DNA from: a virus
DNA: 64,000 nt
Reading direction: 5' to 3' (one strand)
Virus record (IMG/VR): IMGVR_UViG_3300029258_001308
Span: 12,806 to 76,805 of that record
In this document: positions 1 to 64,000 of the stretch, piece after piece
Layout of the letters: every line of letters starts with the position of its first letter
Numbering within the stretch: position 1 is the first letter of the stretch
Notes under the pieces: model-generated
Databases searched by the model: none
The model's input: only the letters and a program-made list of their open reading frames with translations
What the model was told of the DNA's origin: nothing
Translations under genes and position numbers: made by a program

Positions 1-354
1 GACGGCACTGGCCGACTCCAGCTGAACATGAATGTCCGCTTCCGGTCAAGAGATGCGTACGACGCGGCGTTCATGAACATGTGGGCCTTCATCGATCTAC
101 AGGCCCACATCGCCGAGCGTGTCTCCATTCTGATCGACCAGCCGGTCTACGTCGGGCGGTACTGCGACTTCTCCGATTCGTATCACATCTACGGCTCCCG
201 CTTGGCCCACTTCGAGGAGTCGTTCATGAAGATGATACGCGACCGGAAGTTCGAGGACCGCACCTGGACCCGCGAGTTCGCGCAGCCGTTCTTCGACGAG
301 GCCCGCCCGAAGATCATGGCTAAGGTCGCCGAGTACGACGGAAGGAAGAAGTAG
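1..354 (+). CDS. thyA: Thymidylate synthase (dUMP-type), C-terminal part; 5' end outside window
   Basis: RSRDAYDAAFMN matches ThyA RSxD-x7-N (Asn at the E. coli N177 position), followed by DSYHIY; frame open to base 1. Confidence 0.8.
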   Translation, partial: DGTGRLQLNMNVRFRSRDAYDAAFMNMWAFIDLQAHIAERVSILIDQPVYVGRYCDFSDSYHIYGSRLAHFEESFMKMIRDRKFEDRTWTREFAQPFFDEARPKIMAKVAEYDGRKK

Positions 355-355
355 C

Positions 356-565
356 ATGGCAAAGACATTCGGCCACAGCACAGGCGCGTGCTCGGTCTTC
401 GGCCTTGTCCACAGGTTCAACAAGGTCACTCTTGGCCTTGCCGACCCTCAGCTCGAAGTTACATGCTGTGCATGCGGAGTCGTCCGTGTCAAGACTCCGA
501 AGAGCTGGGTCCACATCTACACCGATGGAACGGTGAAGCAGAAACCGAGGAAGGCCAAGTCATGA
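356..565 (+). CDS. Small hypothetical protein (Cys/His-rich)
   Basis: ATG 1 nt after the upstream stop; tightly packed operon. Confidence 0.5.
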   Translation: MAKTFGHSTGACSVFGLVHRFNKVTLGLADPQLEVTCCACGVVRVKTPKSWVHIYTDGTVKQKPRKAKS

Positions 566-697
566 GCTGGGTGACCGCCTTCCTACTCGGACTCATAGCC
601 GGGGTACTCTGGGGCCAGGCCTCGGTCTTCTCCTGGCTCAAGCGCAAGCGTCGCATCAAGTCCGGCGGCTGGTGGTACACAGCCGAGGAGGACCCCG

Positions 698-931
698 ATG
701 TGTGAGCGATGCCAGTACGACGAGATCGCCCATTGCTTCGACGCCACGGCTGCTGGAGCCAAGCGCATGGCCGAGTACATGAGGCTCTGCGGTACTACCA
801 TGGAGCAGGCTACTAAGAACTTCCAGAACGCGGGCTTCGGCCGTCGGACCCCGACCACGAAGCGCCGTGACTACGTGCCTCACTACGACCGTGGCGGCCT
901 AGACCGTGCACGTGCGAGAGGAACAGACTGA
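698..931 (+). CDS. Hypothetical protein
   Basis: TGATG coupling to the next gene. Confidence 0.5.
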   Translation: MCERCQYDEIAHCFDATAAGAKRMAEYMRLCGTTMEQATKNFQNAGFGRRTPTTKRRDYVPHYDRGGLDRARARGTD

Positions 932-1290
932 TGCCTAAGACCACCGTCGTCAACAAGCGCAAGGAGAAGTTCGACGTCTACATCGGTCGTCCTTCCAAGT
1001 GGGGCAACCCGTACCAGATCGGGCCCGATGGCTCACGTGCCGAGGTCATCGAGGCTTTCCACCGCTTCATCCTCAAGCGGCCCAAGCTTCTCTACGCGCT
1101 GAAGGACCTAAGAGGCAAGAAGCTCGGATGCTACTGTGCCCCGAAGCCGTGCCATGGTGATGTGCTCGCCCGCTTAGCTGACCTACCGTGTGTACCGTGC
1201 GACTGCTCGGGGATATGTCCACTGGCCTTCGATCTCGAGGTCGTGGACCCGAACTGTAACATGGATTTCGAGGATGACGACATTGGCTAA
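931..1290 (+). CDS. DUF4326 family protein
   Basis: DVYIGRPSKWGNPY...LRGKKLGCYCAPKPCHGDVL signature. Confidence 0.85.
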   Translation: MPKTTVVNKRKEKFDVYIGRPSKWGNPYQIGPDGSRAEVIEAFHRFILKRPKLLYALKDLRGKKLGCYCAPKPCHGDVLARLADLPCVPCDCSGICPLAFDLEVVDPNCNMDFEDDDIG

Positions 1291-1567
1291 GTCGGGTACC
1301 TACCATCCCGCCGTCTGTCCCAAGTGCCGACACAAGTGGGACGAGTACTTCGAGTACGGGTGCTACTGGAAGAAGGTCCGCTGCCCCGAGTGCAACAACG
1401 TGTTCGGCACCGGCCTTCGTCGGCGAGGCTGTCGTCATCCGCGCTGGCAGTTCGCTGGTGGCATCCGCGGAGGCAGAGCCGAGTGGTGCCCGAACTGTGG
1501 AGCCCTGGCCTACAAGAGGAAAGGCAAGCGGCGTGTCATCACGTACCCCAAGCGACGCTCGGTGTAG
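1274..1567 (+). CDS. Zinc-ribbon protein
   Basis: CPKC, CPEC and CPNC pairs. Confidence 0.55.
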   Translation: MTTLAKSGTYHPAVCPKCRHKWDEYFEYGCYWKKVRCPECNNVFGTGLRRRGCRHPRWQFAGGIRGGRAEWCPNCGALAYKRKGKRRVITYPKRRSV

Positions 1568-1744
1568 GAACTGCTGGCTGTCCAGGTTCCCCACCGGTAA
1601 GGAAGACCCCGATGTCATCCGTCAGTTCGACAACCCACGGCTGTGCGACGCCCGGACCCAGATCGTCGAGGCCGATAACGATGCGACGCACTGTCGTCAC
1701 TATATCTCGGAGATCGAAGCGCTGAAGCGCGTGAGGAGAGGGAT

Positions 1745-2575
1745 ATGAAAGCCGAACATGATGGCATCTGGCTGACGGTATCGAGAGAGGACGACATCAA
1801 GAGCGGGTGGACTCTAGACATTCGCGGCATGCGCCCAGAGTCCGTGGCCTTTCTGGTCAGAAAGATCGAAGAGTACGAGTCTCGCCTCGAGCATCAGTTG
1901 ACCTACTGCGTGTACTGCGGGAAGGCCTTTCCAGTCGATACTCATGCCGGCGAAGCTATCTCGCATCATATCCGGTCGTGTCCCAAGCACCCGCTCAAGG
2001 AGGCCATGGACCTGCTCTCGGGCATCCGCATCCACCAGGGAGACACGGGCTACTCTCTCAGGTTCTCGAACCCTGAAGACCCCGCAGCCTTCTGGGAGAT
2101 CAACCTCACTGCCGACTTCAAGCCCGGCTCTATCCTCGTCATGGATCAGTGGAGGCAGAGGCACAAGAACTTCCTGTACAAGGAGCTGTACTCGCAGGGC
2201 ACCGATCTCCTAACCGAGATTGACGAGGCCATCGAGAAAGTTTCTGAGGTCCCGACAGTCAGCTGCCTCTCCAGGGGATGCGGCTGGGAAGGACCTGCCT
2301 CCGAGTGCAAGCCCAGCATGTCGATCTACTCGGACATGCGGTGCCCGAAGTGCGGCACCTCTAACCTCGACACGTCAGACTGCTTGGCCAAGGACCCGAA
2401 CTATGGGTACGGCGAAGACAACTCGCTACACATCGAGACCAAGCCCAGACCCGACGACATGTGTCAGACGTGTAAGAAGCGAGAGGGCTCTGCCCGTACG
2501 CATCACGGTCTCCCGTCCGGGACTCACTGTGATCCGTGCTGGGCCGAGCTACTGGACGACTATCGGAAGGGATAG
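1745..2575 (+). CDS. Hypothetical multi-zinc-finger phage protein
   Basis: CVYC...HIRSCPKHP, CPKC and CQTC...HCDPC; GAGAGGG RBS. Confidence 0.6.
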   Translation: MKAEHDGIWLTVSREDDIKSGWTLDIRGMRPESVAFLVRKIEEYESRLEHQLTYCVYCGKAFPVDTHAGEAISHHIRSCPKHPLKEAMDLLSGIRIHQGDTGYSLRFSNPEDPAAFWEINLTADFKPGSILVMDQWRQRHKNFLYKELYSQGTDLLTEIDEAIEKVSEVPTVSCLSRGCGWEGPASECKPSMSIYSDMRCPKCGTSNLDTSDCLAKDPNYGYGEDNSLHIETKPRPDDMCQTCKKREGSARTHHGLPSGTHCDPCWAELLDDYRKG

Positions 2576-2577
2576 CC

Positions 2578-3057
2578 ATGCCGAAGAAGAAGAAGGATCA
2601 CATGATCGTTGGCTTCACTGGCACCCAGATCGGGATGACCCCGTTCCAGCTCAAGTGGGTCAGAAAGATTCTGACTGATCTGGCTCCTAAGGCTCTCCAT
2701 CACGGAGACTGCGTCGGGGCTGATGCCGAGGCCCACGAGATCGCTCTAAGCCTCGACATCCCGATCATCGGTCACCCACCCCTGAAGTCCTCGAAGCAGG
2801 CATTCTGCCGAGGCTTCGAGGAGCTCCGCGATCCCAAGCCTTACCTCGAGAGGAATCACGACATAGTAGACGAGTGTCACGTCCTTATAGCCGCGCCAGC
2901 TACCCCACATCAGCGCCGTAGGTCCGGGACCTGGGCAACGTATCGTTACGCTCACAAGACCTGGAAGCCGACGTACCTGGTGTATCCCATCCCTCAGGAG
3001 GTCTGCGTGGTTCAGACCCTCTACGGGGAGGACGGAGCGGAGGTGTCGTGGCGGTGA
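2578..3057 (+). CDS. SLOG/DprA-like nucleotide-binding protein
   Basis: VGFTGT...HHGDCVGAD...YLERNHDIVD...RSGTWAT. Confidence 0.75.
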   Translation: MPKKKKDHMIVGFTGTQIGMTPFQLKWVRKILTDLAPKALHHGDCVGADAEAHEIALSLDIPIIGHPPLKSSKQAFCRGFEELRDPKPYLERNHDIVDECHVLIAAPATPHQRRRSGTWATYRYAHKTWKPTYLVYPIPQEVCVVQTLYGEDGAEVSWR

Positions 3058-3266
3058 GCCTGAGCAACCTACACTGCGGTCGTTGCCACGCTCGGTTCTG
3101 CATCAAGTGCGACGGCACCGGAATCGCTGGACCTGTCGGCGCTTTCGGCCGCTGTAAGGCCTGCGACGGGAAGGGCTTTCAGAAGGACAAGACGGAGATG
3201 GGCCCCGACGATATAGCACCAGAGGACATTCTCTGTAAGGACTGTCGGAAGGAGCTCCACCCATGA
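3048..3266 (+). CDS. Small DnaJ-type zinc-finger protein
   Basis: CIKCDGTG and CKACDGKG (CxxCxGxG). Confidence 0.55.
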   Translation: MAVSLSNLHCGRCHARFCIKCDGTGIAGPVGAFGRCKACDGKGFQKDKTEMGPDDIAPEDILCKDCRKELHP

Positions 3267-3577
3267 AGAAGGCGAAGGAATATGCGGCAGACTTCGTAGC
3301 ACGTGTTGGCCGCGGTGAAGACCCCGTGAAGTGCGCAGGAGACGTAGCTCGAGCCATGACCCTGGAGATCGAGGACATAGGCAAGATGCGACACGCGAAA
3401 TCCTCCGAGGCTCTTACGGCAATAGTGCTAGAGCAGTCCAGGAAGTGGAAGGCCTTCGTGGCCAGGGTCCCGGAAAAGTTTAGCCTCAGTCCCTCTGGCT
3501 TCGCGCTTTACTTCAAGACTCACATGGAGGCGACGGCGAAAGAGATGCCTGTGGACGTTCTGAATCAGATGCTCTAG
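3263..3577 (+). CDS. Hypothetical protein
   Basis: AAGGAG RBS, ATGA overlap. Confidence 0.55.
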   Translation: MKKAKEYAADFVARVGRGEDPVKCAGDVARAMTLEIEDIGKMRHAKSSEALTAIVLEQSRKWKAFVARVPEKFSLSPSGFALYFKTHMEATAKEMPVDVLNQML

Positions 3578-3607
3578 GGAGGAAGCGACGAGGGGCAAGG
3601 GGGGGGA

Positions 3608-3674
3608 CTGTTGAACAAGCCAACAGTCATCAACAGAAGTCAACAGTTCTCAACAGTCGGCAACAGTCAACAGT
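3608..3674. repeat. Helically phased CAACAG array
   Basis: CAACAG at 3621, 3631, 3641, 3651, 3661 and 3668; inverted CTGTTG at 3608. Confidence 0.85.
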
Positions 3675-3694
3675 CGCTGGCGAGGGGAGAAGCC

Positions 3695-4120
3695 ATGGCA
3701 AGCCCGATACCGAATCACAAGGATGAGGAATGGCACATCTGGGCCAGCCCGGATTGGAACGATGGATACATGGCCGACTTCTCAGCGCTGGCCACGGAGC
3801 CACGACCGACCGAGCTAACCGAAGACTCGCCGCGTCGAGACACTCTTCTCGGTCCCAAGGCGGAGGTCCTCGGTTCGAGCGAGTGGATGCGAGTGGACTT
3901 AGGCGATCTCGCTCTCATGGCCGCCGCCCCTATCGGGTACCGCATGGCTCGCGCCATCCTGCATCACAAGGGGTCGATCGGGGTCCCCGACCTTGTAGCT
4001 GATGCAGAGGCGTTCATGAAAAAGATTGTGGAGTCCATGGACAAACTGGGCACCACGGTATATAATGATGTCGACCCGCTAGGCCCCGAGGCAGACGAGT
4101 TCGCGGAGATGGAGAAGTGA
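3695..4120 (+). CDS. Hypothetical protein
   Basis: GGGGAG RBS before ATG 3695; DLALMAAAP motif common in phage proteins. Confidence 0.55.
   Translation: MASPIPNHKDEEWHIWASPDWNDGYMADFSALATEPRPTELTEDSPRRDTLLGPKAEVLGSSEWMRVDLGDLALMAAAPIGYRMARAILHHKGSIGVPDLVADAEAFMKKIVESMDKLGTTVYNDVDPLGPEADEFAEMEK
4038..4066 (+). promoter_or_regulatory. Sigma70-like promoter TGGACA-N17-TATAAT
   Basis: Exact spacing; same consensus recurs at 10231, 24197, 24839 and 52255(-). Confidence 0.65.
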
Positions 4121-4766
4121 GTACTCAGACCGAGTCAGGTTTCTGCGGCATCATCTTCGGGGTGCTGATCATCATGGGCGTGCTCTGCTATCTGGGCTGC
4201 TCGCTCAAGGCAGCGGCCTGGACGACCGGAATCTTTCTAGCACTAGGCTTAGTAGCTACCATCGTCCACAAGCTCAGTCACGAGGAAGAGGGATGACCGA
4301 ACCTCTCAAGCTCATCATGGGTCACTGGTGGAAGCGGGTCATCTGCTGGGTGCGCGGTCATCGCTGGTTCGACCTGAACGTGATGACAAGGACGCCGATA
4401 CTCGATATGCTGGGGATCAAGGACGAGACGAAGATATGTCTGCGGTGCGGAAAGGTGAAGAGATGACTGACTCGATAGTAGGCCAGAAGAGACTGGTCAT
4501 CGTCATCCAGGCATCGGGTACGTACCCCGTTACCCGTGTCTTCTTCCAGAGGCCGACCGATACAGTGGACGAGATGCACGGCGACAAGTTCTGTGTCAAG
4601 CACCCGTCCCGTATGGCCGAGGCCCAGAAGATCACGCCTCTTCGTCCGCAGTGGACTGAGGGCATCTGTCAGAACCCGCACTGCTGGAAGGTCAAGAACG
4701 AAGAGCCGTGTCATCGCTATCGCGGAAGAGTGGAGTTCGACGACGTTCTCTAGAAAGGAGATCGCC

Positions 4767-5192
4767 ATGAGAAGTGTCTCGAAGTTCGCAGTGCTGTTCC
4801 TTGTGTTGGTCCTGGTAGCCGGGTGCGCTTCGATGAATGTCCAGAGGTCGGGCATTCGGGGAGCGGCGGACGTCATCACAACCGTCCGGCTCGACAAGGT
4901 CGACGTGGACAAGGTGGATGACGAGCTGGCATCCATCAGAACCGTGACCGAGAAGATACTCGCCTACCTGGAAGAGGCGAGCATCATCGATCTCTCGGCG
5001 CTTGAGGACATACTCAAGCAACAGCTCGACGCCAAGTTCCATCCCTTCATCGAAGAGGGCGTCGAGGAGCTGAGACGGTTTGTCAAGAACGTGAACATCA
5101 AGCCCTCCAATAAGAAGCGGGGCATCGCGTTCTGTCGCGGCATCCTCAAGTCATGCGACTTGTACGACAAGACGGACCGCGACGATGACTGA
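4767..5192 (+). CDS. Lipoprotein
   Basis: AAGGAG RBS; signal peptide with lipobox LVAGC. Confidence 0.75.
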   Translation: MRSVSKFAVLFLVLVLVAGCASMNVQRSGIRGAADVITTVRLDKVDVDKVDDELASIRTVTEKILAYLEEASIIDLSALEDILKQQLDAKFHPFIEEGVEELRRFVKNVNIKPSNKKRGIAFCRGILKSCDLYDKTDRDDD

Positions 5193-5359
5193 CGAGTGCG
5201 AGCACGACTTCGAGGTTCGTCGCGAGACAGACGAGAAGGTCATCCGCATCTGTGCATGGTGCGGGGAGATTCAGTTCTGTTGGAAGAAGATAGAGGGTCT
5301 CGAGGACGGTAGTTCCCAGGAGACCCTCCAAGTTTACCGCCGGATACCGGGGAGGAAGC

Positions 5360-5986
5360 ATGGAGCCGAACGAGACTGAGGGAGAGTTGAAGTTCGGGGA
5401 CGAGAGCGAGATGGCAGCTCGCCTCAGAAAGGTCCTCGGTGTCGGACCGTACGAGCAAGTCCACGTCCGGATGCCGCAGTTCGGACGTATCGACGGCCGA
5501 GAGATCGTGCACTACCCCGAGACCGAGGAGGACTGGAAGCAGCTGCCGACCTTGCCTCGCATAGCACTGGTCGAGCTGGGTCTCCAGCAGTGGGACCCCG
5601 GTCATTGGCTCTATCCGGGCGAGTGGTACGAGCACATTCCGACGGGCCATCCCATCGTCGACATCTGTGGCGACAAGGAGCTCTTCGTTCCCGGTCAGAC
5701 CGACGACGACCGTCGCTTCGGGGCACTGGCCTACGGCTTCAAGCGCGAAGAGCAGGAGGATGAGCTGGCGTGGTTCTGTCAGTCTCGGTCCATCAACGTC
5801 CCCGACGACTACTGTGGCAAGCCAGCCGTGGACCGAGGCAAGTTCTGCAAAGCACACACGTGTGTCTTCGGTACGTGTCGAGATGAAGCCACTGCTATCT
5901 ACCCGCTTCTCCCCGGAGAACCGGGCTTCTGCGCCACGCACCACGTGCCGCAGTACACAAGGAACTGGGGAGTCGATCAGAGCTAG
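5360..5986 (+). CDS. Hypothetical phage protein
   Basis: GGAGG RBS; long ORF with a Cys-rich C-terminus. Confidence 0.6.
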   Translation: MEPNETEGELKFGDESEMAARLRKVLGVGPYEQVHVRMPQFGRIDGREIVHYPETEEDWKQLPTLPRIALVELGLQQWDPGHWLYPGEWYEHIPTGHPIVDICGDKELFVPGQTDDDRRFGALAYGFKREEQEDELAWFCQSRSINVPDDYCGKPAVDRGKFCKAHTCVFGTCRDEATAIYPLLPGEPGFCATHHVPQYTRNWGVDQS

Positions 5987-5998
5987 GAGAGAGGTACC

Positions 5999-6418
5999 AT
6001 GCAGGACGCAGTCTTAGGTTTCGCGTTCGACCCCAGCTCGGGCAAGGTGGCTCTGATCAAGAAGATCAAGCCGGCCTGGCAGTGCGGCCGTATCAACGGC
6101 GTCGGTGGAAAGGTGGAGCCGTCGGAGACACCCGCACAAGCAATCGTGCGAGAGTTCAGAGAAGAGACGAGCCTCCAGATCGATGGTGACAAGTGGGAGC
6201 ATGTGTTCACCTTCTTCGAGAACGGGTGGGGAGTCTGGGTCTACCGGGCTCGCGTTGACCTCTCGCACATCAGGTCACCTGAAGAGGAGAAGGTAGAACT
6301 GTACGACCCCACTGATCTGCCGGTGTCGGTGATGTCTAACCTCCGTTGGATCGTGCCGCTCCTGGCCTTCGAGGAAGTACAACATCCGTTCGCAATCTGG
6401 ACAGGGAGACCGAAATGA
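5999..6418 (+). CDS. Nudix hydrolase
   Basis: Nudix box GGKVEPSETPAQAIVREFREETSL. Confidence 0.9.
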   Translation: MQDAVLGFAFDPSSGKVALIKKIKPAWQCGRINGVGGKVEPSETPAQAIVREFREETSLQIDGDKWEHVFTFFENGWGVWVYRARVDLSHIRSPEEEKVELYDPTDLPVSVMSNLRWIVPLLAFEEVQHPFAIWTGRPK

Positions 6419-7242
6419 AGTCAGTCCTACTAACGCTGCTGCTACTCCTGGCTTCGGTCCCAGCATGGGCCGAGTACGAGAACATCCGCGTCACCGTCAC
6501 GGCGTACTGTCCGTGTCAGAAGTGTTGCGGGAGATGGGCGGACGGGAGGTACGCTACGGGTAGACGGATACGCAAATCAGACTACGCTTTCGCGGTATCA
6601 CGTGACCTCAAGCAGTACCTCCCGCTCGACCGCTCGCAGATGCATATCCCCGGATACAACAAGTACCCTGAGCAGAGATCAGTCTGTCGAGACTTGATGG
6701 GTCGACAGGCTTGGCGTCAGATCGACGTGCTCATGACCGTTTGGAAGAACGGCAAGTCCCCGCACCAGCGAGCCTTGGCGTGGGGGAAGAAGACCCTGAC
6801 GATACGGGTCAGAAAGGGAGGCATGGCATGGGGAAGTACTGGTTCTTCCACCTCAGAATCCATCGCGGGGGTAGAGTGTTACCTCGTGGCGGCATCACCG
6901 TCTGTGCTCGAGAGATCGACGGTGGTATGCTTCGAATGGGAGCCGCCCTCTGCTCCGGGTTCGACACCTTCTGCAAGAAGACCGGACGAGAGATCGCACA
7001 GCGAAGAGCAGATGCCGACACCGCCCTCTATGACATCCGTTACACCACCGAGGTCCCGTTCAGCTTCGATCGACACCGGCCTCTCTCGCTCACGGGGCAG
7101 GTTCAGAACGAAGCAGAAATCTGGGCCACCGATCTCTTCGTCGAGAACTCTCGCAAGTCCATCGACATGGCCAAGGCCAACGACATCAAGCGGCCGAAAG
7201 TCCGCTATCGAACTAAGGTCAGGCACGAACTGCGAGATGTGA
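6415..7242 (+). CDS. Secreted 3D-domain (MltA-like) cell-wall protein; recognisable domain ends near 6815, remainder overlaps the next gene
   Basis: Signal peptide; VTAYCPCQKCCG...ATG...IDVLM...ALAWG. Confidence 0.7.
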   Translation: MKSVLLTLLLLLASVPAWAEYENIRVTVTAYCPCQKCCGRWADGRYATGRRIRKSDYAFAVSRDLKQYLPLDRSQMHIPGYNKYPEQRSVCRDLMGRQAWRQIDVLMTVWKNGKSPHQRALAWGKKTLTIRVRKGGMAWGSTGSSTSESIAGVECYLVAASPSVLERSTVVCFEWEPPSAPGSTPSARRPDERSHSEEQMPTPPSMTSVTPPRSRSASIDTGLSRSRGRFRTKQKSGPPISSSRTLASPSTWPRPTTSSGRKSAIELRSGTNCEM

Positions 7243-7355
7243 GGCGCCAGATCGCCGAGCGTCGTGACGTGACACATGCTGAGCTCCTCGATCGGATGCG
7301 TGTACTCGAGGACATGCTTGTCCATCGGAAGGGAACGAAGAAGCCGTGCTCCTAG
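6828..7355 (+). CDS. Hypothetical phage protein
   Basis: GGAGG RBS; RGGITV...ALCSxxDTFCKKTGRxIA phage motif. Confidence 0.65.
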   Translation: MGKYWFFHLRIHRGGRVLPRGGITVCAREIDGGMLRMGAALCSGFDTFCKKTGREIAQRRADADTALYDIRYTTEVPFSFDRHRPLSLTGQVQNEAEIWATDLFVENSRKSIDMAKANDIKRPKVRYRTKVRHELRDVRRQIAERRDVTHAELLDRMRVLEDMLVHRKGTKKPCS

Positions 7356-7728
7356 TATTCACATCTAAGCGAGGCTCCGTCTACTGCGGGGCACAGACCG
7401 TCGAGCTTTTCGAAGCTCTCCATACCCTGGGCATCGTGTGCCAGGAGGTGGAGAACCTCACTCCGTTCCCGGTATCCGAGGAGCTTCTTGTGGAGGCAGT
7501 GAGTGCGGCATGTCTCCATGACCTAGACTGGAAAGAGTTTCCGTGGCTGTACGACACCGAGACTCGCAAGACAGGAAGAACACTCCATGATCTTGAGATG
7601 GCTATCTGCACCTCGACTGTTTCTAACTCATCTGAAGACGATGCGGAAGGCGAGAGGTCTAACGCGCTTCGGCGCGATCAGGGTAGCACTGAGGCTGACC
7701 CTGAAGTTCATTAGGAGGGGGGATAGAG

Positions 7729-7983
7729 ATGGACAGTAAGCAGCTACTTGTGGAGCGTACGAACGGCCAGCAGATCGAGAAGGCCATCGGCCTTACGGTC
7801 AGCAAGGAACGTGAGCGGCAGAACCTCACGACAACCGAGCTGGCCAAGAAGGTGGGCATCAGCCAGGCACAGATCAGCCGGCTGGAGAACGGGAAGCAGG
7901 GCTTCCGTTCGTCCACACTGGAGCGGGTAGCACACGCGCTCGGCGTCCAGCTGCTGGTACCGTACGGCCTGGCCACGAGCTAG
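7729..7983 (+). CDS. XRE-family helix-turn-helix regulator
   Basis: LTTTELAKKVGISQAQISRLENG. Confidence 0.9.
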   Translation: MDSKQLLVERTNGQQIEKAIGLTVSKERERQNLTTTELAKKVGISQAQISRLENGKQGFRSSTLERVAHALGVQLLVPYGLATS

Positions 7984-8087
7984 AGGAGAAGGGGCGGCGA
8001 GAACGAACGGCAGTCGGGAGAGGACGCTTGTCCCGTGACTGATACCGGCCGAATAAGGCGAGGCCGGCTCGCCCCCTAATCCAGGAG

Positions 8088-8462
8088 ATGATCATGGCGA
8101 AGCGGACCGACGAGTGGAGACCCCGGCACGAGCTGGACGACCAGCCGCCCGATCAGGAGATCATCCACGAGGAGAAGACCTTCTCGAGAGGGCAGCAGTT
8201 CATTCGACAGCTCAACCCTCTGACAGGTGGAGTCGTCAAGTTTGAGGTGCCCGTAAAGATACAGCTTCCATCCGAGACCCATCCCGGTTCGGGGTACGTC
8301 TACTCCCGGCTGGCCTACATCAAGGCGTCATCCGTGCGGGAGGCGTTCAAGCTTCTCCCTCAGTTCATGGCGAAGGAGGAAGTCATAGCCAAGAACGCTC
8401 AGAAGAAGGCGGACCACAAGATCATCGATCCAGGGTTCGGCCTGTTCGGGCCGACGCCCTAG
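8088..8462 (+). CDS. Hypothetical protein
   Basis: AGGAG RBS. Confidence 0.55.
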   Translation: MIMAKRTDEWRPRHELDDQPPDQEIIHEEKTFSRGQQFIRQLNPLTGGVVKFEVPVKIQLPSETHPGSGYVYSRLAYIKASSVREAFKLLPQFMAKEEVIAKNAQKKADHKIIDPGFGLFGPTP

Positions 8463-8816
8463 CGGAGTGAACATGGACTACGTACTCGTCGCCCTACTAA
8501 CGGGCCTTCTCTCCTATCTGCTTCACCGCCGGACGGTACGGCTGGAGCGGGAGCAGGCAGCAGAGGAGAAGAAGTGGAGAGCGCTAGGCACGCCTCTTCG
8601 ATTCGAGCGGCTTCTCCTGGAGGAGAACCGCATACTCAAGCAGCTGGTAAAGGCATATCAGTCATGGGCTATCTTAGATTCGCGGCGGTGCGATGGCTGG
8701 CGGTAGCAGGCTTAGCCTGCCAGGGTTTGCCATGCCCTGCTCCCTTTCCTCCGGGGACTTCGTCTTCTTCGCCCTGGAGTTTGGACCGTCAGCCTCGCAC
8801 CACGCTGGAGAGTAGG

Positions 8817-10241
8817 ATGCGCTGTCACACTCGGCCTCGCGATCATCAACGTGATGCTCTTCGGTTCTGTAAGGGCCGGGACTTCGTCGGTCTTCTCATG
8901 GAGGTAGGAGCCGGGAAGACTTGGGTCGCAGAGAACTGGCTGGTCAACGACGACGACATGCTGCCCGCTCTGGTCCTCTGTCGGAAGGACGACATCTGGA
9001 CGTGGCTCGATCAGGTGAAGGAGCATGCGCCTAACACCCTGGGCAAACCGTTCGTAGCTACCCCACGAAGGCCGCGTCAGCGAGGGAAGCGCAACGTCCT
9101 GATGCGGCAGCAACTACGGGACAATCCTAACACCCCACTCTGGCTGGCCAATCACGATGCAGCCAAGACACACTACGCTCAGTTCGCTCGAGGCCCGTGG
9201 AAGACCCTCATCATAGACGAGTCGACGGATTGCATCAAGAAGCACAACACCGATCGCACCCGCAAGATCACCAACCTTGGCAAGCGAGTATCCAAGCGAA
9301 TGATCATGACGGGGACGCCCATCACCAACAAGCCGGACGACATCTTCTCGCAGCTGAGGTTCCTAAGCCCCACTCTGCTGGGCTCGAACTTCTACAAGTT
9401 CCGCGAGAGATTCTATTGGCCGGAGCCGTCGGGATACGCCTGGCATCTGCTGAAGCGCAACGAACACAAGCTCACGGAGATCATCAACTCCTGCTGCTTC
9501 CGAGTCCTGCTTGACGAGTGCAGCGATCTACCGAAGCCCATCTACAAGGTCATCCGAGTTCCACAGTCTCCCGAGCAGGCCCGGCTACTGAAGCAAGTTC
9601 GTCTCGAGTATCGCGCACAGTTCGAGGAGCAGGGTGTTCTCCAGACCATCGAGTTGAACTACTCGCTGTCGCAACTTCAGAAGGCGCTGCAGATAACCGG
9701 CGGCTTCATGTACGTTGATCGACAGCACTCGGTCCACGAGGTCAAGACCTACAAGCCAGACGCACTGGCCGCTCTGCTTCGATCAGAGCTAGCCCCGGTA
9801 CCGAAGATCGTGATCTGGTGTTCGTTCGTTCACGAGGTCAGGATCATCTCACGCCTGCTGGACGAGATGGGCATCAAGCACGTCAGACTCTGGAAGAAGA
9901 CGAAGGATAGATACAAGCCTCGTCGCCAATTCAGAGACGACCCGAGAGCTCGAATCTTCTTATCACAGGTGGGGTACGGTACGGGGATGAACGAACTCAT
10001 CTGTGCTAACACGGCCGTCTACTATTCCAACTCGCTGAAGCTGAAGGACAGGATTCAATCTCAGGGCCGGACCCGGAGGACCGGTTCGGAGATTCACAAG
10101 CACATCCTGTACTACGATCTATTGACCCAGGGGGGTTCGGACTTGACGTTGTATCGGCGGCTTCGACAGCATCACAACGTGGCGTCCCGAATCGTGGACC
10201 CCGCCTATGCGTCGGAGATCATTTTCGGTGTGGACATCTAG
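8817..10241 (+). CDS. SNF2-like SF2 helicase
   Basis: Q motif RDHQ, MEVGAGKT, IIDES, MTGTPITN, QSQGRTRRTG. Confidence 0.9.
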   Translation: MRCHTRPRDHQRDALRFCKGRDFVGLLMEVGAGKTWVAENWLVNDDDMLPALVLCRKDDIWTWLDQVKEHAPNTLGKPFVATPRRPRQRGKRNVLMRQQLRDNPNTPLWLANHDAAKTHYAQFARGPWKTLIIDESTDCIKKHNTDRTRKITNLGKRVSKRMIMTGTPITNKPDDIFSQLRFLSPTLLGSNFYKFRERFYWPEPSGYAWHLLKRNEHKLTEIINSCCFRVLLDECSDLPKPIYKVIRVPQSPEQARLLKQVRLEYRAQFEEQGVLQTIELNYSLSQLQKALQITGGFMYVDRQHSVHEVKTYKPDALAALLRSELAPVPKIVIWCSFVHEVRIISRLLDEMGIKHVRLWKKTKDRYKPRRQFRDDPRARIFLSQVGYGTGMNELICANTAVYYSNSLKLKDRIQSQGRTRRTGSEIHKHILYYDLLTQGGSDLTLYRRLRQHHNVASRIVDPAYASEIIFGVDI

Positions 10242-10259
10242 AGCACAGAGGCATATAAT
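10231..10259 (+). promoter_or_regulatory. Promoter TGGACA-N17-TATAAT
   Basis: Exact consensus upstream of the replication cluster. Confidence 0.6.
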
Positions 10260-11141
10260 ATGGCCAGTCGTCGCGGTCTCAGGTTCACCATTTCAGACCC
10301 TGCAACCGGACAGGAATTCGAAGTTGTCGACAAGTATGTGGGAGCCGAGCTTCTTGGGTTCAGTGTCAACTACTTTCTTCACACGGTCGCTCGAGCCCTG
10401 CCAGCCTACGAGGTTCAGGGTCAGCGGAGGAACTTCTGGAAGCTCGAGGCCATCAAGACTTGGAAAGCTGCTCGAGACTCATGGAAGAAACTGAGATGCG
10501 AGATATGCAAAAGAGAAGAACGCGGCGAGAGCCGAGACTTGTACTACTCGTATCAGCGGCGATCGGACAACTCGTGGTACTCGCTCTGCAAGAAGTGCCA
10601 CAAGAGATTCGTCCGACTGTGCACACCCTGGGGCCATCACGAGCTGCCAGGAGAAACGATCGAGGAGAAGCAGACCTGGGGATGGATGCTGCTGGCCCAC
10701 TCGATGTCAATGCTCCGTCGCAATCTCGACTTGCTGGAGAGCGGCGAGTGGAAGATGAACTGGAAGAAGAAGCGAGTCCTCATCGTCGAAGAAGACAAGC
10801 TGCTGCGAGAACTATTGGAAGAGACACTGCGGAGAGAAGGCTGCGTCGTCAACACCAAGGCGTCGTTGACCGCGGGCATCAAGAGGTGGCGACACTACAA
10901 ATGGGATGGGCTCTACACTTCGTATCAACTCGGCAACCGCACAGCCAAGAAGTTGATTCGTCGGGCCCGAAAAGACGGGAGTCTTCCGATCATCACCTCG
11001 TTGTCAGAGCCGCTTCAGAACGGAGACGTCGAAGAGTTGATCGACCTGGAGGTGAAGGGGATAGACAAGCCCTTCTCATTCGACCAGGTTATTCGGTACT
11101 TCAGGAAAGCATGGCGAGAAGAAGAAGTTAGGAGGCCGTGA
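10260..11141 (+). CDS. Protein with CxxC pairs and a C-terminal pseudo-receiver (REC-like) domain
   Basis: RVLIVEEDxxLRELL...DGLYTSYQL...LPIITSLS...IDKPFS. Confidence 0.6.
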   Translation: MASRRGLRFTISDPATGQEFEVVDKYVGAELLGFSVNYFLHTVARALPAYEVQGQRRNFWKLEAIKTWKAARDSWKKLRCEICKREERGESRDLYYSYQRRSDNSWYSLCKKCHKRFVRLCTPWGHHELPGETIEEKQTWGWMLLAHSMSMLRRNLDLLESGEWKMNWKKKRVLIVEEDKLLRELLEETLRREGCVVNTKASLTAGIKRWRHYKWDGLYTSYQLGNRTAKKLIRRARKDGSLPIITSLSEPLQNGDVEELIDLEVKGIDKPFSFDQVIRYFRKAWREEEVRRP

Positions 11142-11347
11142 TGTCCCGGGAGCGAGGATTCCTTTCCATCTACTTCAAGGACGAGGGTGTCCTGAAGGAT
11201 CTGGACCAGGTCATGAAGGAGAGGCTGCCCGGCCAGTCTGTCAGTTCATTCGTCTGCGGGGTTATGGGTCAGGTGCTTGATCAGATCAAGAGCGCGCCTG
11301 CCAAACGAAAGACGCTCAAGGCTACGGTCCTGATCAAACTGGACTGA
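11138..11347 (+). CDS. Ribbon-helix-helix-like small regulator
   Basis: LSIYF strand plus two helices (SVSSFV). Confidence 0.5.
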   Translation: MMSRERGFLSIYFKDEGVLKDLDQVMKERLPGQSVSSFVCGVMGQVLDQIKSAPAKRKTLKATVLIKLD

Positions 11348-11357
11348 AGGAGGAGAG

Positions 11358-12419
11358 ATGGCCAAGCTCAAGGTCAAGAAGCGGAAGAAGAGGGGCAAGA
11401 AGCGGGCGGGTAAGACCAAGCTCATCAGGCTGCCGGAGATCAAGATACCGGATGAGTTCACCCTCTCGCACTCCTCGAAGAAGTGCTTGGGAGGATGCCG
11501 CAGGAAGTTCCTTCTGCGCTACCTGATGAGGCTTCGCCCGACTCGGGTACAGATTCCGCTCTATATCGGCAGCATCTTCCACGACTGGATAGTCAAGTTC
11601 TACCGAGGCATCGACTACGAGAAGCCGCTCCGGAAGTTCATGAAGGCTGAGGAGAAGAAGGCGTTGGCACAACCTGGTCTCTCGCCTGAGGGCGAGGAGA
11701 AGCTGGTCGTCGGGCTCGCCAACATGGAGGCCATCCTTCTCAACTACCGCGAATACTACGCCAAGGACCTCAAGCATTACAAGGTCATAGGAGGCGAGGA
11801 GGACTTGCAGTTCGAGTTCCCGCTGACCGACCGTGTCAAGATGGGAGGCAAGCCGGACCTCCTTGTCGAGTCCAGAAAGAAGAAGGAGAAGGGCCGCAAG
11901 ATTCTCTGGGAGCACAAGACCTCGAGCAAGCTGGACAAGAACTACATCGCTCGACTCCCGCTGGATTCACAGGTCACTACCTACTGCGTGGGCTGTGAAC
12001 ACTCGGTAGGAATCTCGCCGACCGACGTGATGTACAACGTGGCAAAGAAGACCAAGCTTCGCCGCAGAAAGAAAGAGACCTTCCACGGTTTCGTCAAGCG
12101 GGTGATGGAGGACTACGCGCTCCGACCTGAGTTCTACTACTATCGGGAGCCACTCATCCGCGACCTCTCGAGTCAGGCCGAGTTGATGGCCGAGCTGCGG
12201 GTCATTGCAGCCCAGCTCGAGAGAGACTTCGAACTGAAAGGACAGGAATTGATCCTCGCGTTCTGGAAGAACGACGGGGCCTGTGCTACCTGGTCGGGTT
12301 GCGAATACCTGCCGATCTGTCTGAGAGGCGGGCTCTTCCCGGATATGAAGAGGGACTTCCATGTATCCAAGCATCGCAACCCCGAACTGGCCGGAGACGA
12401 AGAGGGCGAGGACGACTGA
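11358..12419 (+). CDS. PD-(D/E)XK Cas4/RecB-like exonuclease
   Basis: LSHSS..C.RKF, GSIFH, GKPDLL...WEHKT, QVTTY, C-terminal C..C.Y..IC. Confidence 0.85.
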   Translation: MAKLKVKKRKKRGKKRAGKTKLIRLPEIKIPDEFTLSHSSKKCLGGCRRKFLLRYLMRLRPTRVQIPLYIGSIFHDWIVKFYRGIDYEKPLRKFMKAEEKKALAQPGLSPEGEEKLVVGLANMEAILLNYREYYAKDLKHYKVIGGEEDLQFEFPLTDRVKMGGKPDLLVESRKKKEKGRKILWEHKTSSKLDKNYIARLPLDSQVTTYCVGCEHSVGISPTDVMYNVAKKTKLRRRKKETFHGFVKRVMEDYALRPEFYYYREPLIRDLSSQAELMAELRVIAAQLERDFELKGQELILAFWKNDGACATWSGCEYLPICLRGGLFPDMKRDFHVSKHRNPELAGDEEGEDD

Positions 12420-12450
12420 TCCCGCTCCCTAACGATTGGAGGTGAGGAGC

Positions 12451-13242
12451 ATGTCTGTGGAGCATCTGCCGAAGAAGAAGAGGAAGGTTAGCTTCAACCT
12501 GTCGGACCATATCATCCTCGTCTATGGTCCGCCGGGGGTGGGCAAGACAACGTGGGCGTCGAGATTCCCCGACGCTTTGTTCCTGGCGACTGAGGACGGG
12601 CAGCGCGCGGTCGAGTGCTACCATGTCGAGGTCAACGACTGGAAGGACTTTGTCGCCGCGACTAAGCTGATAAGAGGAAAGGAGGGCAAGCGGTTCCGCA
12701 CCATCATCATCGACATCGTGGACAACCTCTACAAGTTTGCTCAGGACGCGGCCTGTGCAAAGCTTGGCATCGAGCACCCGGCTGACGAGGACTGGGGCAA
12801 GGGCTGGGAGGCAACGCGCGATCTGTTCAAGAAGGGAATCTCCGCGCTCACCTCGACAGGCAAGGGCCTGATACTGATCTCGCACTCGATGGAACGCGAG
12901 GTCAAGACCCGCGCACTCTCGATCACCAAGACCATGCCGTCCTTCTCGCGAGGAGCGGCCAAGGTCATCGAGCCCATGGCCGGCATCATCGTCTATGCCG
13001 GGTTCAAGTGGGTGAAGAACAAGAAGACGGACGAGAAGGAGGAGAAGCGTTACGCGATCGTCAAGCCACAGGAATCGCTAGAGGCCAAGGACAGAACGGG
13101 CCGGCTGCCCACTGCCCTGCCTCTGGACGGAGATCTCTTTCAGGAAGTGTTCGAGAAAGGAGGTACCGGGAAGAAAAAGAAAGGCTCGAAGTCGCGAGCC
13201 AAGAAGAAGAAGAAGAGTGGCGGTCTGCGTATTGGCCGCTAG
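12451..13242 (+). CDS. Sak4-like AAA ATPase (ssDNA annealing)
   Basis: YGPPGVGKTT, IIIDIVD, LISH, AKDRTG; lies between exonuclease and SSB. Confidence 0.85.
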   Translation: MSVEHLPKKKRKVSFNLSDHIILVYGPPGVGKTTWASRFPDALFLATEDGQRAVECYHVEVNDWKDFVAATKLIRGKEGKRFRTIIIDIVDNLYKFAQDAACAKLGIEHPADEDWGKGWEATRDLFKKGISALTSTGKGLILISHSMEREVKTRALSITKTMPSFSRGAAKVIEPMAGIIVYAGFKWVKNKKTDEKEEKRYAIVKPQESLEAKDRTGRLPTALPLDGDLFQEVFEKGGTGKKKKGSKSRAKKKKKSGGLRIGR

Positions 13243-13275
13243 GGTTCGAGGTCAACTGGGAAGGAGTTAGTAGCA

Positions 13276-14310
13276 ATGGCTAAGAAGAAAGCCAAGAAGA
13301 AGGGCAGCAAGAAGTCGGCCAAGAAGAGCAGCAAGAAGGCGCCGACTTCCAAGAAAAAGAAGAAGGGCAAGAAGAAGGGCAGCAAGAAGTCGAGCGGCGG
13401 GGACATCGAGGACGAACTCGCCGAACTCGAGGACCAGTGGGACGATGCCGAGGAGATGGAGTTCGGCGACGTCCCCGACGGGCGCTACCAGGCCTCGGTT
13501 ACCGGGGTCGAGGTCGCGCACTCCAAGTCGTCCGGCCGTCTCCAGATCAACGTCGAGTTCACCATTCTCTCTGGCGAGTTCCGCAACCGGAAGCTCTTCG
13601 AGCACTGGGGACTCGACACTCCGGAGGGCATCTCCTGGGCCAAGACGTATCTCGCCAGGATGGGCCTGACGTGCTCGATGAAGGAGCTGGCCGACAAGCT
13701 CGAGGAGCTGAAGGGTACGGCTGTCGAGGTCAACGTCAAGACCAAGGGCGATTTCCAGAACGTCCGTCCCACCAAGGAGATCGAGGCGCCCGAGGAAGGT
13801 GCCGCGGCTCCGGACGTCTCTGACTTCGATCCGGATGACGGGGACGACGACGGAGACGAGGACGGAGACGAGGACGTCGAGCTCAAGAAGGGCATGATGG
13901 TCAAGTTCGACGACGACGGTGAGGAAGTCGTCGGCAAGATCACCAAGCTCAACGAGAAGGACGAGACGGTCAACATCGAGACGGACGACGCGAAGTACAA
14001 GGACGTCGATGTCTCCGAGCTCTCGCTCGCCGAGGATGAGGATGGCGACGAGGACGGGGACGACGACGATGACGGAGACGGCGACGACGACGGAGATGAC
14101 GACGACGGCGACGATGACAGCGACGGAGATGACGACGACGATGACGCCGGCTTCGAGAAGGGTGACGAGGTCACCTGGGGCAAGGGCAAGAAGAAGAAGA
14201 CCGGCAAGATCGTGTCAGTCGACGAGGAGGAAGAGGAAGCCGTCGTCAAGGTGGGTAAGAAGAAGCACACGGTTTCCTTCGACAAGCTCGACTACGTCGA
14301 GGAAGACTAG
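13276..14310 (+). CDS. DUF669-type ssDNA-binding protein with Lys-rich N-terminus, acidic tracts and two SH3/Tudor-like repeats
   Basis: VPDGRYQASVTGVE..SKSSG..QINVEFTI..GEFRNRKLF; KKGMMVKF..GKITK and EKGDEVTW..GKIVS repeats. Confidence 0.8.
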   Translation: MAKKKAKKKGSKKSAKKSSKKAPTSKKKKKGKKKGSKKSSGGDIEDELAELEDQWDDAEEMEFGDVPDGRYQASVTGVEVAHSKSSGRLQINVEFTILSGEFRNRKLFEHWGLDTPEGISWAKTYLARMGLTCSMKELADKLEELKGTAVEVNVKTKGDFQNVRPTKEIEAPEEGAAAPDVSDFDPDDGDDDGDEDGDEDVELKKGMMVKFDDDGEEVVGKITKLNEKDETVNIETDDAKYKDVDVSELSLAEDEDGDEDGDDDDDGDGDDDGDDDDGDDDSDGDDDDDDAGFEKGDEVTWGKGKKKKTGKIVSVDEEEEEAVVKVGKKKHTVSFDKLDYVEED

Positions 14311-14323
14311 CAGCCAGACCATC

Positions 14324-14362
14324 GTGAAGGCGGGGAGCTCATCCCTCCCCGCCTTCACTTCT
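14324..14362 (+). terminator. Strong hairpin, probable terminator
   Basis: GTGAAGGCGGGGAG / CTCCCCGCCTTCAC 14-bp stem followed by TTCT. Confidence 0.7.
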
Positions 14363-14369
14363 ATATAGA

Positions 14370-17300
14370 TTGGGCTACGACGTGGAACGTATTCCCGAAC
14401 TCAAAGAGCTGCTTATCAAGCGGATCGACTTCGAGCAGTTCTTGCTTGACACTCTCGAGCTCGATGAACTGAAGTGGTCGCACGACGAAGTCCAGCTCTA
14501 CTGCCCATTCCACAACCCAAGGTGGCGGGAGAAGAAGGGTAAGTCCCCAAGTCTGGGCATCAACCGGTCGGGAAAGTTCAACTGCTTCTCAGCAGCCTGT
14601 GGCGCTAGAGGCTCGAACGCCGTCAACTTCTACGAGCAGTACCACGACGTCGAGTACGAGGAAGCTCTGCGCGATCTCTACGACAAGTACGTTCATCCGC
14701 TGGTCCCTGACGAAGAGGTGGCCGAGAATCACCGCGTTCTCTTGGACACCCCGTCCGTTCTGCATTACATCCACGGCAGGGGAATCTCGACGGAGACCTT
14801 GAAGCGATTCCAGATTGGATGGGACGGACTTCGTATCACCTTCCCAATCCGCAATCGCTTCGGCCTCTGCGAGAATCTTCGCAGATACAACCCGTCTCGG
14901 AAGGCCGAGAGGAAGATACTATCGTACGGTGAAGGGTATGGCGGCCTCAAGCTCTACCCCATCAACGTCCTGCTTGACCCGAGGAACAAGGACATCATTC
15001 TGTGCGAGGGCGAATGGGACGCGCTGCTCTCGATACAGAAAGGATTCAACGCCGTCACGATAACCGGCGGAGCCGGGAGCTGGGCGGACTATCTGACGCC
15101 TCCCTTTGACGACAAGAACGTGGCCATAGTCTACGACGTAAACGATGCAGATGAGGCCGGTCAGATCGGTGCGATGAAGGTGGCCGACTACCTGAAGGGT
15201 ACCGCTTCCTCGATCAGAGTGGTCGAGCTCCCACTCTCAAAGAGGGGCGGAGACCTGACCGACTTCTTCAAGGATCGAGAGAACAAGCCGAAGGACCTGC
15301 GTGACCTGGTCCGAGCAACTGACCCCATCCGCAGCAAGAGGACCAAGACCAAGAAGAAGAAGGAAGAGACGGGTGAGTTCAAGGGGGCTGCTCCGTTCAG
15401 CTTCAACGCAAAGGAAGCCAAGCTAGTCTCGTTGGCCGAGGCTTCTGGGTCCAAGTACTACTTCACCCCCATCTGCATGGATTGCCTCATCTCCGGCAAG
15501 AACCTGTCTCCGTATCTACTACCGCTAGAAGTAGAGGTATCCTGCGAGGGCGGAAAGAAGTCGTGCAACACTTGCCCTCACGGTCTGAACGGCGGGACCC
15601 GGATGTTCAAGGTACCGCTGAAGTCCAAGGAGACGCTTCAGTTAGTCGGCTCTACAGAACGATCGATCCGCAAAGTACTGGCCGACATGTTTGATCTTCC
15701 GGCCGGATGCAAGTACCGCTTCGAGGTCAAGTCCACCTTCAACATCGAAGAGCTCAGGCTGATACCAGCCGTTGACTTCTCGGACGAGACGGGATCGTAC
15801 GTGGTGCGCCGAGGATTCTTCGTAGGGCACGGCATCGAATCGAACTCTACTTATCGCCTCTACGGTTACACAGTGCCTGATCCTCGGACGCAGCACGCGG
15901 TCCACGTTCTTCTCAAGGCTCACCCGGTTCAGGACTCGTTGGATAACTTCAAGCTGACGAAGAGAGAGGCCAAACGAATCGCCAGGATGCTTCGACCCGA
16001 CGACGACGAATCCGTCCGCGAGAAGATGGACGACATAGTAGAATGGGAGGCAGAGCACGTCACGTCGATCAAGCAACGGCCTGATCTGCACATGGGCGTG
16101 GACCTGGTCTTCCACTCCCCGCTTCAGTTCTACTTCAACAAGGAGTTCGTCCAGAAGGGTTGGCTCGAACTCTTAGTACTGGGTGACACCAGGTGCGGGA
16201 AGGGCTATGTGGCTGAGGGCATGGTCAAGTTCTATCGTCTAGGCGAGGTAGCTTCGGGCGAGAACTGTTCGTTCTCGGGGCTGGTCGGTGGTCTCCAGCA
16301 GAGCGATAAGTACTGGATGATCACGTGGGGAAAGATACCGCTCAACGATCGACGCCTTGTCGTACTAGACGAGGTCAACGCTATCGCTCAGGAAGACATC
16401 GGTCGCATGTCTCGAGTGAGGTCTGAGGGCATAGCCGAGATCGTGAAGATTCAGAGCGAGAGAACTAGAGCACGGACTCGTCTGATCTGGCTAGCCAATC
16501 CTCGATCGGGCCGCACGCTCTCCACTTACAACTCGGGAGTGGAGGCGGTTCGTGAACTGATCGGGGCGTCCGAGGATATCTCTCGATTCGACTTCGCTCT
16601 CACCGTGGCTTCGTCTGAGGTTCCGTCCGACGTCATCAACGCGCTTCGCACCAAGAACAAGACGGCCGAAGACAAGTACGACCAGGAGCTGATGCAGAAG
16701 CTGGTGCTCTGGATATGGAGTCGGAAGTCGAGGCAGGTCAGATTCACTAAGGCTGCTACTCGCCGAATCCTCAAGCTGGCCATCCGATTAGGCAAGCGCT
16801 ACAGCCCCAGCATCCCGCTGGTCCAGGGAGAGAACGCTCGCATCAAGCTGGCCAAGCTTTCTGCTGCCGTTGCATCAAGGCTCTTCTCCACTGACGACGA
16901 GTACAACAGTATCGTGGTACGGAAGGAACACGTGAACTTCGTCGAGGAGTTCATGCACGAGATATATGCCAAGGGCTCCATGGCCTACGACGTCTATTCG
17001 AAGGTGGACACAGCGAGAGAGACCTTGGACGACCCGCAGGCTCTGCGAGATGTGATCGATACACTCGGAGCTCAGGTGGCTACGTTCGTGGAGGGAATGC
17101 TCGAGCACAGGAGGATCACGATCGATGGTCTGTCCGACTACATCGGTCGAGATAGATACGCCGCCAAGGAACTGGTCGGGCAGCTTGTCAGAATGAAGTG
17201 CGTCTCCAAGGACAACACCTTCTATGTCAAGCGGCCTGCCTTCATCCAGTTCCTTCGGACGCTGCGGGATGAACTGAAGAGAAAGGAGCGGAGGAGATGA
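14370..17300 (+). CDS. Primase (CHC2 Zn finger + TOPRIM) fused to an MCM-type AAA+ helicase
   Basis: CPFH...FNCFSAAC; LCEGEWD, YDVND; GDTRCGKG, GLVGG, VVLDE, LANP, SRFD. Confidence 0.85.
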   Translation: MGYDVERIPELKELLIKRIDFEQFLLDTLELDELKWSHDEVQLYCPFHNPRWREKKGKSPSLGINRSGKFNCFSAACGARGSNAVNFYEQYHDVEYEEALRDLYDKYVHPLVPDEEVAENHRVLLDTPSVLHYIHGRGISTETLKRFQIGWDGLRITFPIRNRFGLCENLRRYNPSRKAERKILSYGEGYGGLKLYPINVLLDPRNKDIILCEGEWDALLSIQKGFNAVTITGGAGSWADYLTPPFDDKNVAIVYDVNDADEAGQIGAMKVADYLKGTASSIRVVELPLSKRGGDLTDFFKDRENKPKDLRDLVRATDPIRSKRTKTKKKKEETGEFKGAAPFSFNAKEAKLVSLAEASGSKYYFTPICMDCLISGKNLSPYLLPLEVEVSCEGGKKSCNTCPHGLNGGTRMFKVPLKSKETLQLVGSTERSIRKVLADMFDLPAGCKYRFEVKSTFNIEELRLIPAVDFSDETGSYVVRRGFFVGHGIESNSTYRLYGYTVPDPRTQHAVHVLLKAHPVQDSLDNFKLTKREAKRIARMLRPDDDESVREKMDDIVEWEAEHVTSIKQRPDLHMGVDLVFHSPLQFYFNKEFVQKGWLELLVLGDTRCGKGYVAEGMVKFYRLGEVASGENCSFSGLVGGLQQSDKYWMITWGKIPLNDRRLVVLDEVNAIAQEDIGRMSRVRSEGIAEIVKIQSERTRARTRLIWLANPRSGRTLSTYNSGVEAVRELIGASEDISRFDFALTVASSEVPSDVINALRTKNKTAEDKYDQELMQKLVLWIWSRKSRQVRFTKAATRRILKLAIRLGKRYSPSIPLVQGENARIKLAKLSAAVASRLFSTDDEYNSIVVRKEHVNFVEEFMHEIYAKGSMAYDVYSKVDTARETLDDPQALRDVIDTLGAQVATFVEGMLEHRRITIDGLSDYIGRDRYAAKELVGQLVRMKCVSKDNTFYVKRPAFIQFLRTLRDELKRKERRR

Positions 17301-17860
17301 CGCACAACGAGCTGCTTGACGAGAAGTACAAGATGATCATAGCCGACGAGGCCTGGGAGAAGGGCGGTCGTCCCATGGGCTTCCCGACCGGGTCGGTCTC
17401 GACCGACAAGGTCATCGACTTCCTGCATGAGCTGATGGAGTCCCTGAGGCAGGTGGCCGAGATGGAAGTGCAGCGACCCAAGCCACGTGACGAGATCATC
17501 CAGCCGCTGATCACAGAGCAAGCTCTTAGGATAGCCATCAGCGCAATCAATGGCTGGGACATCTATCTGGCCGTGATCTCTCTCCGCTTTCAGTGGAGTC
17601 CCGAGGGGCTCCTCAAGGAGGTCATCAACAAGCTCAAGCAGAAGCACGAGGACTACGGCAACGCCTCGCTCATCCGCTACGGGGTCTTTGGATTCCTGGT
17701 CAAGATACATCAGAAGATCGACAGGCTGCAGAACCTGATCGGGTCCAAGGGTCCGGTCGACTACAGAGAGACGCAGAACGAGCCGGTTGAGGATACCTGG
17801 CTCGACATCGCTGGCTATGGTATTCTCCTGCTCATGTACGGGCGGGGAGAACTAGACTAG
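17297..17860 (+). CDS. DUF1599 / nucleotide-modification-associated domain 1 (MazG-like)
   Basis: KHEDYG...KIDRLQNL...EPVEDTWLDIAGYGIL. Confidence 0.75.
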   Translation: MTHNELLDEKYKMIIADEAWEKGGRPMGFPTGSVSTDKVIDFLHELMESLRQVAEMEVQRPKPRDEIIQPLITEQALRIAISAINGWDIYLAVISLRFQWSPEGLLKEVINKLKQKHEDYGNASLIRYGVFGFLVKIHQKIDRLQNLIGSKGPVDYRETQNEPVEDTWLDIAGYGILLLMYGRGELD

Positions 17861-17874
17861 GAAGGAGCAGGAGG

Positions 17875-18522
17875 ATGAACATCCACGACGTGACGGACGT
17901 GGAGATACCCACGGACGAGTGCTGGCTTGCCAAGATGTTCGAGCGGCAGAAAGAACTGATGGACAAGTACCACCACATCGAGCGAGATAGCGGGCTTCTT
18001 CAGACCGAGCAGGAGCCGCCGCTCGACCATCACTGCAAGTTCGCACAGGCTCGGTTCAAGGACTTCTCGTGGCGTGTGACCGAGGAACTCGCCGAAGCCA
18101 TGGAGGCGAAGGACGACGAAGTCCACATGGTCGAGGAGATTATCGACGGTCTCCACTTCCTGCTCGAGCTGACCATCCTCGTCGGGGTCACCCACGAAGA
18201 ACTTGTTGTGGAGGAGGTAGTGAACGGGCCTAGCTCCCGGTTGCAGAACCTTCTCGACTATCACGACCAGGCCGACTCCATCGAGGGTCAGTGCTGGCGA
18301 GTTGTCTACGAACTCGGCCTCGCCGCCAACTGTCTGAAGAACAAGCCCTGGAAGCAGGCTCACATGATGACTGACTCCAACAAGTTCAAGGCCCAGATCA
18401 TCAAGGCCTGGAGCGAGTTCGGAGCTCTGCTAAGAACGGCGAAACTCTCGGCCGAGGAGGTCTTCGTCTTCTACTTCAAGAAGAGCGAGGTGAACAAGTT
18501 CCGCCAGAGGAGCAAGTACTAA
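17875..18522 (+). CDS. Dimeric all-alpha dUTPase/dCTP pyrophosphatase
   Basis: EELAEA, EEIIDGLHF, KNKPWK, KSEVNKFRQRSKY. Confidence 0.85.
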   Translation: MNIHDVTDVEIPTDECWLAKMFERQKELMDKYHHIERDSGLLQTEQEPPLDHHCKFAQARFKDFSWRVTEELAEAMEAKDDEVHMVEEIIDGLHFLLELTILVGVTHEELVVEEVVNGPSSRLQNLLDYHDQADSIEGQCWRVVYELGLAANCLKNKPWKQAHMMTDSNKFKAQIIKAWSEFGALLRTAKLSAEEVFVFYFKKSEVNKFRQRSKY

Positions 18523-19352
18523 TGGCCTCGAACATCTGGATCACCGATCCACGCCCGCTGTGGCAGGTCTACGCTAACCTGAATGCCGGGATGTGGTCAA
18601 GACCGCACGCTGAAGCCCGCACCTCGCTGAGGAAGGTGCGCTTCGACGGGTACGCCATCGTAAGGGGATGGGAGTTGTTCGGATACTGGGCCTACTCTGG
18701 GTACACGTCGAGGAAATTGAAGGCTCTGATCCGCGACTATCTTCCGCCACACTCACTCGACCTGGCCAAGGCTCGCATCGAACGTCGGCTCAAGGAGCGG
18801 GTCTTCCAGTCCATAGGAGTACCGATTGGGACAGGCAAGAAGGACAAGCCGGAGAAGACGGGGCAGTGCATCACGGGAATGGAGATCAAGTGGATACCGA
18901 AGGGACGAGGTCGCGAGTTCCGTGTGCACGCCTCGGTATCGTTCCGAGTGTCCGAGATAACACGTCGCTTGCTTGGCGACTTCCTCTTCATCGAGTATAT
19001 ACTGAACGACATCCTCAACGAGTTCGACTGGAGGGACAAGCTCGAGACGGTCTCTCTGTACTTCGGTTCCTACTACGTGACCCTGGATAACCTGCCGGTC
19101 TGGAAAGGCATGTGGCCGGGGCAGCGCCGAGACCGAGGCGATATCTATACAGGTAAGGAGTGGGAGAAGTATCTCCAGCAAGGACGGACCGGGAAGTCCA
19201 CGGTGTCCGGGAAGAAGCTGAAGCACGGGGCCAAGGTCCGGGCTCATCAGATATATGTCAAGGCTCAGGACCTCGGACCGCTCTTCCTATATCGTGACGG
19301 GAAGCTGGTGCTGAAGAACAGCAGGAAGGAATGGGATGGACCGGACGTTTGA
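18522..19352 (+). CDS. Divergent thymidylate-synthase-fold protein, paralog 1
   Basis: GQC...RVSEITRRLLGD (R-x2-E-x7-D); similar to the next ORF. Confidence 0.55.
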   Translation: MASNIWITDPRPLWQVYANLNAGMWSRPHAEARTSLRKVRFDGYAIVRGWELFGYWAYSGYTSRKLKALIRDYLPPHSLDLAKARIERRLKERVFQSIGVPIGTGKKDKPEKTGQCITGMEIKWIPKGRGREFRVHASVSFRVSEITRRLLGDFLFIEYILNDILNEFDWRDKLETVSLYFGSYYVTLDNLPVWKGMWPGQRRDRGDIYTGKEWEKYLQQGRTGKSTVSGKKLKHGAKVRAHQIYVKAQDLGPLFLYRDGKLVLKNSRKEWDGPDV

Positions 19353-20235
19353 CATCATAGCAAGTTCGGCGGGACTAGCCTACTGGCAGATGAACGCCAT
19401 GGGGTTCTGCCCTGGTGACGACGACAAGATCGGGTCGAGGTCGTTTGTCTCGGACCTGTTCTACGACTGCGAGTGGACTAGCTTCCGCTCCGAGGTCATG
19501 GCCATCTGGGCTCGACTCGGGTACAGCAAGTACAAGATGACTCAGCTCAAGCGAGTCTATCTTGACACCGACCGTTTCTTTCTTCTGTCTCAGCGGTTCA
19601 AGAAGCGTCTCTCCGAACGGAAGTTCTTCACCATCGGGATGAACTTCGGTACCGACTCCAAGAAGGCCGAGGATCAGACCGGGGAATGCATGACAGGCAT
19701 CGGTCTCTACGGCTTCCAACGCAGAGACCTGGATGGAAAGAAAGGGATTGGTGTCAAGGTCAAGGTCTTCTGGCGAGCAACCGAAGGAACTCGTCGATTC
19801 CCGGCCGATCTCAAGTTCATACTCTGGATGCTGGACGAACTGAAGGATTGGGTCAAGACGGATACGATCTGGTGGTTCGAAGGGATACAACTGTTCGTCG
19901 GGTTCGCGTACTTCAACATCTGGGCCTACCCCCTCTGGGCCCAGATGTTCCCGGCGATGAAGAAGTACATCGACAAGCGGACAGGGTGGGGAAAGGGATT
20001 GACCGATGCGCTTGAAAAGGCGAAGGCGTTCACTGCTGGACGAGATAGAGAGACTATCAAGTACAAGCCTCGCCGCCGACTATTCCAAGCGTATCGCGAG
20101 AATCAAGAATCGAAACTGCCGACGTTGTTCACTGCATCGAACAGCGCAGTCCGTGTGCACACTGGGAGAAGGAAACCCGCTAAGCCCGCTGGTGCTGGTG
20201 GGAGAGGCCCCGGGAAAAAGAGAGGACGATCTTGA
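19336..20235 (+). CDS. Divergent thymidylate-synthase-fold protein, paralog 2
   Basis: GEC...RATEGTRRFPAD; shares GY..K...L.R.YL and R..ER.F..IG with paralog 1. Confidence 0.55.
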   Translation: MDRTFDIIASSAGLAYWQMNAMGFCPGDDDKIGSRSFVSDLFYDCEWTSFRSEVMAIWARLGYSKYKMTQLKRVYLDTDRFFLLSQRFKKRLSERKFFTIGMNFGTDSKKAEDQTGECMTGIGLYGFQRRDLDGKKGIGVKVKVFWRATEGTRRFPADLKFILWMLDELKDWVKTDTIWWFEGIQLFVGFAYFNIWAYPLWAQMFPAMKKYIDKRTGWGKGLTDALEKAKAFTAGRDRETIKYKPRRRLFQAYRENQESKLPTLFTASNSAVRVHTGRRKPAKPAGAGGRGPGKKRGRS

Positions 20236-20710
20236 GAAGCCATTCCAGGGCAAGGCCGGTCAGCTGCTCGACAAGATTCTCAAGGTACATGGCATGACCA
20301 GGAGGCATGTCTACATCACGAACGTCTGTCGCTGTCGTCCTAAGGACAACAGGAAGCCAGACCAAGAGGAGGCGAGGGCGTGCGAGAAGTACCTGATCAA
20401 GGAGCTCTCGATCATTCAGCCTCGAGTAGTAGTGACGTTGGGAGGCACAGCAACGCTATCCATGACAGGGTTCGGGAAGATATCAATGGTGAGAGGTCGG
20501 CCAGTCTTCCCGAAGTCGTGGGGCTTGATGATCATCCCCACCTGGCACCCGTCCTACTGTGTAAGGAATGGGGGCGAGAGCAGGCTCGCCAAATACTTGG
20601 AGACCGGAGAGCGGAAGGCAGACTGGTCCGTCTTCCAGCTCATGGACGATATAGGCCTGGCCGTGAAAGCCCTAGGGACTAAGATTCCCTGGAACGTTAG
20701 GAGGAAGTGA
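20006..20710 (+). CDS. Uracil-DNA glycosylase family 4 (Fe-S); start uncertain
   Basis: CRRC, VGEAPG..ED..PFQG.AG, YITNVCRCRP..NR.P, TWHPS. Confidence 0.9.
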   Translation: MRLKRRRRSLLDEIERLSSTSLAADYSKRIARIKNRNCRRCSLHRTAQSVCTLGEGNPLSPLVLVGEAPGKREDDLEKPFQGKAGQLLDKILKVHGMTRRHVYITNVCRCRPKDNRKPDQEEARACEKYLIKELSIIQPRVVVTLGGTATLSMTGFGKISMVRGRPVFPKSWGLMIIPTWHPSYCVRNGGESRLAKYLETGERKADWSVFQLMDDIGLAVKALGTKIPWNVRRK

Positions 20711-21459
20711 TGCGAATCTTCAAGGACTGTTTCGAAGCAACGCGGGAAGCCGAGCGAGATCTGTGGGAGATGGGCGTCGAGGTCTGGCCGGAGACGATGC
20801 AGGACAAGGACGTCCGCGGTGACGAAGGGTTCAAGACCAAGGAGGTCTCGTCCTACTCCTTCATGATCACGAACCCGTTGGCTATGCGGGAGGAGGCCGT
20901 TCTCTACTTCGTCGACACCGATCCGACTCTCGAGGGCGAGGAGAAGGAGAGGGCCAAGCGAAGGCTCATGGGGTACTGCCGTCAGGAGATCGAAGGCCGA
21001 ACCTCCTTCAAGATCATGAACCCCGGTACTTCGTGGAAGAACCGCCCGGAAATCTGGGAGGAGTTCATCCACGAAGGGAAGTTCGCCTACTCGTACTACG
21101 AGCGCATCTCTCCGCAGTTGCCTCGCATCATCGACGAACTGGGCCGCCGTCCCAACACTCGGCAGGCCATCATCAACATCCACTCGAACTTCTACGGCGA
21201 CATACAAGGGATGGGCGGACACGGTCGAGTTCCTTGCTCCATGTACTACCAGGTCATGCGGAGAGAGGGCAAGCTGAACCTCATCTACTGCATGCGGTCC
21301 TGCGACCTGCTCATCCACTTCCCCGTCGACGTGTACCTCGCCATCGGGATGCAGAAGTTCATAGCCAAGCAATTGAAGATTCCGGTGGGACAGTACTCCA
21401 TGTTCATGGGTTCGTTCCACGCGTACTACAAGGACATCGAGCCGAGAGGGATATTCTAA
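20707..21459 (+). CDS. Thymidylate synthase homolog of dCMP (hydroxy)methylase type
   Basis: TRQA, VPCSMYYQ, RSCDLLIHFPVD (Asp at the N177-equivalent position), SFHAY. Confidence 0.8.
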   Translation: MMRIFKDCFEATREAERDLWEMGVEVWPETMQDKDVRGDEGFKTKEVSSYSFMITNPLAMREEAVLYFVDTDPTLEGEEKERAKRRLMGYCRQEIEGRTSFKIMNPGTSWKNRPEIWEEFIHEGKFAYSYYERISPQLPRIIDELGRRPNTRQAIINIHSNFYGDIQGMGGHGRVPCSMYYQVMRREGKLNLIYCMRSCDLLIHFPVDVYLAIGMQKFIAKQLKIPVGQYSMFMGSFHAYYKDIEPRGIF

Positions 21460-21923
21460 TGGCCTTGAGTCGACCCACGATGGTGTCGGTGTATCTTCGT
21501 TTCGCTCGGATAGTGAGTGAACGCTCTACCTGTGCTCGTCTCAAGGTGGGTGCAGTGATCACTACTTCCGACATGGAACAAGTTCTTGCACTGGGATATA
21601 ATGGGAATGCGAAAGGCTTCCCGAACGAATGCGATTCAGACGAGCCAGGCAAGTGCGGGTGTATCCACGCCGAGGTCAACGCGCTGATCAAGTGTGGGAA
21701 GAAGGACCGCAAGAAGGTGATGTTCGTAACGAACGCCCCATGCGCCCACTGCGCCAAGCTCATCGTGAACTCAGGGTTCTCCCTGGTCCACTACTTGGAC
21801 GACTATCGAAGTTCAGCAGGGCTTCTCATTCTCAAGCAGGCGGGGATCACGGTCAGAAGGTTCGAAGAGGGAATAGTCGAAGATGATAGCTCCGGACCTG
21901 ATAACGGTCGGCCACAAGACTAA
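21459..21923 (+). CDS. dCMP deaminase
   Basis: RSTC.R.KVGAVI, GYNG, HAEVNA, PCAHC. Confidence 0.9.
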   Translation: MALSRPTMVSVYLRFARIVSERSTCARLKVGAVITTSDMEQVLALGYNGNAKGFPNECDSDEPGKCGCIHAEVNALIKCGKKDRKKVMFVTNAPCAHCAKLIVNSGFSLVHYLDDYRSSAGLLILKQAGITVRRFEEGIVEDDSSGPDNGRPQD

Positions 21924-23835
21924 GCGGCTGATCAGCAAACAGGGCAAGCCGCCCAAGCTGAAGGGCAAGGTCGTGGCTCTCGACACAGAGACGACCGGGC
22001 TCCAAGGATGGAAAGGCGCCCGGATATTCATGGTCTCGTACGCCACCGAGAAAGGCGAGAAGGGATATCTCTACGCAACGAAGGCCGTGATCGAGTGGTT
22101 CATCAACATCCTCAAAGACCCGAACATGACCGTCATCTTCCAGAACGGAAAGTTCGACTTCAAGATGCTGGCCTACGAGGGCCTGTCGGTCTGGGATATC
22201 AAGTGCGAGTTGCACGACACGTTGATCATGAGCGTCCTCCTCCACGAGTTAGGCAAGCATAACCTCGCTGCTCTGGTCCGACGTTACCTCAAGAAGCCGG
22301 CCGACGAGAAGTCGGCGGTGGACGAATGGATAAGCGCGCACAAGAAGAAGAACGGTGAGTGGGTCAAGAAGCACGGGCGTCAGCCGAACTTCTCGGACGC
22401 TCCACCCAAGATAGTCCAGAAGCGGGCGATCTGGGACGTGGTCCATACCCTCAAGCTCTACTACTTATTCAAGAAGCCCATCCGCAAAGACTTCTGGGAC
22501 CTGTATCGGCAGGAGGTCGAACTGTTTCTCTGCACCGTGGAGATGGAAGACCGCGGAGTCCTTGTTGACCTTGACCGGATAGCCAAGCTGAAGAAGCAGG
22601 CCAAGTCCGACCTCAAGTGGCTTGAGAAGAAGATGCGGAAGATAGTAGGCCGAGACTTCGTTATCAAAGGGACCGGTTCGAAGAAGGATTTCTACCAGGT
22701 CATCACCGAGGACTTTGGGTGGAAGATCAAGTCAAGGACCGAGAAGGGCAACCCACAGTTCGACGAGTTCGCGATGCTCAAGTACCTGGACGAGTCTCTC
22801 CACCAGTATGTCCGAGCGAACTCCGAGGAGACGCCCACCCGAGAGTACATCAAAGGATTACTCTCAGAGCTGAGGAAGAAGAAGCTGCCGAAGAAACAGA
22901 GCTTCGGGCCGATGATCACGAAGTGGCGCGAGCTCGACAAGATGGTGGGCACCTACTACGAGAACTTCGAAGAGATGGCCATCCCGATCAAGAGCAAGCG
23001 CAACGTCGGGGTCATCCACTGCAAGTTCAACTCAACGGCGGCGATCACCGGTCGGTTCTCCAGCTCGGAGCCGAACCTACAGAACGTGCCGAGAGTCCTC
23101 GGTCCCCGCGAATGCTTCACCACTCGACGTGGCTACGTCAACTATCACTTCGACTATTCGCAGATCGAGATCAGGCTCTTTGTTCACTACGCTCAGGACG
23201 AGGAATTGCGAGAGGCGCTGCTCAACGGGGCGGACATGCACATGCTGACCGCTCTGGCTATCCACCACAAGAAGGACCCGAAGAACGTCACCAAGGAACA
23301 GAGGAAGGTTGCGAAGACCGTGAACTTCGGCATCATCTACGGTGCCGGGGCTAAGACCCTAGCCCACAGCCTCACCGTCAAGACGGGTATCCCGCACACT
23401 CGTGCCATGGCCAAGTCGTTCCTCGACGCCTATCACTCTCAGTACCCTTCGGTCCGGCGGATCATGGGCAAGCTGAAGGCCGAGATACTTCGGAGAGGGT
23501 TCGTTCAGAACGAGTTCGGCCGTCGCCACCGGGTCCCGGTCAAGGCGAACTACAAGGCACTCAACGCTTTGATCCAAGGATGCGCAGCCGACATCATGAA
23601 GCGGGCCATGCTCCGCGTCTGGCACTTCCTCCACGAGCATGGCTGTCGCTCCCGGTTGATCATGACGATACACGACGAGATCGTCCTCGAGATATGGCAC
23701 GAGGAAGAGGCGTGGCTCGTACCCAAGGTCAAGGAACTGATGGAGATGGACAGCCCGAAGTTCTTCCTCCCGGTACCGACCGACATCGAGAAGACCGCTA
23801 CCTACTGGAGCGAGAAGAAGGACGTGGCGGCATGA
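21883..23835 (+). CDS. Family A DNA polymerase (3'-5' exonuclease + polymerase)
   Basis: LDTETTG, TGRFSSSEPNLQN, DYSQIEIR, RKVAKTVNFGIIYG, IQGCAADI, IHDEI. Confidence 0.95.
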   Translation: MIAPDLITVGHKTKRLISKQGKPPKLKGKVVALDTETTGLQGWKGARIFMVSYATEKGEKGYLYATKAVIEWFINILKDPNMTVIFQNGKFDFKMLAYEGLSVWDIKCELHDTLIMSVLLHELGKHNLAALVRRYLKKPADEKSAVDEWISAHKKKNGEWVKKHGRQPNFSDAPPKIVQKRAIWDVVHTLKLYYLFKKPIRKDFWDLYRQEVELFLCTVEMEDRGVLVDLDRIAKLKKQAKSDLKWLEKKMRKIVGRDFVIKGTGSKKDFYQVITEDFGWKIKSRTEKGNPQFDEFAMLKYLDESLHQYVRANSEETPTREYIKGLLSELRKKKLPKKQSFGPMITKWRELDKMVGTYYENFEEMAIPIKSKRNVGVIHCKFNSTAAITGRFSSSEPNLQNVPRVLGPRECFTTRRGYVNYHFDYSQIEIRLFVHYAQDEELREALLNGADMHMLTALAIHHKKDPKNVTKEQRKVAKTVNFGIIYGAGAKTLAHSLTVKTGIPHTRAMAKSFLDAYHSQYPSVRRIMGKLKAEILRRGFVQNEFGRRHRVPVKANYKALNALIQGCAADIMKRAMLRVWHFLHEHGCRSRLIMTIHDEIVLEIWHEEEAWLVPKVKELMEMDSPKFFLPVPTDIEKTATYWSEKKDVAA

Positions 23836-24542
23836 GACTGAAGAAGAGAGAGAAGACTATTCCGTTCGGGATCGAGGGCCACCACTCGGCCAGCTTCTTC
23901 CTGGACTATGACATGCTGAGGGCCATGAAGTCCAAGGTCTATCAGATAGCTCGGACCATCAGCGCCCACAACCCGAAGGCCGGGAAGAAGTTTGATGCCG
24001 AGTGGGAGAAGGAACGAAACCGTCAGAGGGATAGGTCGATGGAGTTGGCGGGGGAAAGGAAAGCCGCCATCGACAAGATCATGTCCGAGTGTGCTAAGAA
24101 GGGGAACAAGATCGGCCGCACCGGATACCAGCGCATGATTGACGTGGGGATAGAAGTACTGAAGGGACTGGGCTTCAGTTCTAGCGAGATTCAACGTGGA
24201 CTAACTGAGGACTCTGGGATAGAATCAGCACCTCAAGTCGGAGGGGCGAGACGTAGGGGAAGAAAAAAGAGAAGGAGGATTCTTACCATGGCCAAGAAAA
24301 AGAAGGCCAAGAAAAAGAAGACCAAGAAGGGCGCCGGCGGCAAGTCGGTGAAGGAGCTCATGGCCGAGCTCGAGAAGTGCAAGGACCCGTCCAAGGCCAG
24401 GAAGTTGCGCAAGCAGCTCCGGGACGCGGGCCACTCGGGCGGACTCGGGAAGCCCAAGGGCGAGAACCTGTCCAAGGCCCGGGCCGCGAAGGGCAAGAAG
24501 AAGAAGGTCAAGAAGACCAAGAAGAGCAAGAAGTCCAAGTAA
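23832..24542 (+). CDS. Hypothetical protein in frame with a downstream histone-like ORF
   Basis: ATGA overlap with the polymerase stop; no stop before 24542. Confidence 0.5.
   Translation: MRLKKREKTIPFGIEGHHSASFFLDYDMLRAMKSKVYQIARTISAHNPKAGKKFDAEWEKERNRQRDRSMELAGERKAAIDKIMSECAKKGNKIGRTGYQRMIDVGIEVLKGLGFSSSEIQRGLTEDSGIESAPQVGGARRRGRKKRRRILTMAKKKKAKKKKTKKGAGGKSVKELMAELEKCKDPSKARKLRKQLRDAGHSGGLGKPKGENLSKARAAKGKKKKVKKTKKSKKSK
24197..24225 (+). promoter_or_regulatory. Promoter TGGACT-N17-TAGAAT
   Basis: Consensus match about 60 nt upstream of the RBS-bearing ATG at 24288. Confidence 0.6.
24288..24542 (+). CDS. Small Lys-rich histone-like protein with GHxGGL motif
   Basis: AAGGAGG RBS; MAKKKKAKKKK...RKLRKQLRDAGHSGGL. 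Confidence 0.7.
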   Translation: MAKKKKAKKKKTKKGAGGKSVKELMAELEKCKDPSKARKLRKQLRDAGHSGGLGKPKGENLSKARAAKGKKKKVKKTKKSKKSK

Positions 24543-24585
24543 CTCCCCTGACCCAAGCCCTCTCAGACGTCCCTCTGAGTCCAAG

Positions 24586-24615
24586 CCCCTCCTCGGTTTC
24601 AACGCCGAGGAGGGG
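24586..24615 (+). terminator. Hairpin after the histone-like gene
   Basis: CCCCTCCTCGG / CCGAGGAGGGG stem; no clear U tract. Confidence 0.5.
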
Positions 24616-24838
24616 TCCGTTCTGACCCCTCGAAACCTGTAACTAGGTAGAACCCCCGGATAGTTGTCCCGGAGTAAACCCGAGGCCTTCGGCACCCCTC
24701 GAAAGCCGACTGTGGTGTGTGATTCGTGGAATATAGGGGTGGGGGATTATCGGGAAACGGCGTCCCCCACAGCCCTAGGACGGCGTATAACGCAGTATAC
24801 TGAATAGGGCTAATCCTATAATATAGTCAAAATTCCCA

Positions 24839-24866
24839 TGGACAAACGTCGAACGGGGGGTATAAT
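24839..24866 (+). promoter_or_regulatory. Probable strong early promoter TGGACA-N16-TATAAT with AT-rich upstream element
   Basis: Consensus in a ~430-nt non-coding region ahead of the small-gene cluster. Confidence 0.65.
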
Positions 24867-24978
24867 ATACATGGTCCACGAGCAGGAGCGACATATATGG
24901 ACACGCGCGGGCAATCCATATACAGCGCCACAGGGGTGGCGACCCCGGGGACCCCCGGACCCGCAGGAGGAGGCGAGC

Positions 24979-25119
24979 ATGGCGAGCACGAGGAAGCGGC
25001 CGAAGCGAAGGAGAGCGAAGGAGTGCGAGGGATGCGGAGCTCGGTACTACAAGCGAACGAAGTACACCGGGTACTGCAAGCACTGCTGCGCCGCCCACGA
25101 CGAAGACATGAGGAGCTAG
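24979..25119 (+). CDS. Small zinc-binding protein
   Basis: GGAGGAGG RBS; CEGC...CKHC. Confidence 0.55.
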   Translation: MASTRKRPKRRRAKECEGCGARYYKRTKYTGYCKHCCAAHDEDMRS

Positions 25120-25152
25120 GGGACATGCGAGCCCCGGAAGGAGGAGCGAACG

Positions 25153-25344
25153 ATGGCAAGGAACGTAGCAGCAGACGCGTACGAGTCGAGACAGCGAAGG
25201 ATCAAGGAACTCATCGAGCAGATCGGAGCGAGCCTCAGCTCCCACGAGAAGAGGCATCTCGAGGACTCGAAGAACTGGGGGCTTGTCGGGGACCTCGCTC
25301 ACGTCGAGGCCCAGCTTCAGGAAGTAGCCGACTTCATCGAATAG
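25153..25344 (+). CDS. Small helical phage protein
   Basis: AAGGAGG RBS; NWGLVGDLAHV motif. Confidence 0.65.
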   Translation: MARNVAADAYESRQRRIKELIEQIGASLSSHEKRHLEDSKNWGLVGDLAHVEAQLQEVADFIE

Positions 25345-25376
25345 GGGACGAGCGAGCCCCGGAGAGGAGAGCAGGG

Positions 25377-25589
25377 ATGTCCGAGTTCATTCTCAACGCC
25401 GAACTGGTCGGGGTCGAGAAGGACGGGATGCAGCAGTGGCGGGTTGAGGACCCGCCCTCCGATCATCTCGACACATTGTTCATTCGGCCCGCTCAGTCGA
25501 AGCGGGGAGTCAAGGTTGGAGACAAGGGAGTACTCGAGTTCCGGAGCTCGGCAAGCTTCGGGCTCTGGTACGTCCGGGAACTTCTCTAG
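25377..25589 (+). CDS. Hypothetical protein
   Basis: GGAGAG RBS. Confidence 0.5.
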   Translation: MSEFILNAELVGVEKDGMQQWRVEDPPSDHLDTLFIRPAQSKRGVKVGDKGVLEFRSSASFGLWYVRELL

Positions 25590-25606
25590 AAAGGGAGGAG
25601 ACGAAG

Positions 25607-26149
25607 ATGGCAGAGAAGAAAAAGAAGCAGAAGCTATCGGCCCAGGTCCGGGCAAGGATCGAGGCCAAGGTGGACAAGATCATCAGGATGAAGAAGGGAG
25701 CGGACAGGAAGACCGGCATGCTCGAGCTGGCCGTAACATACGAGACGCCCGAGCTGGTCGAGTACCTCGAGCGAATCCTCGAGGCCGAGAAGGAGCGCAA
25801 GGGATTCGGGAAGAACAAGGAAGTGATCAGCATCACCCGCAACAAGATCAAGGCCCTCAGCAAACTCGGCAAGAAGAAGAAGAAGAAGTCCAAGAAGCTC
25901 AAGCTCAAGCGCAAGCGGATGAAGGACTTCGAGACTCCAGGCGACTACTACGCCTACCAGGTCGAGCACTGGCAGAAGAAGCTCGACAGCTGGAACCGGG
26001 GGAAGAAGGCGAGGAGAAGCAAGAAGCTGACGAAGGCCGAGAAGGTCAGAGCCGCACTGGTCGAGTACAAGAACGACCCGGACGTGCGGGACATCTTCGA
26101 CGACATCACGATCAAGAACCCGGGCAAGGTTGCCGACGGAGAGGAGTAG
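25607..26149 (+). CDS. Lys-rich hypothetical protein
   Basis: GGGAGG RBS; basic. Confidence 0.65.
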   Translation: MAEKKKKQKLSAQVRARIEAKVDKIIRMKKGADRKTGMLELAVTYETPELVEYLERILEAEKERKGFGKNKEVISITRNKIKALSKLGKKKKKKSKKLKLKRKRMKDFETPGDYYAYQVEHWQKKLDSWNRGKKARRSKKLTKAEKVRAALVEYKNDPDVRDIFDDITIKNPGKVADGEE

Positions 26150-26153
26150 GAAG

Positions 26154-26570
26154 ATGGCACGAGACCCAATAGCCAGACGGCGCATCTGCAAATCGAAGAA
26201 GCGCAAGAAGAGAAAGGACCCGGAGGCGGAGAAGCAGAAGAGGGCCGCCAAGAAACTCGACAAGGGTCGAAAGGACACTGCGCGCGAGGAGCGGATGGAG
26301 CGGAGTCTCGCCAAGATCAAGGAGGCGAAGGACGGGCTACTCGACGTTCGGAAGCTGCTCGTCCTCACCGACAAGCTTCTGACGAAGAAGATCGCAAGGT
26401 ACAACGAACTTGGCGTCGAGATCGATGAGCACGAGGAAACGCTCAAGAAACTTCCCGACAGGATCAGAGAAAGGAGGGACGAGTACCGCCAGACAATCTA
26501 CGAGTTCATCGACGATTTCCCGGAGCACGTCGAGATACTAGGTCTCGACGACGAAGAGGGAGACAAGTAG
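26154..26570 (+). CDS. Basic coiled-coil protein
   Basis: GAGGAG RBS. Confidence 0.6.
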   Translation: MARDPIARRRICKSKKRKKRKDPEAEKQKRAAKKLDKGRKDTAREERMERSLAKIKEAKDGLLDVRKLLVLTDKLLTKKIARYNELGVEIDEHEETLKKLPDRIRERRDEYRQTIYEFIDDFPEHVEILGLDDEEGDK

Positions 26571-26574
26571 GATG

Positions 26575-26815
26575 CCCGGATATACGGTGGCCAAGTGGGT
26601 TGGACTCAAGCCCGAGATACTCGGATACCTATATGCCGGGACTAGGAAGGCTGCAGTCAGGAAGGCGGGTCGCCTGACGGGTCTCAGCACATCATCTCTC
26701 GACGACCCGCATGTTTCTCTCACCCCCTTCGGGGCGAGAGGAGGACCACGAGGATACGTAGTTCGCCACGCAATGGCGCGTGGCAACTTGGATGACGAGG
26801 CCTCAGAGGCCCGAA
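26575..26815 (+). ncRNA. Candidate structured RNA / leader with pseudoknot
   Basis: Several stems, a C(UUCG)G hairpin and crossing stems GTCAGG/CCTGAC and GCGGGTCG/CGACCCGC. Confidence 0.4.
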
Positions 26816-26829
26816 GAAAGGTGGACGAG

Positions 26830-27123
26830 ATGAAGATGAAGAAGACGAAGAAGACGGAGAAGAAGGGCAAGGAGAAGAAGGCCACGAAGAAGGCGGCGAA
26901 GAAGACAGCGAAGAAACCCGCCGCCAAGAAGACCGCGGCCAAGAAGCCGGCGGCGAAGAAGCCCGCCAAGAAGGCCGCGAAGAAGACAACGGCCAAGGGC
27001 GACAAGGCCCAGATCGCCGACCTGGTCAAGCAGCTCGGGAAGTGCAAGGACGACCAGAAGGCGAAGAACATCCGCCGCAAGCTCCGCAAGCTGGGGCACA
27101 AGGGCGGCCTCCGGAAGAAGTAG
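26830..27123 (+). CDS. Histone H1-like protein (KKPAAKK repeats) with GHKGGL motif
   Basis: AKKPAAKKTAAKKPAAKK; C-terminal IRRKLRKLGHKGGL. Confidence 0.75.
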   Translation: MKMKKTKKTEKKGKEKKATKKAAKKTAKKPAAKKTAAKKPAAKKPAKKAAKKTTAKGDKAQIADLVKQLGKCKDDQKAKNIRRKLRKLGHKGGLRKK

Positions 27124-27134
27124 CCGCGGGCCTT

Positions 27135-27172
27135 CCACGGTCGGGCCTTCCTTCGGGAGGGCCCCTCCGTGG
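27135..27172 (+). terminator. C(UUCG)G tetraloop hairpin
   Basis: CCACGG-GGGCCTTCC TTCG GGAGGGCCC-CCGTGG. Confidence 0.55.
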
Positions 27173-27218
27173 CGAGTCCGGGTAGTCCGGGCCAAGCCTA
27201 GAGAAAGGGAGGACGAAC

Positions 27219-27713
27219 ATGGCATTCGAAAGAGGGGAGCTCACTGCCGAGGAATTCAAGAAATTCATCCTCGCGGGTCGAGCTATCGTCACCATCGAGA
27301 ACGAGGAGAGCCGTGGTCGCTTCACCTATCGAGTGAAGCACAAGAAAGGAGCCGGGGAACACGGGCCGTACTTCGTTGCGGTCCTTGCAGGGCCTGACAA
27401 CAATCACCACTATATGTACATCGGGACCCTCTGGTATGGAAGAGGAGGGCACTACGACTACAAGCACGAGGGCGGGTTCGTCCCGGACCTATACTTCAGG
27501 CACTCGCCCAAGAGCCGGGTGGGCAAAGAGACGGCAACCTTCCAGAGCTTCCTCTGGGTTACCAAGAGGCTGAACGCCACGAGCCCTGATCGTCCGTGGC
27601 CTCCACATATCAAGCTCTACCACGAAGGACGGTGCGGAAGATGCGGGAGACGGCTAACCGTCCCCGAGTCAATCAAGGCGGGCTACGGCCCGGAGTGTAT
27701 CCAGTTCGTATAG
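27219..27713 (+). CDS. DUF6011 zinc-finger protein
   Basis: HEGRCGRCGRRLTVPESIKAGYGPEC. Confidence 0.85.
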   Translation: MAFERGELTAEEFKKFILAGRAIVTIENEESRGRFTYRVKHKKGAGEHGPYFVAVLAGPDNNHHYMYIGTLWYGRGGHYDYKHEGGFVPDLYFRHSPKSRVGKETATFQSFLWVTKRLNATSPDRPWPPHIKLYHEGRCGRCGRRLTVPESIKAGYGPECIQFV

Positions 27714-27725
27714 GAGAGAGGGACC

Positions 27726-28064
27726 ATGGCCAAGAAGAAGACGAAGAAGAAGAAGGCGAGCGACAAGGATAAGCGGGTGAAGATCCTGGGGGAGGCGCTG
27801 AGCTTGAGCCCGGTGGATTTCCGCTGGCTACTGGACGAGCTCATCAGTACATCGAAGAGTCGCCGCAGAGCCAACAACATGATGGCCGCAGCGGACCTCT
27901 ACCCTGGAGCCAAGGTCAAGTGGACGGGTCCGGAGAAGCGGGGATTCAAGGTCGGGATGAAGGGCATGGTAACGAAGGTGGGCCGCACGCGGGTCCACGT
28001 TGACTTCGGCGGCACGAAGGGCATCTGGAAGGTCGGTGCCAATTTCCTGGAGAAGGACGAGTAG
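27726..28064 (+). CDS. SH3/Tudor-like small protein
   Basis: PGAKVKW...GMVTKVGRTRVHV...WKV. Confidence 0.55.
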   Translation: MAKKKTKKKKASDKDKRVKILGEALSLSPVDFRWLLDELISTSKSRRRANNMMAAADLYPGAKVKWTGPEKRGFKVGMKGMVTKVGRTRVHVDFGGTKGIWKVGANFLEKDE

Positions 28065-28099
28065 GACTTGAGCCACAGGCTCAGAAAGGGAGGACAGTC

Positions 28100-28429
28100 A
28101 TGGCAGGATTCGATGCGGACAAGATGAAGAAGATCAAGGAGGTGGACCTGGACGGGATCGTCATCTCGGTCTCGACCTACGACAACGGTCCCGCTAAGGT
28201 CGGGATCAATCGTTACTACGCGAAGCAGGGAGACGACGGGAAGGAGGAGATCAGGTTCAGGAAGCTTGGGCGCCTCTCGACCGAGGAGGCCAAGGGTATC
28301 GTGGAGTTCTTGCCGGAGTTGATCGAGGTCGCTGAGGCGGCGAACGCCAAGGGCGGCGGCAAGAAGGGCAGCAAGAAGAAGGCGAAGAAGAAGGGCGGCA
28401 AGAAGAAGAGCCGCGGAAAGGACAAGTAA
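28100..28429 (+). CDS. PC4-like ssDNA-binding protein with Lys-rich tail
   Basis: IVISVSTYDNGPAKVGINR...FRKLGRLS. Confidence 0.65.
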   Translation: MAGFDADKMKKIKEVDLDGIVISVSTYDNGPAKVGINRYYAKQGDDGKEEIRFRKLGRLSTEEAKGIVEFLPELIEVAEAANAKGGGKKGSKKKAKKKGGKKKSRGKDK

Positions 28430-28431
28430 CA

Positions 28432-28737
28432 ATGCCCTCTAACGGGAAGCCAATCTACTCCGGCAGCGACGACGAGTTGCTAGCCATAGCCCACAAGTCG
28501 ACTCCAGCGGAGATCGACCTTGGGCTGGGGCGCCCGGACAAAGAGGTCAGAATGGGGGCGCTGGTCAACGCTAAGTTGATGGTAGCGCACCTCGTGGCTT
28601 CGGCTCTCCAAGCCTTCTCCAACGGGGACGAAGACATGGAGGTCCGAGTACAGGCCGAGGATGTCTTGGACGACATGCTCGAAATCGTCGAGCAGTCCCA
28701 GGAGGCAATGAGCCGCCGCGGGATTTCTCACAAGTAA
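28432..28737 (+). CDS. Hypothetical protein
   Basis: Fills the gap in the operon. Confidence 0.5.
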   Translation: MPSNGKPIYSGSDDELLAIAHKSTPAEIDLGLGRPDKEVRMGALVNAKLMVAHLVASALQAFSNGDEDMEVRVQAEDVLDDMLEIVEQSQEAMSRRGISHK

Positions 28738-28747
28738 GGGGAGGGTC

Positions 28748-29002
28748 ATGGCAACGAACGGGACGATTGAACACGTCGGGGTTGTGGAGCGGGCCAACGA
28801 GGCGGCCCGGAACAAAAGGATCACAAGGAAGGAGGCGATCAAAGTACTGCAGCGTCTGATGCCCGGGTGCTACAAGCAGAGCGACTTCCGCTCGGCGGAC
28901 ATGGTCAGGCGGGAGCTGAGGCTCCTGCTCAAGCTCTCGCCACTCCAGCTTCGCCGCCGGAGGAGGAGAGCCATGGCGAGGAAGGGAGGGAGCCGTGGCT
29001 AA
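28748..29002 (+). CDS. Basic hypothetical protein
   Basis: GGGAGAGG RBS. Confidence 0.5.
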   Translation: MATNGTIEHVGVVERANEAARNKRITRKEAIKVLQRLMPGCYKQSDFRSADMVRRELRLLLKLSPLQLRRRRRRAMARKGGSRG

Positions 29003-29942
29003 GCGGAGACGCAAGCCGCTATCAGAGGCCGAGAAGCAGAAGAGGAAGGACCGTCGACGTGCTAGCAAAGAGAGGAGGGCCGAACGAGACGAGATCGCCA
29101 GGCAGCACAAGGTAGCTCAGCGACAGAAGAGCCTGGAGCGAAAGACGAACTACAAGCTCCAGGTTCTCAGCAAGCTGCCGGCCCAACGAATCCGTGATCT
29201 CATCCAACGGTGCGATGTCTGGACAGCACCGTACGGGTTGGCCTCGAAGATCATAGCTCGAGCCTTCCCGAAGTTGTACAAGATGGGTCTCCGGTTCACG
29301 TCAGGACATGGTCTGGTCACCGAGCTCAGAGCGATCGGGGCATGTCGACCCACCAGGCTATCCATCGCGACCGAGCGGTACGACAAGGAGACCAAGAAAC
29401 TTTCAACAGTCATCGCTCGGGAGGGTGAGATACCGCTGAGCGGACTCACCATCTATCGAGAACTCTACGACGAAGACCCTCCCGTCAACAAGCCCGAGTT
29501 CATCGGGATGAAGGCGGTCTACAAGTATCAACTCCTAATCTGGATCACTCAGAAGACCACGCCCAGTGGACTCATGTACACGTCGTTCGATCGAGCCAAC
29601 AAGGTTCTTCATGCCCAGAGCCAGGCCCAGTTAGACGAGGCGTTGGAAGGAAGGGGCTTCTGGAAGACCTGGCTGTCATCGGCTGCTGGAGCCGAGGCAG
29701 GTGTTCGAGTATCTGGCGGGAAGGTGAAGCGGGCTCGATCCAAGGGCGGGGCCATAGCCAAGGATGGCACGAACCTCGAGATGTTGACAGTCGAGGAACT
29801 CCTCAAGCGAAAGGAGAAGGTGGGCAAGACCGAGCAACGAAAGATACGGCGGCTTCTCCGGGCTCGAGGACACTCGATCAGGAACACGGAGAAGGGGGGC
29901 GGCAAGAAGAAGAAGACAGGGGGAAGGAAGGAGAAGAAGTAA
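28995..29942 (+). CDS. Basic hypothetical protein with a degenerate GHxGGL module
   Basis: GGGAGG RBS; RKIRRLLRARGHS. Confidence 0.65.
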   Translation: MAKRRRKPLSEAEKQKRKDRRRASKERRAERDEIARQHKVAQRQKSLERKTNYKLQVLSKLPAQRIRDLIQRCDVWTAPYGLASKIIARAFPKLYKMGLRFTSGHGLVTELRAIGACRPTRLSIATERYDKETKKLSTVIAREGEIPLSGLTIYRELYDEDPPVNKPEFIGMKAVYKYQLLIWITQKTTPSGLMYTSFDRANKVLHAQSQAQLDEALEGRGFWKTWLSSAAGAEAGVRVSGGKVKRARSKGGAIAKDGTNLEMLTVEELLKRKEKVGKTEQRKIRRLLRARGHSIRNTEKGGGKKKKTGGRKEKK

Positions 29943-30475
29943 TGCCCTACGGTCCTCCGCCATTCGAGATCATTACACATCAAGCATATCAGATGATCGC
30001 TGAGTGTATGGCTAAGCAGGAGATGGGCTACTCCTTTCTCAGCGACGTCCCCCACATACTCGGGAAGGAGATGGAAAAGCGTGGGGTCTCGGAGACCCAG
30101 GCCCGACGCATCTGGGAACTGGAAGTGGTCAACTGGCGGCTAGAGTTACGTCAGAAGCCCATGATCACATGGCGATACACGGAAGAGATATTCGTCTGGG
30201 TCAAGAGCAGACTGAAGGGGAACAAGAAGGTTCACTTCGTGATGCGTCGGAGAAGGAAGAACCCATTCTTCAGCGAGGTTGAGATCGGCCGAGACCTCGC
30301 ACTTCTCAAGCGCCTCAAGAAACACAAGCCCAAGAAGCAGAAGTCCAAGACCCCGAAGAAGGACAAGGTCAAGAGACTTCGAGCAGAACTCGAGGCCGCT
30401 ACCTCGCAGAAAGACAAGCGAGCACTCCGCCGCAAGTTGCGGAGGCTCGGGCACAAGGGGGGTCTGGGGTCCTAG
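29942..30475 (+). CDS. Basic protein with a C-terminal GHKGGL module
   Basis: TAATG coupling; RALRRKLRRLGHKGGL. Confidence 0.65.
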   Translation: MPYGPPPFEIITHQAYQMIAECMAKQEMGYSFLSDVPHILGKEMEKRGVSETQARRIWELEVVNWRLELRQKPMITWRYTEEIFVWVKSRLKGNKKVHFVMRRRRKNPFFSEVEIGRDLALLKRLKKHKPKKQKSKTPKKDKVKRLRAELEAATSQKDKRALRRKLRRLGHKGGLGS

Positions 30476-30722
30476 CCCCAGGCCCCTCGCGGGCTTCCCC
30501 TCGAACATCACTAATACAGTATATATCCCAAGTAGGAATCAAGCCGTATACGGCCGTATAAGGCCTGCGTTTTTTCCTCCCGTCAAATCACACCGGGACC
30601 TGGAAGAACGGCCGTACGCTACGCCGTACGGCTAGCCCGTAACGGCCCTGCTACGCCGTCCACGAGGACCGTTCCGGGGTCCGGTATCCGAGGGGTCTAT
30701 ATACCGGTAAGGTTATACCTAT

Positions 30723-31601
30723 TTAGTCGAGGGGTCCCAGGTCCTTCCCCAGGTCCTGGACCTCGTCGAGGGTTGCAGCCACGGTCCCGTGATGTCGGAC
30801 AACAGCGGCCGCTGCGAGGTTGGCGAACTTCACGGCCTCGGGTAGAATGACCCCGCGCTCAAGCTGAACAGCCAGAGCAGCGATCACGGTATCTCCCGCG
30901 CCCGTTACGTCGAACACTTCTACCTGATGACCGGGACAGTGGCCACTCGAGCCCTGGTCATACCAGAAGATGCCGTTGGAGCCGTCGGTCACGATGGCTC
31001 GTGTCTCCCATAACTTGGCCAGAGCCTCGGCGCACTCGTCAGCCCGGGCCATCCGGTAGCGGTGACCGAGCATGACGCGTGCTTCGTGCTTGTTGGGCTT
31101 CAGGTAGGTCAAGCCCTTCAGAGCGGGGGTGATTCGCTTAGGATCAACGATCGTTGGAATCCCTCGGCTCTTTAGGGACTCGATCAGCTCGTCTGTAACT
31201 ATCCCGTGCTGGTAGTCCTGAAGGATCACGAACCTTGTATCTTCGATCAGGTCCTCAGGTATCTCAGTGATGCCCGTGTTCTCTCTGGCCCTGTCGATAC
31301 GACACACTACTTGACGGTCGGCTACTATCCTCTGCTTGACCGTAGTCTGACCGGGGATTCGAGTGAAGTCGCACTTGAGTAAGGACTCGAGTCGGAGCCC
31401 GTCCTCGTCGAGGTCCCAGGCTCCAAGGAGACGTGACTTGCCTCCGAGAGTCCGGACATTCTGAGCCACGTTGGCCGCACCGCCAGCCATGTACTCGTGG
31501 TGCTTTGGATAGAGGACGGGTACGGGAGCCGTGGGCTCCAGCCTTCCCGCCATGTGGTGAGAGAAGATGTCCAGGATAGCATCGCCGATTGTCAGGATCA
31601 T
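30723..31601 (-). CDS. HldE/RfaE-type heptose-7-phosphate kinase (PfkB family), kinase domain only
   Basis: IGDAILD, APVPV, GGAANVAQN, TTVKQR, DY.HG, VDPK, KPNKHE, VFDVTGAGDTV. Confidence 0.85.
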   Translation of the reverse strand: MILTIGDAILDIFSHHMAGRLEPTAPVPVLYPKHHEYMAGGAANVAQNVRTLGGKSRLLGAWDLDEDGLRLESLLKCDFTRIPGQTTVKQRIVADRQVVCRIDRARENTGITEIPEDLIEDTRFVILQDYQHGIVTDELIESLKSRGIPTIVDPKRITPALKGLTYLKPNKHEARVMLGHRYRMARADECAEALAKLWETRAIVTDGSNGIFWYDQGSSGHCPGHQVEVFDVTGAGDTVIAALAVQLERGVILPEAVKFANLAAAAVVRHHGTVAATLDEVQDLGKDLGPLD

Positions 31602-32554
31602 GAGTACGCCCTCAGCATCTGAATGGCCATAAGGAAAACCTGCTCTGGCTCGATCGCGTTGAGAATCGAGCACCCAGACTGACGACACTTGCCAGAAATC
31701 TCTTTGGGAGGAAGCAGCTGACACGGAGGCTTGCAGCCTTCACGATGCTCGGTGATCGGGAAGATGGGATGCGTCTTTCGATACGGGTGACAGGTAACCC
31801 ATCCGTTAGTGGACCCGAATAGAGATAGAGTCGGGACATCCAAGAAAGATGCAAAGTGAAGAAGCCCCGAGTCGGGTGTGATCATGAGCGAGCAGCGTTG
31901 AATAAGAGAGGCCACCTTCGTGAAGGAGAGCCGCATGGCCAACGCTCCGGGGAAGTTCCTTAGACGACGTGGTACATGGTCGAACGAGATGATGTTGAGG
32001 CCGGCCTTGTCGAGAAGCTCGGCCAGCTTCCTCCACTTCTCCGGCGGCCAATTCCTGAGAGGATCGGTTGAGTACGGTTCGAGCCCTACGACGATGCCGT
32101 GCGTGTTGACCCAGTTACCGTCGAGCCAGCCTTGAGCCCAGTTCTTCTCGGCCTCGGTTACCCGATAGCAGTCGACCACAAGGGGAACGTCGTAGATGTC
32201 CGAGGCCTCACAGAAACATCTGATCCTTGACTTGTGTCGTTTCTCTCGGAACTCCTTCTCATGTGCCCAGCCGGGACAGTACAGGGAATAGGTGGCGTCG
32301 GCATCATCGGTCTCTTTGAGGTATGGGTATCGCTCGGAGTCGAACGGTCCGTCCTGGGGGCGGCGACGATGGATCGAGGTCTCTGACCAACGATCTACGT
32401 ACGGGCAGTGCTCGACGAGTTCTCGGTAGGTCCGGATGCCGACGTACGTGATCTCGACATCAGGCTGTCTAAGCTTCCAGCCCTTGGCCACCGGGAGTGT
32501 GCAGAGAACGTCGCCTAACCCGCCGGCTTCTCTGAGGAGTCGCACCTTGTACAA
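31598..32554 (-). CDS. Glycosyltransferase family 9 (heptosyltransferase-like)
   Basis: GGLGDVL, RNWP, ITPDSGLLHFA...LFGST, C-terminal Cys cluster. Confidence 0.85.
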   Translation of the reverse strand: MYKVRLLREAGGLGDVLCTLPVAKGWKLRQPDVEITYVGIRTYRELVEHCPYVDRWSETSIHRRRPQDGPFDSERYPYLKETDDADATYSLYCPGWAHEKEFREKRHKSRIRCFCEASDIYDVPLVVDCYRVTEAEKNWAQGWLDGNWVNTHGIVVGLEPYSTDPLRNWPPEKWRKLAELLDKAGLNIISFDHVPRRLRNFPGALAMRLSFTKVASLIQRCSLMITPDSGLLHFASFLDVPTLSLFGSTNGWVTCHPYRKTHPIFPITEHREGCKPPCQLLPPKEISGKCRQSGCSILNAIEPEQVFLMAIQMLRAYS

Positions 32555-33951
32555 GACTGTTCTCCAGCTCTCTCTGTCTGAGCCTGAGCATGGCGTGGCT
32601 CAGCGTTGATCCAATCGCTCTGGGTGGTCTCGCTAAGAATCCAAGCACATTCCTTGAGCCAGACCTTCTTGAACATACAGAGTGCAGGGTCGGAGTTGTG
32701 GATGTCTCCGGTGTGTTGCTTCGAGACTACTCGACACCCTCCACCACAGTAGTTCCGTGCCCAGCACGATGGACACTTCGTTCGACAGTACCACCTGTTG
32801 TCCTTCCACTCTTCTCGAGCTTGCTCGCTGATTCCATAGGCTAGACTTCCGATGGGGTCCACGCCCTCACGGTGACACGGCAGGATATCACCGCTAGGAT
32901 TCACGGCGTAGAATCCCCAGGCAGCTCCACACTCGGAAGGCTGTGGCATTCTCCGAGCCAGCCGTCTCAGCGTGGCTTCGAAGTGGAAGAACCGAGGATT
33001 GTAGCTGGTCTTCCTACGAGACACGAACCACTCGGCGGCCTCGTAGTACTGTCTATTGACAAGCTCTCGATGTTCGTCCGAGGTCCCGAAGATCATCTGC
33101 TTCTCGCCGATATTGTGGCAGGAGGTCTCGGATAGATTCAGAGGCTCGACGGATACTGATCCCGCCATCCCCTTCCTCACCAACTCGTTGAGGAACTCTA
33201 ACCTCGAGACCAGCTGAACGTCGTCGGCCCCGAATGTTGCTCGAAGCGTGGTCCTCTTAGCCAAGCCAGGATAGTCAAGCATCTTTTCGAGGGCCTGCAT
33301 CGTGCTCTCCCAGGAATTGAAGGTGTCTCTCCTGGCCGGGCGATTCTTGTTGTGGATGTCCTCAGGTCCATCTATCGAAATGATCATGGAGAAATTCTGC
33401 TGACTGAGGAAGTCGAGCTTTTCCTTATCGAGACATGTCCCGTTAGTGGTGATATGAAGATTCAGGTACGACTGCCTCATCTCGGCTAATGATCGTGCGT
33501 ACAGGGCTCCTTCCTTGACAAGCTTCCACGACTTGGGAAGAGTGGGCTCCCCACCGAAGAAAGAAATCCCGAAGCGGCCCCTCTTACCAAGCTGAGGAAT
33601 ACCGTTGAAGTAGTGATCGATCGCCTGTTGAAGAACAGTGGGTGTCATGTACTTGAGTTCCTTCGTCGCGGAGTAGTGACGAACGAAGCAGTAACGACAT
33701 CCGAGATTGCAGTCATGGCAGACGTTCAGACAGAGCTGTACCGGGAACGGCCTGACGAAGTAAGGAAAGTTGGGGGCGTCGAAAGAAGCAGCCGGCTCGG
33801 TATCCCACTCCTCTAATTCGAAGAGCTCCATCGAGTTGGGATCGTAAGCTAACCTCTTCCCATGGGTGCGAAGAACGTGTATCCTAGCGTTCTCGGCGGG
33901 GTATCGTTTGAGGCGGGGGGACTTCTCCACCGCAGGGTTCAAGGACTGCAT
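32515..33951 (-). CDS. Radical SAM/SPASM peptide maturase, SCIFF/CteB-like, with N-terminal RRE-like region
   Basis: LCLNVCHDCNLGCRYCF, FFGGEP, TTNG, SIDG; SPASM CGA..Y.VNPSGDILPCH...CPSCWARNYCGGGC...C. Confidence 0.9.
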   Translation of the reverse strand: MQSLNPAVEKSPRLKRYPAENARIHVLRTHGKRLAYDPNSMELFELEEWDTEPAASFDAPNFPYFVRPFPVQLCLNVCHDCNLGCRYCFVRHYSATKELKYMTPTVLQQAIDHYFNGIPQLGKRGRFGISFFGGEPTLPKSWKLVKEGALYARSLAEMRQSYLNLHITTNGTCLDKEKLDFLSQQNFSMIISIDGPEDIHNKNRPARRDTFNSWESTMQALEKMLDYPGLAKRTTLRATFGADDVQLVSRLEFLNELVRKGMAGSVSVEPLNLSETSCHNIGEKQMIFGTSDEHRELVNRQYYEAAEWFVSRRKTSYNPRFFHFEATLRRLARRMPQPSECGAAWGFYAVNPSGDILPCHREGVDPIGSLAYGISEQAREEWKDNRWYCRTKCPSCWARNYCGGGCRVVSKQHTGDIHNSDPALCMFKKVWLKECAWILSETTQSDWINAEPRHAQAQTERAGEQSCTRCDSSEKPAG

Positions 33952-33987
33952 TGTTCTACTCTCCTTTCTTTCTCAACGCCTCTTTAG

Positions 33988-36900
33988 TTAGGGCGAGGAG
34001 ATTGAGTCAACCTTGGCATTGTCAGTGTAGCCAGGTCCTTGTACATTCAGACCGAGAGAGTGGCTCGAGTACTCTCCAGCGACGGCCACGCTTCGAACAG
34101 CCGAGTGTCCGTCGAACTCGGCCTTGACCTGAGTTGGTGTGATGATGAGCTTCAGCGTCCCCGATTTTGAGAAGAGATCAGTCGTCCAGCTTCCTGCCCA
34201 CACGGTCACGTCGGCGTAACCCGAGACCGAGATTCTAGCACCCGTGCGTCCCTCGAAGTACCATTCAGGTTCCTCTCCTTGCCACCGGCCCTGAATCAAC
34301 GCCCACGCGGTCAAACCCTTCCCGCCTTTGACCGAGCCCCAAGCAATATCTGCACTGTAGATCGGGTCGTAGGGATAACCAGAGTATTGTGCGATATAGC
34401 ACGGGAGTGTGAAGGTGGCTGATTGATCGGGGTTCCTTCTCTGATCCGCCCAACTAAGGCTGCCACTCGAATTCCCCGCCTTGAGCTTTACCTCCCCGCC
34501 GACGATTTCGAAGACGGGTGTCTCGGCGTCAATCCAGAGTGAGAGGTCACCGCTGAATCCATCGTTCGGCCACGTCCCGTACTCGTAAGGCTCGGTCGAG
34601 ACACCCTGAGTCTCAGCTGATCCGGAGGTACAGTCGTGATCACAGGTCGTCTCGCATCCGGTGGACTCGCACTGCGACTCGCAGTACATCTCGCAGCAGG
34701 TCTCTTGACCAATGGCTCCGCCCGGGAGCATGATCATGCAGAAGACCATGCAAGCCTGGAGTGCGCAAGGAGGCCCGCCCTGATCTGCGGCCGCGGCGCA
34801 GAGTAGTTCGCACACGTTGACGCAGGACCCTTCACACGCATACTCGCATGTGAACTCGCAGCCGGTCTGAGTCCATATCTCGCAGACCGACTCGCATCCC
34901 GTCTGACACTCGGTCTCACAGGCGGTAAGACATCCGGCCCAGACAGGAAGACGAAGCTCGAACTCGATCTCGTCCATCTTGGCGTCAGCGCCTGCACCGG
35001 GACTGTGCCTCAATCCTACTACGTCGCCTTTCTGACCAGAAAGGAAGTAGTCGGTTAGATCGAGAGAGACCCAGTCTCCACGCTGAAGGTCGAGCTCGGT
35101 TAGATAGGTCTTGAAACTTACTCGTCGACGAAGACGCCTCCGCATAGCCAGCCAGAACGACGCGATGCTAGAGACGTACTGCTTCTGGCCGTAGGCCCAG
35201 AAGTCGTATCGCTCGGCCCTTCTACCATAGGCTGCTTCAGCCGCGGTGTCCCGAACCGTCAGCTCCTTCTCTTCACCACGCTCGTTCCATACTGCCACGA
35301 TCTCCGAAAGGACGTAATCGAAGTCGTCCCACGAGAGCTTCACTGAATCAACCGTGATCTCGTCGTCACCCGTGATAGTAGCGGCGACAGACCCAGCGCC
35401 GTTCCTGAGGAAGCCGATAGTAGCGAGACCGTCTTCCCACTTGAACTCGGACCGAGCCTGGAAGCCCATGTCAGCACAGAGGTCCATGAGGTTTCTTTGA
35501 CTGCCGAGCGCGAAGCCGAACCGCAGCCAGCCAGTCGCGGACTCAACCGATGAGAATGCAGACGTGTCTATCTCCGAGGCGCCCACTCCTCCCCAGGTCT
35601 CGAGGAACTTCTTGATAACGGCGGCGGGATTCTCGATGACAGTTCCCGACCCGTCTCCCACGCTGTCGAGTCCCTCGATGTCAACCTTGATGTCGTTGGT
35701 GGAAATCTGGTAGCCCGGGATGAACTTCGGTGGATTGTAGAACGTGATGGTGGTACAGTTGTGGCCGAGAATCCCGACGAACTGCGAGTCATTGAGGTTC
35801 ACATCGTAGTGTTCAGGGTGGATTACGATGTCGCGGTCTTCCTCGGAATCAGCAACCTGACCGATGAGATACGCGTCTTCCCAGTTCGGATTCGGGATTC
35901 CGGGTACTCCACCGCCAAGGCCGATTCGATTGAGAACCGTCTCGGTGTCGGTCTGGAGCGATAGTAGCTTCTTCCCGTGAACATAGACGTTGTTGACCCG
36001 GGCCGACGGGTACTCGTTCACTATCCAGGTGTACTGATCGAGCAGCCGATAGCACTCAGAGCCCGCGTCATGAGCCGTAGGAATCCCGACGATCGAGTAC
36101 CCATGTCCGTAGGGAAGAGTATAGACATGACCGACACATGTAAAAGTATCGCCTTCGATGAACGTCGGCCCTTCAAGCATGAACTCGGGCATGTAGTAGA
36201 TGGTCTTCGAAGTGCCGTCGTATCTCCAGATCTTTCTCCACTGCCACCCCGCTGCAGAGTAATCGGGTCTCGGAGTATTGGAGACCGAGATGGGAACTTC
36301 TCTGAAGGCGGGATTGATGTACCCGGGGACCCAGGTCTTCACGTAGAACCCGGTGTACGCGTTGTCCCCGTCAGCGGGAAGGTCACCGTCTATGAAGGCG
36401 CCGTTGTACTCCGGGTGAGAGCCCTTGACCGTACCAGTGTAGATCGCTTCGCCTCTAGCTAGAACCGTGAAGGTTCGGCCGTCGATGGTACCTCGAACTA
36501 CTTCCTCATTGATCCGAAGAGTAAGCTCGGTCCCGGGGGCCATATCCTCGAAACCTTCGATGAACCAGTTATCGATCTGAGATGCCGATACCGGGTTCAT
36601 CAATCGCCCAATCTTACCCATTGTGACGTTCACAGGCTCGACCATCTGCGGCTTCCCAACGCAGATGGGAATCATTCGACCCTCGTGATTCTCGGCGATG
36701 TCGGGGAAGTCATCGATCGTGGCCAGCACTCCTACTGTACGATTGTAGTGCACAGCCTTGGAGACGAGGTCAAGCGTGATCTTCCTATTGTTCTCGTCCC
36801 AGTCGAATGGCCCGGAGACGAACCCGTCGATCAGTGTGACAAGGTCAGTCTCGAGAAGCCCGGCCTCGGTCCAGAACTGATACATCGCGACAGGCTTGTC

Positions 36901-37902
36901 CTGGACTTCGATGTCGTCGAAGTAGGAGAGGAGTGAGCGATCGTGGTCCTGGAGTTGGACCTTCATGTCCGTGACCGGGAGCTGTTGATTTCCACGGACA
37001 ATGGCTCGGTCCATGAGACCCCAGTTCACGACTCGTGCGTCCATTCTTCCAACGGCCGCCTTGACTTGGTAGTCGTCGAACGCCTCTCCTATAGCGAGGA
37101 AGGTCTGGCTGATGTTGCCGTCGAACTCGGTCAACCACGGACCGCCGCCATTGTAGTTGCCGACTGCGAGGTTCTTCGTTCCAGTCTGTCGGATGTGCGT
37201 CCCGAGGGAACCCTGCCAAGTTATTGTCTGAGCTACGCCATCGACGTAGATCACGACCTGTTCGTCGGGGGTGGCCTGAGTGAGGTCAACAACAATAGCG
37301 ATGGAGTGCCACGCGTTCAGGGAAGGAGCGGGGAAAGATGCACCCGCCGTGTGGATAGTTGTGCCGACTTTCGTGTCGAGGTTGAACCGGAGGACAGTTG
37401 GCGTGAGGAAGAAGAGGAGCCAGCCGGTCCCGTTCCCCATCTCCGCGAAACATCCAGCGTCGTTCTCTCCATCGGATAGCGCCTTGGCGTTGATGATGAA
37501 GGTGAACTTCTGCTCGTTGTCGAGATCGAACCACGCGTCCGTCTTGTCGGTATGGTAGTTGCTTGTACCTCCCGTGAACTTCAGACTGGTCGTACCGCCG
37601 AATGGATCAGGTGTCGAGGTGTCCCAGATACCGCTGGCTGACAGAGTTAGATCACGAGCGGCCGTACCTTCCTCGTTGTCGGCTGTGACGCCGGAACCTT
37701 CGTCGAATTTCCACATAGCCCCATCGAGTGAGGCATAGTCTGGAAGGTCAGCCCAGTCGAAGTTCCACGGTACAGTGAACTCGGAATCCGAGAACCACCG
37801 TGTCCCCAAGGCACCGCCGGCCATGAGCTTGACAAGATTACGAGGCTTAGCCCCAGACGACAGCGCTTCAGCCTGGGCCCCAGATGAAAGTGTCCGGACC
37901 AC
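33988..37902 (-). CDS. Tail tip/hub protein with LamG-like insertion and Cys-rich tract
   Basis: Follows tape measure and Dit; WHSIAIV...IYVDG...FDGNIS LamG; AEAAYG and LQRGDWV tail-tip motifs. Confidence 0.8.
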   Translation of the reverse strand: MVRTLSSGAQAEALSSGAKPRNLVKLMAGGALGTRWFSDSEFTVPWNFDWADLPDYASLDGAMWKFDEGSGVTADNEEGTAARDLTLSASGIWDTSTPDPFGGTTSLKFTGGTSNYHTDKTDAWFDLDNEQKFTFIINAKALSDGENDAGCFAEMGNGTGWLLFFLTPTVLRFNLDTKVGTTIHTAGASFPAPSLNAWHSIAIVVDLTQATPDEQVVIYVDGVAQTITWQGSLGTHIRQTGTKNLAVGNYNGGGPWLTEFDGNISQTFLAIGEAFDDYQVKAAVGRMDARVVNWGLMDRAIVRGNQQLPVTDMKVQLQDHDRSLLSYFDDIEVQDKPVAMYQFWTEAGLLETDLVTLIDGFVSGPFDWDENNRKITLDLVSKAVHYNRTVGVLATIDDFPDIAENHEGRMIPICVGKPQMVEPVNVTMGKIGRLMNPVSASQIDNWFIEGFEDMAPGTELTLRINEEVVRGTIDGRTFTVLARGEAIYTGTVKGSHPEYNGAFIDGDLPADGDNAYTGFYVKTWVPGYINPAFREVPISVSNTPRPDYSAAGWQWRKIWRYDGTSKTIYYMPEFMLEGPTFIEGDTFTCVGHVYTLPYGHGYSIVGIPTAHDAGSECYRLLDQYTWIVNEYPSARVNNVYVHGKKLLSLQTDTETVLNRIGLGGGVPGIPNPNWEDAYLIGQVADSEEDRDIVIHPEHYDVNLNDSQFVGILGHNCTTITFYNPPKFIPGYQISTNDIKVDIEGLDSVGDGSGTVIENPAAVIKKFLETWGGVGASEIDTSAFSSVESATGWLRFGFALGSQRNLMDLCADMGFQARSEFKWEDGLATIGFLRNGAGSVAATITGDDEITVDSVKLSWDDFDYVLSEIVAVWNERGEEKELTVRDTAAEAAYGRRAERYDFWAYGQKQYVSSIASFWLAMRRRLRRRVSFKTYLTELDLQRGDWVSLDLTDYFLSGQKGDVVGLRHSPGAGADAKMDEIEFELRLPVWAGCLTACETECQTGCESVCEIWTQTGCEFTCEYACEGSCVNVCELLCAAAADQGGPPCALQACMVFCMIMLPGGAIGQETCCEMYCESQCESTGCETTCDHDCTSGSAETQGVSTEPYEYGTWPNDGFSGDLSLWIDAETPVFEIVGGEVKLKAGNSSGSLSWADQRRNPDQSATFTLPCYIAQYSGYPYDPIYSADIAWGSVKGGKGLTAWALIQGRWQGEEPEWYFEGRTGARISVSGYADVTVWAGSWTTDLFSKSGTLKLIITPTQVKAEFDGHSAVRSVAVAGEYSSHSLGLNVQGPGYTDNAKVDSISSP
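34630..34932 (-). repeat. CxxxC(E) tandem peptide repeat, 21 Cys in 101 aa
   Basis: CLTACETECQTGCESVCE...CEFTCEYACEGSCVNVCELLC...CEMYCESQCESTGCETTCDHDC. Confidence 0.9.
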
Positions 37903-38267
37903 TAGCCCACTACCTCCAGTTGAAAGCGGATAGACCAGCCAGAGTCACGATCCTCGGTGAAGTCGAGAGTCGCATTGACGAACTTCACTGTCCAGTCAAC
38001 ATCGTTGTGATCTCTGAACGTGAACTCCTCCATGATGCCATCGGACGTATTCTCGAAGAAGTCCTCGATGTCATCCTTCTCGTCGTTGGTCAGATAGGTC
38101 AGACGGATGTCAAGGTACTCGACCTTGATACCCTTGTCGTAGTTGAACCTGGTCCCGCCTCGAGTCCGGCCGAGCACTTGGAACATGGTATGCCTGTTCA
38201 TGTTCCCGAACTCTGGAGAACGAGAGATGTCTTTGTCGACGGCACCTTTGATGAAATGGCATCCCAT
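37902..38267 (-). CDS. Distal tail protein (Dit-like)
   Basis: Position after tape measure; FF...G..EFTFRDH...VKF pattern. Confidence 0.65.
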   Translation of the reverse strand: MGCHFIKGAVDKDISRSPEFGNMNRHTMFQVLGRTRGGTRFNYDKGIKVEYLDIRLTYLTNDEKDDIEDFFENTSDGIMEEFTFRDHNDVDWTVKFVNATLDFTEDRDSGWSIRFQLEVVG

Positions 38268-38270
38268 CGT

Positions 38271-40793
38271 TTATATCCTCCCCCGCTTCCGAGCCGTGGC
38301 AATCTCGGGGATGATGACTGAACGAGTCAGCTCTCTCCCGACAGGCTGGCCAAGCAGCGTGAGATTGATGTCACCTTCGTAGTGGGTCGTGATGTGAGTC
38401 GGAGAATGATGCTCCGTAGTACCACGACCCGGTCCTGCCTCGGCGCCAGGCTCCCGTGTAGTGGGGCTTCCGGCGATCGAGACGCCAAGTTCGCCAAGGC
38501 CTGCCAGCTCTTCCCTCATCTTCGCAATGAAGGCTCGCATCTGAGCCTCAGCTTCTGGTAGCCCAACAAGCTCGACGTTCCACTGAAGATGTCTCTCAGC
38601 AAACGTCTTCAGATCAGAGAGGTCCTTCCGGATATTCTCGAAGGTATGCTGTGCCTCTTCCAGCAGTCCCTTAGCGCCCTCCTCTTGCTCCTCCCAGGCG
38701 ATCTCGCCCAGTTCCTGCAGGTCCTTCATTCCCTCGATGGCTGCCTCTCTGAAGTTCTCGACGATGCCGTACCCAGCCTCGCCTTCTGCTATCTGGACAT
38801 CAGCAATGTTGCGATAGAGTTCGGCCGACTCCTGCTGAAGTCGAGCGAATTCATCGTAGTCGGATCGAGCCAGTGCAGCGGCAGCTTCTTGAGCACGGGT
38901 TCTGGCCAGATAGTACTCAGAGACTGCTCGTGTTCCTTCGTCAAGGCCGCCCAACTGCAGGTCAAGGATGGAGCGATCGATGGAACGAGACCAGTCGGCG
39001 TGTCGTTCCTGGAGGTTCTGAAGTCTGTCCTGATGTCCCTTGACCTCGTCGAACTGTTCTTTCAGCGCGTCCCGAAGATAGCTTATCTGGTCGATGTAGT
39101 TTTTCTTGAAGTCCTGCGTGGCTCTTTTCCAGTGATCTCTCTTCATGGCAAGAACCGCGGCAGCATGTCGCTTCTGTTCTGCGACGAGATTCGCCTCAGC
39201 GTCAGCTATCTTTCTGAGGTACTCCTTCGCAAGTTCTGCGTTCTTCTTTCGTGAAGCCATTCTCTTGATGAGCTCGATGTTGCCTTCCTTCATGGCCTTG
39301 TTGAGAATCTCTTCCTGACGGAGAGCCTCGGCTCGTGCAGCCGCCTGAATCTTGGCTACGTCCTCGTGAGCCTTCATCTCCTTCGGGGCCTTGGCTATCA
39401 GATCGGCGATCTTTTCGTCAAGCTGGGTGTACTTGGCGATGAGCGACCCGACAGCAAAGCCCGCTGCTCCTACCGCGATTCCCATAGCTGCCCAAGGATG
39501 GGCCTTCGCTAGGTTGACCAGGTGAGGCAGGCCGTCCATGGCTGTGAAGGTCAGGCGGAGCAGCTTGTCGGTGAGCCAGACGACCTTCCCACCGTACTTG
39601 GCTATGAAGCTCACCCCTGTCGAGAGCGCGAAGGTCACGGCCGCGATGGACAAGGCTGTTGCACCCCAAGCCGCAATAGTCGCAGCGTTCTCCTTGACCC
39701 AGCTCATCCACTCGGCCTTGTTCTTCTCTACCCAGTCGGTGAATTCGATGAGCTTCGGTAGAAGAGCCTCGCCGAGTGTGATCATGACGTCCATGAAGAA
39801 CGACTTGATCTTCTTCAGCGCACGGCCAGCGGTCTTGGCCATCTTTTCGTACGCCTCTGCCGATGCACCTTGGCTCTTGACGTTTGCTTCGATGATACGA
39901 CCGAACTCGTCAGCCTGCTTTCCAGCCAGGGATGACACGGCTGTGAACGCACGAACATTCGGGAAGAGGGCAGCCAGCGCTTCAACATTATCACCAGCTG
40001 CCTCTTCTATCTCACGAAGAGCGACGCCAAGACCCTTGGACTTGAGAGCTGTAGCCGAGAGCTCGACGCCGAGTTCTTGGGCAATCTCCTGGGCTTCTTT
40101 CGTCGGAGAGATGAAGGTAACGATGGCCTGCCTGACCGCAGTCACTGCTTCGTCGAATTGGATACCACCCTTGGTCAGGGTAGCAAGCGAGGCCGTCAGC
40201 TCTTCGAGTGGGATGCCGGCGGTAGCAGCGATACCCGTCACCCGACCCAACCCGGAAGCCAGCTGTGGGAAGGTCAGCACGCCCTCTTTGACCGTGGAGA
40301 AGAAGATGTCCGAGACCCGCTCAGCCTGATCAGTACCCATCCCGTAGGCGTTGAGTGTCTGGACGATCCCACGAAGAGACGTGTTCACGTCGGTGACGCC
40401 CGCAATAGCCGCGCGGTTCGCGACGCTCAGGAGCTCGATGGACTCGGTCGCATCAACACCAGCTGACAAGGTGTTGTAGAGCGCGGTGGTCATCGTACTA
40501 TGTGACTCGCCGAATTCGACCGACAGCGATCGGACGCCGTCCTCGAGATTCTGCATATCGACGAGTGTCGTGTCCACCAGTGTAGAGACCTCAGCCATCC
40601 CGGTCTCGAAGGAGGTAGCAAAGTAGAGCGCTGCACCTCCGGCTGCACTTAGGGCTAGGGCCATCTTCTTGGAGGCGCTAGCGACTTTGTCAGCCGTATT
40701 CTCGACGGTCTTGGCCACCTTGTCGAAGTTCTCGTAGAACTCCGAGGTGTCAGCGGTGACCTCGGCGACCAGCTTTTCCACGAACGTTGGCAC
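38271..40793 (-). CDS. Tape measure protein (TP901 family)
   Basis: FETGMAEVSTL...ALY..LSAG...NAYG; long helical Ala-rich ORF; probable GTG start at 40793. Confidence 0.9.
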   Translation of the reverse strand: MPTFVEKLVAEVTADTSEFYENFDKVAKTVENTADKVASASKKMALALSAAGGAALYFATSFETGMAEVSTLVDTTLVDMQNLEDGVRSLSVEFGESHSTMTTALYNTLSAGVDATESIELLSVANRAAIAGVTDVNTSLRGIVQTLNAYGMGTDQAERVSDIFFSTVKEGVLTFPQLASGLGRVTGIAATAGIPLEELTASLATLTKGGIQFDEAVTAVRQAIVTFISPTKEAQEIAQELGVELSATALKSKGLGVALREIEEAAGDNVEALAALFPNVRAFTAVSSLAGKQADEFGRIIEANVKSQGASAEAYEKMAKTAGRALKKIKSFFMDVMITLGEALLPKLIEFTDWVEKNKAEWMSWVKENAATIAAWGATALSIAAVTFALSTGVSFIAKYGGKVVWLTDKLLRLTFTAMDGLPHLVNLAKAHPWAAMGIAVGAAGFAVGSLIAKYTQLDEKIADLIAKAPKEMKAHEDVAKIQAAARAEALRQEEILNKAMKEGNIELIKRMASRKKNAELAKEYLRKIADAEANLVAEQKRHAAAVLAMKRDHWKRATQDFKKNYIDQISYLRDALKEQFDEVKGHQDRLQNLQERHADWSRSIDRSILDLQLGGLDEGTRAVSEYYLARTRAQEAAAALARSDYDEFARLQQESAELYRNIADVQIAEGEAGYGIVENFREAAIEGMKDLQELGEIAWEEQEEGAKGLLEEAQHTFENIRKDLSDLKTFAERHLQWNVELVGLPEAEAQMRAFIAKMREELAGLGELGVSIAGSPTTREPGAEAGPGRGTTEHHSPTHITTHYEGDINLTLLGQPVGRELTRSVIIPEIATARKRGRI

Positions 40794-40962
40794 GCTTCTT
40801 CCTCTCCTTATCGTCCTCACGGTTGCGCAGGGAATGGTACGCAACCATGTACTGCTGGCTAGTCAACGGCAGCGAGTAGAATCTCTCGAGGTCTATCTTG
40901 AACCGATCGCATGTCGCAAGAACAAGATAGAGCGTCGTCCTACCGCTGCCGTCTATTCCCCC
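40750..40962 (-). CDS. -1 frameshift extension of the tail assembly chaperone (gpGT-like)
   Basis: GGGGGAA immediately before TAG; -1 frame open for 70 codons (GIDGSGRTTLYLVLATCDRFKID...). Confidence 0.75.
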   Translation of the reverse strand, partial: GGIDGSGRTTLYLVLATCDRFKIDLERFYSLPLTSQQYMVAYHSLRNREDDKERKKRANVRGKAGRRGHR

Positions 40963-41456
40963 TCTCCTACGAGGTCCTCCATCGCGTTCTCGATCTGGGC
41001 CTTCTGCAACCCGGAGACCTCCGAGATCGCCCGCTGCAGAAGGATGATCTCTCCCGTCGTGAGCGGGAAGTCCTTCAACTCCTGGAGGATGGATGTCGCG
41101 AACTGCTCTTTGTTCTTCTCGTCGTTCGGATCACCCTCCGACTCCCACTCGATCTCGGTGTCGGCCCGGAGCCCGTGGTAGATCATGAGAGCCGACTCGA
41201 GCATGTTGACTCGGCGATTCTCCGTCTTGTACCCGGGGTCCTCTTCGTCGCGATGCTTGGCGACCTTCCCCTCCTTGTCACGGAGTATCTTGCCCTTTCG
41301 GTCACGGGCGAACTCCAGGGGAGGCGTGGGACGAGGAAGACCTCTGCCGAGTTCTTCCATCGCCCCGAACGCCAGCCCCTTGACTCGGAACGTGAACTCA
41401 CCTATTGGGACAGTCTTCTCGGGGAGACTGCCACGCTTCTTTCCACCGTGCTTCAT
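40953..41456 (-). CDS. Tail assembly chaperone
   Basis: Between tail tube and tape measure; slippery site at the 3' end. Confidence 0.75.
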   Translation of the reverse strand: MKHGGKKRGSLPEKTVPIGEFTFRVKGLAFGAMEELGRGLPRPTPPLEFARDRKGKILRDKEGKVAKHRDEEDPGYKTENRRVNMLESALMIYHGLRADTEIEWESEGDPNDEKNKEQFATSILQELKDFPLTTGEIILLQRAISEVSGLQKAQIENAMEDLVGEGE

Positions 41457-41486
41457 CGCTCCTCTCCTCTCAGTGGTCGCGTCCTA

Positions 41487-41966
41487 TTACGCGACCTTTT
41501 CGAGTGTCGGGCCCGTGACGAACGCGGTCCCGTCAACCGTAAGCGTGTTGTACTCGTCGCCCTCGGCGAACTCGATCGACTCGTAAGCGAAGTCGTCGAG
41601 CGTAACCTTCTCGTCGTCCCCACCGTCGGGGTTGTCGATCGTGAACTCGAGGTTGACTGCGTACACGTCGCTTGCTGAGGTGCTCTGCCAGGCGGCTGCG
41701 TTGCCGATCTGCTTCAGCGCCTCATATGGGGTAGCGGGCTGCCCTGAGCCTCCGATGTACTCCACGAACTTCAGCGTGAAGCTCACCGCAACAGGGTCCT
41801 CGTCTCCCGGTCTTCGATGGTCGAGTGCTCCGCGATCGAGGACGTTGATGAGGTTCTGAGTCTCGCCGACTGTGAGGTCTCCCTCATCCAGTGCGACAGT
41901 GATCTCCTCAGACCCTCCGTCCTTGATCTTCAGCTCTCCATCTCGGAGATTTCTGGTCAATGACAC
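41487..41966 (-). CDS. Major tail tube protein
   Basis: Synteny; acidic, beta-rich 159 aa; GGGAGGTGA RBS. Confidence 0.7.
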   Translation of the reverse strand: MSLTRNLRDGELKIKDGGSEEITVALDEGDLTVGETQNLINVLDRGALDHRRPGDEDPVAVSFTLKFVEYIGGSGQPATPYEALKQIGNAAAWQSTSASDVYAVNLEFTIDNPDGGDDEKVTLDDFAYESIEFAEGDEYNTLTVDGTAFVTGPTLEKVA

Positions 41967-41983
41967 TAGCTCTCACCTCCCCT

Positions 41984-42385
41984 CTATGTTCTCTCAAGAG
42001 TCCCTGAAATACGAACCGAGTGTTGCTGAAGGTCCAGCTCATTCGGCACATCGCTAACAGATGCCTCCCTCAGTCTGAGGAACCGTTCTGGAGTTCCTGC
42101 GACCGAGATGTTCTTGTGCTCCAGCATCGAGACCACCGCATCAGAGATGGTGTCGACGCGATATAGAGAAGTCCCGAACTTGCAGAAGACGTTGATCTCT
42201 ACATCGATGTCACGGAACTCGACCTCGGGGCTTCTCATCGCAGCCTGGTCGACATCGCTCATGCTGACCTGAATCCACTCAGAATGATCCTGAGTCTGGA
42301 ACTTCGAGCCGGGCCAGTGCACCTCGGTCTCGGTCCAGTTGTCCTTGATATAGGTCCAGAGTGCTTTCTTCGCATCTTCAAGCAT
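41984..42385 (-). CDS. Tail terminator protein
   Basis: Synteny; WP....F.....EWI pattern. Confidence 0.6.
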   Translation of the reverse strand: MLEDAKKALWTYIKDNWTETEVHWPGSKFQTQDHSEWIQVSMSDVDQAAMRSPEVEFRDIDVEINVFCKFGTSLYRVDTISDAVVSMLEHKNISVAGTPERFLRLREASVSDVPNELDLQQHSVRISGTLERT

Positions 42386-42391
42386 GGCTCT

Positions 42392-42910
42392 CTACCTGAA
42401 CAGTTCCGCGAACTCTTGTCGAAGCTTCCGTCGCGTGATCTTCATTCCCGGCCTGAGCATCCCGCGAGGAGCTTGCTTACTCCATCCGAACTCGAGCCTG
42501 AGGATGTACGGTACGTGGCTAGCAACCTTGATCGTGAAAGCCCGTCCCGATTTAGACTCGTCCCAACTCCCCTCGTCCTCGCCTTCCTTCTCGGCAGCCC
42601 GTGAATAGTTGGCCGTAACCTTCCCCGCTCCTGGTACTGCTCCACCCACCTCTCGGAGATAGGGCATCCAAGAACCACGAGCGAACCCGGTCTTGATCGG
42701 CGTCAGCTTGATGACCTCGCCCAGTAGAAAGAACATGACGTTCCGAAGGGTCGGCTCCTTCTTGACCTCGGCCTTCTTCAGCACCCGCTGAAGGTCCTTG
42801 TTGAAAGCCTCTGTGTGGAGCTCCACATTCATGATGCGAGACTTGGCCGACTTTCTGAAGGCCTTCGATCTCCTACCCGGCATCGTCAGTCTTCGACCCT
42901 TGATCGCCAT
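42392..42910 (-). CDS. HK97 gp10-like neck/tail completion protein
   Basis: TPIKTG.ARGSW...VPYI.RLEFGWSKQAPRGM. Confidence 0.8.
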   Translation of the reverse strand: MAIKGRRLTMPGRRSKAFRKSAKSRIMNVELHTEAFNKDLQRVLKKAEVKKEPTLRNVMFFLLGEVIKLTPIKTGFARGSWMPYLREVGGAVPGAGKVTANYSRAAEKEGEDEGSWDESKSGRAFTIKVASHVPYILRLEFGWSKQAPRGMLRPGMKITRRKLRQEFAELFR

Positions 42911-43284
42911 TACAGCTTCTCACAATGCAAACGATGGAGAACCTTCAGCCCGTCATGGTCCGCGTTGAATACGTTGTACTCTTGCGAGTCGTCATCTACT
43001 ACCGAGTCGATAGTAGAAGGATCGATCCCGGCAGACTCGATGTGAGCCTGCTGAATGTAGAAGAAGTACCGGCGGGTCTGAATAGCGTCCGTGCCCCGCT
43101 CGTCCTTCCTCTCCTTGTAAGCCGTCCTCACGGCGTAGAGCGTGACGTCCGTCGGGTCAGGCGCGACCTCTCCGGTCTCCACGTCCACGACAGGCGCCGC
43201 AGCATTCAACTTCAGCGTCACCTGCTTCCGCCAGTACGGCCAGGCCTGAACCAGCGCATCTTCGACTACGCTCTTGAATGACAT
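42910..43284 (-). CDS. Head closure protein
   Basis: Synteny between adaptor and gp10-like gene. Confidence 0.55.
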   Translation of the reverse strand: MSFKSVVEDALVQAWPYWRKQVTLKLNAAAPVVDVETGEVAPDPTDVTLYAVRTAYKERKDERGTDAIQTRRYFFYIQQAHIESAGIDPSTIDSVVDDDSQEYNVFNADHDGLKVLHRLHCEKL

Positions 43285-43923
43285 CTATACAATCCCCAGT
43301 TGTGGGACGTCGTTGTGGTAGTTGGCGAGGAGACGGTCCACCGCTTTGTTCCCGGTCGTCCCCCCTGTTTCTGTCCCGCCAGATTCCTCGAGAGTGAACG
43401 AGAAGTCGCCAAGCTTCGCCGACTTGATGTCACCCTCGGTCGAGATACCCTCTGTGATGTCGTCCATCTTCTGAGCCGCCAAGATGGCGCAAGCCTTCGC
43501 GATGTTTCGGGGAGTCTTTTTCCATCCCCACTTCCCGGTGATCTGGACGTTCTGATTACCCTTGGGCCAGATCGGAGCATCGTCTCCCCACCGAGCACTT
43601 GCTCGCAGAGAGATGTCGTACTCGAGCGTGACCCTTCGTTCGTAGACCTTGTAGTCGCTAGAGTCTACGTCAGTGGTCGAGCCATCGGCCGGGTCCACGA
43701 TCACGATGGATGTGATCTCGAGACACCTCAGCAGAGTGAGCTCCGGGAACAGAATGTCCGAGTGCCCAGTCCCATCGAAGTTGAAGGTCTTGTCGTCAGG
43801 CTCGAAGTGATCATCGCACTCTTCGTCGATCATCTCCATGGCCTCACGGATGGCTTGCTCGAACTCCTTGTTTGTCTCACCAGAGTCGTGAAACTTTCGT
43901 ACGTCTGCTATTCGGCAGTACAT
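43285..43923 (-). CDS. Head-tail adaptor
   Basis: MYC.IADV, IDEEC...F, WPKG.QNV.ITG.WGW..TP..I..AC. Confidence 0.75.
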   Translation of the reverse strand: MYCRIADVRKFHDSGETNKEFEQAIREAMEMIDEECDDHFEPDDKTFNFDGTGHSDILFPELTLLRCLEITSIVIVDPADGSTTDVDSSDYKVYERRVTLEYDISLRASARWGDDAPIWPKGNQNVQITGKWGWKKTPRNIAKACAILAAQKMDDITEGISTEGDIKSAKLGDFSFTLEESGGTETGGTTGNKAVDRLLANYHNDVPQLGIV

Positions 43924-44960
43924 GGGACGCCCTCCATGATCTCCACTACCGCGTCAGCCACCTGCTCCGGAGTGATGAGCTCGTAGCAGGGGGTGTCCCG
44001 AAAGCACTTCTTCCTGTAGCATCCAAGGCAGTCAGAGTCGGGAACTAGCTTGACGCCTCGGCCATACATATCGATGTCGTCGGCTGGAGTAGAACCGAAG
44101 ATGGTCACGACTCTTCGTCTCAGAGCAATACCCAAGTGCATGCCGAACGAATCCATCGTGACCACGCAAGAGCATGAGGCCACCCAGCCAACGTAGTCCA
44201 TGATCGATCGTCTCTGTTCTTGCATCTCCGGCTTGTAACCTCGCTCCTTCAGGAGCTCAGCTAACTTCTCCCAGCCTTTCCACTTCTTGAAGAATCGATC
44301 TCCGGCCATGTAGTTCAGGCCGACCTTGCCAATTTCCTCCTTGGCCTTGAAGCCCGTGAAGAACGGGTAGTCGTCAGGCTCCTCTACTCCTATCATCTTA
44401 GCACAGAGCTGCTGGTAGGTCAAGCAGCTCAGTCTCTTGGCTTCGTCGTCGATGCCGAGCTGGAAGGCCTCGCGAGCAGAGTCGGACATGGCGGCGGTGT
44501 TCCCGTACTGATCCATGCCGAACCCGTATCTCTCCTCGGCCTCGACAGCCACGGCTATGGCCGTACTCTCAGGCTCCTTATCCAAGCAGATCACGGCCTG
44601 GAACTTCATGACCATGATCGAGACCTGGCTCTTCCAGTTGTAGGGAATCAGCTTGTCAATCCCCTTGATTCTTCGCAGAATCTGAAACCCTTCGTCTGAG
44701 GTCAGCCATGTGATGTGGCAGTCGCTCCCGTACTTGGCCCTGATCGGACCAAGCAGAGAGGCGGTTCTGACCACATCCCCCATGGCGGCAAGCTTGATAA
44801 GCAGGACTCGAGTTCGAGTCGGCCTATAGTGCTTGCATCCTAGGCATCTCTGCCCGAACTTCTTGTGGGGCCAGCAAGGCTTGAACCCCTTGAAGTAGCG
44901 GCAGTCCGTGAGGATGCCCTCGAACTTGGCAACGTCTGCTAGTCGTCTACCGGTACCCAT
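43908..44960 (-). CDS. Glycosyltransferase family 9
   Basis: DCRYF.G.KPC, LIKLAAMGDVVRT, VTMDSFGMHL...IFGST, CLGCY..C. Confidence 0.85.
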   Translation of the reverse strand: MGTGRRLADVAKFEGILTDCRYFKGFKPCWPHKKFGQRCLGCKHYRPTRTRVLLIKLAAMGDVVRTASLLGPIRAKYGSDCHITWLTSDEGFQILRRIKGIDKLIPYNWKSQVSIMVMKFQAVICLDKEPESTAIAVAVEAEERYGFGMDQYGNTAAMSDSAREAFQLGIDDEAKRLSCLTYQQLCAKMIGVEEPDDYPFFTGFKAKEEIGKVGLNYMAGDRFFKKWKGWEKLAELLKERGYKPEMQEQRRSIMDYVGWVASCSCVVTMDSFGMHLGIALRRRVVTIFGSTPADDIDMYGRGVKLVPDSDCLGCYRKKCFRDTPCYELITPEQVADAVVEIMEGVPCTAE

Positions 44961-45778
44961 CTGTCTGGATTAGTCTCCATCCAAGCCCGAAGGCGCCCTT
45001 GGAACTTCTCCTCGTCCTGCAGCTGAAGCTGCCGACGCTGCTGGGAGTGCAGAGGATTAGCCGAGTCTCGAGACCCGCCACCCTCGGCCTCCATGTGCCA
45101 CGACCTGACCCAAGGAAGATACAGACATTTGAACCCGGCGAAGTAGAGCCGGAGTGAAACGTCTGTCTCCTCCCGATGGCCCAGGTTTGTACACCATGTA
45201 GCGAACCCGCCCACGTCTTGGAGAGCCTGCTTCCAGTAGATGAACCCGCCGTGCATGTGGCAAACTTCGATGGGCTCATTGTGGTCGATCCAGTGCTGCT
45301 GCATATCGTAGGGCTCGAGGATCATCCCCGTCTCGATCTTCTTCCGGGCAAACCCGTTCTGACTGGGACCCTGATTCAGTATTCTCCCACGATGCGCGTT
45401 GAGGAGACATCCTCCAGCCGCTGCCACCTCTGTCCTGTCCTGATCCACGATGAAGTCGTGCAGAAGCTGGATATAGTCGCGAGGAACAACTATATCATCC
45501 TCGTGACGGATGCAGAGCTCGGCCTGGGCCGCCTCCATGGACTGCTGATAGGCGAAGGGTATTCCTTCGTTGGTACCACGAACCACGTTCACCCTGACCC
45601 CGTCATCCTCCAACATCCTGATCAGCAGTCTGATATGGTAGTGCGAGAGCACGTCGGGGTCCGAGTCGTCAACGATGACCAGCTCCCAGTCCTTGTGGGT
45701 CTGGAAGACAAGGCTAGCCAGAGCGGCGGACAAGTAGTTCGGCCGATTGCGAGTGATGATATGGAAGGACACTCTCAT
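44939..45778 (-). CDS. Glycosyltransferase family 2
   Basis: VS.HIITRNR, LVIVDDS, HEDD, GGF, EETD. Confidence 0.85.
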   Translation of the reverse strand: MRVSFHIITRNRPNYLSAALASLVFQTHKDWELVIVDDSDPDVLSHYHIRLLIRMLEDDGVRVNVVRGTNEGIPFAYQQSMEAAQAELCIRHEDDIVVPRDYIQLLHDFIVDQDRTEVAAAGGCLLNAHRGRILNQGPSQNGFARKKIETGMILEPYDMQQHWIDHNEPIEVCHMHGGFIYWKQALQDVGGFATWCTNLGHREETDVSLRLYFAGFKCLYLPWVRSWHMEAEGGGSRDSANPLHSQQRRQLQLQDEEKFQGRLRAWMETNPDRWVPVDD

Positions 45779-45780
45779 AG

Positions 45781-46380
45781 CTAGCTCCTTGTCACTGCGA
45801 TTAGGATGAAGTCCTTACCCTTGGTATACTTCACCCTGTTGACCTCGAAGTCGTTGGGAACTCCCTCGAAGAGTCTCTTCACGGACTCCTCTGTTACATG
45901 CCATTCGTGCGAAGGGTTGTCAACCATGGCCGGATCGTACCCCTCCTTCGCGAATGGCATCGTGATGACAACCTTCTTAGAGGCTACCCGAATAGCCTCG
46001 AAGACAACCTGTCTAGCATCCTCGATCGAGATGTGCTCCAGCATCTCGGCGATGACCACGGTGTCGAACTCCTCGTGATGGAAGGGAAGCCCAAAGGTGA
46101 CGTCCATACAGAAGTACTTGCAGTCAGGGTATCTGAGCTTGGCTGCTCTGAGTCTCTCTCGATCAATGTCAACACCGACCCGAACTCCCGCCAACCTTCC
46201 TAAGATGTAGCCCTCTGCACAGCCGAGATCGAGTATCGACCCCTCTGCTTTTCGGATGATCCAGTTGACCCTTTCCCTCTGGGCCTCTGATATATAGCCA
46301 CCATCATCCGACGGAGGCTGACGAATCTCGTCCAGCCTGGCAACATCAAGGTGGACCCGATAGTCTTCCGCGTCACTCAC
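45781..46380 (-). CDS. Class I SAM-dependent methyltransferase
   Basis: ILDLGCAEG, VGVDI, LPF...FDTV..EMLEHI. Confidence 0.9.
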   Translation of the reverse strand: MSDAEDYRVHLDVARLDEIRQPPSDDGGYISEAQRERVNWIIRKAEGSILDLGCAEGYILGRLAGVRVGVDIDRERLRAAKLRYPDCKYFCMDVTFGLPFHHEEFDTVVIAEMLEHISIEDARQVVFEAIRVASKKVVITMPFAKEGYDPAMVDNPSHEWHVTEESVKRLFEGVPNDFEVNRVKYTKGKDFILIAVTRS

Positions 46381-47678
46381 TTGTGTCTTCCCTCATCTCG
46401 CATATAGTCCATCAGCCTCTTGCGGGCCTGGACTAAGGCGGGGACGTCCATCTCGGGAGTCCTAGCCGCGAAGCCTTCGTTCGTATCCTCCCAACCCAGA
46501 AGCCAGTATCGAGACCAGTCCCTTGAAAAGATCTCGATCTCGAACTCCTCGGGATGATCGTAGATGGGAGAGCCAGGATATGGCTGGAACGTCGAGAGCG
46601 TGCAGCGATCAGGCTGAACCCTCTCGATGAAGTCTACCGTATCCTGGACCGAGCTCGGAGATTCTCCCGGAAGCCCGATGATGAAGTAAGCTTTTGAGAC
46701 CATGCCGACTTCCTTAGTCCATGCGATGGCCTGCTCAGCTTGCTCTATCGAGACACCCTTCCGGATATGATTGAGAATCCGCTGCGACCCGGACTCCACT
46801 CCGAACGCCACCTCCACGCAACCCGCATCACGGAGGGTGACGAGATTCGGTCGGGTGGTAAGATCGCATCTCAAATGCGTTCTGAACTTCAGCTCCGTCT
46901 TCCGGAACTGGTCGCAGATCGCCGTCAATCTCTCGGGCTTGAGTCCGATGATCTCGTCGACAAGTCGCACTTCTGTCACACCAAGTATCTTCTTCATCAG
47001 CCGCAGCTCTTCGTATACCCACTCGGCAGAGTGGAGCCTGACCTTCCCCTCCCAGGTCGCATTGGAACAGAAGGCACAGCGATACGGACAGCCACGAGAT
47101 GTGGAGATACATGAGGCTCGCTCTCCTTCTTCTACGAGTTCATAGGAGACAGCCGAGTCTTCAGCGATGTCCTGCCAAGCGAGGTGCGGAAGTGAGTCAA
47201 GCTCCTTGATGCTCTCCCGCTTCGTGTTGACATAGATCGCTCCCCATCCATCCTTGTAAGCCAAGCCATCGATCACGTCCAATGGCTTCCCGGCTACTAT
47301 CTCGGACAAGGTCTTCTCGCCTTCTCCGAAGACGGCGTAGTCGAAGTCGGTCTTGAGGAGAGTATCCTTCGCAAGCACTGAGGCGTGCGCCCCTCCTATG
47401 ATTCGATAAGCCGAGGAACGATGCTCCTTCAGCCAGGTGGCCACTCGGGCCGCGTAACCCATGTCCCCGGTGGTGGCCGAGACACCGAAGTAGTGAGCCT
47501 CGGGAATGACGTCACCCCACTGCTCCTCGGTGTATCTTCCTGACAGATCAACGATGCTGACTTCGCAGTCAACGGTCCGTCTGAGATACGCAGCTAGAGC
47601 GAGAAGACCTAGAGGAGCCTGGAGCCGCTCGTTCCAAAGCATCTTGTTGGGAAGCCTGATGAGAGCTACTTGATTCAT
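46377..47678 (-). CDS. Cobalamin-binding radical SAM enzyme (class B methyltransferase-like)
   Basis: PLGL..LA, IGGAHAS, GEGE, TSRGCPYRCAFC, GVESGS, FIIGLPGE. Confidence 0.9.
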   Translation of the reverse strand: MNQVALIRLPNKMLWNERLQAPLGLLALAAYLRRTVDCEVSIVDLSGRYTEEQWGDVIPEAHYFGVSATTGDMGYAARVATWLKEHRSSAYRIIGGAHASVLAKDTLLKTDFDYAVFGEGEKTLSEIVAGKPLDVIDGLAYKDGWGAIYVNTKRESIKELDSLPHLAWQDIAEDSAVSYELVEEGERASCISTSRGCPYRCAFCSNATWEGKVRLHSAEWVYEELRLMKKILGVTEVRLVDEIIGLKPERLTAICDQFRKTELKFRTHLRCDLTTRPNLVTLRDAGCVEVAFGVESGSQRILNHIRKGVSIEQAEQAIAWTKEVGMVSKAYFIIGLPGESPSSVQDTVDFIERVQPDRCTLSTFQPYPGSPIYDHPEEFEIEIFSRDWSRYWLLGWEDTNEGFAARTPEMDVPALVQARKRLMDYMRDEGRHK

Positions 47679-49846
47679 CACGGTAGCTCTCCCCTCAGAG
47701 CCTCGATGACCCGCTCCGAAGTGATGGCCTTCATGCAAACCTTACCTTGCCCACGGATACATCGAGTCAGCCAGTCGCTGGCTTCCCACCAGCAGGGAGG
47801 ACACACATGTGCATTGATGTTGATGTTGTCCAAGTACCCGAAGACTCGCTCGTCGGTGGGACCGAAAAGAACCAGGCTCCGGGTATGCACGGCCCTGGCC
47901 AAGTGGACCAGCCCACCCTCCGGGCCCATGTGAAGCCTAGCTCCCTCCAGTACTCCCGCCAACTCGTCGACTCTGAACTTGCCTAGCATCGGCTCAGCCA
48001 ACGGAAGCTTAGACTCCCCAGACCGGCCGACCTGGACAACGTTGAAGCCTTGATCCTTGACGAACCCAATGACCTCGGCCCATCGCTCAGGCTCCCATAC
48101 TTTTACTGTCTCCCCTTCGTTCGAGGAGTTGTTCACGGTGACATAGGGCTGAAGCTTCTCGAGTGGCTTCCTCTTCTTGCCTTGAACGTCCCCCAACTTC
48201 CAGGACAGCCGAAGATCGTCGCCGCCTAGCGGGACACCCAACATTCTCGCGGCAAACTCGGTGATGTGAAGCCCAGAGAGGCCGATACAGTGATACCGCA
48301 TCGGACGACCTACAGACTCAAGCAACTTCCAGTATCCCTCATAGAAAGGAGAGAGGAAGGAGCCAAGCATCTCCACGGCCTTGTCGGAGAAGAGAATCTC
48401 GGGAGTGCAGAGACAATCCATGTAGATGTCGTAATCGCGACCATACCTCTGCCGGGCTGCGCTGTTGTCGACAGCGATCTGACGAACAGAATCTACAGTG
48501 TTGTCCTTGGCGAACAAGTCTCGATGCTGCCCGATGTTCAACTCAACGAAGGCCTGAGGGTAGGCTCGCTTAGCTGCTTTCGCAATCCCGAAAGAGATCA
48601 GCGTATCTCCCAATCCCGCTACCTCAGTGATCCCTATCTTGAGCCCGGTCCCCGTTCGATCACTGGCCTCAGCCACCGCGATGGGTCTTCGAGGTGGAGA
48701 CTTGGACCGGGTCATAAGCTCGAGATTCGGGACCTCCATGATTCGAGGATCATCGAGAAGACGGAGAACAGACTGGAAGGCCAGGTGGGCCGAGATCTTC
48801 CCGACACAGTCGTGGCCAAGCCGACAGTCGTCTCGATGCGTGAAGCAAGGAGCGCAAGGAAGGTCTGTTTCAAGAGCTATGAAGCCAGACTCATGAGTGA
48901 CCCGAAGCCGAGCGGGAAAAGGACCGTACAGACCCACTGCGGGGACACCCAGTGCAGAGGCCACCTGTATGAACCCTGAGTCGGGGCCGACTAGACAGCT
49001 AGACCTTTCGATGATCGCTGCGGCCTGAGCTGGGGTTGTCTTCCCCGTCAAGTTGATACAGTCGGGCACATCCTTGAGATGTTTCTCAAGAGCGACGCAC
49101 GTATAGCCCTTCTCGTTCAACTTCTTGATCAACTGCTTGCAATGCCTGAAGGGCCACGAACGAGCTGAAGACGATGCCGCAAGATGGACGGCGATGATCT
49201 TCTCGCGAGGTACATCCACCAACTGCTTATCTGCCCAAGCCCTGGCCGACTCTGATACGAAGACATCAGGGTTCCGATCACTCGGGGCTTCTATCCCGAG
49301 CCAGTCGGCATAGCAGTCGACCATGTGAAGTTGGTCGGCGTTTGGGTTGTTCTCGACTGCGCCGGCCAGGTCGATGGTGAAGTCGAACTCGTCGGTGTGC
49401 GCTAGCGCTGTCCGTGAGGACAGAACCTTATTGACGTACCTGAATCGAAGGAACGAGTGCCACTCCTGGAATGCAGCCAAGCTGATCGAGAGAGTGGGAA
49501 ACCTCTTCTTCAGATCCCTCATCAGTGGAGTTAGGAGAAGTATGTCCCCTATCCCACCATGGCGAATCAGGAGGAGAGCCTTCCCATTGAGATCAGCCGG
49601 GAGGACGTCTACGGGTGGACGGTCCTTGATTCGAATTCCACGACGCTCTAGCTGAAGAACGTCGTCGTGGGTCGCGTCAAGGAGAGTGAAGCTCGGCTTA
49701 CCCTTACCGTCTTTCTGATTGAGTAGGTATTCCGAGTCGCGATCATCCGCTATCTGGCGGACCTCGCCCTTCTTCACGGAGAACTTGTTCCGTGAGAAGG
49801 GCAAGGTCGTTGCCAGCGAAAGACCATCATATCTGAGGGTCTTCAT
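47678..49846 (-). CDS. Tandem double GT9 glycosyltransferase with a short N-terminal extra domain
   Basis: GGIGDIL...GPDSGFIQVA..LYGP and AGLGDTL...GPEGGLVHLA..LFGPT. Confidence 0.85.
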   Translation of the reverse strand: MKTLRYDGLSLATTLPFSRNKFSVKKGEVRQIADDRDSEYLLNQKDGKGKPSFTLLDATHDDVLQLERRGIRIKDRPPVDVLPADLNGKALLLIRHGGIGDILLLTPLMRDLKKRFPTLSISLAAFQEWHSFLRFRYVNKVLSSRTALAHTDEFDFTIDLAGAVENNPNADQLHMVDCYADWLGIEAPSDRNPDVFVSESARAWADKQLVDVPREKIIAVHLAASSSARSWPFRHCKQLIKKLNEKGYTCVALEKHLKDVPDCINLTGKTTPAQAAAIIERSSCLVGPDSGFIQVASALGVPAVGLYGPFPARLRVTHESGFIALETDLPCAPCFTHRDDCRLGHDCVGKISAHLAFQSVLRLLDDPRIMEVPNLELMTRSKSPPRRPIAVAEASDRTGTGLKIGITEVAGLGDTLISFGIAKAAKRAYPQAFVELNIGQHRDLFAKDNTVDSVRQIAVDNSAARQRYGRDYDIYMDCLCTPEILFSDKAVEMLGSFLSPFYEGYWKLLESVGRPMRYHCIGLSGLHITEFAARMLGVPLGGDDLRLSWKLGDVQGKKRKPLEKLQPYVTVNNSSNEGETVKVWEPERWAEVIGFVKDQGFNVVQVGRSGESKLPLAEPMLGKFRVDELAGVLEGARLHMGPEGGLVHLARAVHTRSLVLFGPTDERVFGYLDNININAHVCPPCWWEASDWLTRCIRGQGKVCMKAITSERVIEALRGELP

Positions 49847-49878
49847 CTTTCTTCGTTTCTTCCTTTTTGCTCACCGGC

Positions 49879-50865
49879 TTACGAGTAATCGGAGCCGGAG
49901 AGGCTGAGCTGTTTCGCGAGCACGATCGCGTCCGTGTTCTCGATGACGTAGTCGTTCTCGTGATAAGTGGTGCACTCCCACTTATCCGTCCTGGGCTTGA
50001 ACTCCCAGTAGACGTCGAACTGCCTGAGCGGTACGTAGATGAACTGCATGGTGTTGCACAGCCAGACGAACGAGAGATCGGTGTACGCCGTGGTGCCGAT
50101 GGTGGCCTCCAGATCCTCGGGGATCAGGGGAACCTCCACCAGCTCGATGCCGAACGGGCGCAGAGGCACTGACCTCTGGTGGGCTGCGTCGCCCAACGCC
50201 GTCGCTCTCCCGGACACCGCGTTCGCGTAGTGCTGGTAGACCTTCGGTGAAGCAAGGAACTTCCAGTTTGCGCGATCCATGGAGTACTTGGAGGGCATGG
50301 CATCGATCATGTCCGAGAACAGCTTCTGCGAGACGTGAGCACCGGCGGCGTCGACCTCGTGAGCCACGCCCAGAGTCTGCTTGTACCAACCGTTGTTCCT
50401 CTTGAGCAGTCGGTCCAAGGCAGTGGTACCAGTTATGGTCTCATCGCCCTGGATGCCCAGAAGTTCAAGGTCAGTCGACATCCTCTTGGCGAATGACTTG
50501 TAGAGGCTCTGCCTCCAGCCCTCTCGCTCTATGTTGCGCTCGAGAGCCTCCTTGGTCAGATCGAAAGCGGACCTCAGCTTCTTCACAACGAACTCGACCT
50601 TCGAAAGCGTCGGCTCGTAGAGGTTGCCGGAGTCTGCGTTCTCATCGGCCGACTCCGTTACCGGAGCGCCGATGTTCATCAGGTCGACTTCCCCCTTGTG
50701 AACGTCCATCTTCTCGGTTCTGACCATCTTCATGAGGCGGGTCTCATCGACCGTGAGATCGATGAACTTGTCGGCCTGATAGCCGAGAAGCTCACCACCG
50801 GACGCCAGGTCCGTTGAGTCGATGGCCTTCATGATCTCTTCCTGAGTCTTAGGCAATTGTATCAC
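49879..50865 (-). CDS. Major capsid protein
   Basis: Follows protease/scaffold; GGELL..QADKFID, E.NIE..., DLELL.I.GD; GGGAGGTGAT RBS. Confidence 0.9.
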   Translation of the reverse strand: MIQLPKTQEEIMKAIDSTDLASGGELLGYQADKFIDLTVDETRLMKMVRTEKMDVHKGEVDLMNIGAPVTESADENADSGNLYEPTLSKVEFVVKKLRSAFDLTKEALERNIEREGWRQSLYKSFAKRMSTDLELLGIQGDETITGTTALDRLLKRNNGWYKQTLGVAHEVDAAGAHVSQKLFSDMIDAMPSKYSMDRANWKFLASPKVYQHYANAVSGRATALGDAAHQRSVPLRPFGIELVEVPLIPEDLEATIGTTAYTDLSFVWLCNTMQFIYVPLRQFDVYWEFKPRTDKWECTTYHENDYVIENTDAIVLAKQLSLSGSDYS

Positions 50866-50930
50866 CTCCCTTCCTGTTTCCTGTAGACTCGGAAATGTAC
50901 TCTTGCTTCCCTATGTTAGGGAAGAGGTTC

Positions 50931-52184
50931 TTACGACTTCGGGGTGCCCGGGGGCATCGGGAAGCCTATGTCCTCTTCCTCCTTGGTCGCGTCCTCCAGA
51001 AGCTGGGAGCCGCCGGTCGCCTTGCAGATGACGTCGAGCTTCTTCTCTATGTCGCTCATCCTGTCGTCCGCGCTCTTCGTCTTCTCTTTGGCGTCGCCGT
51101 CGTCTTCCTTCTTCTCGGAGTCGTCGCCGTCCTCGGAGCCCTTCTCCTCGTCGGCCTCGTCCTTGTCGCCCTTGTCGGCGTCGTCGGACTTCTCGGACTT
51201 CTCGTCCTCGTCGTCCTTGTCGCCGTCCACGGACTTCTTGGTCTCGGTCATCGAAGCGATGCACTCCATGAAGATCGCCCTGACCTTCTCCTCGGTCAGG
51301 TCCCCGCCCACCTTCGCGGTCGCAGGGTCTTCGACGGGGGACGATGACTTCGCAGGCTCGGGATACTTCTCTCCCGTGGCCCCCATCAGGATGGACTTCG
51401 CCTGTTTGGCCAGAGCCTGGATGCCAGCACCCGCTCGTGCGATGATCTGGTCAAGGACTCCCACCGCCTTCTTGATGGCCGCCTTCTGGTCCTGCTTCGA
51501 AGTCGCCTCTTCCTCCTCGGCGGGCTTCTTGGCAGGCTCCTCGACCTCGACCTCTTCGCCGTCGGCCTTCTCGATCTCCTCGCGCTCGGTCTCCTCGGAC
51601 TTCTCCGTTTCGTCGTCGGTTACCTGGTCCTCGTCTTCGAGGATGGTCTCATCCGTTCCGCTCATGTTCTCACCTCCCTCCTCAATTTTTCTCAGGGCCT
51701 TGGAAACGTAAAAGTTCAGTGCCCGAGCCTTGACGTTGGCCGGAACTGAAACCATGGAACACTCGATCAGATACATCTTCTCGATGTAGTTGACCACTCG
51801 ACCCAGTTGCGCCATGAACCTCTTGGACGCCTTGAGTATCCTGGCCCTCACCGAGAACTTGTTCAGCACCCCCTCCTGAATCTTTGTCCAGATGTCAGGG
51901 ACTGTCTTGGAGATAAGAACCTTGACCCAGAGCTTTCCCTTCTTGACCTTTGTCTCGAGGACTCGGCCAATGGGGGACTTCAGGTCGTGATTGTAGAGGA
52001 CGGTTGAGTTCTCGAGCAAATCATCCTCAGAGGCCTTGACCGCCCTCTCAGCGATGACGTCCTCCTGGAGGTCATAGTCGTTAGTGGCCACATGGCCCTC
52101 GACTATCCAACCCCCTTTCTGCTCGACAGACTTCTCGACTTCCATCAAGAAGTCGACCGGGACCTGTAGCATCTCGACAGTCAT
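50931..52184 (-). CDS. HK97-type prohead protease fused to an acidic scaffold region
   Basis: VEG.....D.QEDVI, LYNH...PIG, FSV, LIECSMVSVPAN; internal GGAGG-ATG at 51665. Confidence 0.85.
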   Translation of the reverse strand: MTVEMLQVPVDFLMEVEKSVEQKGGWIVEGHVATNDYDLQEDVIAERAVKASEDDLLENSTVLYNHDLKSPIGRVLETKVKKGKLWVKVLISKTVPDIWTKIQEGVLNKFSVRARILKASKRFMAQLGRVVNYIEKMYLIECSMVSVPANVKARALNFYVSKALRKIEEGGENMSGTDETILEDEDQVTDDETEKSEETEREEIEKADGEEVEVEEPAKKPAEEEEATSKQDQKAAIKKAVGVLDQIIARAGAGIQALAKQAKSILMGATGEKYPEPAKSSSPVEDPATAKVGGDLTEEKVRAIFMECIASMTETKKSVDGDKDDEDEKSEKSDDADKGDKDEADEEKGSEDGDDSEKKEDDGDAKEKTKSADDRMSDIEKKLDVICKATGGSQLLEDATKEEEDIGFPMPPGTPKS

Positions 52185-52226
52185 GTCTATCCCCGCCTTC
52201 GTCTGGGCTGCGTCAAACGATGGATA

Positions 52227-52255
52227 ATTCTATCCTCGCCGACCCCTCCCGTCCA
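52227..52255 (-). promoter_or_regulatory. Promoter TGGACG-N17-TAGAAT upstream of the head genes
   Basis: Consensus match in the intergenic gap. Confidence 0.6.
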
Positions 52256-52260
52256 CCATA

Positions 52261-54753
52261 TTATTGTTCAAGCTCTTGGCCATCTACCGTCTTCTCGATA
52301 GGTGGCTTTACGTCAAGGACATCCTTCATTTTCTTCCTGAGCTCCGCTCTGAGCTTGAGGGCCTCGGCTCGATTCTTGGTCCAATACCTGAGCTCAGTAG
52401 GCACCTGCTTCCGCAGGTATCGCGGGAGCGCTGAATACCCCTTCGGGGGTAGCCATCCCTTCTTCTCGGCCTCGTTGGAAAGGACGTAGGGCTCCTGCTC
52501 CTTCGGAAAGATGACCTGCCAAGTAAGGGCCTCACGTCGAGGCTTCCCTCCCTCGGTATAAGAATGCGGGGGACGGAGTATGATCCTCTTCTCCACCTCC
52601 ACAAGTTCAGAGCCACCGGCCACCGGGAGCATGACCCCCTCGGCTAAGCGAGCAAGAATCCAATCCACGATGGCTTGCTCGTCGTACTCCTCTTCGATAT
52701 CCTTCCTCCGACTCTGAAGGAGCCTGAAGATCACCCGTCTCTTCAGACCGTTGCCATCGAAGAAGTACTCGTGAAGCCACGGCTTCTGAGCCCCGAACTC
52801 CACCTCACCTCTGTCTACTATGGAGAAGACGCCGGGGAAGTTCTTGGTGGCCCCCGGTCCGGGTTTTTCGGGGTCACCTATCGGTATCACTCCCTCCAGA
52901 TCGAGCCACTCGTTGGGAATACGAGGCTTTGTCTCTGACAGGAGGTTGATGTTCACAAGAGCTCCGCTCGGGGTCTTCCGCTTGAGGACTGTGCCGTTCT
53001 TCCAGTTGACCTTGAAGTTGTCGCCTCTATCGGCGGCCTTGGCTGCGGCCAGAGTCTCGACCGGTTCCTTGATCTTGCCTGCCAATGCATCGTTGATGGT
53101 CCAGCCCGTCAGAGATCGCCGGGCCTTACCTTGCATCCTCAGGTCGGCATGGACGCTCTTCCCTCGATAGTGATGCTGAACCGAGTAACGATGAGTCTTG
53201 TCTTCGGAAGGAATCTCCATGTAAGGGTCGGCCTGTTTGAGAACGTCATCCTGAGCCAAGCCTTCGCTCTTACCCTTTATGATCTCGGCCGTCATCTCGT
53301 CGATACTCGCGTCCTCTTCGGCTGTCTGCTCGATCTGCTTGGCCGTCTCGTCGTTGGTCTCGGCGTCGGCCTCATCGACGCTCATCTGGACAACGTTCAT
53401 CTCGTCACGGGCCGTGAAGGCCAGATCGGCCAACGGAACATAAGAGGTGAACGGGCCACCCAGCTCATCGTAGAGGAAATGGAATCTGGGCCACATCTTC
53501 TTCGGGAACTGTCGATAGATGCGGAACTCCAGCGGCTTCTTGATCCGTTCTGGAGTGTCGACCGGGAGCTTGATCAGAACATCAATGTCTCCCTCAGTTT
53601 CTCCTTGTGTCACCACTCCACCCACCAAGCAGACAAGCGGGTTGACCAGCTGTGCACCCTTGAAGTCGTCGACGATGTCCTTCAGCTTGACGATTGAGCC
53701 ATAGTTCTCCTGCTCCCCGTGATTGACCGTGGCCAGGTCCCCCGCATCCTTCTTGGAATAGTAGATAGGGTCAAGATAGAGGAAGTCGCTGAAAGGAGCG
53801 ATCTTGCCGTGGTCCTTCTTGACCGCTCTCGGCTTTCCGAACCCCACCACTGTACCGCCGTCAACATCCTCGATCTTCACGATCTCAGCACGATACTTGA
53901 GAGCATCGTCTATGACAAACCAGATCGAACTCCCGATGCGAGATTCGTATGGATGCTCGCTCAGAACCACCGATCCGGCCTTGACCCGCAGAACCGGAAC
54001 CCAGTTCTTCCACTCGTTCTTGGCCACCCTGACCATGATGTCGGGGTGCTCGGCCTCTATGGGAACTCTGTTCCTCCAGTCGACAAGTGGCTTGTCCATC
54101 ATCTCGTTCGGGACGGGGCCGGCAAAGCTCTGACCTCTCTTCTTCTTGTCCTTCTTGGGCGGCTTCGTAACCTTCATCTTCTGAGGTGGTAGGAAGACCT
54201 TCTCCACGACCACGGGGTAGAACTTGAAGACCTCCGCCTTCGGCCACCACTTGGCCCTGGTCTTGTCAGTGATGCGGTGCTGAGAGCGAAGCTTCTCGAA
54301 TTCAGCGAGGTTGATATCACGACCCTCCCCGAATCGAATCACGCCAAGAACCTTACCCCTCTCCACGAGGAAGTGAGGACGATCCTCATCGCCGGGAAGA
54401 GAACGTGTTCTGACCACGCCTGTCTTCAATCCGGAAGCAACTTGGCGACCGTGCGGACTGACAAGCTCGATCTTGGGAAGCTTGCGCTGCTCGGACCCAA
54501 GCAGGTCCATGGCCAGCTTGTCAAAGCGATTCTGCGGATTGTGCTTCTGACCTCGCTTCCGCATCTCGGCTATGACGCGACCATGGTAAAGGAGAATCTG
54601 GTCACGTGACCAGTCTCCCCACTTCTTTTTCTCTTGGAACTTGCGCCAAGCTGTGTGAGAATAGAAGTGGGCGGCAGTCAGCTGTCGATCAGTCAGCTTT
54701 CCTAGGTTCTCGCCGCGAACCATGTCTTTCCGATCTGTGTCAAGATTAGACAT
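52261..54753 (-). CDS. Multidomain protein: ASCH/PUA-like, Pol-beta nucleotidyltransferase-like and LigD phosphoesterase-like domains
   Basis: LVSPHG..VASG.KT; VCLVGG.....EGDIDVLI; YSVQHHYRG.SVHADLR...WLDLEGVIP...IVDRG. Confidence 0.6.
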   Translation of the reverse strand: MSNLDTDRKDMVRGENLGKLTDRQLTAAHFYSHTAWRKFQEKKKWGDWSRDQILLYHGRVIAEMRKRGQKHNPQNRFDKLAMDLLGSEQRKLPKIELVSPHGRQVASGLKTGVVRTRSLPGDEDRPHFLVERGKVLGVIRFGEGRDINLAEFEKLRSQHRITDKTRAKWWPKAEVFKFYPVVVEKVFLPPQKMKVTKPPKKDKKKRGQSFAGPVPNEMMDKPLVDWRNRVPIEAEHPDIMVRVAKNEWKNWVPVLRVKAGSVVLSEHPYESRIGSSIWFVIDDALKYRAEIVKIEDVDGGTVVGFGKPRAVKKDHGKIAPFSDFLYLDPIYYSKKDAGDLATVNHGEQENYGSIVKLKDIVDDFKGAQLVNPLVCLVGGVVTQGETEGDIDVLIKLPVDTPERIKKPLEFRIYRQFPKKMWPRFHFLYDELGGPFTSYVPLADLAFTARDEMNVVQMSVDEADAETNDETAKQIEQTAEEDASIDEMTAEIIKGKSEGLAQDDVLKQADPYMEIPSEDKTHRYSVQHHYRGKSVHADLRMQGKARRSLTGWTINDALAGKIKEPVETLAAAKAADRGDNFKVNWKNGTVLKRKTPSGALVNINLLSETKPRIPNEWLDLEGVIPIGDPEKPGPGATKNFPGVFSIVDRGEVEFGAQKPWLHEYFFDGNGLKRRVIFRLLQSRRKDIEEEYDEQAIVDWILARLAEGVMLPVAGGSELVEVEKRIILRPPHSYTEGGKPRREALTWQVIFPKEQEPYVLSNEAEKKGWLPPKGYSALPRYLRKQVPTELRYWTKNRAEALKLRAELRKKMKDVLDVKPPIEKTVDGQELEQ

Positions 54754-55090
54754 TGACCTTTGACCTCGCAGACTTGTCCACACGAATTTCCTCAACCTCG
54801 AAGTCGGGTTCACTGGACAGCTCGCTTGAAACATAGGTCCAAGCTTCGTAGTCTCGTAGGGGGACTAACACAGGACCCTCACTGATCTTTCCATTTTTTC
54901 TTCGCTCGCCCACCATGTTATGGAATGAATGCTCATCGAACCTCTTAAGTAACTCGGCTAGCCGTCTACTAGTGAGACTCCTGATCTCAAGCTTCTTTCC
55001 AGGTCGATACACTAGAGTGCCAGCTGGTTTTCCCTTGTATTCTACTTTTAGTATCCAGGTTGGATTTGCAGTAGCCATCAGTCCACCCAT
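54746..55090 (-). CDS. Hypothetical protein (possible immunity partner of the MuF toxin domain)
   Basis: Overlaps both neighbours; AT-richer. Confidence 0.5.
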   Translation of the reverse strand: MGGLMATANPTWILKVEYKGKPAGTLVYRPGKKLEIRSLTSRRLAELLKRFDEHSFHNMVGERRKNGKISEGPVLVPLRDYEAWTYVSSELSSEPDFEVEEIRVDKSARSKVNV

Positions 55091-56913
55091 CGATTTCTAG
55101 CTAGTGTCATCAGATCGTCCATGAAGTCACCCATATCTTCGTGGAGTCTCTTTCTCCCCTTCATGACATAGCTTTCGAATGATGTAGCAAAGAACTCCTG
55201 GCTGTTGGTTGTTCCGTACTGATTAGGTGACAGCCTACCGGCATGTCTGAGCTTATGCCACCCCCCGGCTTCCTTGAGAGCTTCCTGCTGTCTTTTCCAT
55301 AACCCTTCAAATCGTTTGCGAAGATCCTTCAGCTTCTTGCTTTTTCCGAGCCTCTGATGAAGACCAGAGCTAACATAGTCACGAGCATGTCCTTCAGGAC
55401 CACCGATTGACAGGATTGAATCAAGAGCATGACCCATCTCATGACCTAAGACGTTCTCCCTGGTGAAGGTGTTCTGTACAACATTTTTCACGTTGATCTG
55501 TCTAAGAGATGGAGTGTAGGTCCCGGCATAGATAGGGTTATTATTCAGTAGTACATCCTTTGGAATGTACCCCAGTACATCGATCGAAGGTTCTACCATC
55601 TCTCGCATGCCTTCGGGCAAACCTTCAATTATGTTGTCCCAGTTTTTCCGAAACAACTTCTTGGTCCCCTCGTCCATACCACGCCCAAAATCAGTGACCA
55701 CATCATCAAAGTAGGCCTTGAGGTCATCGGCTGACTGAGACGAAGGTAGCTCAGGAACAACAGGCTCAGAAGTAGGAGGAGTGGCCTCGGGAGCAGGCTC
55801 TCGCACAGGCTTTTTTCTTGCTATTCTTCTGGCTCTTCTCCTCTCACGTTGTCTTCGAAGGCGCTCCTCCCTTTGCTCGGGGGTCTCTGTTGCTTTCCTC
55901 TTCTCTCGTCTCTCTTTCTGTCTCTTCTTCAGATTGTCGACTTGCTCTGGAGTCATGTCACTTCGTCTGGCTCCATGCCAAGCGTCCTCGGTTACGATCA
56001 GCTTGTCGATGACTGGGATGAGCGTGCATCTGCAATTGCACACTAGGCTAGCTGAACCTACTCCAGGCCTTATCTGTCCCGATGGATACGTGTCTCCAAG
56101 TTTCGTCGGTCCTGCCAACGCATTGGCGCGATGAGCGTCTCGAACCTTGCTGTCTCTGGCCGTAAGCCATCGAGCGTTCTCCAGCCCACCACGTTCGTAG
56201 GTCTCGAACCTCGCTGAGTTGGCGATGGTCTGAACCTCTGTCCTAGCGATGGTTGGTATGTTCTGCTTCTCGAACTTGGAGTGGATACCTCGAATGTCGT
56301 CCATGAGCTGGAGCGGGTTCTTCCCTTCAAGGAAGGCCCCTCTAGCGATGGTCATCCGCAGATCATCAAAGACCCGATCGGATACGTTGAAGGACAGAAG
56401 GTTGGCTCTCTCCTCTAACGCATCAAGAACTTCGGGGTCTCGGAGCCGGAAGTCGATTCGCTTCCCGGTGATGGCTCGGTTAGCACGTTCTGCGGCATCT
56501 TCGAAGTTGGCGAGACCCTCGCGATTCAGATGACGCTCGAGTCGAGTCATCAACCTCTTCTCTTCCGCGCGACTGGTGATTGGCTCGAGAACGAGCTGTG
56601 TCTCGAGAAGTGCATCATCTTCTATGTCCTTCTTGAGGCCACGCTCCTTACGCCACTTTGTCGCGATGTCAACGACCTTCGGGAGGATTCGTTCGAACGC
56701 CTTCTCCTGTCGAGCCTTCTCCTGAGCCCACCAGCTCTGGAGCACTGCTCGAAGACGAGCAGACCACTTGTCGTCCCTCTTCTGCTCAACCTGCCCGTAG
56801 GCAGTGAACCGACGCTGGGAGACCCGTTGGGCCTTAGTCCTCGTCGTCGGTATCGAGCGGGAGGCCGTCAAGAGCCTCACTGATTCTGCGCTCAAACTCG
56901 TCATCTTCCTCAT
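55078..56913 (-). CDS. MuF/SPP1 gp7-like minor head protein with C-terminal zincin metallopeptidase
   Basis: IARTE, WLTARD.KVRDAH, CNCRC; HEMGH...YG.TN..EFFA. Confidence 0.85.
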   Translation of the reverse strand: MRKMTSLSAESVRLLTASRSIPTTRTKAQRVSQRRFTAYGQVEQKRDDKWSARLRAVLQSWWAQEKARQEKAFERILPKVVDIATKWRKERGLKKDIEDDALLETQLVLEPITSRAEEKRLMTRLERHLNREGLANFEDAAERANRAITGKRIDFRLRDPEVLDALEERANLLSFNVSDRVFDDLRMTIARGAFLEGKNPLQLMDDIRGIHSKFEKQNIPTIARTEVQTIANSARFETYERGGLENARWLTARDSKVRDAHRANALAGPTKLGDTYPSGQIRPGVGSASLVCNCRCTLIPVIDKLIVTEDAWHGARRSDMTPEQVDNLKKRQKERREKRKATETPEQREERLRRQRERRRARRIARKKPVREPAPEATPPTSEPVVPELPSSQSADDLKAYFDDVVTDFGRGMDEGTKKLFRKNWDNIIEGLPEGMREMVEPSIDVLGYIPKDVLLNNNPIYAGTYTPSLRQINVKNVVQNTFTRENVLGHEMGHALDSILSIGGPEGHARDYVSSGLHQRLGKSKKLKDLRKRFEGLWKRQQEALKEAGGWHKLRHAGRLSPNQYGTTNSQEFFATSFESYVMKGRKRLHEDMGDFMDDLMTLARNRWVD

Positions 56914-58318
56914 AGTCCTCGAGTGACTGGATCACTTCCTGCTCGAGAGGCTTATCTCCCCATGGTACTGGGTCCTTTCCGAGATAGTCAGCTCGAGCCT
57001 CGTTGATTGTGATCGTCTTGTGCTTGAGCCATCCCCAAGCGATCTTCGCCTGTCTCTCCTCGTCCTTGATGTCGAGGTCGGCGAACTCGAAGCGCCAGTC
57101 ACGAAATCCGAACCCGTCCCTGACGATCTTCTCGGTGAAGATCTCTTCGAGTATGCTCTGACGCTTGTCGATGACAGACCTCTTGTAGGTCTCCATCTGC
57201 TCGTCGTTTGATGACCCGCCGAGAGCACCCTTCTTCTGAATCATCACGCGATGCGGAGGAACCTGCTCGGCCCGGATGATCTCGTCGGTGTTCTGCTCCT
57301 TGAACTTCTGCCAGCTGGCGTCGGTCATGTCAACCCACAGCGGCTTGAACGTAACCTTCACCCCCTCTGGAAGTGACATGACCAGAGCACGGTGTGGCTT
57401 GCCTTTGATGTTCCTCTTGAAGTACTGCTTCACGTAGTCCTGGGTCTTCTGTCCCACCGTCTTCTTACCTTCGAAGATGACGGCGTACTCCGGGACCGCA
57501 TGATTCTCGAAGAAGTCCAGATTGAAGTCGCGAGCCTCCAAGTTACCCAGCAGAGCACCCAGAGCCGGAATGATGTCAGGAACCCCGTACCATTTGTTGG
57601 TCGGGTCGTACAGAGCCATCTGGATGATCTCGTTGGTGGAGGGCAGCATCCCCAGCTTGTCGTCGACCTGTCCTGTCTTCGGGTTCATGAAAGTAGTGTC
57701 GACGATTTCACCAGCCTTGTTGCGCTTGACTTTCTGGCCAAACTTCTGGAAGTAGACCTTCTTCCCGGTCCCTCTTCCATCGCCGACCACCTGGACGTAC
57801 CCAAGGTTCGCGGGTTTCCGCACTCGCATTTGCCGAGAAGGCGCGTGATCCAGGACAGCCGGCTCGCCCATCAGGTTTCTGGCTACCTCTAGCCACCCGT
57901 TACCGGTGGCCTCCATGTCGATGAGAACCGAGTCCACGACCTGGGTGAAGGTCTTGTCTTCGTGGCACTTCGCAAGGAACTCCATGACTCGATCGTACTC
58001 TTCGGACGAGGCCTGCTTCGGGTCTTCGGTCAGGGGTACAAGATCATACCCCAGACCTCCCGTGTCATGCGCCTTCGCCTTCACGCACGCCGCGTGATCA
58101 GAGTTCTTGTGTAGAAACGCCGTGAGCGACTTGGGATTGTACGGCGGGTCTATCCAGTCCTTCTGATCGTAGTCGTCACGCTGTTCAAGGCGTGACGATG
58201 GTCCCGCGGTGGCGTCGATCGACTTGACGAAGTCCTCAGCCGGAACGAGTTCACCCTCGCCGGTCATGAACATCGTCTCTAGTTCGACGACTTCATCTTC
58301 TCTCTGATCATCACCCAT
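56834..58318 (-). CDS. Portal protein (PBSX/HK97-like)
   Basis: IDPPYNP, D...TGNGWLEV.R, YGVP, FFEN.A.P, ITINEAR..LG..P...GD. Confidence 0.9.
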   Translation of the reverse strand: MGDDQREDEVVELETMFMTGEGELVPAEDFVKSIDATAGPSSRLEQRDDYDQKDWIDPPYNPKSLTAFLHKNSDHAACVKAKAHDTGGLGYDLVPLTEDPKQASSEEYDRVMEFLAKCHEDKTFTQVVDSVLIDMEATGNGWLEVARNLMGEPAVLDHAPSRQMRVRKPANLGYVQVVGDGRGTGKKVYFQKFGQKVKRNKAGEIVDTTFMNPKTGQVDDKLGMLPSTNEIIQMALYDPTNKWYGVPDIIPALGALLGNLEARDFNLDFFENHAVPEYAVIFEGKKTVGQKTQDYVKQYFKRNIKGKPHRALVMSLPEGVKVTFKPLWVDMTDASWQKFKEQNTDEIIRAEQVPPHRVMIQKKGALGGSSNDEQMETYKRSVIDKRQSILEEIFTEKIVRDGFGFRDWRFEFADLDIKDEERQAKIAWGWLKHKTITINEARADYLGKDPVPWGDKPLEQEVIQSLEDYEEDDEFERRISEALDGLPLDTDDED

Positions 58319-58634
58319 CTGTGGACTCCAGCAGTTTGGCCTTGGCGGCCCGTTCCCGCAAGTGGAGGTACATACCCTGTGACAGCCCGATCAACTTCTC
58401 GGGGAGACCCTTGGCAAACTCAGCCAGTCGGGCCGGGTCTGCTTTTACCTCCCCGTCTTCCTTCACGTAGCTCCCATCTACTACTCGGAAGATAGTCGGG
58501 TCTTCCGAGTCCTTCTCAAATATGACCACGGCCTTTTCGGCCGAGATGTAGGCCGGCGGCTTGTTGTGATTGCAGCCGGTCGCTAGCAGGAGGACCAGCG
58601 CACTACAAATCTTGCAGATCGTGGAATAGCGCAT
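58311..58634 (-). CDS. Lipoprotein, possible o-spanin
   Basis: Lipobox LATGC; overlaps a small TM gene. Confidence 0.55.
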   Translation of the reverse strand: MRYSTICKICSALVLLLATGCNHNKPPAYISAEKAVVIFEKDSEDPTIFRVVDGSYVKEDGEVKADPARLAEFAKGLPEKLIGLSQGMYLHLRERAAKAKLLESTDG

Positions 58635-58785
58635 CTGGGTCCATCTCCCCAACGGCCTTGGTCGATCTTCGCAGCGTCTTCGCGAAGACATCCTCGGCCT
58701 GTTCCTTTCTCCTTCTCTTCCGCTCTTCTGGGTCGAGCCAGAAAGCGACGAGCAGGAGAACCAGTTTCAGTACAAGCGTCCCCAT
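58603..58785 (-). CDS. Small membrane protein, possible i-spanin
   Basis: N-terminal TM plus charged tail. Confidence 0.45.
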   Translation of the reverse strand: MGTLVLKLVLLLVAFWLDPEERKRRRKEQAEDVFAKTLRRSTKAVGEMDPDALFHDLQDL

Positions 58786-58791
58786 CGGGTA

Positions 58792-59295
58792 TCAGCCTCC
58801 GACCTTGGCGTTCCCGATGACACGCGCCAACAGCTTGTTGAGTCCTGCCCGGCCCATCTCGACCACCAGCTTCTTGGCCGGGTCCTTCGCCTTCTCGAGT
58901 ACGCGTTCCCAGGTGTCGTTCTGCAAGTTCTCGATCTCGTCCTTGGTGAGCTTGCCGTCCTCGGCGGCGGTCTTCATGCCGCGCACCTTCTCGACGTAAA
59001 GCTCTTCGGCCACGTTCTCCAGTACCTCGATCACTTCGATCTTGGCGTTCTGCAGGGCGGTCTCTCTTGGACCGTCAATCAATTTGTACTTGGCCTTGGC
59101 CAAGCCCCACAGAGTGATGACCAAGCCGATGAGCGCCTCGGCGATCACGGGTATGTACTTCACCCAGAACGCCTCGACTACTACCTCAGGCTCGGTCACG
59201 ACCGGAGTCGCAACCTCCTCTCCCATTGCCACTCCCGCGAACGTCATCATCGCAACGACGATCAGGAGCGCCCAGCTAACCCATCGACTTCTCAT
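58792..59295 (-). CDS. Holin-like membrane protein
   Basis: Signal-like N-terminus, second TM, DGKLTKDE helical C-terminus. Confidence 0.5.
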   Translation of the reverse strand: MRSRWVSWALLIVVAMMTFAGVAMGEEVATPVVTEPEVVVEAFWVKYIPVIAEALIGLVITLWGLAKAKYKLIDGPRETALQNAKIEVIEVLENVAEELYVEKVRGMKTAAEDGKLTKDEIENLQNDTWERVLEKAKDPAKKLVVEMGRAGLNKLLARVIGNAKVGG

Positions 59296-61442
59296 TCGTC
59301 ACCTCCCTCAAGGATTTCGAGGTCTTTCAACCTCTTCGTACTTTCGTCAGGCACGATGACTCTCTTCCTGTAGCCCATCGTGTCGATCACGATTTCCCAA
59401 GCCTGCTCATCGTCTTCGAACTGCGCCGACCTGATGAGAGCCAGCTCGAAATATCCGTTCGAGTCGGTTGTGACCTCGATCTCGTTCTGCTCGACCAGTT
59501 CCCCGGAGGCAAGCCTGAAAGGCTCCTCTCCGTTGAGATAGGCTCGAACAGTGATGTCCGCCAGGTCGGCACCCGACGCGTCTACTAACCACTCGTAGAC
59601 CGTGCACATCGACGGGTCTGCCGGAGGCGTAGGAGTAAACGAAGTACCATAATAGGTAGCGGACGTCGCACCCGATACCGTCAGGTCCTCTGATGCAGCG
59701 AATGAGAACTGCCCACCTTTGCGACAACGAACCTTGTAGTCCCCGTCGTCTAGAGTGAGACCGAGCTCTCCGTTCAGGTCCGTGTTCCCGACAGCCACCA
59801 CTACCGTGTCAGTAGCATCGTAGACCGTGACCTTCACGTCGGCAATGGGGGTCGTGGTAGCCGTCTCGTAGACGGTGATTGTCACGGCCCTTGACCCCCA
59901 TCCCGAAGTACGTTGCCACGAACCTGACCCGTGAGCTGAGGTCAAGGCTGCATCGACCACAACAGCGACAGCGACTGCTGAAGGAACGTCGGTCAGAGCC
60001 TTCCCTGCAGAGCCAGCAGCAGCATGTCCGGAGAGAGCTTCGTCCCAGACCGCATCGGCCACAGCATCGTAATCGATGGTCCCAGCTGCGGCATCGCTCA
60101 GGGCCTTCCCGGTAGAGCCAGCTGCAAGATGTGCCGAGAGGACCTCATCCCAAACCGTGTCTGCTATCACTGCTGCGGATGGTGCAGCCGGGATCGCGTC
60201 GATCTGGTCGCTGATATCCTTGAGGTCGTCACCGTCAGAGCCTCGGATCGCGGTCTCAGACGCAGTGATGGCCTTGTCAAGATTCGGGATGTTGGCTTCG
60301 ACGTTATCGGCCGCAGCAGCGCTGGCGGAGATGGCCTCAGCGTCAGCGATGATTCTAGAAGCCTCGTCGAACTGCATCTTGTCGGTCTGAACCTTGATGG
60401 CCGAGATGTCGTTGGCTGCGTCCACGACCTGGGAGGCCTTGAACTCGGTGAGCCCGACTGCGCCCTCTTCCCAGTATAACTCGAAGGTCAGCTCCTCCTC
60501 GGTGTCGGCAGCATTGACCTTGTAGTAGAACTCGTAGAGTCCTACGCCAGAACGCTCCGTCTTCAGGAACGTTGCGTATGCCGATGCGTCGAGCGCAGTT
60601 GTTAAGGCATAATCCTTATAGAGGTTAGCATTCCTTGATGTACCGGCCGAGTTGTAGACCTTCAACGCGAGATCGTTCGAGTCCGGGTCCTCCATCGATC
60701 CGGAGGCGTCCTTCAGTGCGAGCTTGACAAGAACCGTCTTATCACCAGAGGATGGGCGCTCCATGTACTTCGGGAGCGAGCTCGAGAGACGAGTGACGTT
60801 CGATATCCCGTCAACCGTTGTCTGGACAGCGGCGACCTCATCGGAGATATCCTTCAGATCATCACTGTCCCCGCCGCGGATATTTGCTTCCGTCGCCGAG
60901 AGAGACTGATCTACCCTCGAATCTATCTGATCGATCTCGTCGTCCTTGTCCGTCTTGACCGAGGAGCCCATGATATTGTTGGTCGGTAGCTTTCCCTGCA
61001 TCTCGTCGGTGTCGGCTTCTATCGCTACTACTCTTGGCTGCATGTCGCCTGTGTCGACTAGAGTAGCATCTGCTACACCGTCGACGACCTGGAGGTCGGC
61101 AGAGATCGAGGCTCCGATGGGTGTACCAACTCGGTCGTATATCTGCTTCTCCGTGATGGCTCGAACGTAAGCAAGGACGGATGCTTCATCCGCTCCTGCT
61201 CCTATAACTCTGAGGACGATCCAGCCGACAGTGTCCGTGTCCGTCGCATCAAGCGTTACTATGTAAACGCCTCCCGCCAACTCTGCCCACGCCCCGTCGC
61301 TTGGAGAAGCAAAAGCCCCTCCGTTCTTCGACAGCGTGATCGTCGGCGCAGCGACGCCAGTCTTCGGCGTGACATGGTCAGCCAGATCGAAAAGCTTTAT
61401 CGGGACGTCCTGACCCGCCGTTGCTTCTATGAGTGGAAACAT
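59292..61442 (-). CDS. Virion structural/fibre-like protein
   Basis: LSKNGGAF..G.Y...L...DTDT.G N-terminal domain; ADxVWDExLSxH..AGS.GKAL repeats; C-terminal beta-sandwich repeats. Confidence 0.65.
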   Translation of the reverse strand: MFPLIEATAGQDVPIKLFDLADHVTPKTGVAAPTITLSKNGGAFASPSDGAWAELAGGVYIVTLDATDTDTVGWIVLRVIGAGADEASVLAYVRAITEKQIYDRVGTPIGASISADLQVVDGVADATLVDTGDMQPRVVAIEADTDEMQGKLPTNNIMGSSVKTDKDDEIDQIDSRVDQSLSATEANIRGGDSDDLKDISDEVAAVQTTVDGISNVTRLSSSLPKYMERPSSGDKTVLVKLALKDASGSMEDPDSNDLALKVYNSAGTSRNANLYKDYALTTALDASAYATFLKTERSGVGLYEFYYKVNAADTEEELTFELYWEEGAVGLTEFKASQVVDAANDISAIKVQTDKMQFDEASRIIADAEAISASAAAADNVEANIPNLDKAITASETAIRGSDGDDLKDISDQIDAIPAAPSAAVIADTVWDEVLSAHLAAGSTGKALSDAAAGTIDYDAVADAVWDEALSGHAAAGSAGKALTDVPSAVAVAVVVDAALTSAHGSGSWQRTSGWGSRAVTITVYETATTTPIADVKVTVYDATDTVVVAVGNTDLNGELGLTLDDGDYKVRCRKGGQFSFAASEDLTVSGATSATYYGTSFTPTPPADPSMCTVYEWLVDASGADLADITVRAYLNGEEPFRLASGELVEQNEIEVTTDSNGYFELALIRSAQFEDDEQAWEIVIDTMGYRKRVIVPDESTKRLKDLEILEGGDE

Positions 61443-61443
61443 C

Positions 61444-64000
61444 TTACGCAAGCCCCCTATTGAACATGGCCGACATTCCACCTTCGGTCACTGCTTTCCC
61501 AGCTGCTCCTATATCCCACGGAGCGACACGAATCTTCCCGCTTATGTCTTTTATGAAGTCAGATGACAAGTCCGTTCCCGCCTGATAAAGCTCGCTGCTT
61601 ACGGTCGTGACATGGAAGTCACCATCCCCCGCGTCAACGACGAGCGCTGCATAGTTGTCCGCGCTCTGAGTGATCGAGACATTACCAGTACCAGCAACAC
61701 CGTCCTCCGTCGCGCAGTAGGTGAAGGTGCCGTAGGCGTCGTTGTAGATATCATCGTCGCAGTTGAAGACTGCACAGTTCGTGATGTCGCATGAGACCAT
61801 CGAGGAATCGTTGAGGAAGATACCTCTCCCGTTCCCAACGACTCCGTAGACAGTGCAATTCTCAAGTGCGAGTGACCGGGTCTGCGAGTAGACGATGATA
61901 CCCGCTCGATAGAAGTCGTACATGTAACAGTTGCGAATCTTGTAGTTCCCGCCTCCGTTCGTCCAGATACCATAGGTCATGCTGGTCCCGGAGTTAGAAA
62001 TCTCTCGACAGATACAGCCATCGATGACTATTTCATTATCGGTCGGTCGATCGATGGCAGCATTCCGATCGCCAATGCAGGTCGAGTACGAGCCTCCATT
62101 CGTGACTCCTACTTGCAGTCCCTCGATCGTGATGAAGTTGACATAGGGACGAAGAAGGCCACTGGCTCCGACCCCTTCGATACGATATGCGTCGCTTGTC
62201 CATTTTCCTACATGTCGTGCTCCGTCATCCTCGCAGTAGATTTTGATACGACACAGGTCGCTGGTAACCCAGGAATCTGACCGATCAATTACTCCAATCT
62301 CAACGTTCCCGGCCTCCGCACTCGCCCAGGCCCCTGATATCTTGGCGACGGCCACTTCGTTAAGACTGACCAGGTTTCTTTCTTCTCCTACCTCCCACGC
62401 AGCCAATGAGGTGTAGTCGCCGCCGCTCTCTTTCACGGTGCGCTCTACGATGCAGGGGGTGGCGGACGCCGCGTAGTCCCGCGAGAAGTCGCAGCCGATG
62501 GCGGGGTGGTAGACATTCGGCGCGGCGACGCCGTTCACGTCGTAGACCACGCCCGAGCCGATGCCGGCGTTGATGCACGGAGAATCCGCGTCCAGCATCC
62601 CGTCGGTGATCTTCGGATCGGCAACGACTTCGCCGCTGCTGTCAACGTTCGCCAGAGCCACAAACTCCGCTTGCGTCTTGTAGGTGTCGTCCGAGCGGCG
62701 GCGCGCGAAGGTCGCGTCCGTGCAATCGTAGTAGTAGTTATTGCGCAAGCGGACATCCGGCCCGATGACGGTCGCGGTGTCCCCGGGCCAGTCCCTCATC
62801 GCGTAGGCGCTCACGAACCCCTGGAAGATGCAGTCGGTGACCTCGGAATTGATCGAGGAGAGCATGAGCGCCACGCCCGTGCCCCTGCCCTCGAATGTAC
62901 AGTTTCGCCAGACGCAGATCGTTCCGTTGTGCAGATAGTTAGAACCGTTGGGAGTATCGAAGGTGCAGCGTTCGATCCTGTTCATCCGCGTACTGACCAG
63001 ACTCAGGCAACCTGCCCCGCTCACCGCGTCGCCAAAGGCGCAGTCGTGGACCCAAGTATGCCAAGCATACGCCAGCTTCACCTGTTCGGCAGGGCCGCCC
63101 GAGAAATGGAGATCATCCAGCTCGACAACGTCATTAACCCCGCTCCACGTCTTCAGGAGCGTGGCGCTCGCGCTGCCCGTAACCTTGAGGTGACGCAGCA
63201 CGAAGCCGTCGCAGTTAATGTAAAGCCCGTTGGTTCCGCCGGCCGCAGCGAGAATCATGTCGTCGCGGTCGTCGTCGGGGTCGCCCTCAATGACGAGTTG
63301 ATGACATCTGGCGGCAGACGGATTCAACGAAGCATTCGGGGTGATATCATTCTCGGTGTAGGTGCCCGCGAAGATGCGAATGAACTGCGATGCTGCGAAC
63401 TCGGTCGAGCCCTGGTCTGTCCAGAGCTGGTCGAGCGCGGCCTGCACGGTGCTCCAGGCGTCGTAGATGTCGAGATCGTCGGTGTCGAGCCACGCGGCAA
63501 GGCTGCCCTCAAGCGTGACCGTGGTGTCGTTGTGGCTGACAATGGCCCGCGTCTCGGCGCGGGTCGCGTTGGTGACATATCCCCCGGCGAAGGCGTCGGC
63601 CGTGCCGAGGCCGCCGGTGGTGAGCGTGACCACCTGCCCGGCCGGACCCCCCGACTGGGTATCGTTGTTATGCGTCGGAGAGGACTTGACCGCGTAGAGC
63701 CCGGTGCCCGAGTAAGCGATATTGGCCGGCAGCGCCTTCTTCAGCAGCCGCATCCGGAGAGAGGCCATCTCGATCTTGAAGCGCGCGGCCTCTGCCGCCT
63801 CCTCGCTCAGCTGCTCGGTCGGGTCGAGCTCCATGTCGGCGAGGGTGGTGGTGCCGTCGAGCGAGGGCCAGAGCGCGCCCCACTCGTCTTCGTCGGTGAC
63901 CGGGACCAGCGCGCCCCGCTCCACCTTGACCCGGCGCTTTCGGACGAGCTGGAGCATGGCCGCACTGAGGGCGAACCGCTTGCAGCGCCAGAAGCCCCGG
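61444..64000 (-). CDS. Beta-helix (pectin-lyase-like) spike/fibre protein; 5' end outside window
   Basis: STVQAA..GTY.E, DYTSL.AWE, I.NC/ENCT repeats, DIGA terminus; frame open to 64000. Confidence 0.65.
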   Translation of the reverse strand, partial: RGFWRCKRFALSAAMLQLVRKRRVKVERGALVPVTDEDEWGALWPSLDGTTTLADMELDPTEQLSEEAAEAARFKIEMASLRMRLLKKALPANIAYSGTGLYAVKSSPTHNNDTQSGGPAGQVVTLTTGGLGTADAFAGGYVTNATRAETRAIVSHNDTTVTLEGSLAAWLDTDDLDIYDAWSTVQAALDQLWTDQGSTEFAASQFIRIFAGTYTENDITPNASLNPSAARCHQLVIEGDPDDDRDDMILAAAGGTNGLYINCDGFVLRHLKVTGSASATLLKTWSGVNDVVELDDLHFSGGPAEQVKLAYAWHTWVHDCAFGDAVSGAGCLSLVSTRMNRIERCTFDTPNGSNYLHNGTICVWRNCTFEGRGTGVALMLSSINSEVTDCIFQGFVSAYAMRDWPGDTATVIGPDVRLRNNYYYDCTDATFARRRSDDTYKTQAEFVALANVDSSGEVVADPKITDGMLDADSPCINAGIGSGVVYDVNGVAAPNVYHPAIGCDFSRDYAASATPCIVERTVKESGGDYTSLAAWEVGEERNLVSLNEVAVAKISGAWASAEAGNVEIGVIDRSDSWVTSDLCRIKIYCEDDGARHVGKWTSDAYRIEGVGASGLLRPYVNFITIEGLQVGVTNGGSYSTCIGDRNAAIDRPTDNEIVIDGCICREISNSGTSMTYGIWTNGGGNYKIRNCYMYDFYRAGIIVYSQTRSLALENCTVYGVVGNGRGIFLNDSSMVSCDITNCAVFNCDDDIYNDAYGTFTYCATEDGVAGTGNVSITQSADNYAALVVDAGDGDFHVTTVSSELYQAGTDLSSDFIKDISGKIRVAPWDIGAAGKAVTEGGMSAMFNRGLA

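Follow-up and report, generated by a model that had tools for sequence, protein, structure and literature searches.

The window analysed here, a stretch of 64,000 nucleotides, represents the operon of late structural genes in an uncultured tailed phage. The tail-tip genes begin at the tape measure gene (38271-40844, on the minus strand, like all features described below), which encodes the 857-residue protein associated with tail length and matches PHROG family phrog_991 and 18 further tape-measure families (best E 1e-58). Between the tape measure and the tail-tip genes lies the gene for a small conserved tail protein of 121 residues (37902-38267), for which a family search returned no match and BLASTP found homologues in relatives. 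In seven loci (L006, L008, L087, L089, L097, L100 and L106) the tail-tip homologue is closely preceded by such a homologue, which in L086 and L088 lies at a greater upstream distance.

The next open reading frame (33988-37902) translates into P0001, a gpJ-like tail-tip or central fibre protein of 1304 residues. Its stop codon is separated by a 36-nt spacer (33952-33987) from the gene for the radical SAM/SPASM enzyme P0002 (32515-33951; 478 residues). Within the spacer, a ribosome-binding site (AAGGAG) precedes the ATG of the enzyme gene by 8 nt, and a search for a terminator-like site found none; co-transcription of both genes is proposed. Two genes related to sugar metabolism complete the operon, encoding the heptosyltransferase-like GT9-family glycosyltransferase P0125 (31598-32554; 318 residues) and, as the last gene, a stand-alone heptose-7-phosphate kinase-like protein with a PfkB fold (30723-31724; 333 residues).

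The tail-tip protein and its cysteine ladder

The single P0001 sequence matches the TipJ family NF040662 weakly (E 0.014, 13.9 bits; cut-off 140). A family profile built from 12 homologues (A4) matches the tip attachment protein J of phage lambda (8IYK, 9E7M) with an E-value of 1e-5 over 166 residues, corresponding to residues 329-499 of gpJ, and the L006 homologue matches phrog_31, central tail fiber J (E 8e-4). The order tape measure, 121-residue protein, P0001 fits the position of gpJ/TipJ in the tail module, as gpJ likewise follows the tape measure gene in lambda; this order recurs in L008 and in L089 as well as, among relatives lacking the ladder, in L090-L092 and L113-L119. Judged from its sequence and gene position, P0001 is probably a lambda-gpJ-like protein, in agreement with the original prediction of a tail-tip protein. 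In both proteins a large hub leads into a stalk and then a distal domain, but their sequence similarity is limited to about 166 residues, and in contrast to the phage described here, lambda gpJ has no cysteine ladder and lambda no such enzyme.

Homologues align to residues 1-40 of P0001 and resume at residue 288, hence an insertion of about 245 residues (residues ~41-287; 37042-37782) is missing from them. This insertion has no match in Pfam and looks lectin- or LamG-like by eye. The conserved hub core (residues 288-990; 34933-37041), delimited by phmmer and alignments A2, A4 and A7, has 963 phmmer homologues among 1.84 billion representative proteins and ends in the motif RLPxxxGC; the last β-domain before the ladder is modelled with a pLDDT of 90-97. 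The variable C-terminal domain (residues 1092-1304; 33991-34629) is not conserved in homologues, is poorly modelled by AlphaFold2 (pLDDT ~30) and retrieved only unnamed look-alikes in an Atlas search. From its position it is presumed to be the distal or receptor-binding end.

The cysteine ladder occupies the segment between hub core and C-terminal domain (residues 991-1091; 34630-34932) and is the proposed substrate of P0002. A script count confirmed the composition originally reported for this tract: it contains 21 cysteines in 101 residues with a period of four, mostly as C-E/Q-x-x, of which 14 belong to overlapping CxxxC motifs and 11 are followed by glutamate. The spacings between successive cysteines are 4, 4, 4, 4, 8, 4, 4, 4, 4, 4, 11, 5, 4, 14, 1, 4, 4, 5, 4 and 4. 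As the other 1203 residues of P0001 contain only seven cysteines (0.6%), the cysteine density of the ladder is far beyond chance, and the tract is not a tandem repeat at the DNA level. Seven cysteines (C991, C995, C1019, C1023, C1027, C1031 and C1035) are kept in at least 90% of 51 aligned homologues sharing about 30% identity. Across the family the consensus reads C-[E 49%/Q 26%]-[T/S]-[G/S/A], with serine or threonine frequent at position +2, and the ladder length varies across the family from about five to more than 100 units.

The original prediction had noted no separate small Cys-rich precursor gene nearby. This was borne out for the entire 76.8-kb record (about 71% complete), which contains neither such a gene nor any other Cys-ladder ORF, large or small. 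Together with the appearance of the tract as a multimerised SCIFF core, the missing precursor is what would be expected if the ladder were itself a true RiPP precursor, cut out after modification and freed as a bioactive peptide, with the large protein merely as its carrier. This scenario is very improbable, because the operon contains no protease or exporter gene and because folded or conserved protein borders the ladder at either end. Moreover, homologues of 25-59% identity all place the ladder between hub and distal domain, and a length range from about five to over 100 units would suit a spacer more than a discrete product.

A radical SAM/SPASM enzyme related to CteB

P0002 contains IHVLRTHGKRLAYDPNSMELF, and its cluster motif C81-x3-C85-x2-C88 is invariant in 42 homologues. 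It is a member of the radical SAM family PF04055 (53.8 bits; cut-off 29.5) and of the SPASM family TIGR04085 (46.1 bits; cut-off 27). The SPASM domain is a C-terminal seven-cysteine motif for two auxiliary 4Fe-4S clusters. The full motif, recognised already in the original prediction, is present as C341-x12-G-x4-C359, C393-x2-C396-x5-C402-x3-C406 and C425; in the alignment of the P0002 family (A1), C396 is nearly invariant and the other six cysteines are invariant.

Among the NCBIfam families, the best match is the SCIFF maturase TIGR03974 (188.2 bits; cut-off 425), followed by PapB (NF047865, 169.8 bits; cut-off 340), while QhpD (TIGR03906) reaches 133.3 bits (cut-off 453) and the CXXX-repeat maturase TIGR04115 matches with 45.7 bits (cut-off 350) over residues 74-249, i.e., the N-terminal radical SAM core. 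All five top-scoring named families are Cys-targeting peptide maturases, and the top three are named thioether or ranthipeptide maturases; a general definition of ranthipeptides is given in PMC12373016. Because P0002 reaches the cut-off of none of the named families, its membership in the SCIFF, PapB or QhpD family was rejected.

The best PDB match of P0002 is CteB (5WGG; E 8e-38), at about 25% identity, so that the type of reaction cannot be taken for granted. The P0002 model (pLDDT 86.5) superimposes on this structure with a Z-score of 37.1 and an rmsd of 2.4 Å over 392 residues (model residues 21-443 versus chain residues 1-450; Foldseek E 1e-24), and the next best folds are anSME and the ChlB maturase, with Z-scores of 28-30. 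By sequence and modelled fold P0002 is thus of the SCIFF/CteB type, as originally proposed, although it does not belong to the SCIFF maturase family as such. The RRE-like N-terminus claimed in the same prediction would be at best a remnant: Pfam and NCBIfam contain no PqqD/RRE match to P0002, the family alignments begin at residues 63-73, and the model predicts five β-strands at residues 16-60 without winged-helix helices. The structural alignment with CteB nonetheless begins at CteB residue 1, and the leader-binding N-terminal domain of CteB-type enzymes appears to be reduced to a β-sheet in P0002.

The nearest enzymes of cellular origin (~295 bits), found in 80 cellular loci, are canonical SCIFF maturases. 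A small Cys-spaced ORF, and no large one, accompanies the enzyme on the same strand in 65 of these loci. The examples listed are SCIFF-like peptides that all end in GCGECQTSCQSACKTSCTVGNQ, which matches the phage ladder in period and flavour, as does the SCIFF core GCGECQTSCQSACKTSC observed in cellular loci. The SCIFF system (CteB/ScfB) and the phage locus thus share a radical SAM core with a full SPASM domain as well as a substrate gene, or candidate substrate gene, that adjoins the enzyme gene. Yet, the SCIFF substrate is a leader-plus-core peptide of about 45 residues with six cysteines, and no ORF for such an adjacent small precursor was found in the 76.8-kb record (about 71% complete), whereas the phage candidate is an internal segment of a 1304-residue virion protein with 21 cysteines in its ladder and up to more than 100 in relatives. 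The phage enzyme also differs in its setting, as it is encoded among late viral genes and frequently accompanied by GT9.

Three further systems provide points of comparison. PapB of the PapA/freyrasin system is a SPASM enzyme that introduces several thioethers from cysteine to Asp/Glu side chains in repeated C-x3-D motifs. In PapA the acidic residue follows four positions after the cysteine, but directly after it in the phage ladder (C-E-x-x), and the phage candidate substrate is a large structural protein, unlike PapA. The SPASM enzyme QhpD is a precedent in that it installs Cys-Asp/Glu thioethers in a protein subunit that stays part of a functioning complex instead of being set free as a natural product. 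Its target QhpC, however, is a small dedicated cellular subunit with three links and no virion part, in contrast to the ladder of the phage. The CXXX-repeat system likewise combines a radical SAM/SPASM enzyme with a target containing cysteine at every fourth residue. Pfam and NCBIfam searches with a threshold of E ≤ 0.1 gave no match of P0001 to a CXXX-repeat target family, and the P0002 clade is separate from the TIGR04115 enzymes but would serve a target of comparable type.

Ladder and enzyme are strictly co-inherited

Hub-core homologues fall into two groups, one in which a ladder directly follows RLPxxxGC and one without a ladder. The ladder is present in 67 of the 150 top hub-core matches, including nearly all with E ≤ 1e-30, while the weaker homologues lack it. 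Of the ladder-bearing loci, 12 include downstream DNA (the window, L006, L008, L012, L087, L088, L099, L100, L101, L103, L104 and L126), and all of them encode an enzyme of the P0002 clade downstream on the same strand, even though their tail proteins share only 25-59% identity. These enzymes score 284-588 bits on the clade HMM, the L012 copy being cut by the contig end. None of the six independent loci with ladder-less relatives of P0001 contains a clade enzyme. Fisher's exact test gives ~5e-5 for 12/12 versus 0/6 and 8e-5 for 11/11 versus 0/6, values that ignore shared ancestry and overstate independence, as there are only six negative loci and all loci are related. A ladder without the enzyme, or the reverse, would have spoken against the original prediction, and the co-occurrence speaks for it.

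The association also holds in the reverse direction: wherever a viral contig includes DNA upstream of a clade enzyme, a Cys-ladder protein is encoded in the vicinity, and in L011 the ladder lies 11 kb upstream. Some of the carriers beside a clade enzyme are not gpJ-like; the one in L048 matches Tail_P2_I, and the remaining ones are unassigned proteins of 648 to 2670 residues.

The joint gain and loss of ladder and enzyme bears directly on the view that the ladder is an unmodified structural element. Tail fibres are trimers, and a cysteine ladder on the threefold axis could bind a column of metal ions or Fe-S clusters or form disulfides; the enzyme would then act on another virion protein, on a sugar nucleotide together with GT9 and the kinase, or on a host molecule. 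Metal binding is known from phage tail tips and fibres, such as the 4Fe-4S cluster of lambda gpL and the iron ions on the axis of the T4 gp37 needle, and is consistent with such a role. The weakly predicted AlphaFold2 helices of the P0001 ladder would align its cysteines on one face, and the operon is rich in sugar enzymes. An unmodified ladder is nevertheless distinctly unlikely, since it leaves unexplained both the co-occurrence pattern and the presence of the same enzyme clade behind ladders in unrelated tail proteins. In addition, the SPASM enzymes of known function in the clade act on Cys-containing peptides, and the ladder resembles the known SCIFF substrate.

The proposed modification and the GT9 partner

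Since related phages always have ladder and enzyme together, chemical cross-linking of the tail by the virus itself is probable. Taken as a whole, the explanation that P0002 modifies the ladder within the tail-tip protein, most likely by forming thioethers, is on balance the one we favour. The ladder appears to be placed at the position expected for the stalk of a central tail fibre, and P0002 would act on it within the intact 1304-residue protein. SAM-derived radicals would bond the sulfur atoms of cysteines to carbons in the side chains of neighbouring residues, with the Glu or Gln following each cysteine as the most likely partner, and a series of small thioether rings would result; Cys-Glu thioethers in an i+5 register, as suggested originally, may be the form that these links take. 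The rings could stiffen the stalk and protect it from proteases and reduction. A phage that chemically cross-links its own tail has not been described previously: in line with the original statement, a literature search found no paper on a phage system of this kind.

P0125 is a member of the GT9 family (PF01075; E 6e-17, 62.2 bits; cut-off 22) with PDB matches to 3TOV and WaaC, and stays below the cut-offs of the LPS heptosyltransferase I, II and III equivalogs. The 333-residue kinase-like protein matches PF00294 (E 2e-33) and, below the cut-off of 345, TIGR02198 rfaE_dom_I (210 bits). A GT9 gene follows the clade enzyme in 11 loci, i.e., the window and 10 further ones, and in P0114 both are fused in one protein.

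This recurrent partnership, the frequent serine or threonine at ladder position +2, the P0002 scores below the cut-offs of all thioether-forming families, and anSME and the ChlB maturase as the next best folds would all be compatible with a different radical SAM chemistry on the ladder, such as conversion of cysteine to formylglycine (as by anSME), epimerisation, carbon-carbon links or priming for glycosylation by GT9. Such chemistry deserves consideration but is unlikely: GT9 is missing from five clade loci with downstream DNA (L007, L010, L018, L087 and L103), CteB ranks clearly above anSME in both fold (Z 37 versus 29) and E-value (8e-38 versus 6e-12), the five best-matching named families all target cysteines, with thioether or ranthipeptide maturases as the best three, and the ladder closely mimics a SCIFF core.

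The conserved GT9 partner is the part of the locus that the earlier reading had overlooked. Its presence hints that the pathway may exceed simple stapling, and the glycosyltransferase and the heptose kinase-like protein may add a sugar to the same or another part of the virion.

The late operon and the cysteine ladder

The 76.8-kb IMG/VR virus record, of which the window is a part, was judged 71% complete and contains a late structural operon on the minus strand, running from about 58 kb down to 30.7 kb. Its upstream part includes the portal gene and encodes a MuF-like head morphogenesis protein, a prohead protease and a 328-aa member of the virion structural family phrog_1623, which is likely the major capsid protein. 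An 857-aa ORF amid the head genes (52261-54834, minus strand) has no match in Pfam, PHROGs or NCBIfam. A cassette for sugar and methyl transfer is located after the capsid genes and before the genes for the head-tail adaptor, head closure and tail completion proteins. These are followed by the genes for the tape measure protein (38271-40844), a 121-aa protein and a 1304-aa protein, P0001 (33988-37902). The operon is completed by the genes for a radical SAM/SPASM enzyme (32515-33951), a GT9 glycosyltransferase (31598-32554) and, as the final gene, a PfkB-fold kinase (30723-31724), all on the minus strand.

P0001 has no Pfam or PHROG match. Because its gene is located after the tape measure gene, and because it shows a weak TipJ match and its family profile matches lambda gpJ (8IYK; E 1e-5 over 166 residues), P0001 can be identified as a putative gpJ-like tail-tip or central fibre protein. 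An exhaustive phmmer search with the core of the protein (aa 288-990) detected 963 homologues, of which 82 reach E<=1e-30. GenBank phages contain no relatives of the tail protein, single-protein scans of IMG/VR revealed nothing beyond one identical 13-kb contig, and scanning the tail alignment over 185,579 species genomes produced no match.

Directly behind this core, aa 991-1091 form a cysteine ladder with 21 Cys, 14 overlapping CxxxC motifs and 11 Cys-Glu pairs, while the remaining 1203 residues contain 7 Cys. The original prediction had counted the same 21 Cys in 101 aa and 11 Cys-Glu pairs, and had seen no separate small Cys-rich precursor gene nearby. In agreement with this, a six-frame scan of the whole 76.8-kb record (71% complete) detected no further Cys ladder and no gene for a small Cys-rich peptide; the other Cys-rich frames either encode zinc-finger-like proteins or are off-frame artefacts. 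An origin of the ladder as a low-complexity DNA repeat artefact was rejected, as Tandem Repeats Finder detects no tandem repeat in the ladder DNA and the Cys columns are kept across homologues of about 30% identity.

The AlphaFold2 model of aa 944-1304 has a mean pLDDT of 49 and is confident only for a beta domain ahead of the ladder; the ladder itself appears weakly helical and the C-terminal domain is poorly modelled. An ESM Atlas look-up for the C-terminal domain returned just unnamed clusters with scores within reach of chance. P0001 also contains an insertion of about 245 residues (aa ~41-287, window 37042-37782) after its conserved first 40 residues, which is missing from all aligned homologues. 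By eye only, it has the look of a concanavalin/LamG-type lectin, and there is no Pfam match to it.

The radical SAM/SPASM enzyme

The enzyme gene starts 36 nt past the P0001 stop codon on the same strand, as originally described. The ribosome-binding motif AAGGAG is found 8 nt ahead of the ATG and a terminator-like site is absent from the intergenic region, an arrangement that signals co-transcription of both genes. The enzyme contains a C81-x3-C85-x2-C88 motif and passes the radical SAM and SPASM models; its complete SPASM cysteine pattern agrees with the full motif claimed for it. The best-scoring named families are the SCIFF maturases (188 bits), PapB (170 bits), an ScfB-related orphan family (169 bits), the nif11-peptide maturases (161 bits) and QhpD (133 bits), all with scores far under their own cut-offs. 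On TIGR04115, the enzyme scores 45.7 bits, and its clade is CteB/PapB-like. The closest solved relative is CteB (E 8e-38), and the AlphaFold2 model of the enzyme, calculated from 42 homologues (pLDDT 86.5), superimposes on CteB with Z 37.1 and an rmsd of 2.4 A over 392 residues, clearly above ChlB (Z 30) and anSME (Z 29). Thus, the predicted SCIFF/CteB type holds for the best named family and the closest structure, but the enzyme stays below the cut-off for a SCIFF maturase.

The RRE-like N-terminus that had also been predicted fares less well. In the model, aa 1-60 are confidently predicted as a unit of five beta strands that lacks the winged-helix RRE helices, and the sequence libraries contain no RRE match; the N-terminus is therefore at best an RRE remnant. 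Co-folding of the enzyme with the start of the ladder, using the enzyme alignment A1 and the ladder-start alignment A7, yielded a score of 0.01 and a mark of 0.32 without controls, and weighs neither way.

The enzyme belongs to a large clade without a name (1562 matches), the nearest members of which share 35-41% sequence identity with it, and one (P0006) 70%. Relatives in GenBank phages are distant only, with at most 30% identity. Several clade enzymes (P0087, P0094, P0108; L018:9971-14434, L011:9752-12394) contain intein/homing-endonuclease domains (PF14528, PF05203, PF07591) or are encoded in frames of two to three times the normal length, and the phage enzyme gene therefore appears to have been invaded repeatedly by mobile inteins.

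Co-inheritance of ladder and enzyme

Nearly all strong core homologues carry a Cys ladder directly past the core end RLPxxxGC, and none of the weaker homologues does. An alignment of 51 ladder-bearing proteins of about 30% identity contains seven columns in which Cys is conserved to at least 90%. Analysis of 65 proteins showed ladders of about 5 to more than 100 units, with the unit C-[E 49%, Q 26%]-[T/S]-[G/S/A] and a dominant spacing of 4. It is highly improbable that the tract is released as a free peptide, since the internal position of the ladder is fixed and a gene for a protease or exporter is missing.

Among the neighbourhoods, which were taken from viral, metagenome and genome collections, twelve distinct loci combine a ladder-bearing gpJ-like gene with sufficient downstream DNA (the window, L006, L008, L012, L087, L088, L099, L100, L101, L103, L104 and L126), and a clade enzyme is encoded downstream on the same strand in all twelve. 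It is mostly adjacent, but 2.8 kb off in one locus and 6.6 kb in another. On the profile HMM of the phage enzyme clade, complete copies score about 400-590 bits, and the L012 copy, which is cut by the contig end, 284 bits. The tail proteins of these loci share a mutual identity of only 25-59%. In contrast, a clade enzyme is absent from all six independent loci with ladder-less homologues and downstream DNA (L093, L094, L112, L113, L114 and the L115-118 group); the sole radical SAM protein of the L115-118 group is unrelated (26 bits). The co-occurrence check proposed with the original prediction thus separates 12/12 from 0/6 loci, for which Fisher's exact test gives about 5e-5 by hand and 8e-5 in a scripted version (11/11 versus 0/6), both values ignoring shared ancestry. 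The only Cys-dense frames in the control loci are reverse-strand ORFs; these were rejected as ladders, because they lie opposite to the tail genes and the forward tail-tip proteins have no ladder.

An unmodified ladder that binds metals or forms disulfides, with the enzyme acting on a target elsewhere, is improbable, as it leaves the co-inheritance of ladder and enzyme unexplained. A functional link between the two is probable.

The reverse test leads to the same pairing: wherever a viral contig with a clade enzyme includes upstream DNA, a ladder protein is encoded nearby. These carriers are not confined to the gpJ type: the L048 protein matches the Tail_P2_I baseplate family, those of L005 and L010 are without assignment, and the carriers of L007 (2670 aa) and L018 (1528 aa) are giant proteins. 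In the 164-kb record from which L011 derives, the ladder is located 11 kb upstream of the enzyme on the same strand. Since the clade enzyme is paired with ladders in gpJ-like and other proteins, the ladder acts as a portable module that moves with the enzyme. Two carriers consist of nearly nothing but ladder: in L005:1492-3435 (648 aa), 126 Cys follow one another at spacings of 3-5, in C-E-T/V-G/S units, and L010:1448-3664 has 105 Cys in 739 aa, in G-C-T-x units, so that Glu after Cys is not obligatory. Intermediate viral enzymes (250-310 bits on the clade HMM) are encoded in L013, L015, L016 and L017, and the surrounding DNA at hand contains no Cys ladder.

As a cellular control, the enzyme alignment was scanned over one genome per species (185,579 species). 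The matches are mostly from Clostridia, where the clade HMM gives the enzymes about 295 bits. In 65 of 80 cellular loci, a small Cys-spaced ORF is present nearby on the same strand and a large one is absent; the printed examples are all peptides with the C-terminal sequence GCGECQTSCQSACKTSCTVGNQ, the canonical SCIFF arrangement. SCIFF core and phage ladder have a common period and a common preference for Glu/Gln/Thr/Ser around each Cys, and the phage ladder therefore looks as if a SCIFF core had been multimerised and grafted into a structural protein. A single phage-type arrangement was found among the 80 loci, on a planctomycete MAG contig (L126, 5416-13672), which encodes a gpJ-like ladder protein of 1391 aa. 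The enzyme gene lies 14 nt downstream, and the contig also has a GT9 gene, divided between two frames. The contig may represent a prophage or phage DNA that was mis-binned, and its origin is a pointer to the phage host group and nothing beyond.

Proposed stapling and glycosylation of the tail stalk

In the proposed mechanism, the enzyme would bind the ladder on the nascent or folded tail protein, and a substrate Cys would be coordinated at an auxiliary cluster, as in CteB. The 5'-deoxyadenosyl radical would then take a side-chain hydrogen off a neighbouring residue, leading to a thioether, and this step would recur along the ladder. Candidate acceptors are Glu/Gln residues at +1 of the same Cys or of the next Cys, the latter corresponding to the i+5 pattern that the original prediction attributed to CteB. 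Since the ladder occupies the place of the gpJ fibre stalk between hub and distal domain, the product is likely a rigid stalk that resists proteases and reduction. That the enzyme acts on the ladder inside the tail protein, including thioether formation, is moderately probable.

The pathway may contain a glycosylation step, because a GT9 gene recurs after the enzyme and because an HldE-like kinase is encoded in the operon. The 318-aa protein past the enzyme belongs to the GT9 family (PF01075, E 6e-17), with 3TOV and WaaC as closest structures. Close homologues follow the enzyme in L005, L006, L009/L048, L011, L014, L088, L099, L100, L104 and L126, and P0114 (780 aa) fuses enzyme and GT9 domain in a single protein; no GT9 homologue is found within 10 kb of the enzyme in L007, L010, L018, L087 and L103. 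The final operon gene resembles the HldE heptose-7-phosphate kinase domain (210 bits, cut-off 345). It is unlikely that the enzyme modifies the ladder by a different radical chemistry, perhaps one that prepares it for the GT9 enzyme. Thioether formation as the preferred chemistry can be extended, tentatively, to a widespread lineage of uncultured phages, in which a CteB-like enzyme might make the thioether rings of the ladder and a dedicated GT9 enzyme glycosylate it to form a covalently stapled, sugar-coated stalk, with the portable module gained together with the enzyme by different tail proteins.

Radical SAM/SPASM maturases are known for small secreted peptides, with QhpD as one case of cross-linking a small enzyme subunit. 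A full-text literature search, with most subscription journals outside its reach, found no paper describing radical SAM enzymes that modify phage tail or virion proteins. Enzyme class and substrate motif are thus already known, and the kind of substrate and the biological role would be new. The case is set apart by the location of the ladder within the gpJ-like tail-tip protein itself and by the frequent GT9 partner, and it allows a clean presence/absence test, as the protein family also includes relatives that have no ladder. If the proposal is true, radical SAM/SPASM chemistry is used to build the virus particle, and its target lies inside a protein of >1000 residues and has no evident leader peptide. 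This would widen the substrate range of these maturases and add a new class of covalent reinforcement in phage tails alongside the isopeptide cross-links of HK97-type capsids. It would also offer protein engineers a leaderless, repeat-based stapling tag. RiPP finders built on small precursors would miscall or overlook such clusters in genome mining, and phage annotation would tag the enzyme as an auxiliary metabolic gene. As ladder and enzyme are tied to each other within one family, a 150-residue fragment and one enzyme make up a clean experimental system.

Between the capsid genes and the head-tail adaptor, the sugar and methyl-transfer cassette comprises five modification genes (43908-49846, minus strand). 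They encode a 722-aa protein with two GT9 domains, one of which also matches the Aah/TibC protein O-heptosyltransferase model (40 bits, below cut-off), an HpnJ/PhpK-like B12-binding radical SAM protein, a SAM methyltransferase, a GT2 and a further GT9 protein. Together with the kinase at 30723-31724, this cassette points to virion proteins that carry a methylated sugar of the heptose type.

What the first reader, a model, noticed from the sequence alone, without database searches (positions are those of the whole stretch)
43908..49846. Glycosylation/methylation cassette inserted between major capsid and head-tail adaptor
Seen: five overlapping or abutting genes (double GT9, B12 radical SAM, SAM methyltransferase, GT2, GT9) start 32 nt after the capsid gene and overlap the adaptor gene. 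Known: GT9 enzymes use ADP-heptose in LPS core synthesis, class B radical SAM enzymes methylate unactivated carbons, and virion glycosylation is described for some mycobacteriophages. Inference: late-expressed machinery builds a heptose-containing, methylated glycan on the virion, perhaps masking the capsid from defence sensors or mimicking LPS. Alternative targets are modified cytosine in DNA or host LPS (superinfection exclusion).
Basis: partly seen in the sequence, partly recalled or inferred. Interest (0 to 1): 0.82.

Follow-up and report, generated by a model that had tools for sequence, protein, structure and literature searches.

The report
Phage capsid sugar-coating gene cassette
An uncultured marine-sediment phage carries, wedged between its capsid and neck genes, five intact sugar-adding and sugar-tailoring enzymes that most likely decorate its own particle with a methylated heptose-type glycan, which would extend virion glycosylation well beyond the mycobacteriophages where it was proven.

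Summary
On the minus strand, the major capsid gene is followed after 32 nt by a tandem GT9, a B12-binding radical SAM enzyme, a SAM methyltransferase, a GT2 and another GT9. All are tightly packed, and the last overlaps the head-tail adaptor gene by 16 nt.

All catalytic motifs are intact and none of the enzymes has a membrane segment. Cultured relatives have only one small gene at this site.

Related cassettes sit inside virion modules of very different phages:
- after the capsid gene (GT9~methyltransferase fusions);
- after the portal gene (GT9, rSAM~MT fusion, GT2, in the same order as here);
- between neck and sheath genes.

A phage-specific N-terminal domain of the tandem GT9 is predicted to dock on the capsid protein (ipSAE 0.63, best control 0.00). 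A heptose-7-phosphate kinase and a fourth GT9 close the late operon.

Best reading (about 0.6): cytoplasmic glycosylation of the capsid or other virion proteins. It resembles mycobacteriophage Corndog but is not homologous to it.

The main rival is DNA glycosylation, because the phage has a dCMP-type thymidylate-synthase homologue. However, only 1 of 10 near-complete genomes carrying this GT9 has any TS gene.

This scan has noted capsid-linked GT9s on other DNA before. No sugar has been observed.

The parts
49879..50865 (-). Major capsid protein (328 aa), the presumed acceptor or docking partner. It ends in a short extra tail, ...SLSGSDYS.
   Evidence: phrog_1623 3e-68 and PF05065. About 32% identity to annotated MCPs of Streptomyces phages. 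The C-terminus is 4-5 residues longer than in relatives. Predicted interface residues are 141-143, 158, 162-176, 185, 189, 256-257 and 311-312.
49583..49846 (-). N-terminal ~88-residue beta-rich extension of the tandem GT9. It is a hallmark of the phage GT9 family and the predicted capsid-docking domain.
   Evidence: All 29 family members carry 60-140 residues before the catalytic GG.GD motif. The extension is predicted as beta strands with low confidence on its own. Residues 8-17, 36, 40, 44-49 and 52 form the whole predicted interface with the MCP (ipSAE 0.63, best control 0.00).
48731..49582 (-). GT9 domain 1 of the 722-aa protein (residues ~89-372)
   Evidence: PF01075. AF2 model aligned to the GT9 structures 3tov (Z 27.3), WaaF (24.4), TibC (22.2) and WaaC (21.9); other GT-B folds reach 14 or less. 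Invariant G97, G100, D101, D289, C331 and C334.
47681..48643 (-). GT9 domain 2 (residues ~402-722), the homologue of the GT9 half of GT9~methyltransferase fusions that follow the MCP gene in other phages
   Evidence: Second PF01075 stretch. 28-32% identity to L025/L027/L081. The GLGD and PEGGLVH motifs are present.
46377..47678 (-). B12-binding radical SAM enzyme (433 aa from the ATG that overlaps the GT9 stop; the ORF is open to a TTG at 47738). Presumed radical tailoring of a sugar.
   Evidence: PF04055 plus PF02310 over cut-off. CPYRCAFC motif. Best named relatives are HpnJ 3e-46 and PhpK 2e-41, all below the equivalog cut-offs. PDB AprD4 3e-17. Relatives are fused to GT2 or to SAM-MT.
45781..46380 (-). 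Class I SAM-dependent methyltransferase (199 aa)
   Evidence: Methyltransf_25/11. Weak MftM-like hit (oligosaccharide methyltransferase). LDLGCAEG motif. 37% identical to the MT half of the rSAM~MT fusion in L096.
44939..45778 (-). GT2 (GT-A fold) glycosyltransferase (279 aa)
   Evidence: PF00535. DDSD and EDD motifs. 39% identical to the GT2 of L096, which sits in the same relative position.
43908..44960 (-). Third GT9 domain (350 aa), with a Cys-rich N-terminal extension; overlaps the adaptor gene
   Evidence: PF01075 32 bits against a cut-off of 22. TIGR02193 N-terminal and TIGR02195 C-terminal partial hits. AMGD and DSFGMH motifs.
43285..43923 (-). Head-tail adaptor; marks the downstream border of the insertion
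   Evidence: phrog_442 6.8e-20. In Vibrio phage R21Y and Streptomyces phage Squillium the adaptor follows the MCP after a single small ORF.
31598..32554 (-). Fourth GT9 (318 aa) at the end of the late operon
   Evidence: PF01075 62 bits.
30723..31724 (-). [quoted passage not shown]
   Evidence: TIGR02198 3.7e-62 (210 bits, below the equivalog cut-off of 345), PfkB 1.8e-33. GAGD motif. Homologues lie beside GT9 in L043 and upstream of the portal gene in L034.

Best explanation
The cassette is a late-expressed, cytoplasmic virion-glycosylation system.

Inferred: the host supplies most of the ADP-heptose pathway, and the phage adds a heptose-7-phosphate kinase.

Predicted: the tandem GT9 docks on the major capsid protein through its phage-specific N-terminal domain. 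Together with the GT2 and the third GT9, it then builds a short oligosaccharide on the capsid protein. A possible acceptor is the extra C-terminal ...GSDYS tail, and other virion proteins may also be modified.

Inferred: the SAM methyltransferase and the B12-radical SAM enzyme tailor the sugars, by O-methylation and by C-methylation or another radical step.

Shown here: gene content, intact motifs, soluble enzymes, operon embedding, recurrence of the same enzyme set inside virion modules of unrelated phages, and domain fusions that link the enzymes to each other.

Inferred only: donor sugar, acceptor residue, glycan structure and biological benefit (particle stability, adhesion or shielding).
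For: 1. Operon embedding. The five genes are packed at +32/-1/-4/+2/-22/-16 nt between MCP and adaptor, with no terminator-like site. Cultured relatives have only one small ORF at this position.

2. Recurrence of the placement.
- Six viral loci plus the 91-kb metagenome contig L081 have portal-MuF-protease-MCP followed by a GT9~MT fusion, then GT2, several MTs and an epimerase. Their MCPs are only about 26% identical to this one.
- L096 has portal, GT9, an rSAM~MT fusion and GT2 in our gene order at 37-41% identity.
- L034, a myovirus type, has the GT9 between Neck1 and the sheath gene.

3. Fusions link the enzymes functionally: GT9~MT, rSAM~MT, and rSAM~GT2 and rSAM~MT.

4. Complex prediction, GT9 residues 1-400 with the MCP. 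ipSAE was 0.63 (runs 0.63, 0.65, 0.62) against a best control of 0.00. The runs agree in at least 60% of contacts, and the partner's pLDDT is at least 74. That mark was reached by 58 of 80 solved complexes and 2 of 110 mismatched pairs. The interface is formed only by the family-specific N-terminal domain.

5. Precedent. Corndog has portal-MT-GT-GT-GT-...-MCP, and gp38 is essential for capsid glycosylation (PMC12363180). Che8 and Corndog capsid and tail proteins end in GS or DS.

6. The same genome places another protein-modifying enzyme (rSAM/SPASM) directly after a tail protein that carries a 21-Cys CxxxC island.

7. A heptose-7-P kinase is encoded, and the GT9 fold is confirmed.

8. All enzymes lack membrane segments.

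9. TS genes occur in only 1 of 10 near-complete GT9-bearing phage genomes, and Tet_JBP in 0 of 41 records.
Against: - No glycan has been observed, and no RNA or proteome data exist.
- The MCP has no Ser/Thr-rich acceptor tract. Its C-terminal extension is only 4-5 residues.
- The docking result is a model's own confidence, obtained with my own shallow MCP alignment (5 rows). The N-terminal domain folds with low confidence on its own. The tool's authors report that 7 of 44 blindly picked neighbours also pass.
- One clade of the same GT9~MT family lies in replication modules, between DnaB and primase. Some rSAM relatives lie beside nucleotide-metabolism or replication genes (Streptomyces phage SF3; L099 and L102).
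- This phage has a dCMP-type TS homologue, so a DNA acceptor is possible.
- There is no sequence homology to the proven mycobacteriophage enzymes.
Confidence: 0.6

Rival explanations
1. DNA hypermodification. The phage replaces or modifies cytosine through its dCMP-type thymidylate-synthase homologue. One or more of the GTs then glycosylate 5-hydroxymethylcytosine in replicated DNA before packaging, with heptose and further sugars, and the methylation enzymes tailor the DNA-linked glycan.
For: - Window 20707-21459 is a TS-family protein (PF00303, 2e-11). It carries Asp where dUMP-specific enzymes have Asn (RSCDLLIHFPVD). It lies next to an all-alpha dNTPase, a UDG-superfamily protein and a dCMP deaminase, and the contig also holds an ordinary ThyA.
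- Phage GT-B enzymes are known to put mono- and di-heptose on 5hmC, helped by a phage sugar kinase and a nucleotidyltransferase. Such clusters were also found near structural genes (bioRxiv 10.1101/2023.12.21.572611).
- A clade of the same GT9~MT family sits between DnaB and primase genes.
Against: - The cassette lies 23 kb from the nucleotide module and is translationally coupled into the head-neck operon.
- Among GT9-bearing phage records, only 11 of 40 hold any TS gene (1 of 10 near-complete ones). The eight that could be aligned have Asn. Tet_JBP was found in 0 of 41, although that search also found nothing in its control genomes.
- The GT9 N-terminal domain is predicted to dock on the MCP.
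- The closest syntenic relatives sit after portal or MCP genes.
Confidence: 0.15
2. Host envelope remodelling. The GT9, GT2 and tailoring enzymes act on the host's lipid A-core or another cytoplasmic-face glycolipid. This would change the receptor, giving superinfection exclusion or preventing progeny from being trapped on debris.
For: The best sequence and structural relatives with known function are the LPS heptosyltransferases WaaC and WaaF. A heptose kinase is encoded. Phage seroconversion glycosyltransferases are an established kind of system (own knowledge).
Against: - All NCBIfam LPS equivalog scores are far below cut-off (78 against 185 bits, and similar).
- No syntenic or closely related host LPS operon exists among genomes of 185,579 species; the best match is 32% identical.
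- No integrase was seen among the ORFs scanned, and the phage has its own replication machinery.
- The genes are co-transcribed with late head genes, too late for LPS export to matter.
- The family carries an extra N-terminal domain that LPS enzymes lack, and this domain is predicted to bind the MCP.
Confidence: 0.08
3. A moron-like biosynthetic island unrelated to the virion. The enzymes would make or modify a soluble glycoconjugate or glycosylated peptide, or a host protein, and merely ride in the late operon.
For: - Relatives of the B12-rSAM are very common in viral contigs, with at least 467 matches, in varied contexts. 38 of the best 80 loci show no recognisable glyco-gene homologue nearby.
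- In large low-GC phages the GT9 lies in big glyco-islands whose neighbours I could not identify.
Against: The cassette has no promoter or terminator of its own and is translationally coupled to its neighbours. The enzyme set recurs at three different positions inside head or neck modules. The GT9 is predicted to dock on the MCP.
Confidence: 0.07

Closest known systems
Mycobacteriophage virion glycosylation (Corndog gp35-38, Che8 gp108-110; Freeman et al. 2023, Cell Host Microbe 31:1216). I could not read the paper here and know it through PMC12363180, PMC11256854 and my own knowledge.
   Same: A phage-encoded methyltransferase plus several glycosyltransferases sit inside the head-gene block (Corndog: portal-MT-GT-GT-GT-...-MCP). 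The enzymes are soluble and cytoplasmic. The capsid protein ends in a short tail with a terminal Ser.
   Different: - There is no detectable sequence similarity.
- The enzyme families differ: GT9 with a capsid-docking N-domain, a B12-radical SAM enzyme and a heptose kinase, against small GT-A enzymes.
- The insertion point is after the MCP rather than after the portal.
- The host is not an actinobacterium. The habitat is marine sediment and seawater, and the two radical SAM enzymes suggest low-oxygen conditions.
LPS inner-core heptosyltransferases WaaC/WaaF (GT9; PDB 2h1h, 1psw) and Veillonella GT9 (3tov)
   Same: The GT-B/GT9 fold (Z 22-27), the catalytic Asp in the N-terminal GD motif and the D-S-G..H nucleotide-sugar motif.
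   Different: Scores are far below the equivalog cut-offs. There is an extra 60-140-residue N-terminal domain and a conserved CxxC..H motif. The protein is a tandem duplication, and the gene context is phage head genes rather than an LPS operon.
Bacterial autotransporter heptosyltransferases TibC/Aah (BAHT; PDB 4rap, 4rb4)
   Same: GT9-related enzymes that O-heptosylate a protein in the cytoplasm using ADP-heptose, with an N-terminal extra domain and a Cys-based metal finger. This shows that protein acceptors lie within the family's range. Structural Z is 22.2.
   Different: TIGR04414 scores only 40 bits against a cut-off of 200. The structural match is not better than to the LPS enzymes. Dodecamer formation and iron binding were not tested.
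Phage DNA glycosylation systems (T4 alpha/beta-GT; metagenomic 5hmC glycan clusters, bioRxiv 10.1101/2023.12.21.572611)
   Same: GT-B fold enzymes, heptose as a possible sugar, a phage-encoded sugar-activating kinase, and a phage genome with a cytosine-modifying TS homologue.
   Different: Those GTs cluster with the base-modifying enzymes. Here the cassette is inside the head operon, 23 kb away. The GT9 family does not co-occur with TS or TET genes in most complete genomes.

Membership tests
Glycosyltransferase family 9 (PF01075) | Pfam model matched above the gathering score | tested here: met
   722-aa protein: 107.3 bits in two stretches. 350-aa protein: 32.4 bits. 318-aa protein: 62.2 bits. 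The cut-off is 22.
Glycosyltransferase family 9 (PF01075) | GT-B fold closest to solved GT9 structures | tested here: met
   Domain 1 model: 3tov Z 27.3 (rmsd 2.7, 280 aligned), 1psw Z 24.4, 4rap Z 22.2, 2h1h Z 21.9. The next GT-B folds reach Z 14 or less. Domains 2 and 3 were not modelled.
Glycosyltransferase family 9 (PF01075) | Catalytic Asp in the N-terminal G-D motif and the D/E-x-G..H donor-binding motif | tested here: met
   The four GD motifs are GGIGD101, GLGD414, AMGD62 and GLGD15. The donor motifs are PDSGFIQ, PEGGLVH, MDSFGMH and PDSGLLH. D101 and D289 are invariant in 29 sequences.
Glycosyltransferase family 9 (PF01075) | ADP-heptose as donor | not testable with these tools
   Indirect evidence only: the phage encodes an HldA/RfaE-domain-I type kinase.
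LPS heptosyltransferase I/II/III equivalogs (TIGR02193/02195/02201) | Score above NCBIfam's curated cut-off | tested here: not met
   78, 71 and 74 bits against cut-offs of 185, 135 and 170.
BAHT protein heptosyltransferases (TibC/Aah, TIGR04414) | Score above the curated cut-off | tested here: not met
   40.4 bits against a cut-off of 200.
BAHT protein heptosyltransferases (TibC/Aah, TIGR04414) | N-terminal extra domain plus Cys metal finger; protein acceptor | tested here: inconclusive
   An N-terminal beta-rich extension and an invariant C331/C334 with near-invariant H337 are present. Their equivalence to TibC's barrel and iron finger is not shown. TibC's Z of 22.2 is no higher than for the LPS enzymes.
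Class B (cobalamin-binding) radical SAM enzymes | CxxxCxxC cluster motif, radical SAM core and N-terminal B12-binding domain | tested here: met
   CPYRCAFC. PF04055 75.9 bits and PF02310 44.1 bits, both over cut-off.
Class B (cobalamin-binding) radical SAM enzymes | Methyl transfer to an unactivated carbon | not testable with these tools
   The nearest named families are HpnJ, PhpK, ApyD and BchE, all far below their cut-offs. The best PDB match is the diol dehydratase AprD4. The chemistry is therefore open.
Mycobacteriophage-type virion glycosylation system | Phage-encoded GTs (and an MT) placed with the head genes | tested here: met
   compared with the Corndog map.
Mycobacteriophage-type virion glycosylation system | Homology to Corndog gp35-38 | tested here: not met
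   BLASTP E-values of 0.06 or higher. The resemblance is one of function and layout, not descent.
Mycobacteriophage-type virion glycosylation system | Acceptor at the C-terminus of capsid and tail-tube subunits | tested here: inconclusive
   Che8 and Corndog capsid and tail proteins end in ...GS or ...DS. This MCP ends in ...SGSDYS, 4-5 residues beyond its relatives. The candidate tail proteins do not end this way.
Mycobacteriophage-type virion glycosylation system | Glycan demonstrated on virion proteins | not testable with these tools
   The phage is uncultured, and no proteome or RNA data exist.
Phage DNA glycosylation (hmC-type) | Enzyme that makes a hydroxymethyl- or otherwise activated pyrimidine | tested here: met
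   A TS homologue carries Asp at the Asn177-equivalent position. Its product is unknown.
Phage DNA glycosylation (hmC-type) | GT clustered or co-occurring with the base-modifying genes | tested here: not met
   The genes are 23 kb apart in different operons. A TS gene is present in 1 of 10 near-complete GT9-bearing genomes, and Tet_JBP in 0 of 41 records.
Seroconverting / LPS-modifying phage GTs | Temperate phage, lysogeny-module placement, membrane-bound Gtr-type enzymes | tested here: not met
   No integrase was seen among the ORFs scanned. No enzyme has a membrane segment (maximum KD19 of 1.56 or less). The genes lie in the late operon.

The most novel reading that the evidence does not exclude
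A large, so far undescribed family of phage GT9 enzymes carries a dedicated capsid-docking N-terminal domain. With modular partner sets (SAM-MT, B12-radical SAM, GT2, sugar epimerases, heptose kinase), these enzymes would build methylated, possibly C-methylated, heptose-containing glycans on capsids of sipho-, myo- and other phages of Gram-negative and anaerobic hosts. Virion glycosylation would then be a general phage trait rather than an actinophage curiosity. It would also be a possible way to hide capsid proteins from capsid-sensing defence systems.
Probability: 0.35. Interest if true: 0.85.

Novelty: new variant of a known kind. Interest (0 to 1): 0.7.

Why it matters
Glycosylated phage particles have been proven only for a few mycobacteriophages. 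As I recall it, that study saw little sign of virion glycosylation in the broader phage population.

This locus and its relatives suggest otherwise. Environmental phages of quite different hosts appear to wire a different enzyme set into their head operons: heptosyltransferase-family enzymes with a capsid-binding domain, radical SAM and SAM methyl-tailoring enzymes, and a heptose kinase.

If true, this has several consequences:
- It changes how virion surfaces are viewed, in terms of stability, adhesion, recognition by defence systems and antibody shielding in therapy.
- It gives a new protein-acting branch of GT9.
- It offers a rare case of a B12-radical SAM enzyme acting on a protein-linked glycan.
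- The predicted docking domain makes the question directly testable with recombinant proteins, without cultivating the phage.

Tried and rejected
- blastn of the region against 50,697 phage records: no match.
- Single-protein scans of viral contigs with the tandem GT9 and with the MCP: no relatives. Alignment-based scans were needed.
I could not inspect the 72%-identical homologue P0003, the contigs of P0004-P0007, or the rSAM homologues P0010 and P0012.
- The Freeman et al. 2023 paper is not held.
- Corndog gp35-38 against our MT and GT2: no similarity.
- Alignment A3 was too diverse for a genome-contig scan.
- PDB sequence searches for the neighbours c9 and c11 in the low-GC jumbo-phage group and for L096:11149-12702 gave nothing. 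Those contexts stay unassigned.
- ESM Atlas search with the N-terminal 88 residues: no usable hit.
- An HMM of the MCP family found no hit in L096-L108. The L096 MCP was assigned only through a weak PDB 3bjq hit.
- Metagenome records (L081, L083, L091) cannot be searched whole. I could not test whether the group-B phages have TS genes.
- The look-up of sequencing runs listed no RNA holder, so no expression data exist either way.
The immediate neighbours in several loci were therefore typed only by similarity to proteins already typed.
- MCP Ser/Thr-rich tracts as acceptor: none found.
- The Tet_JBP search found nothing anywhere, including in the controls, so it is weak negative evidence only.

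Full report
**What is there**

The window is bases 12806-76805 of a 76.8-kb linear IMG/VR viral contig, estimated 71% complete. The DNA occurs in sediment and seawater metagenomes from six studies.

The plus-strand half encodes a replication and nucleotide module: SNF2 helicase, PD-(D/E)XK nuclease, primase-MCM helicase, dNTPase, UDG-like protein, TS-like protein, dCMP deaminase and Pol A.

The minus-strand half is a late operon, in this order:
- a beta-helix protein and a 729-aa protein;
- portal, a MuF fusion and an 857-aa unknown protein;
- prohead protease and the MCP;
- the five-gene cassette;
- adaptor, Hc1 and a gp10-like protein;
- tape measure and a 1304-aa tail protein;
- rSAM/SPASM enzyme, GT9 and heptose-7-P kinase.

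The finding's coordinates and gene list are exact. The junctions are +32, -1, -4, +2, -22 and -16 nt. There is no terminator-like site on the coding strand until after the kinase, and GC content does not deviate.

All catalytic signatures are intact: four GT9 GD motifs and their donor motifs, the GT2 DxD, the MT motif I, the rSAM CxxxCxxC and the kinase GAGD. No enzyme has a membrane segment.

**The cassette is an insertion into a conserved head-neck order**

The MCP belongs to phrog_1623 and is about 32% identical to annotated MCPs of large Streptomyces siphophages. It is 26-28% identical to those of Vibrio and Rhodobacter phages. In Vibrio phage R21Y and Streptomyces phage Squillium the order is protease, MCP, one small ORF, adaptor. 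The 6-kb enzyme block is therefore additional.

**Relatives and their contexts**

The tandem GT9 has few close relatives: one at 72% identity and the rest at 32% or less. An alignment-based scan nevertheless found 45 viral loci spanning 23-63% GC.

Five contexts emerged.

1. Group B: six viral loci, plus metagenome contigs that include the 91-kb contig behind L081. The order is portal, MuF, protease, an unknown protein, MCP (26% identical to ours), then a 578-585-aa GT9~methyltransferase fusion homologous to our second GT9 domain. After it come GT2, three methyltransferases, another GT2 and a UDP-sugar 4-epimerase-like SDR.

2. L034, a myovirus type. The order is MCP, adaptor (the same PHROG as ours), Neck1, GT9, tail sheath. 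A kinase homologue lies upstream of its portal gene.

3. High-GC group A. The GT9 closes an operon of giant virion-type proteins, within a few kb of the major head gene.

4. Group C. The GT9~MT fusion lies between DnaB and primase.

5. Large low-GC phages. The GT9 lies in glyco-islands with GT1, a GT-D-like enzyme and a B12-rSAM. I could not identify the flanking genes.

The B12-rSAM has 647 homologues in the protein collection. Some are fused to GT2 or to class I methyltransferases. It has at least 467 matches in viral contigs. Of the best 80 loci, 42 carry recognisable glyco, MT or epimerase homologues within 8 kb, and only 3 carry replication-gene homologues.

The closest of these loci, L096 (GC 41%), has portal (PDB portal hits, 7.6e-12), GT9, an rSAM~MT fusion (41% and 37% identity), a small ORF and GT2 (39% identity). 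That is our gene order, but inserted after the portal gene, which is the Corndog position.

The enzyme set is therefore a mobile functional unit. Three kinds of domain fusion tie its members together. It has been placed independently at three or more different positions inside virion-morphogenesis modules.

**What kind of enzymes they are**

An AF2 model of GT9 residues 1-400 (mean pLDDT 76) aligns best with solved GT9 structures: 3tov Z 27.3, WaaF 24.4, TibC 22.2 and WaaC 21.9. Other GT-B folds reach Z 14 or less. All LPS and TibC equivalog scores are far below cut-off.

Every member of the phage family carries 60-140 extra N-terminal residues before the catalytic GD motif, plus an invariant CxxC motif. 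On its own, the extension is predicted as beta strands with low confidence.

The kinase matches the RfaE-domain-I (HldA) family at 3.7e-62. This makes ADP-heptose the likely donor. GmhA, GmhB and the adenylyltransferase were not found, so they would have to come from the host.

The rSAM's nearest named relatives are HpnJ, PhpK, ApyD, BchE and structurally AprD4. Several of these act on sugars, but not all are methylases. 'C-methylation' therefore remains a hypothesis.

**The acceptor**

- The score was ipSAE 0.63 (runs 0.63, 0.65, 0.62), against a best control of 0.00.
- The runs agree in at least 60% of contacts, and the partner's pLDDT is at least 74.
- The mark used was reached by 58 of 80 solved complexes and by 2 of 110 mismatched pairs. 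My own alignments were used, so these counts hold only roughly.
- The confident interface consists solely of the N-terminal extension (residues 8-17, 36, 40, 44-49, 52). It pairs with MCP residues 162-176 and neighbouring elements.

No like complex is known to me, so a pass from memory is unlikely. It remains a model's own confidence and not a measurement.

It fits the idea that the family-specific domain is a capsid-docking module that holds the enzyme on its substrate.

The MCP has no Ser/Thr-rich tract. It does end in SGSDYS, 4-5 residues beyond its relatives. Che8 and Corndog capsid and tail-tube proteins end in GS or DS. To my knowledge, their glycans are attached at the C-terminus (Freeman et al. 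2023; not readable here).

The same genome offers a parallel case. An rSAM/SPASM maturase (SCIFF/PapB-like, 2.5e-55) directly follows a tail protein that holds a 21-Cys CxxxC island at residues 991-1091. This phage thus places protein-modifying enzymes beside their presumed structural substrates.

**The rivals**

DNA glycosylation is the serious rival.
- Window 20707-21459 is a TS-family protein with Asp at the position that sets dCMP rather than dUMP specificity.
- An ordinary ThyA also exists elsewhere on the contig.
- Heptosylated 5hmC made by phage GT-B enzymes is documented.

Against this reading:
- The cassette is 23 kb away, inside the late head operon.
- Only 11 of 40 GT9-bearing records hold any TS gene, and only 1 of the 10 that are at least 90% complete. 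The eight that could be aligned are of the Asn type.
- No record holds a Tet_JBP gene. This is weak evidence, because that search also found nothing in its control genomes.
- The GT9 is predicted to dock on the MCP.

Group C's replication-module placement and the nucleotide-gene neighbours of some rSAM relatives keep this rival alive, at about 0.15.

LPS remodelling is unlikely, at about 0.08. The enzymes are soluble and fall below the equivalog scores. They are expressed late, no integrase was found, and there is no related host operon. The scan of 185,579 species genomes gave 13 loci, the best 32% identical, none syntenic.

An unrelated moron island is possible but is disfavoured by the translational coupling and by the recurrent virion-module placement.

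**Comparison and novelty**

The closest known system in function and layout is mycobacteriophage virion glycosylation. Corndog has portal-MT-GT-GT-GT-...-MCP, and gp38 is essential for capsid glycosylation (PMC12363180).

There is no homology to it. The enzyme families, the sugar, the host type and the habitat all differ. I therefore class this as a new variant of a known kind.

This scan has already noted capsid-linked GT9 enzymes, some 'behind a small head-gene-associated domain', on other DNA. Those notes are unchecked leads and not independent support, but they agree with the family-wide N-terminal domain seen here.

Specific to this locus:
- the conserved GT9-rSAM-MT-GT2 unit with its fusions;
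- the heptose kinase;
- the co-existing dCMP-type TS;
- the first in-silico link between the N-terminal domain and the capsid protein.

**Verdict**

Best explanation: a virion, probably capsid, glycosylation system (confidence 0.6). No glycan has been seen, and the decisive tests are recombinant and straightforward.

Noticed in passing
window 32515-37902 (-): The 1304-aa tail protein has a 21-Cys island at residues 991-1091 (CLTACETECQTGCESVCE...: Cys every fourth residue, mostly followed by Glu). The next gene is a radical SAM/SPASM peptide maturase (SCIFF-type 2.5e-55, PapB-type 9e-50). This suggests ranthipeptide-like thioether stapling of a virion protein.
   Followed up: partly
window 17297-21923 (+) and contig 12218-13159: A nucleotide-modification cluster: a DUF1599-like protein, an all-alpha dNTPase (dUTPase_2), two unassigned ~280-300-aa proteins, a UDG-superfamily protein, a TS homologue with Asp instead of Asn (dCMP-type) and a dCMP deaminase. 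A separate ordinary ThyA also exists. The phage DNA probably carries a modified cytosine.
   Followed up: partly
window 55078-56913 (-): The MuF-like head protein is fused to a C-terminal zincin-type metallopeptidase-like region. The hits to ATLF and Peptidase_M90 are weak and below cut-off.
   Followed up: no
window 52261-54834 (-): An 857-aa protein with no family match lies between the MuF and prohead protease genes. A weak homologue lies near a B12-rSAM in L103.
   Followed up: no
window 59292-63957 (-): Two large proteins lie upstream of the portal gene. One has a right-handed beta-helix (PF13229) and one has weak, sub-threshold matches to Ig-like domains (bMG3, SdrD). They may be fibres or spikes, and a beta-helix would be a TibC-style heptosylation acceptor.
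   Followed up: no
window 10260-11141 (+): A phage-encoded protein with a response-regulator receiver domain, located in the early/replication region.
   Followed up: no
L096:6548-8605; L025:9833-11569; L033:9812-11527; P0026: Domain fusions in other phages and metagenomes: B12-rSAM~SAM-MT (685 aa), GT9~SAM-MT (571-585 aa, in two separate clades) and B12-rSAM~GT2 (666 aa).
   Followed up: partly
L009 (Caulobacter phage CcrColossus 98832-103385): In phiCbK-like jumbo phages, a block of a sialyltransferase-like enzyme, an NDP-sugar transferase, a methyltransferase and a GT9 directly follows a large tail protein gene and precedes the lysis genes. This echoes the second cassette here.
   Followed up: no
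L008 (Streptomyces phage SF3 26181-27680): A B12-binding radical SAM gene, 28% identical to ours, lies next to thymidylate kinase and a NUDIX hydrolase rather than next to glycosyltransferases.
   Followed up: no
L080 (Woesearchaeota MAG contig): The best match to the 350-aa GT9 (31% identity over residues 51-339) lies on an archaeal MAG contig, with a GT2 homologue 2 kb away.
   Followed up: no
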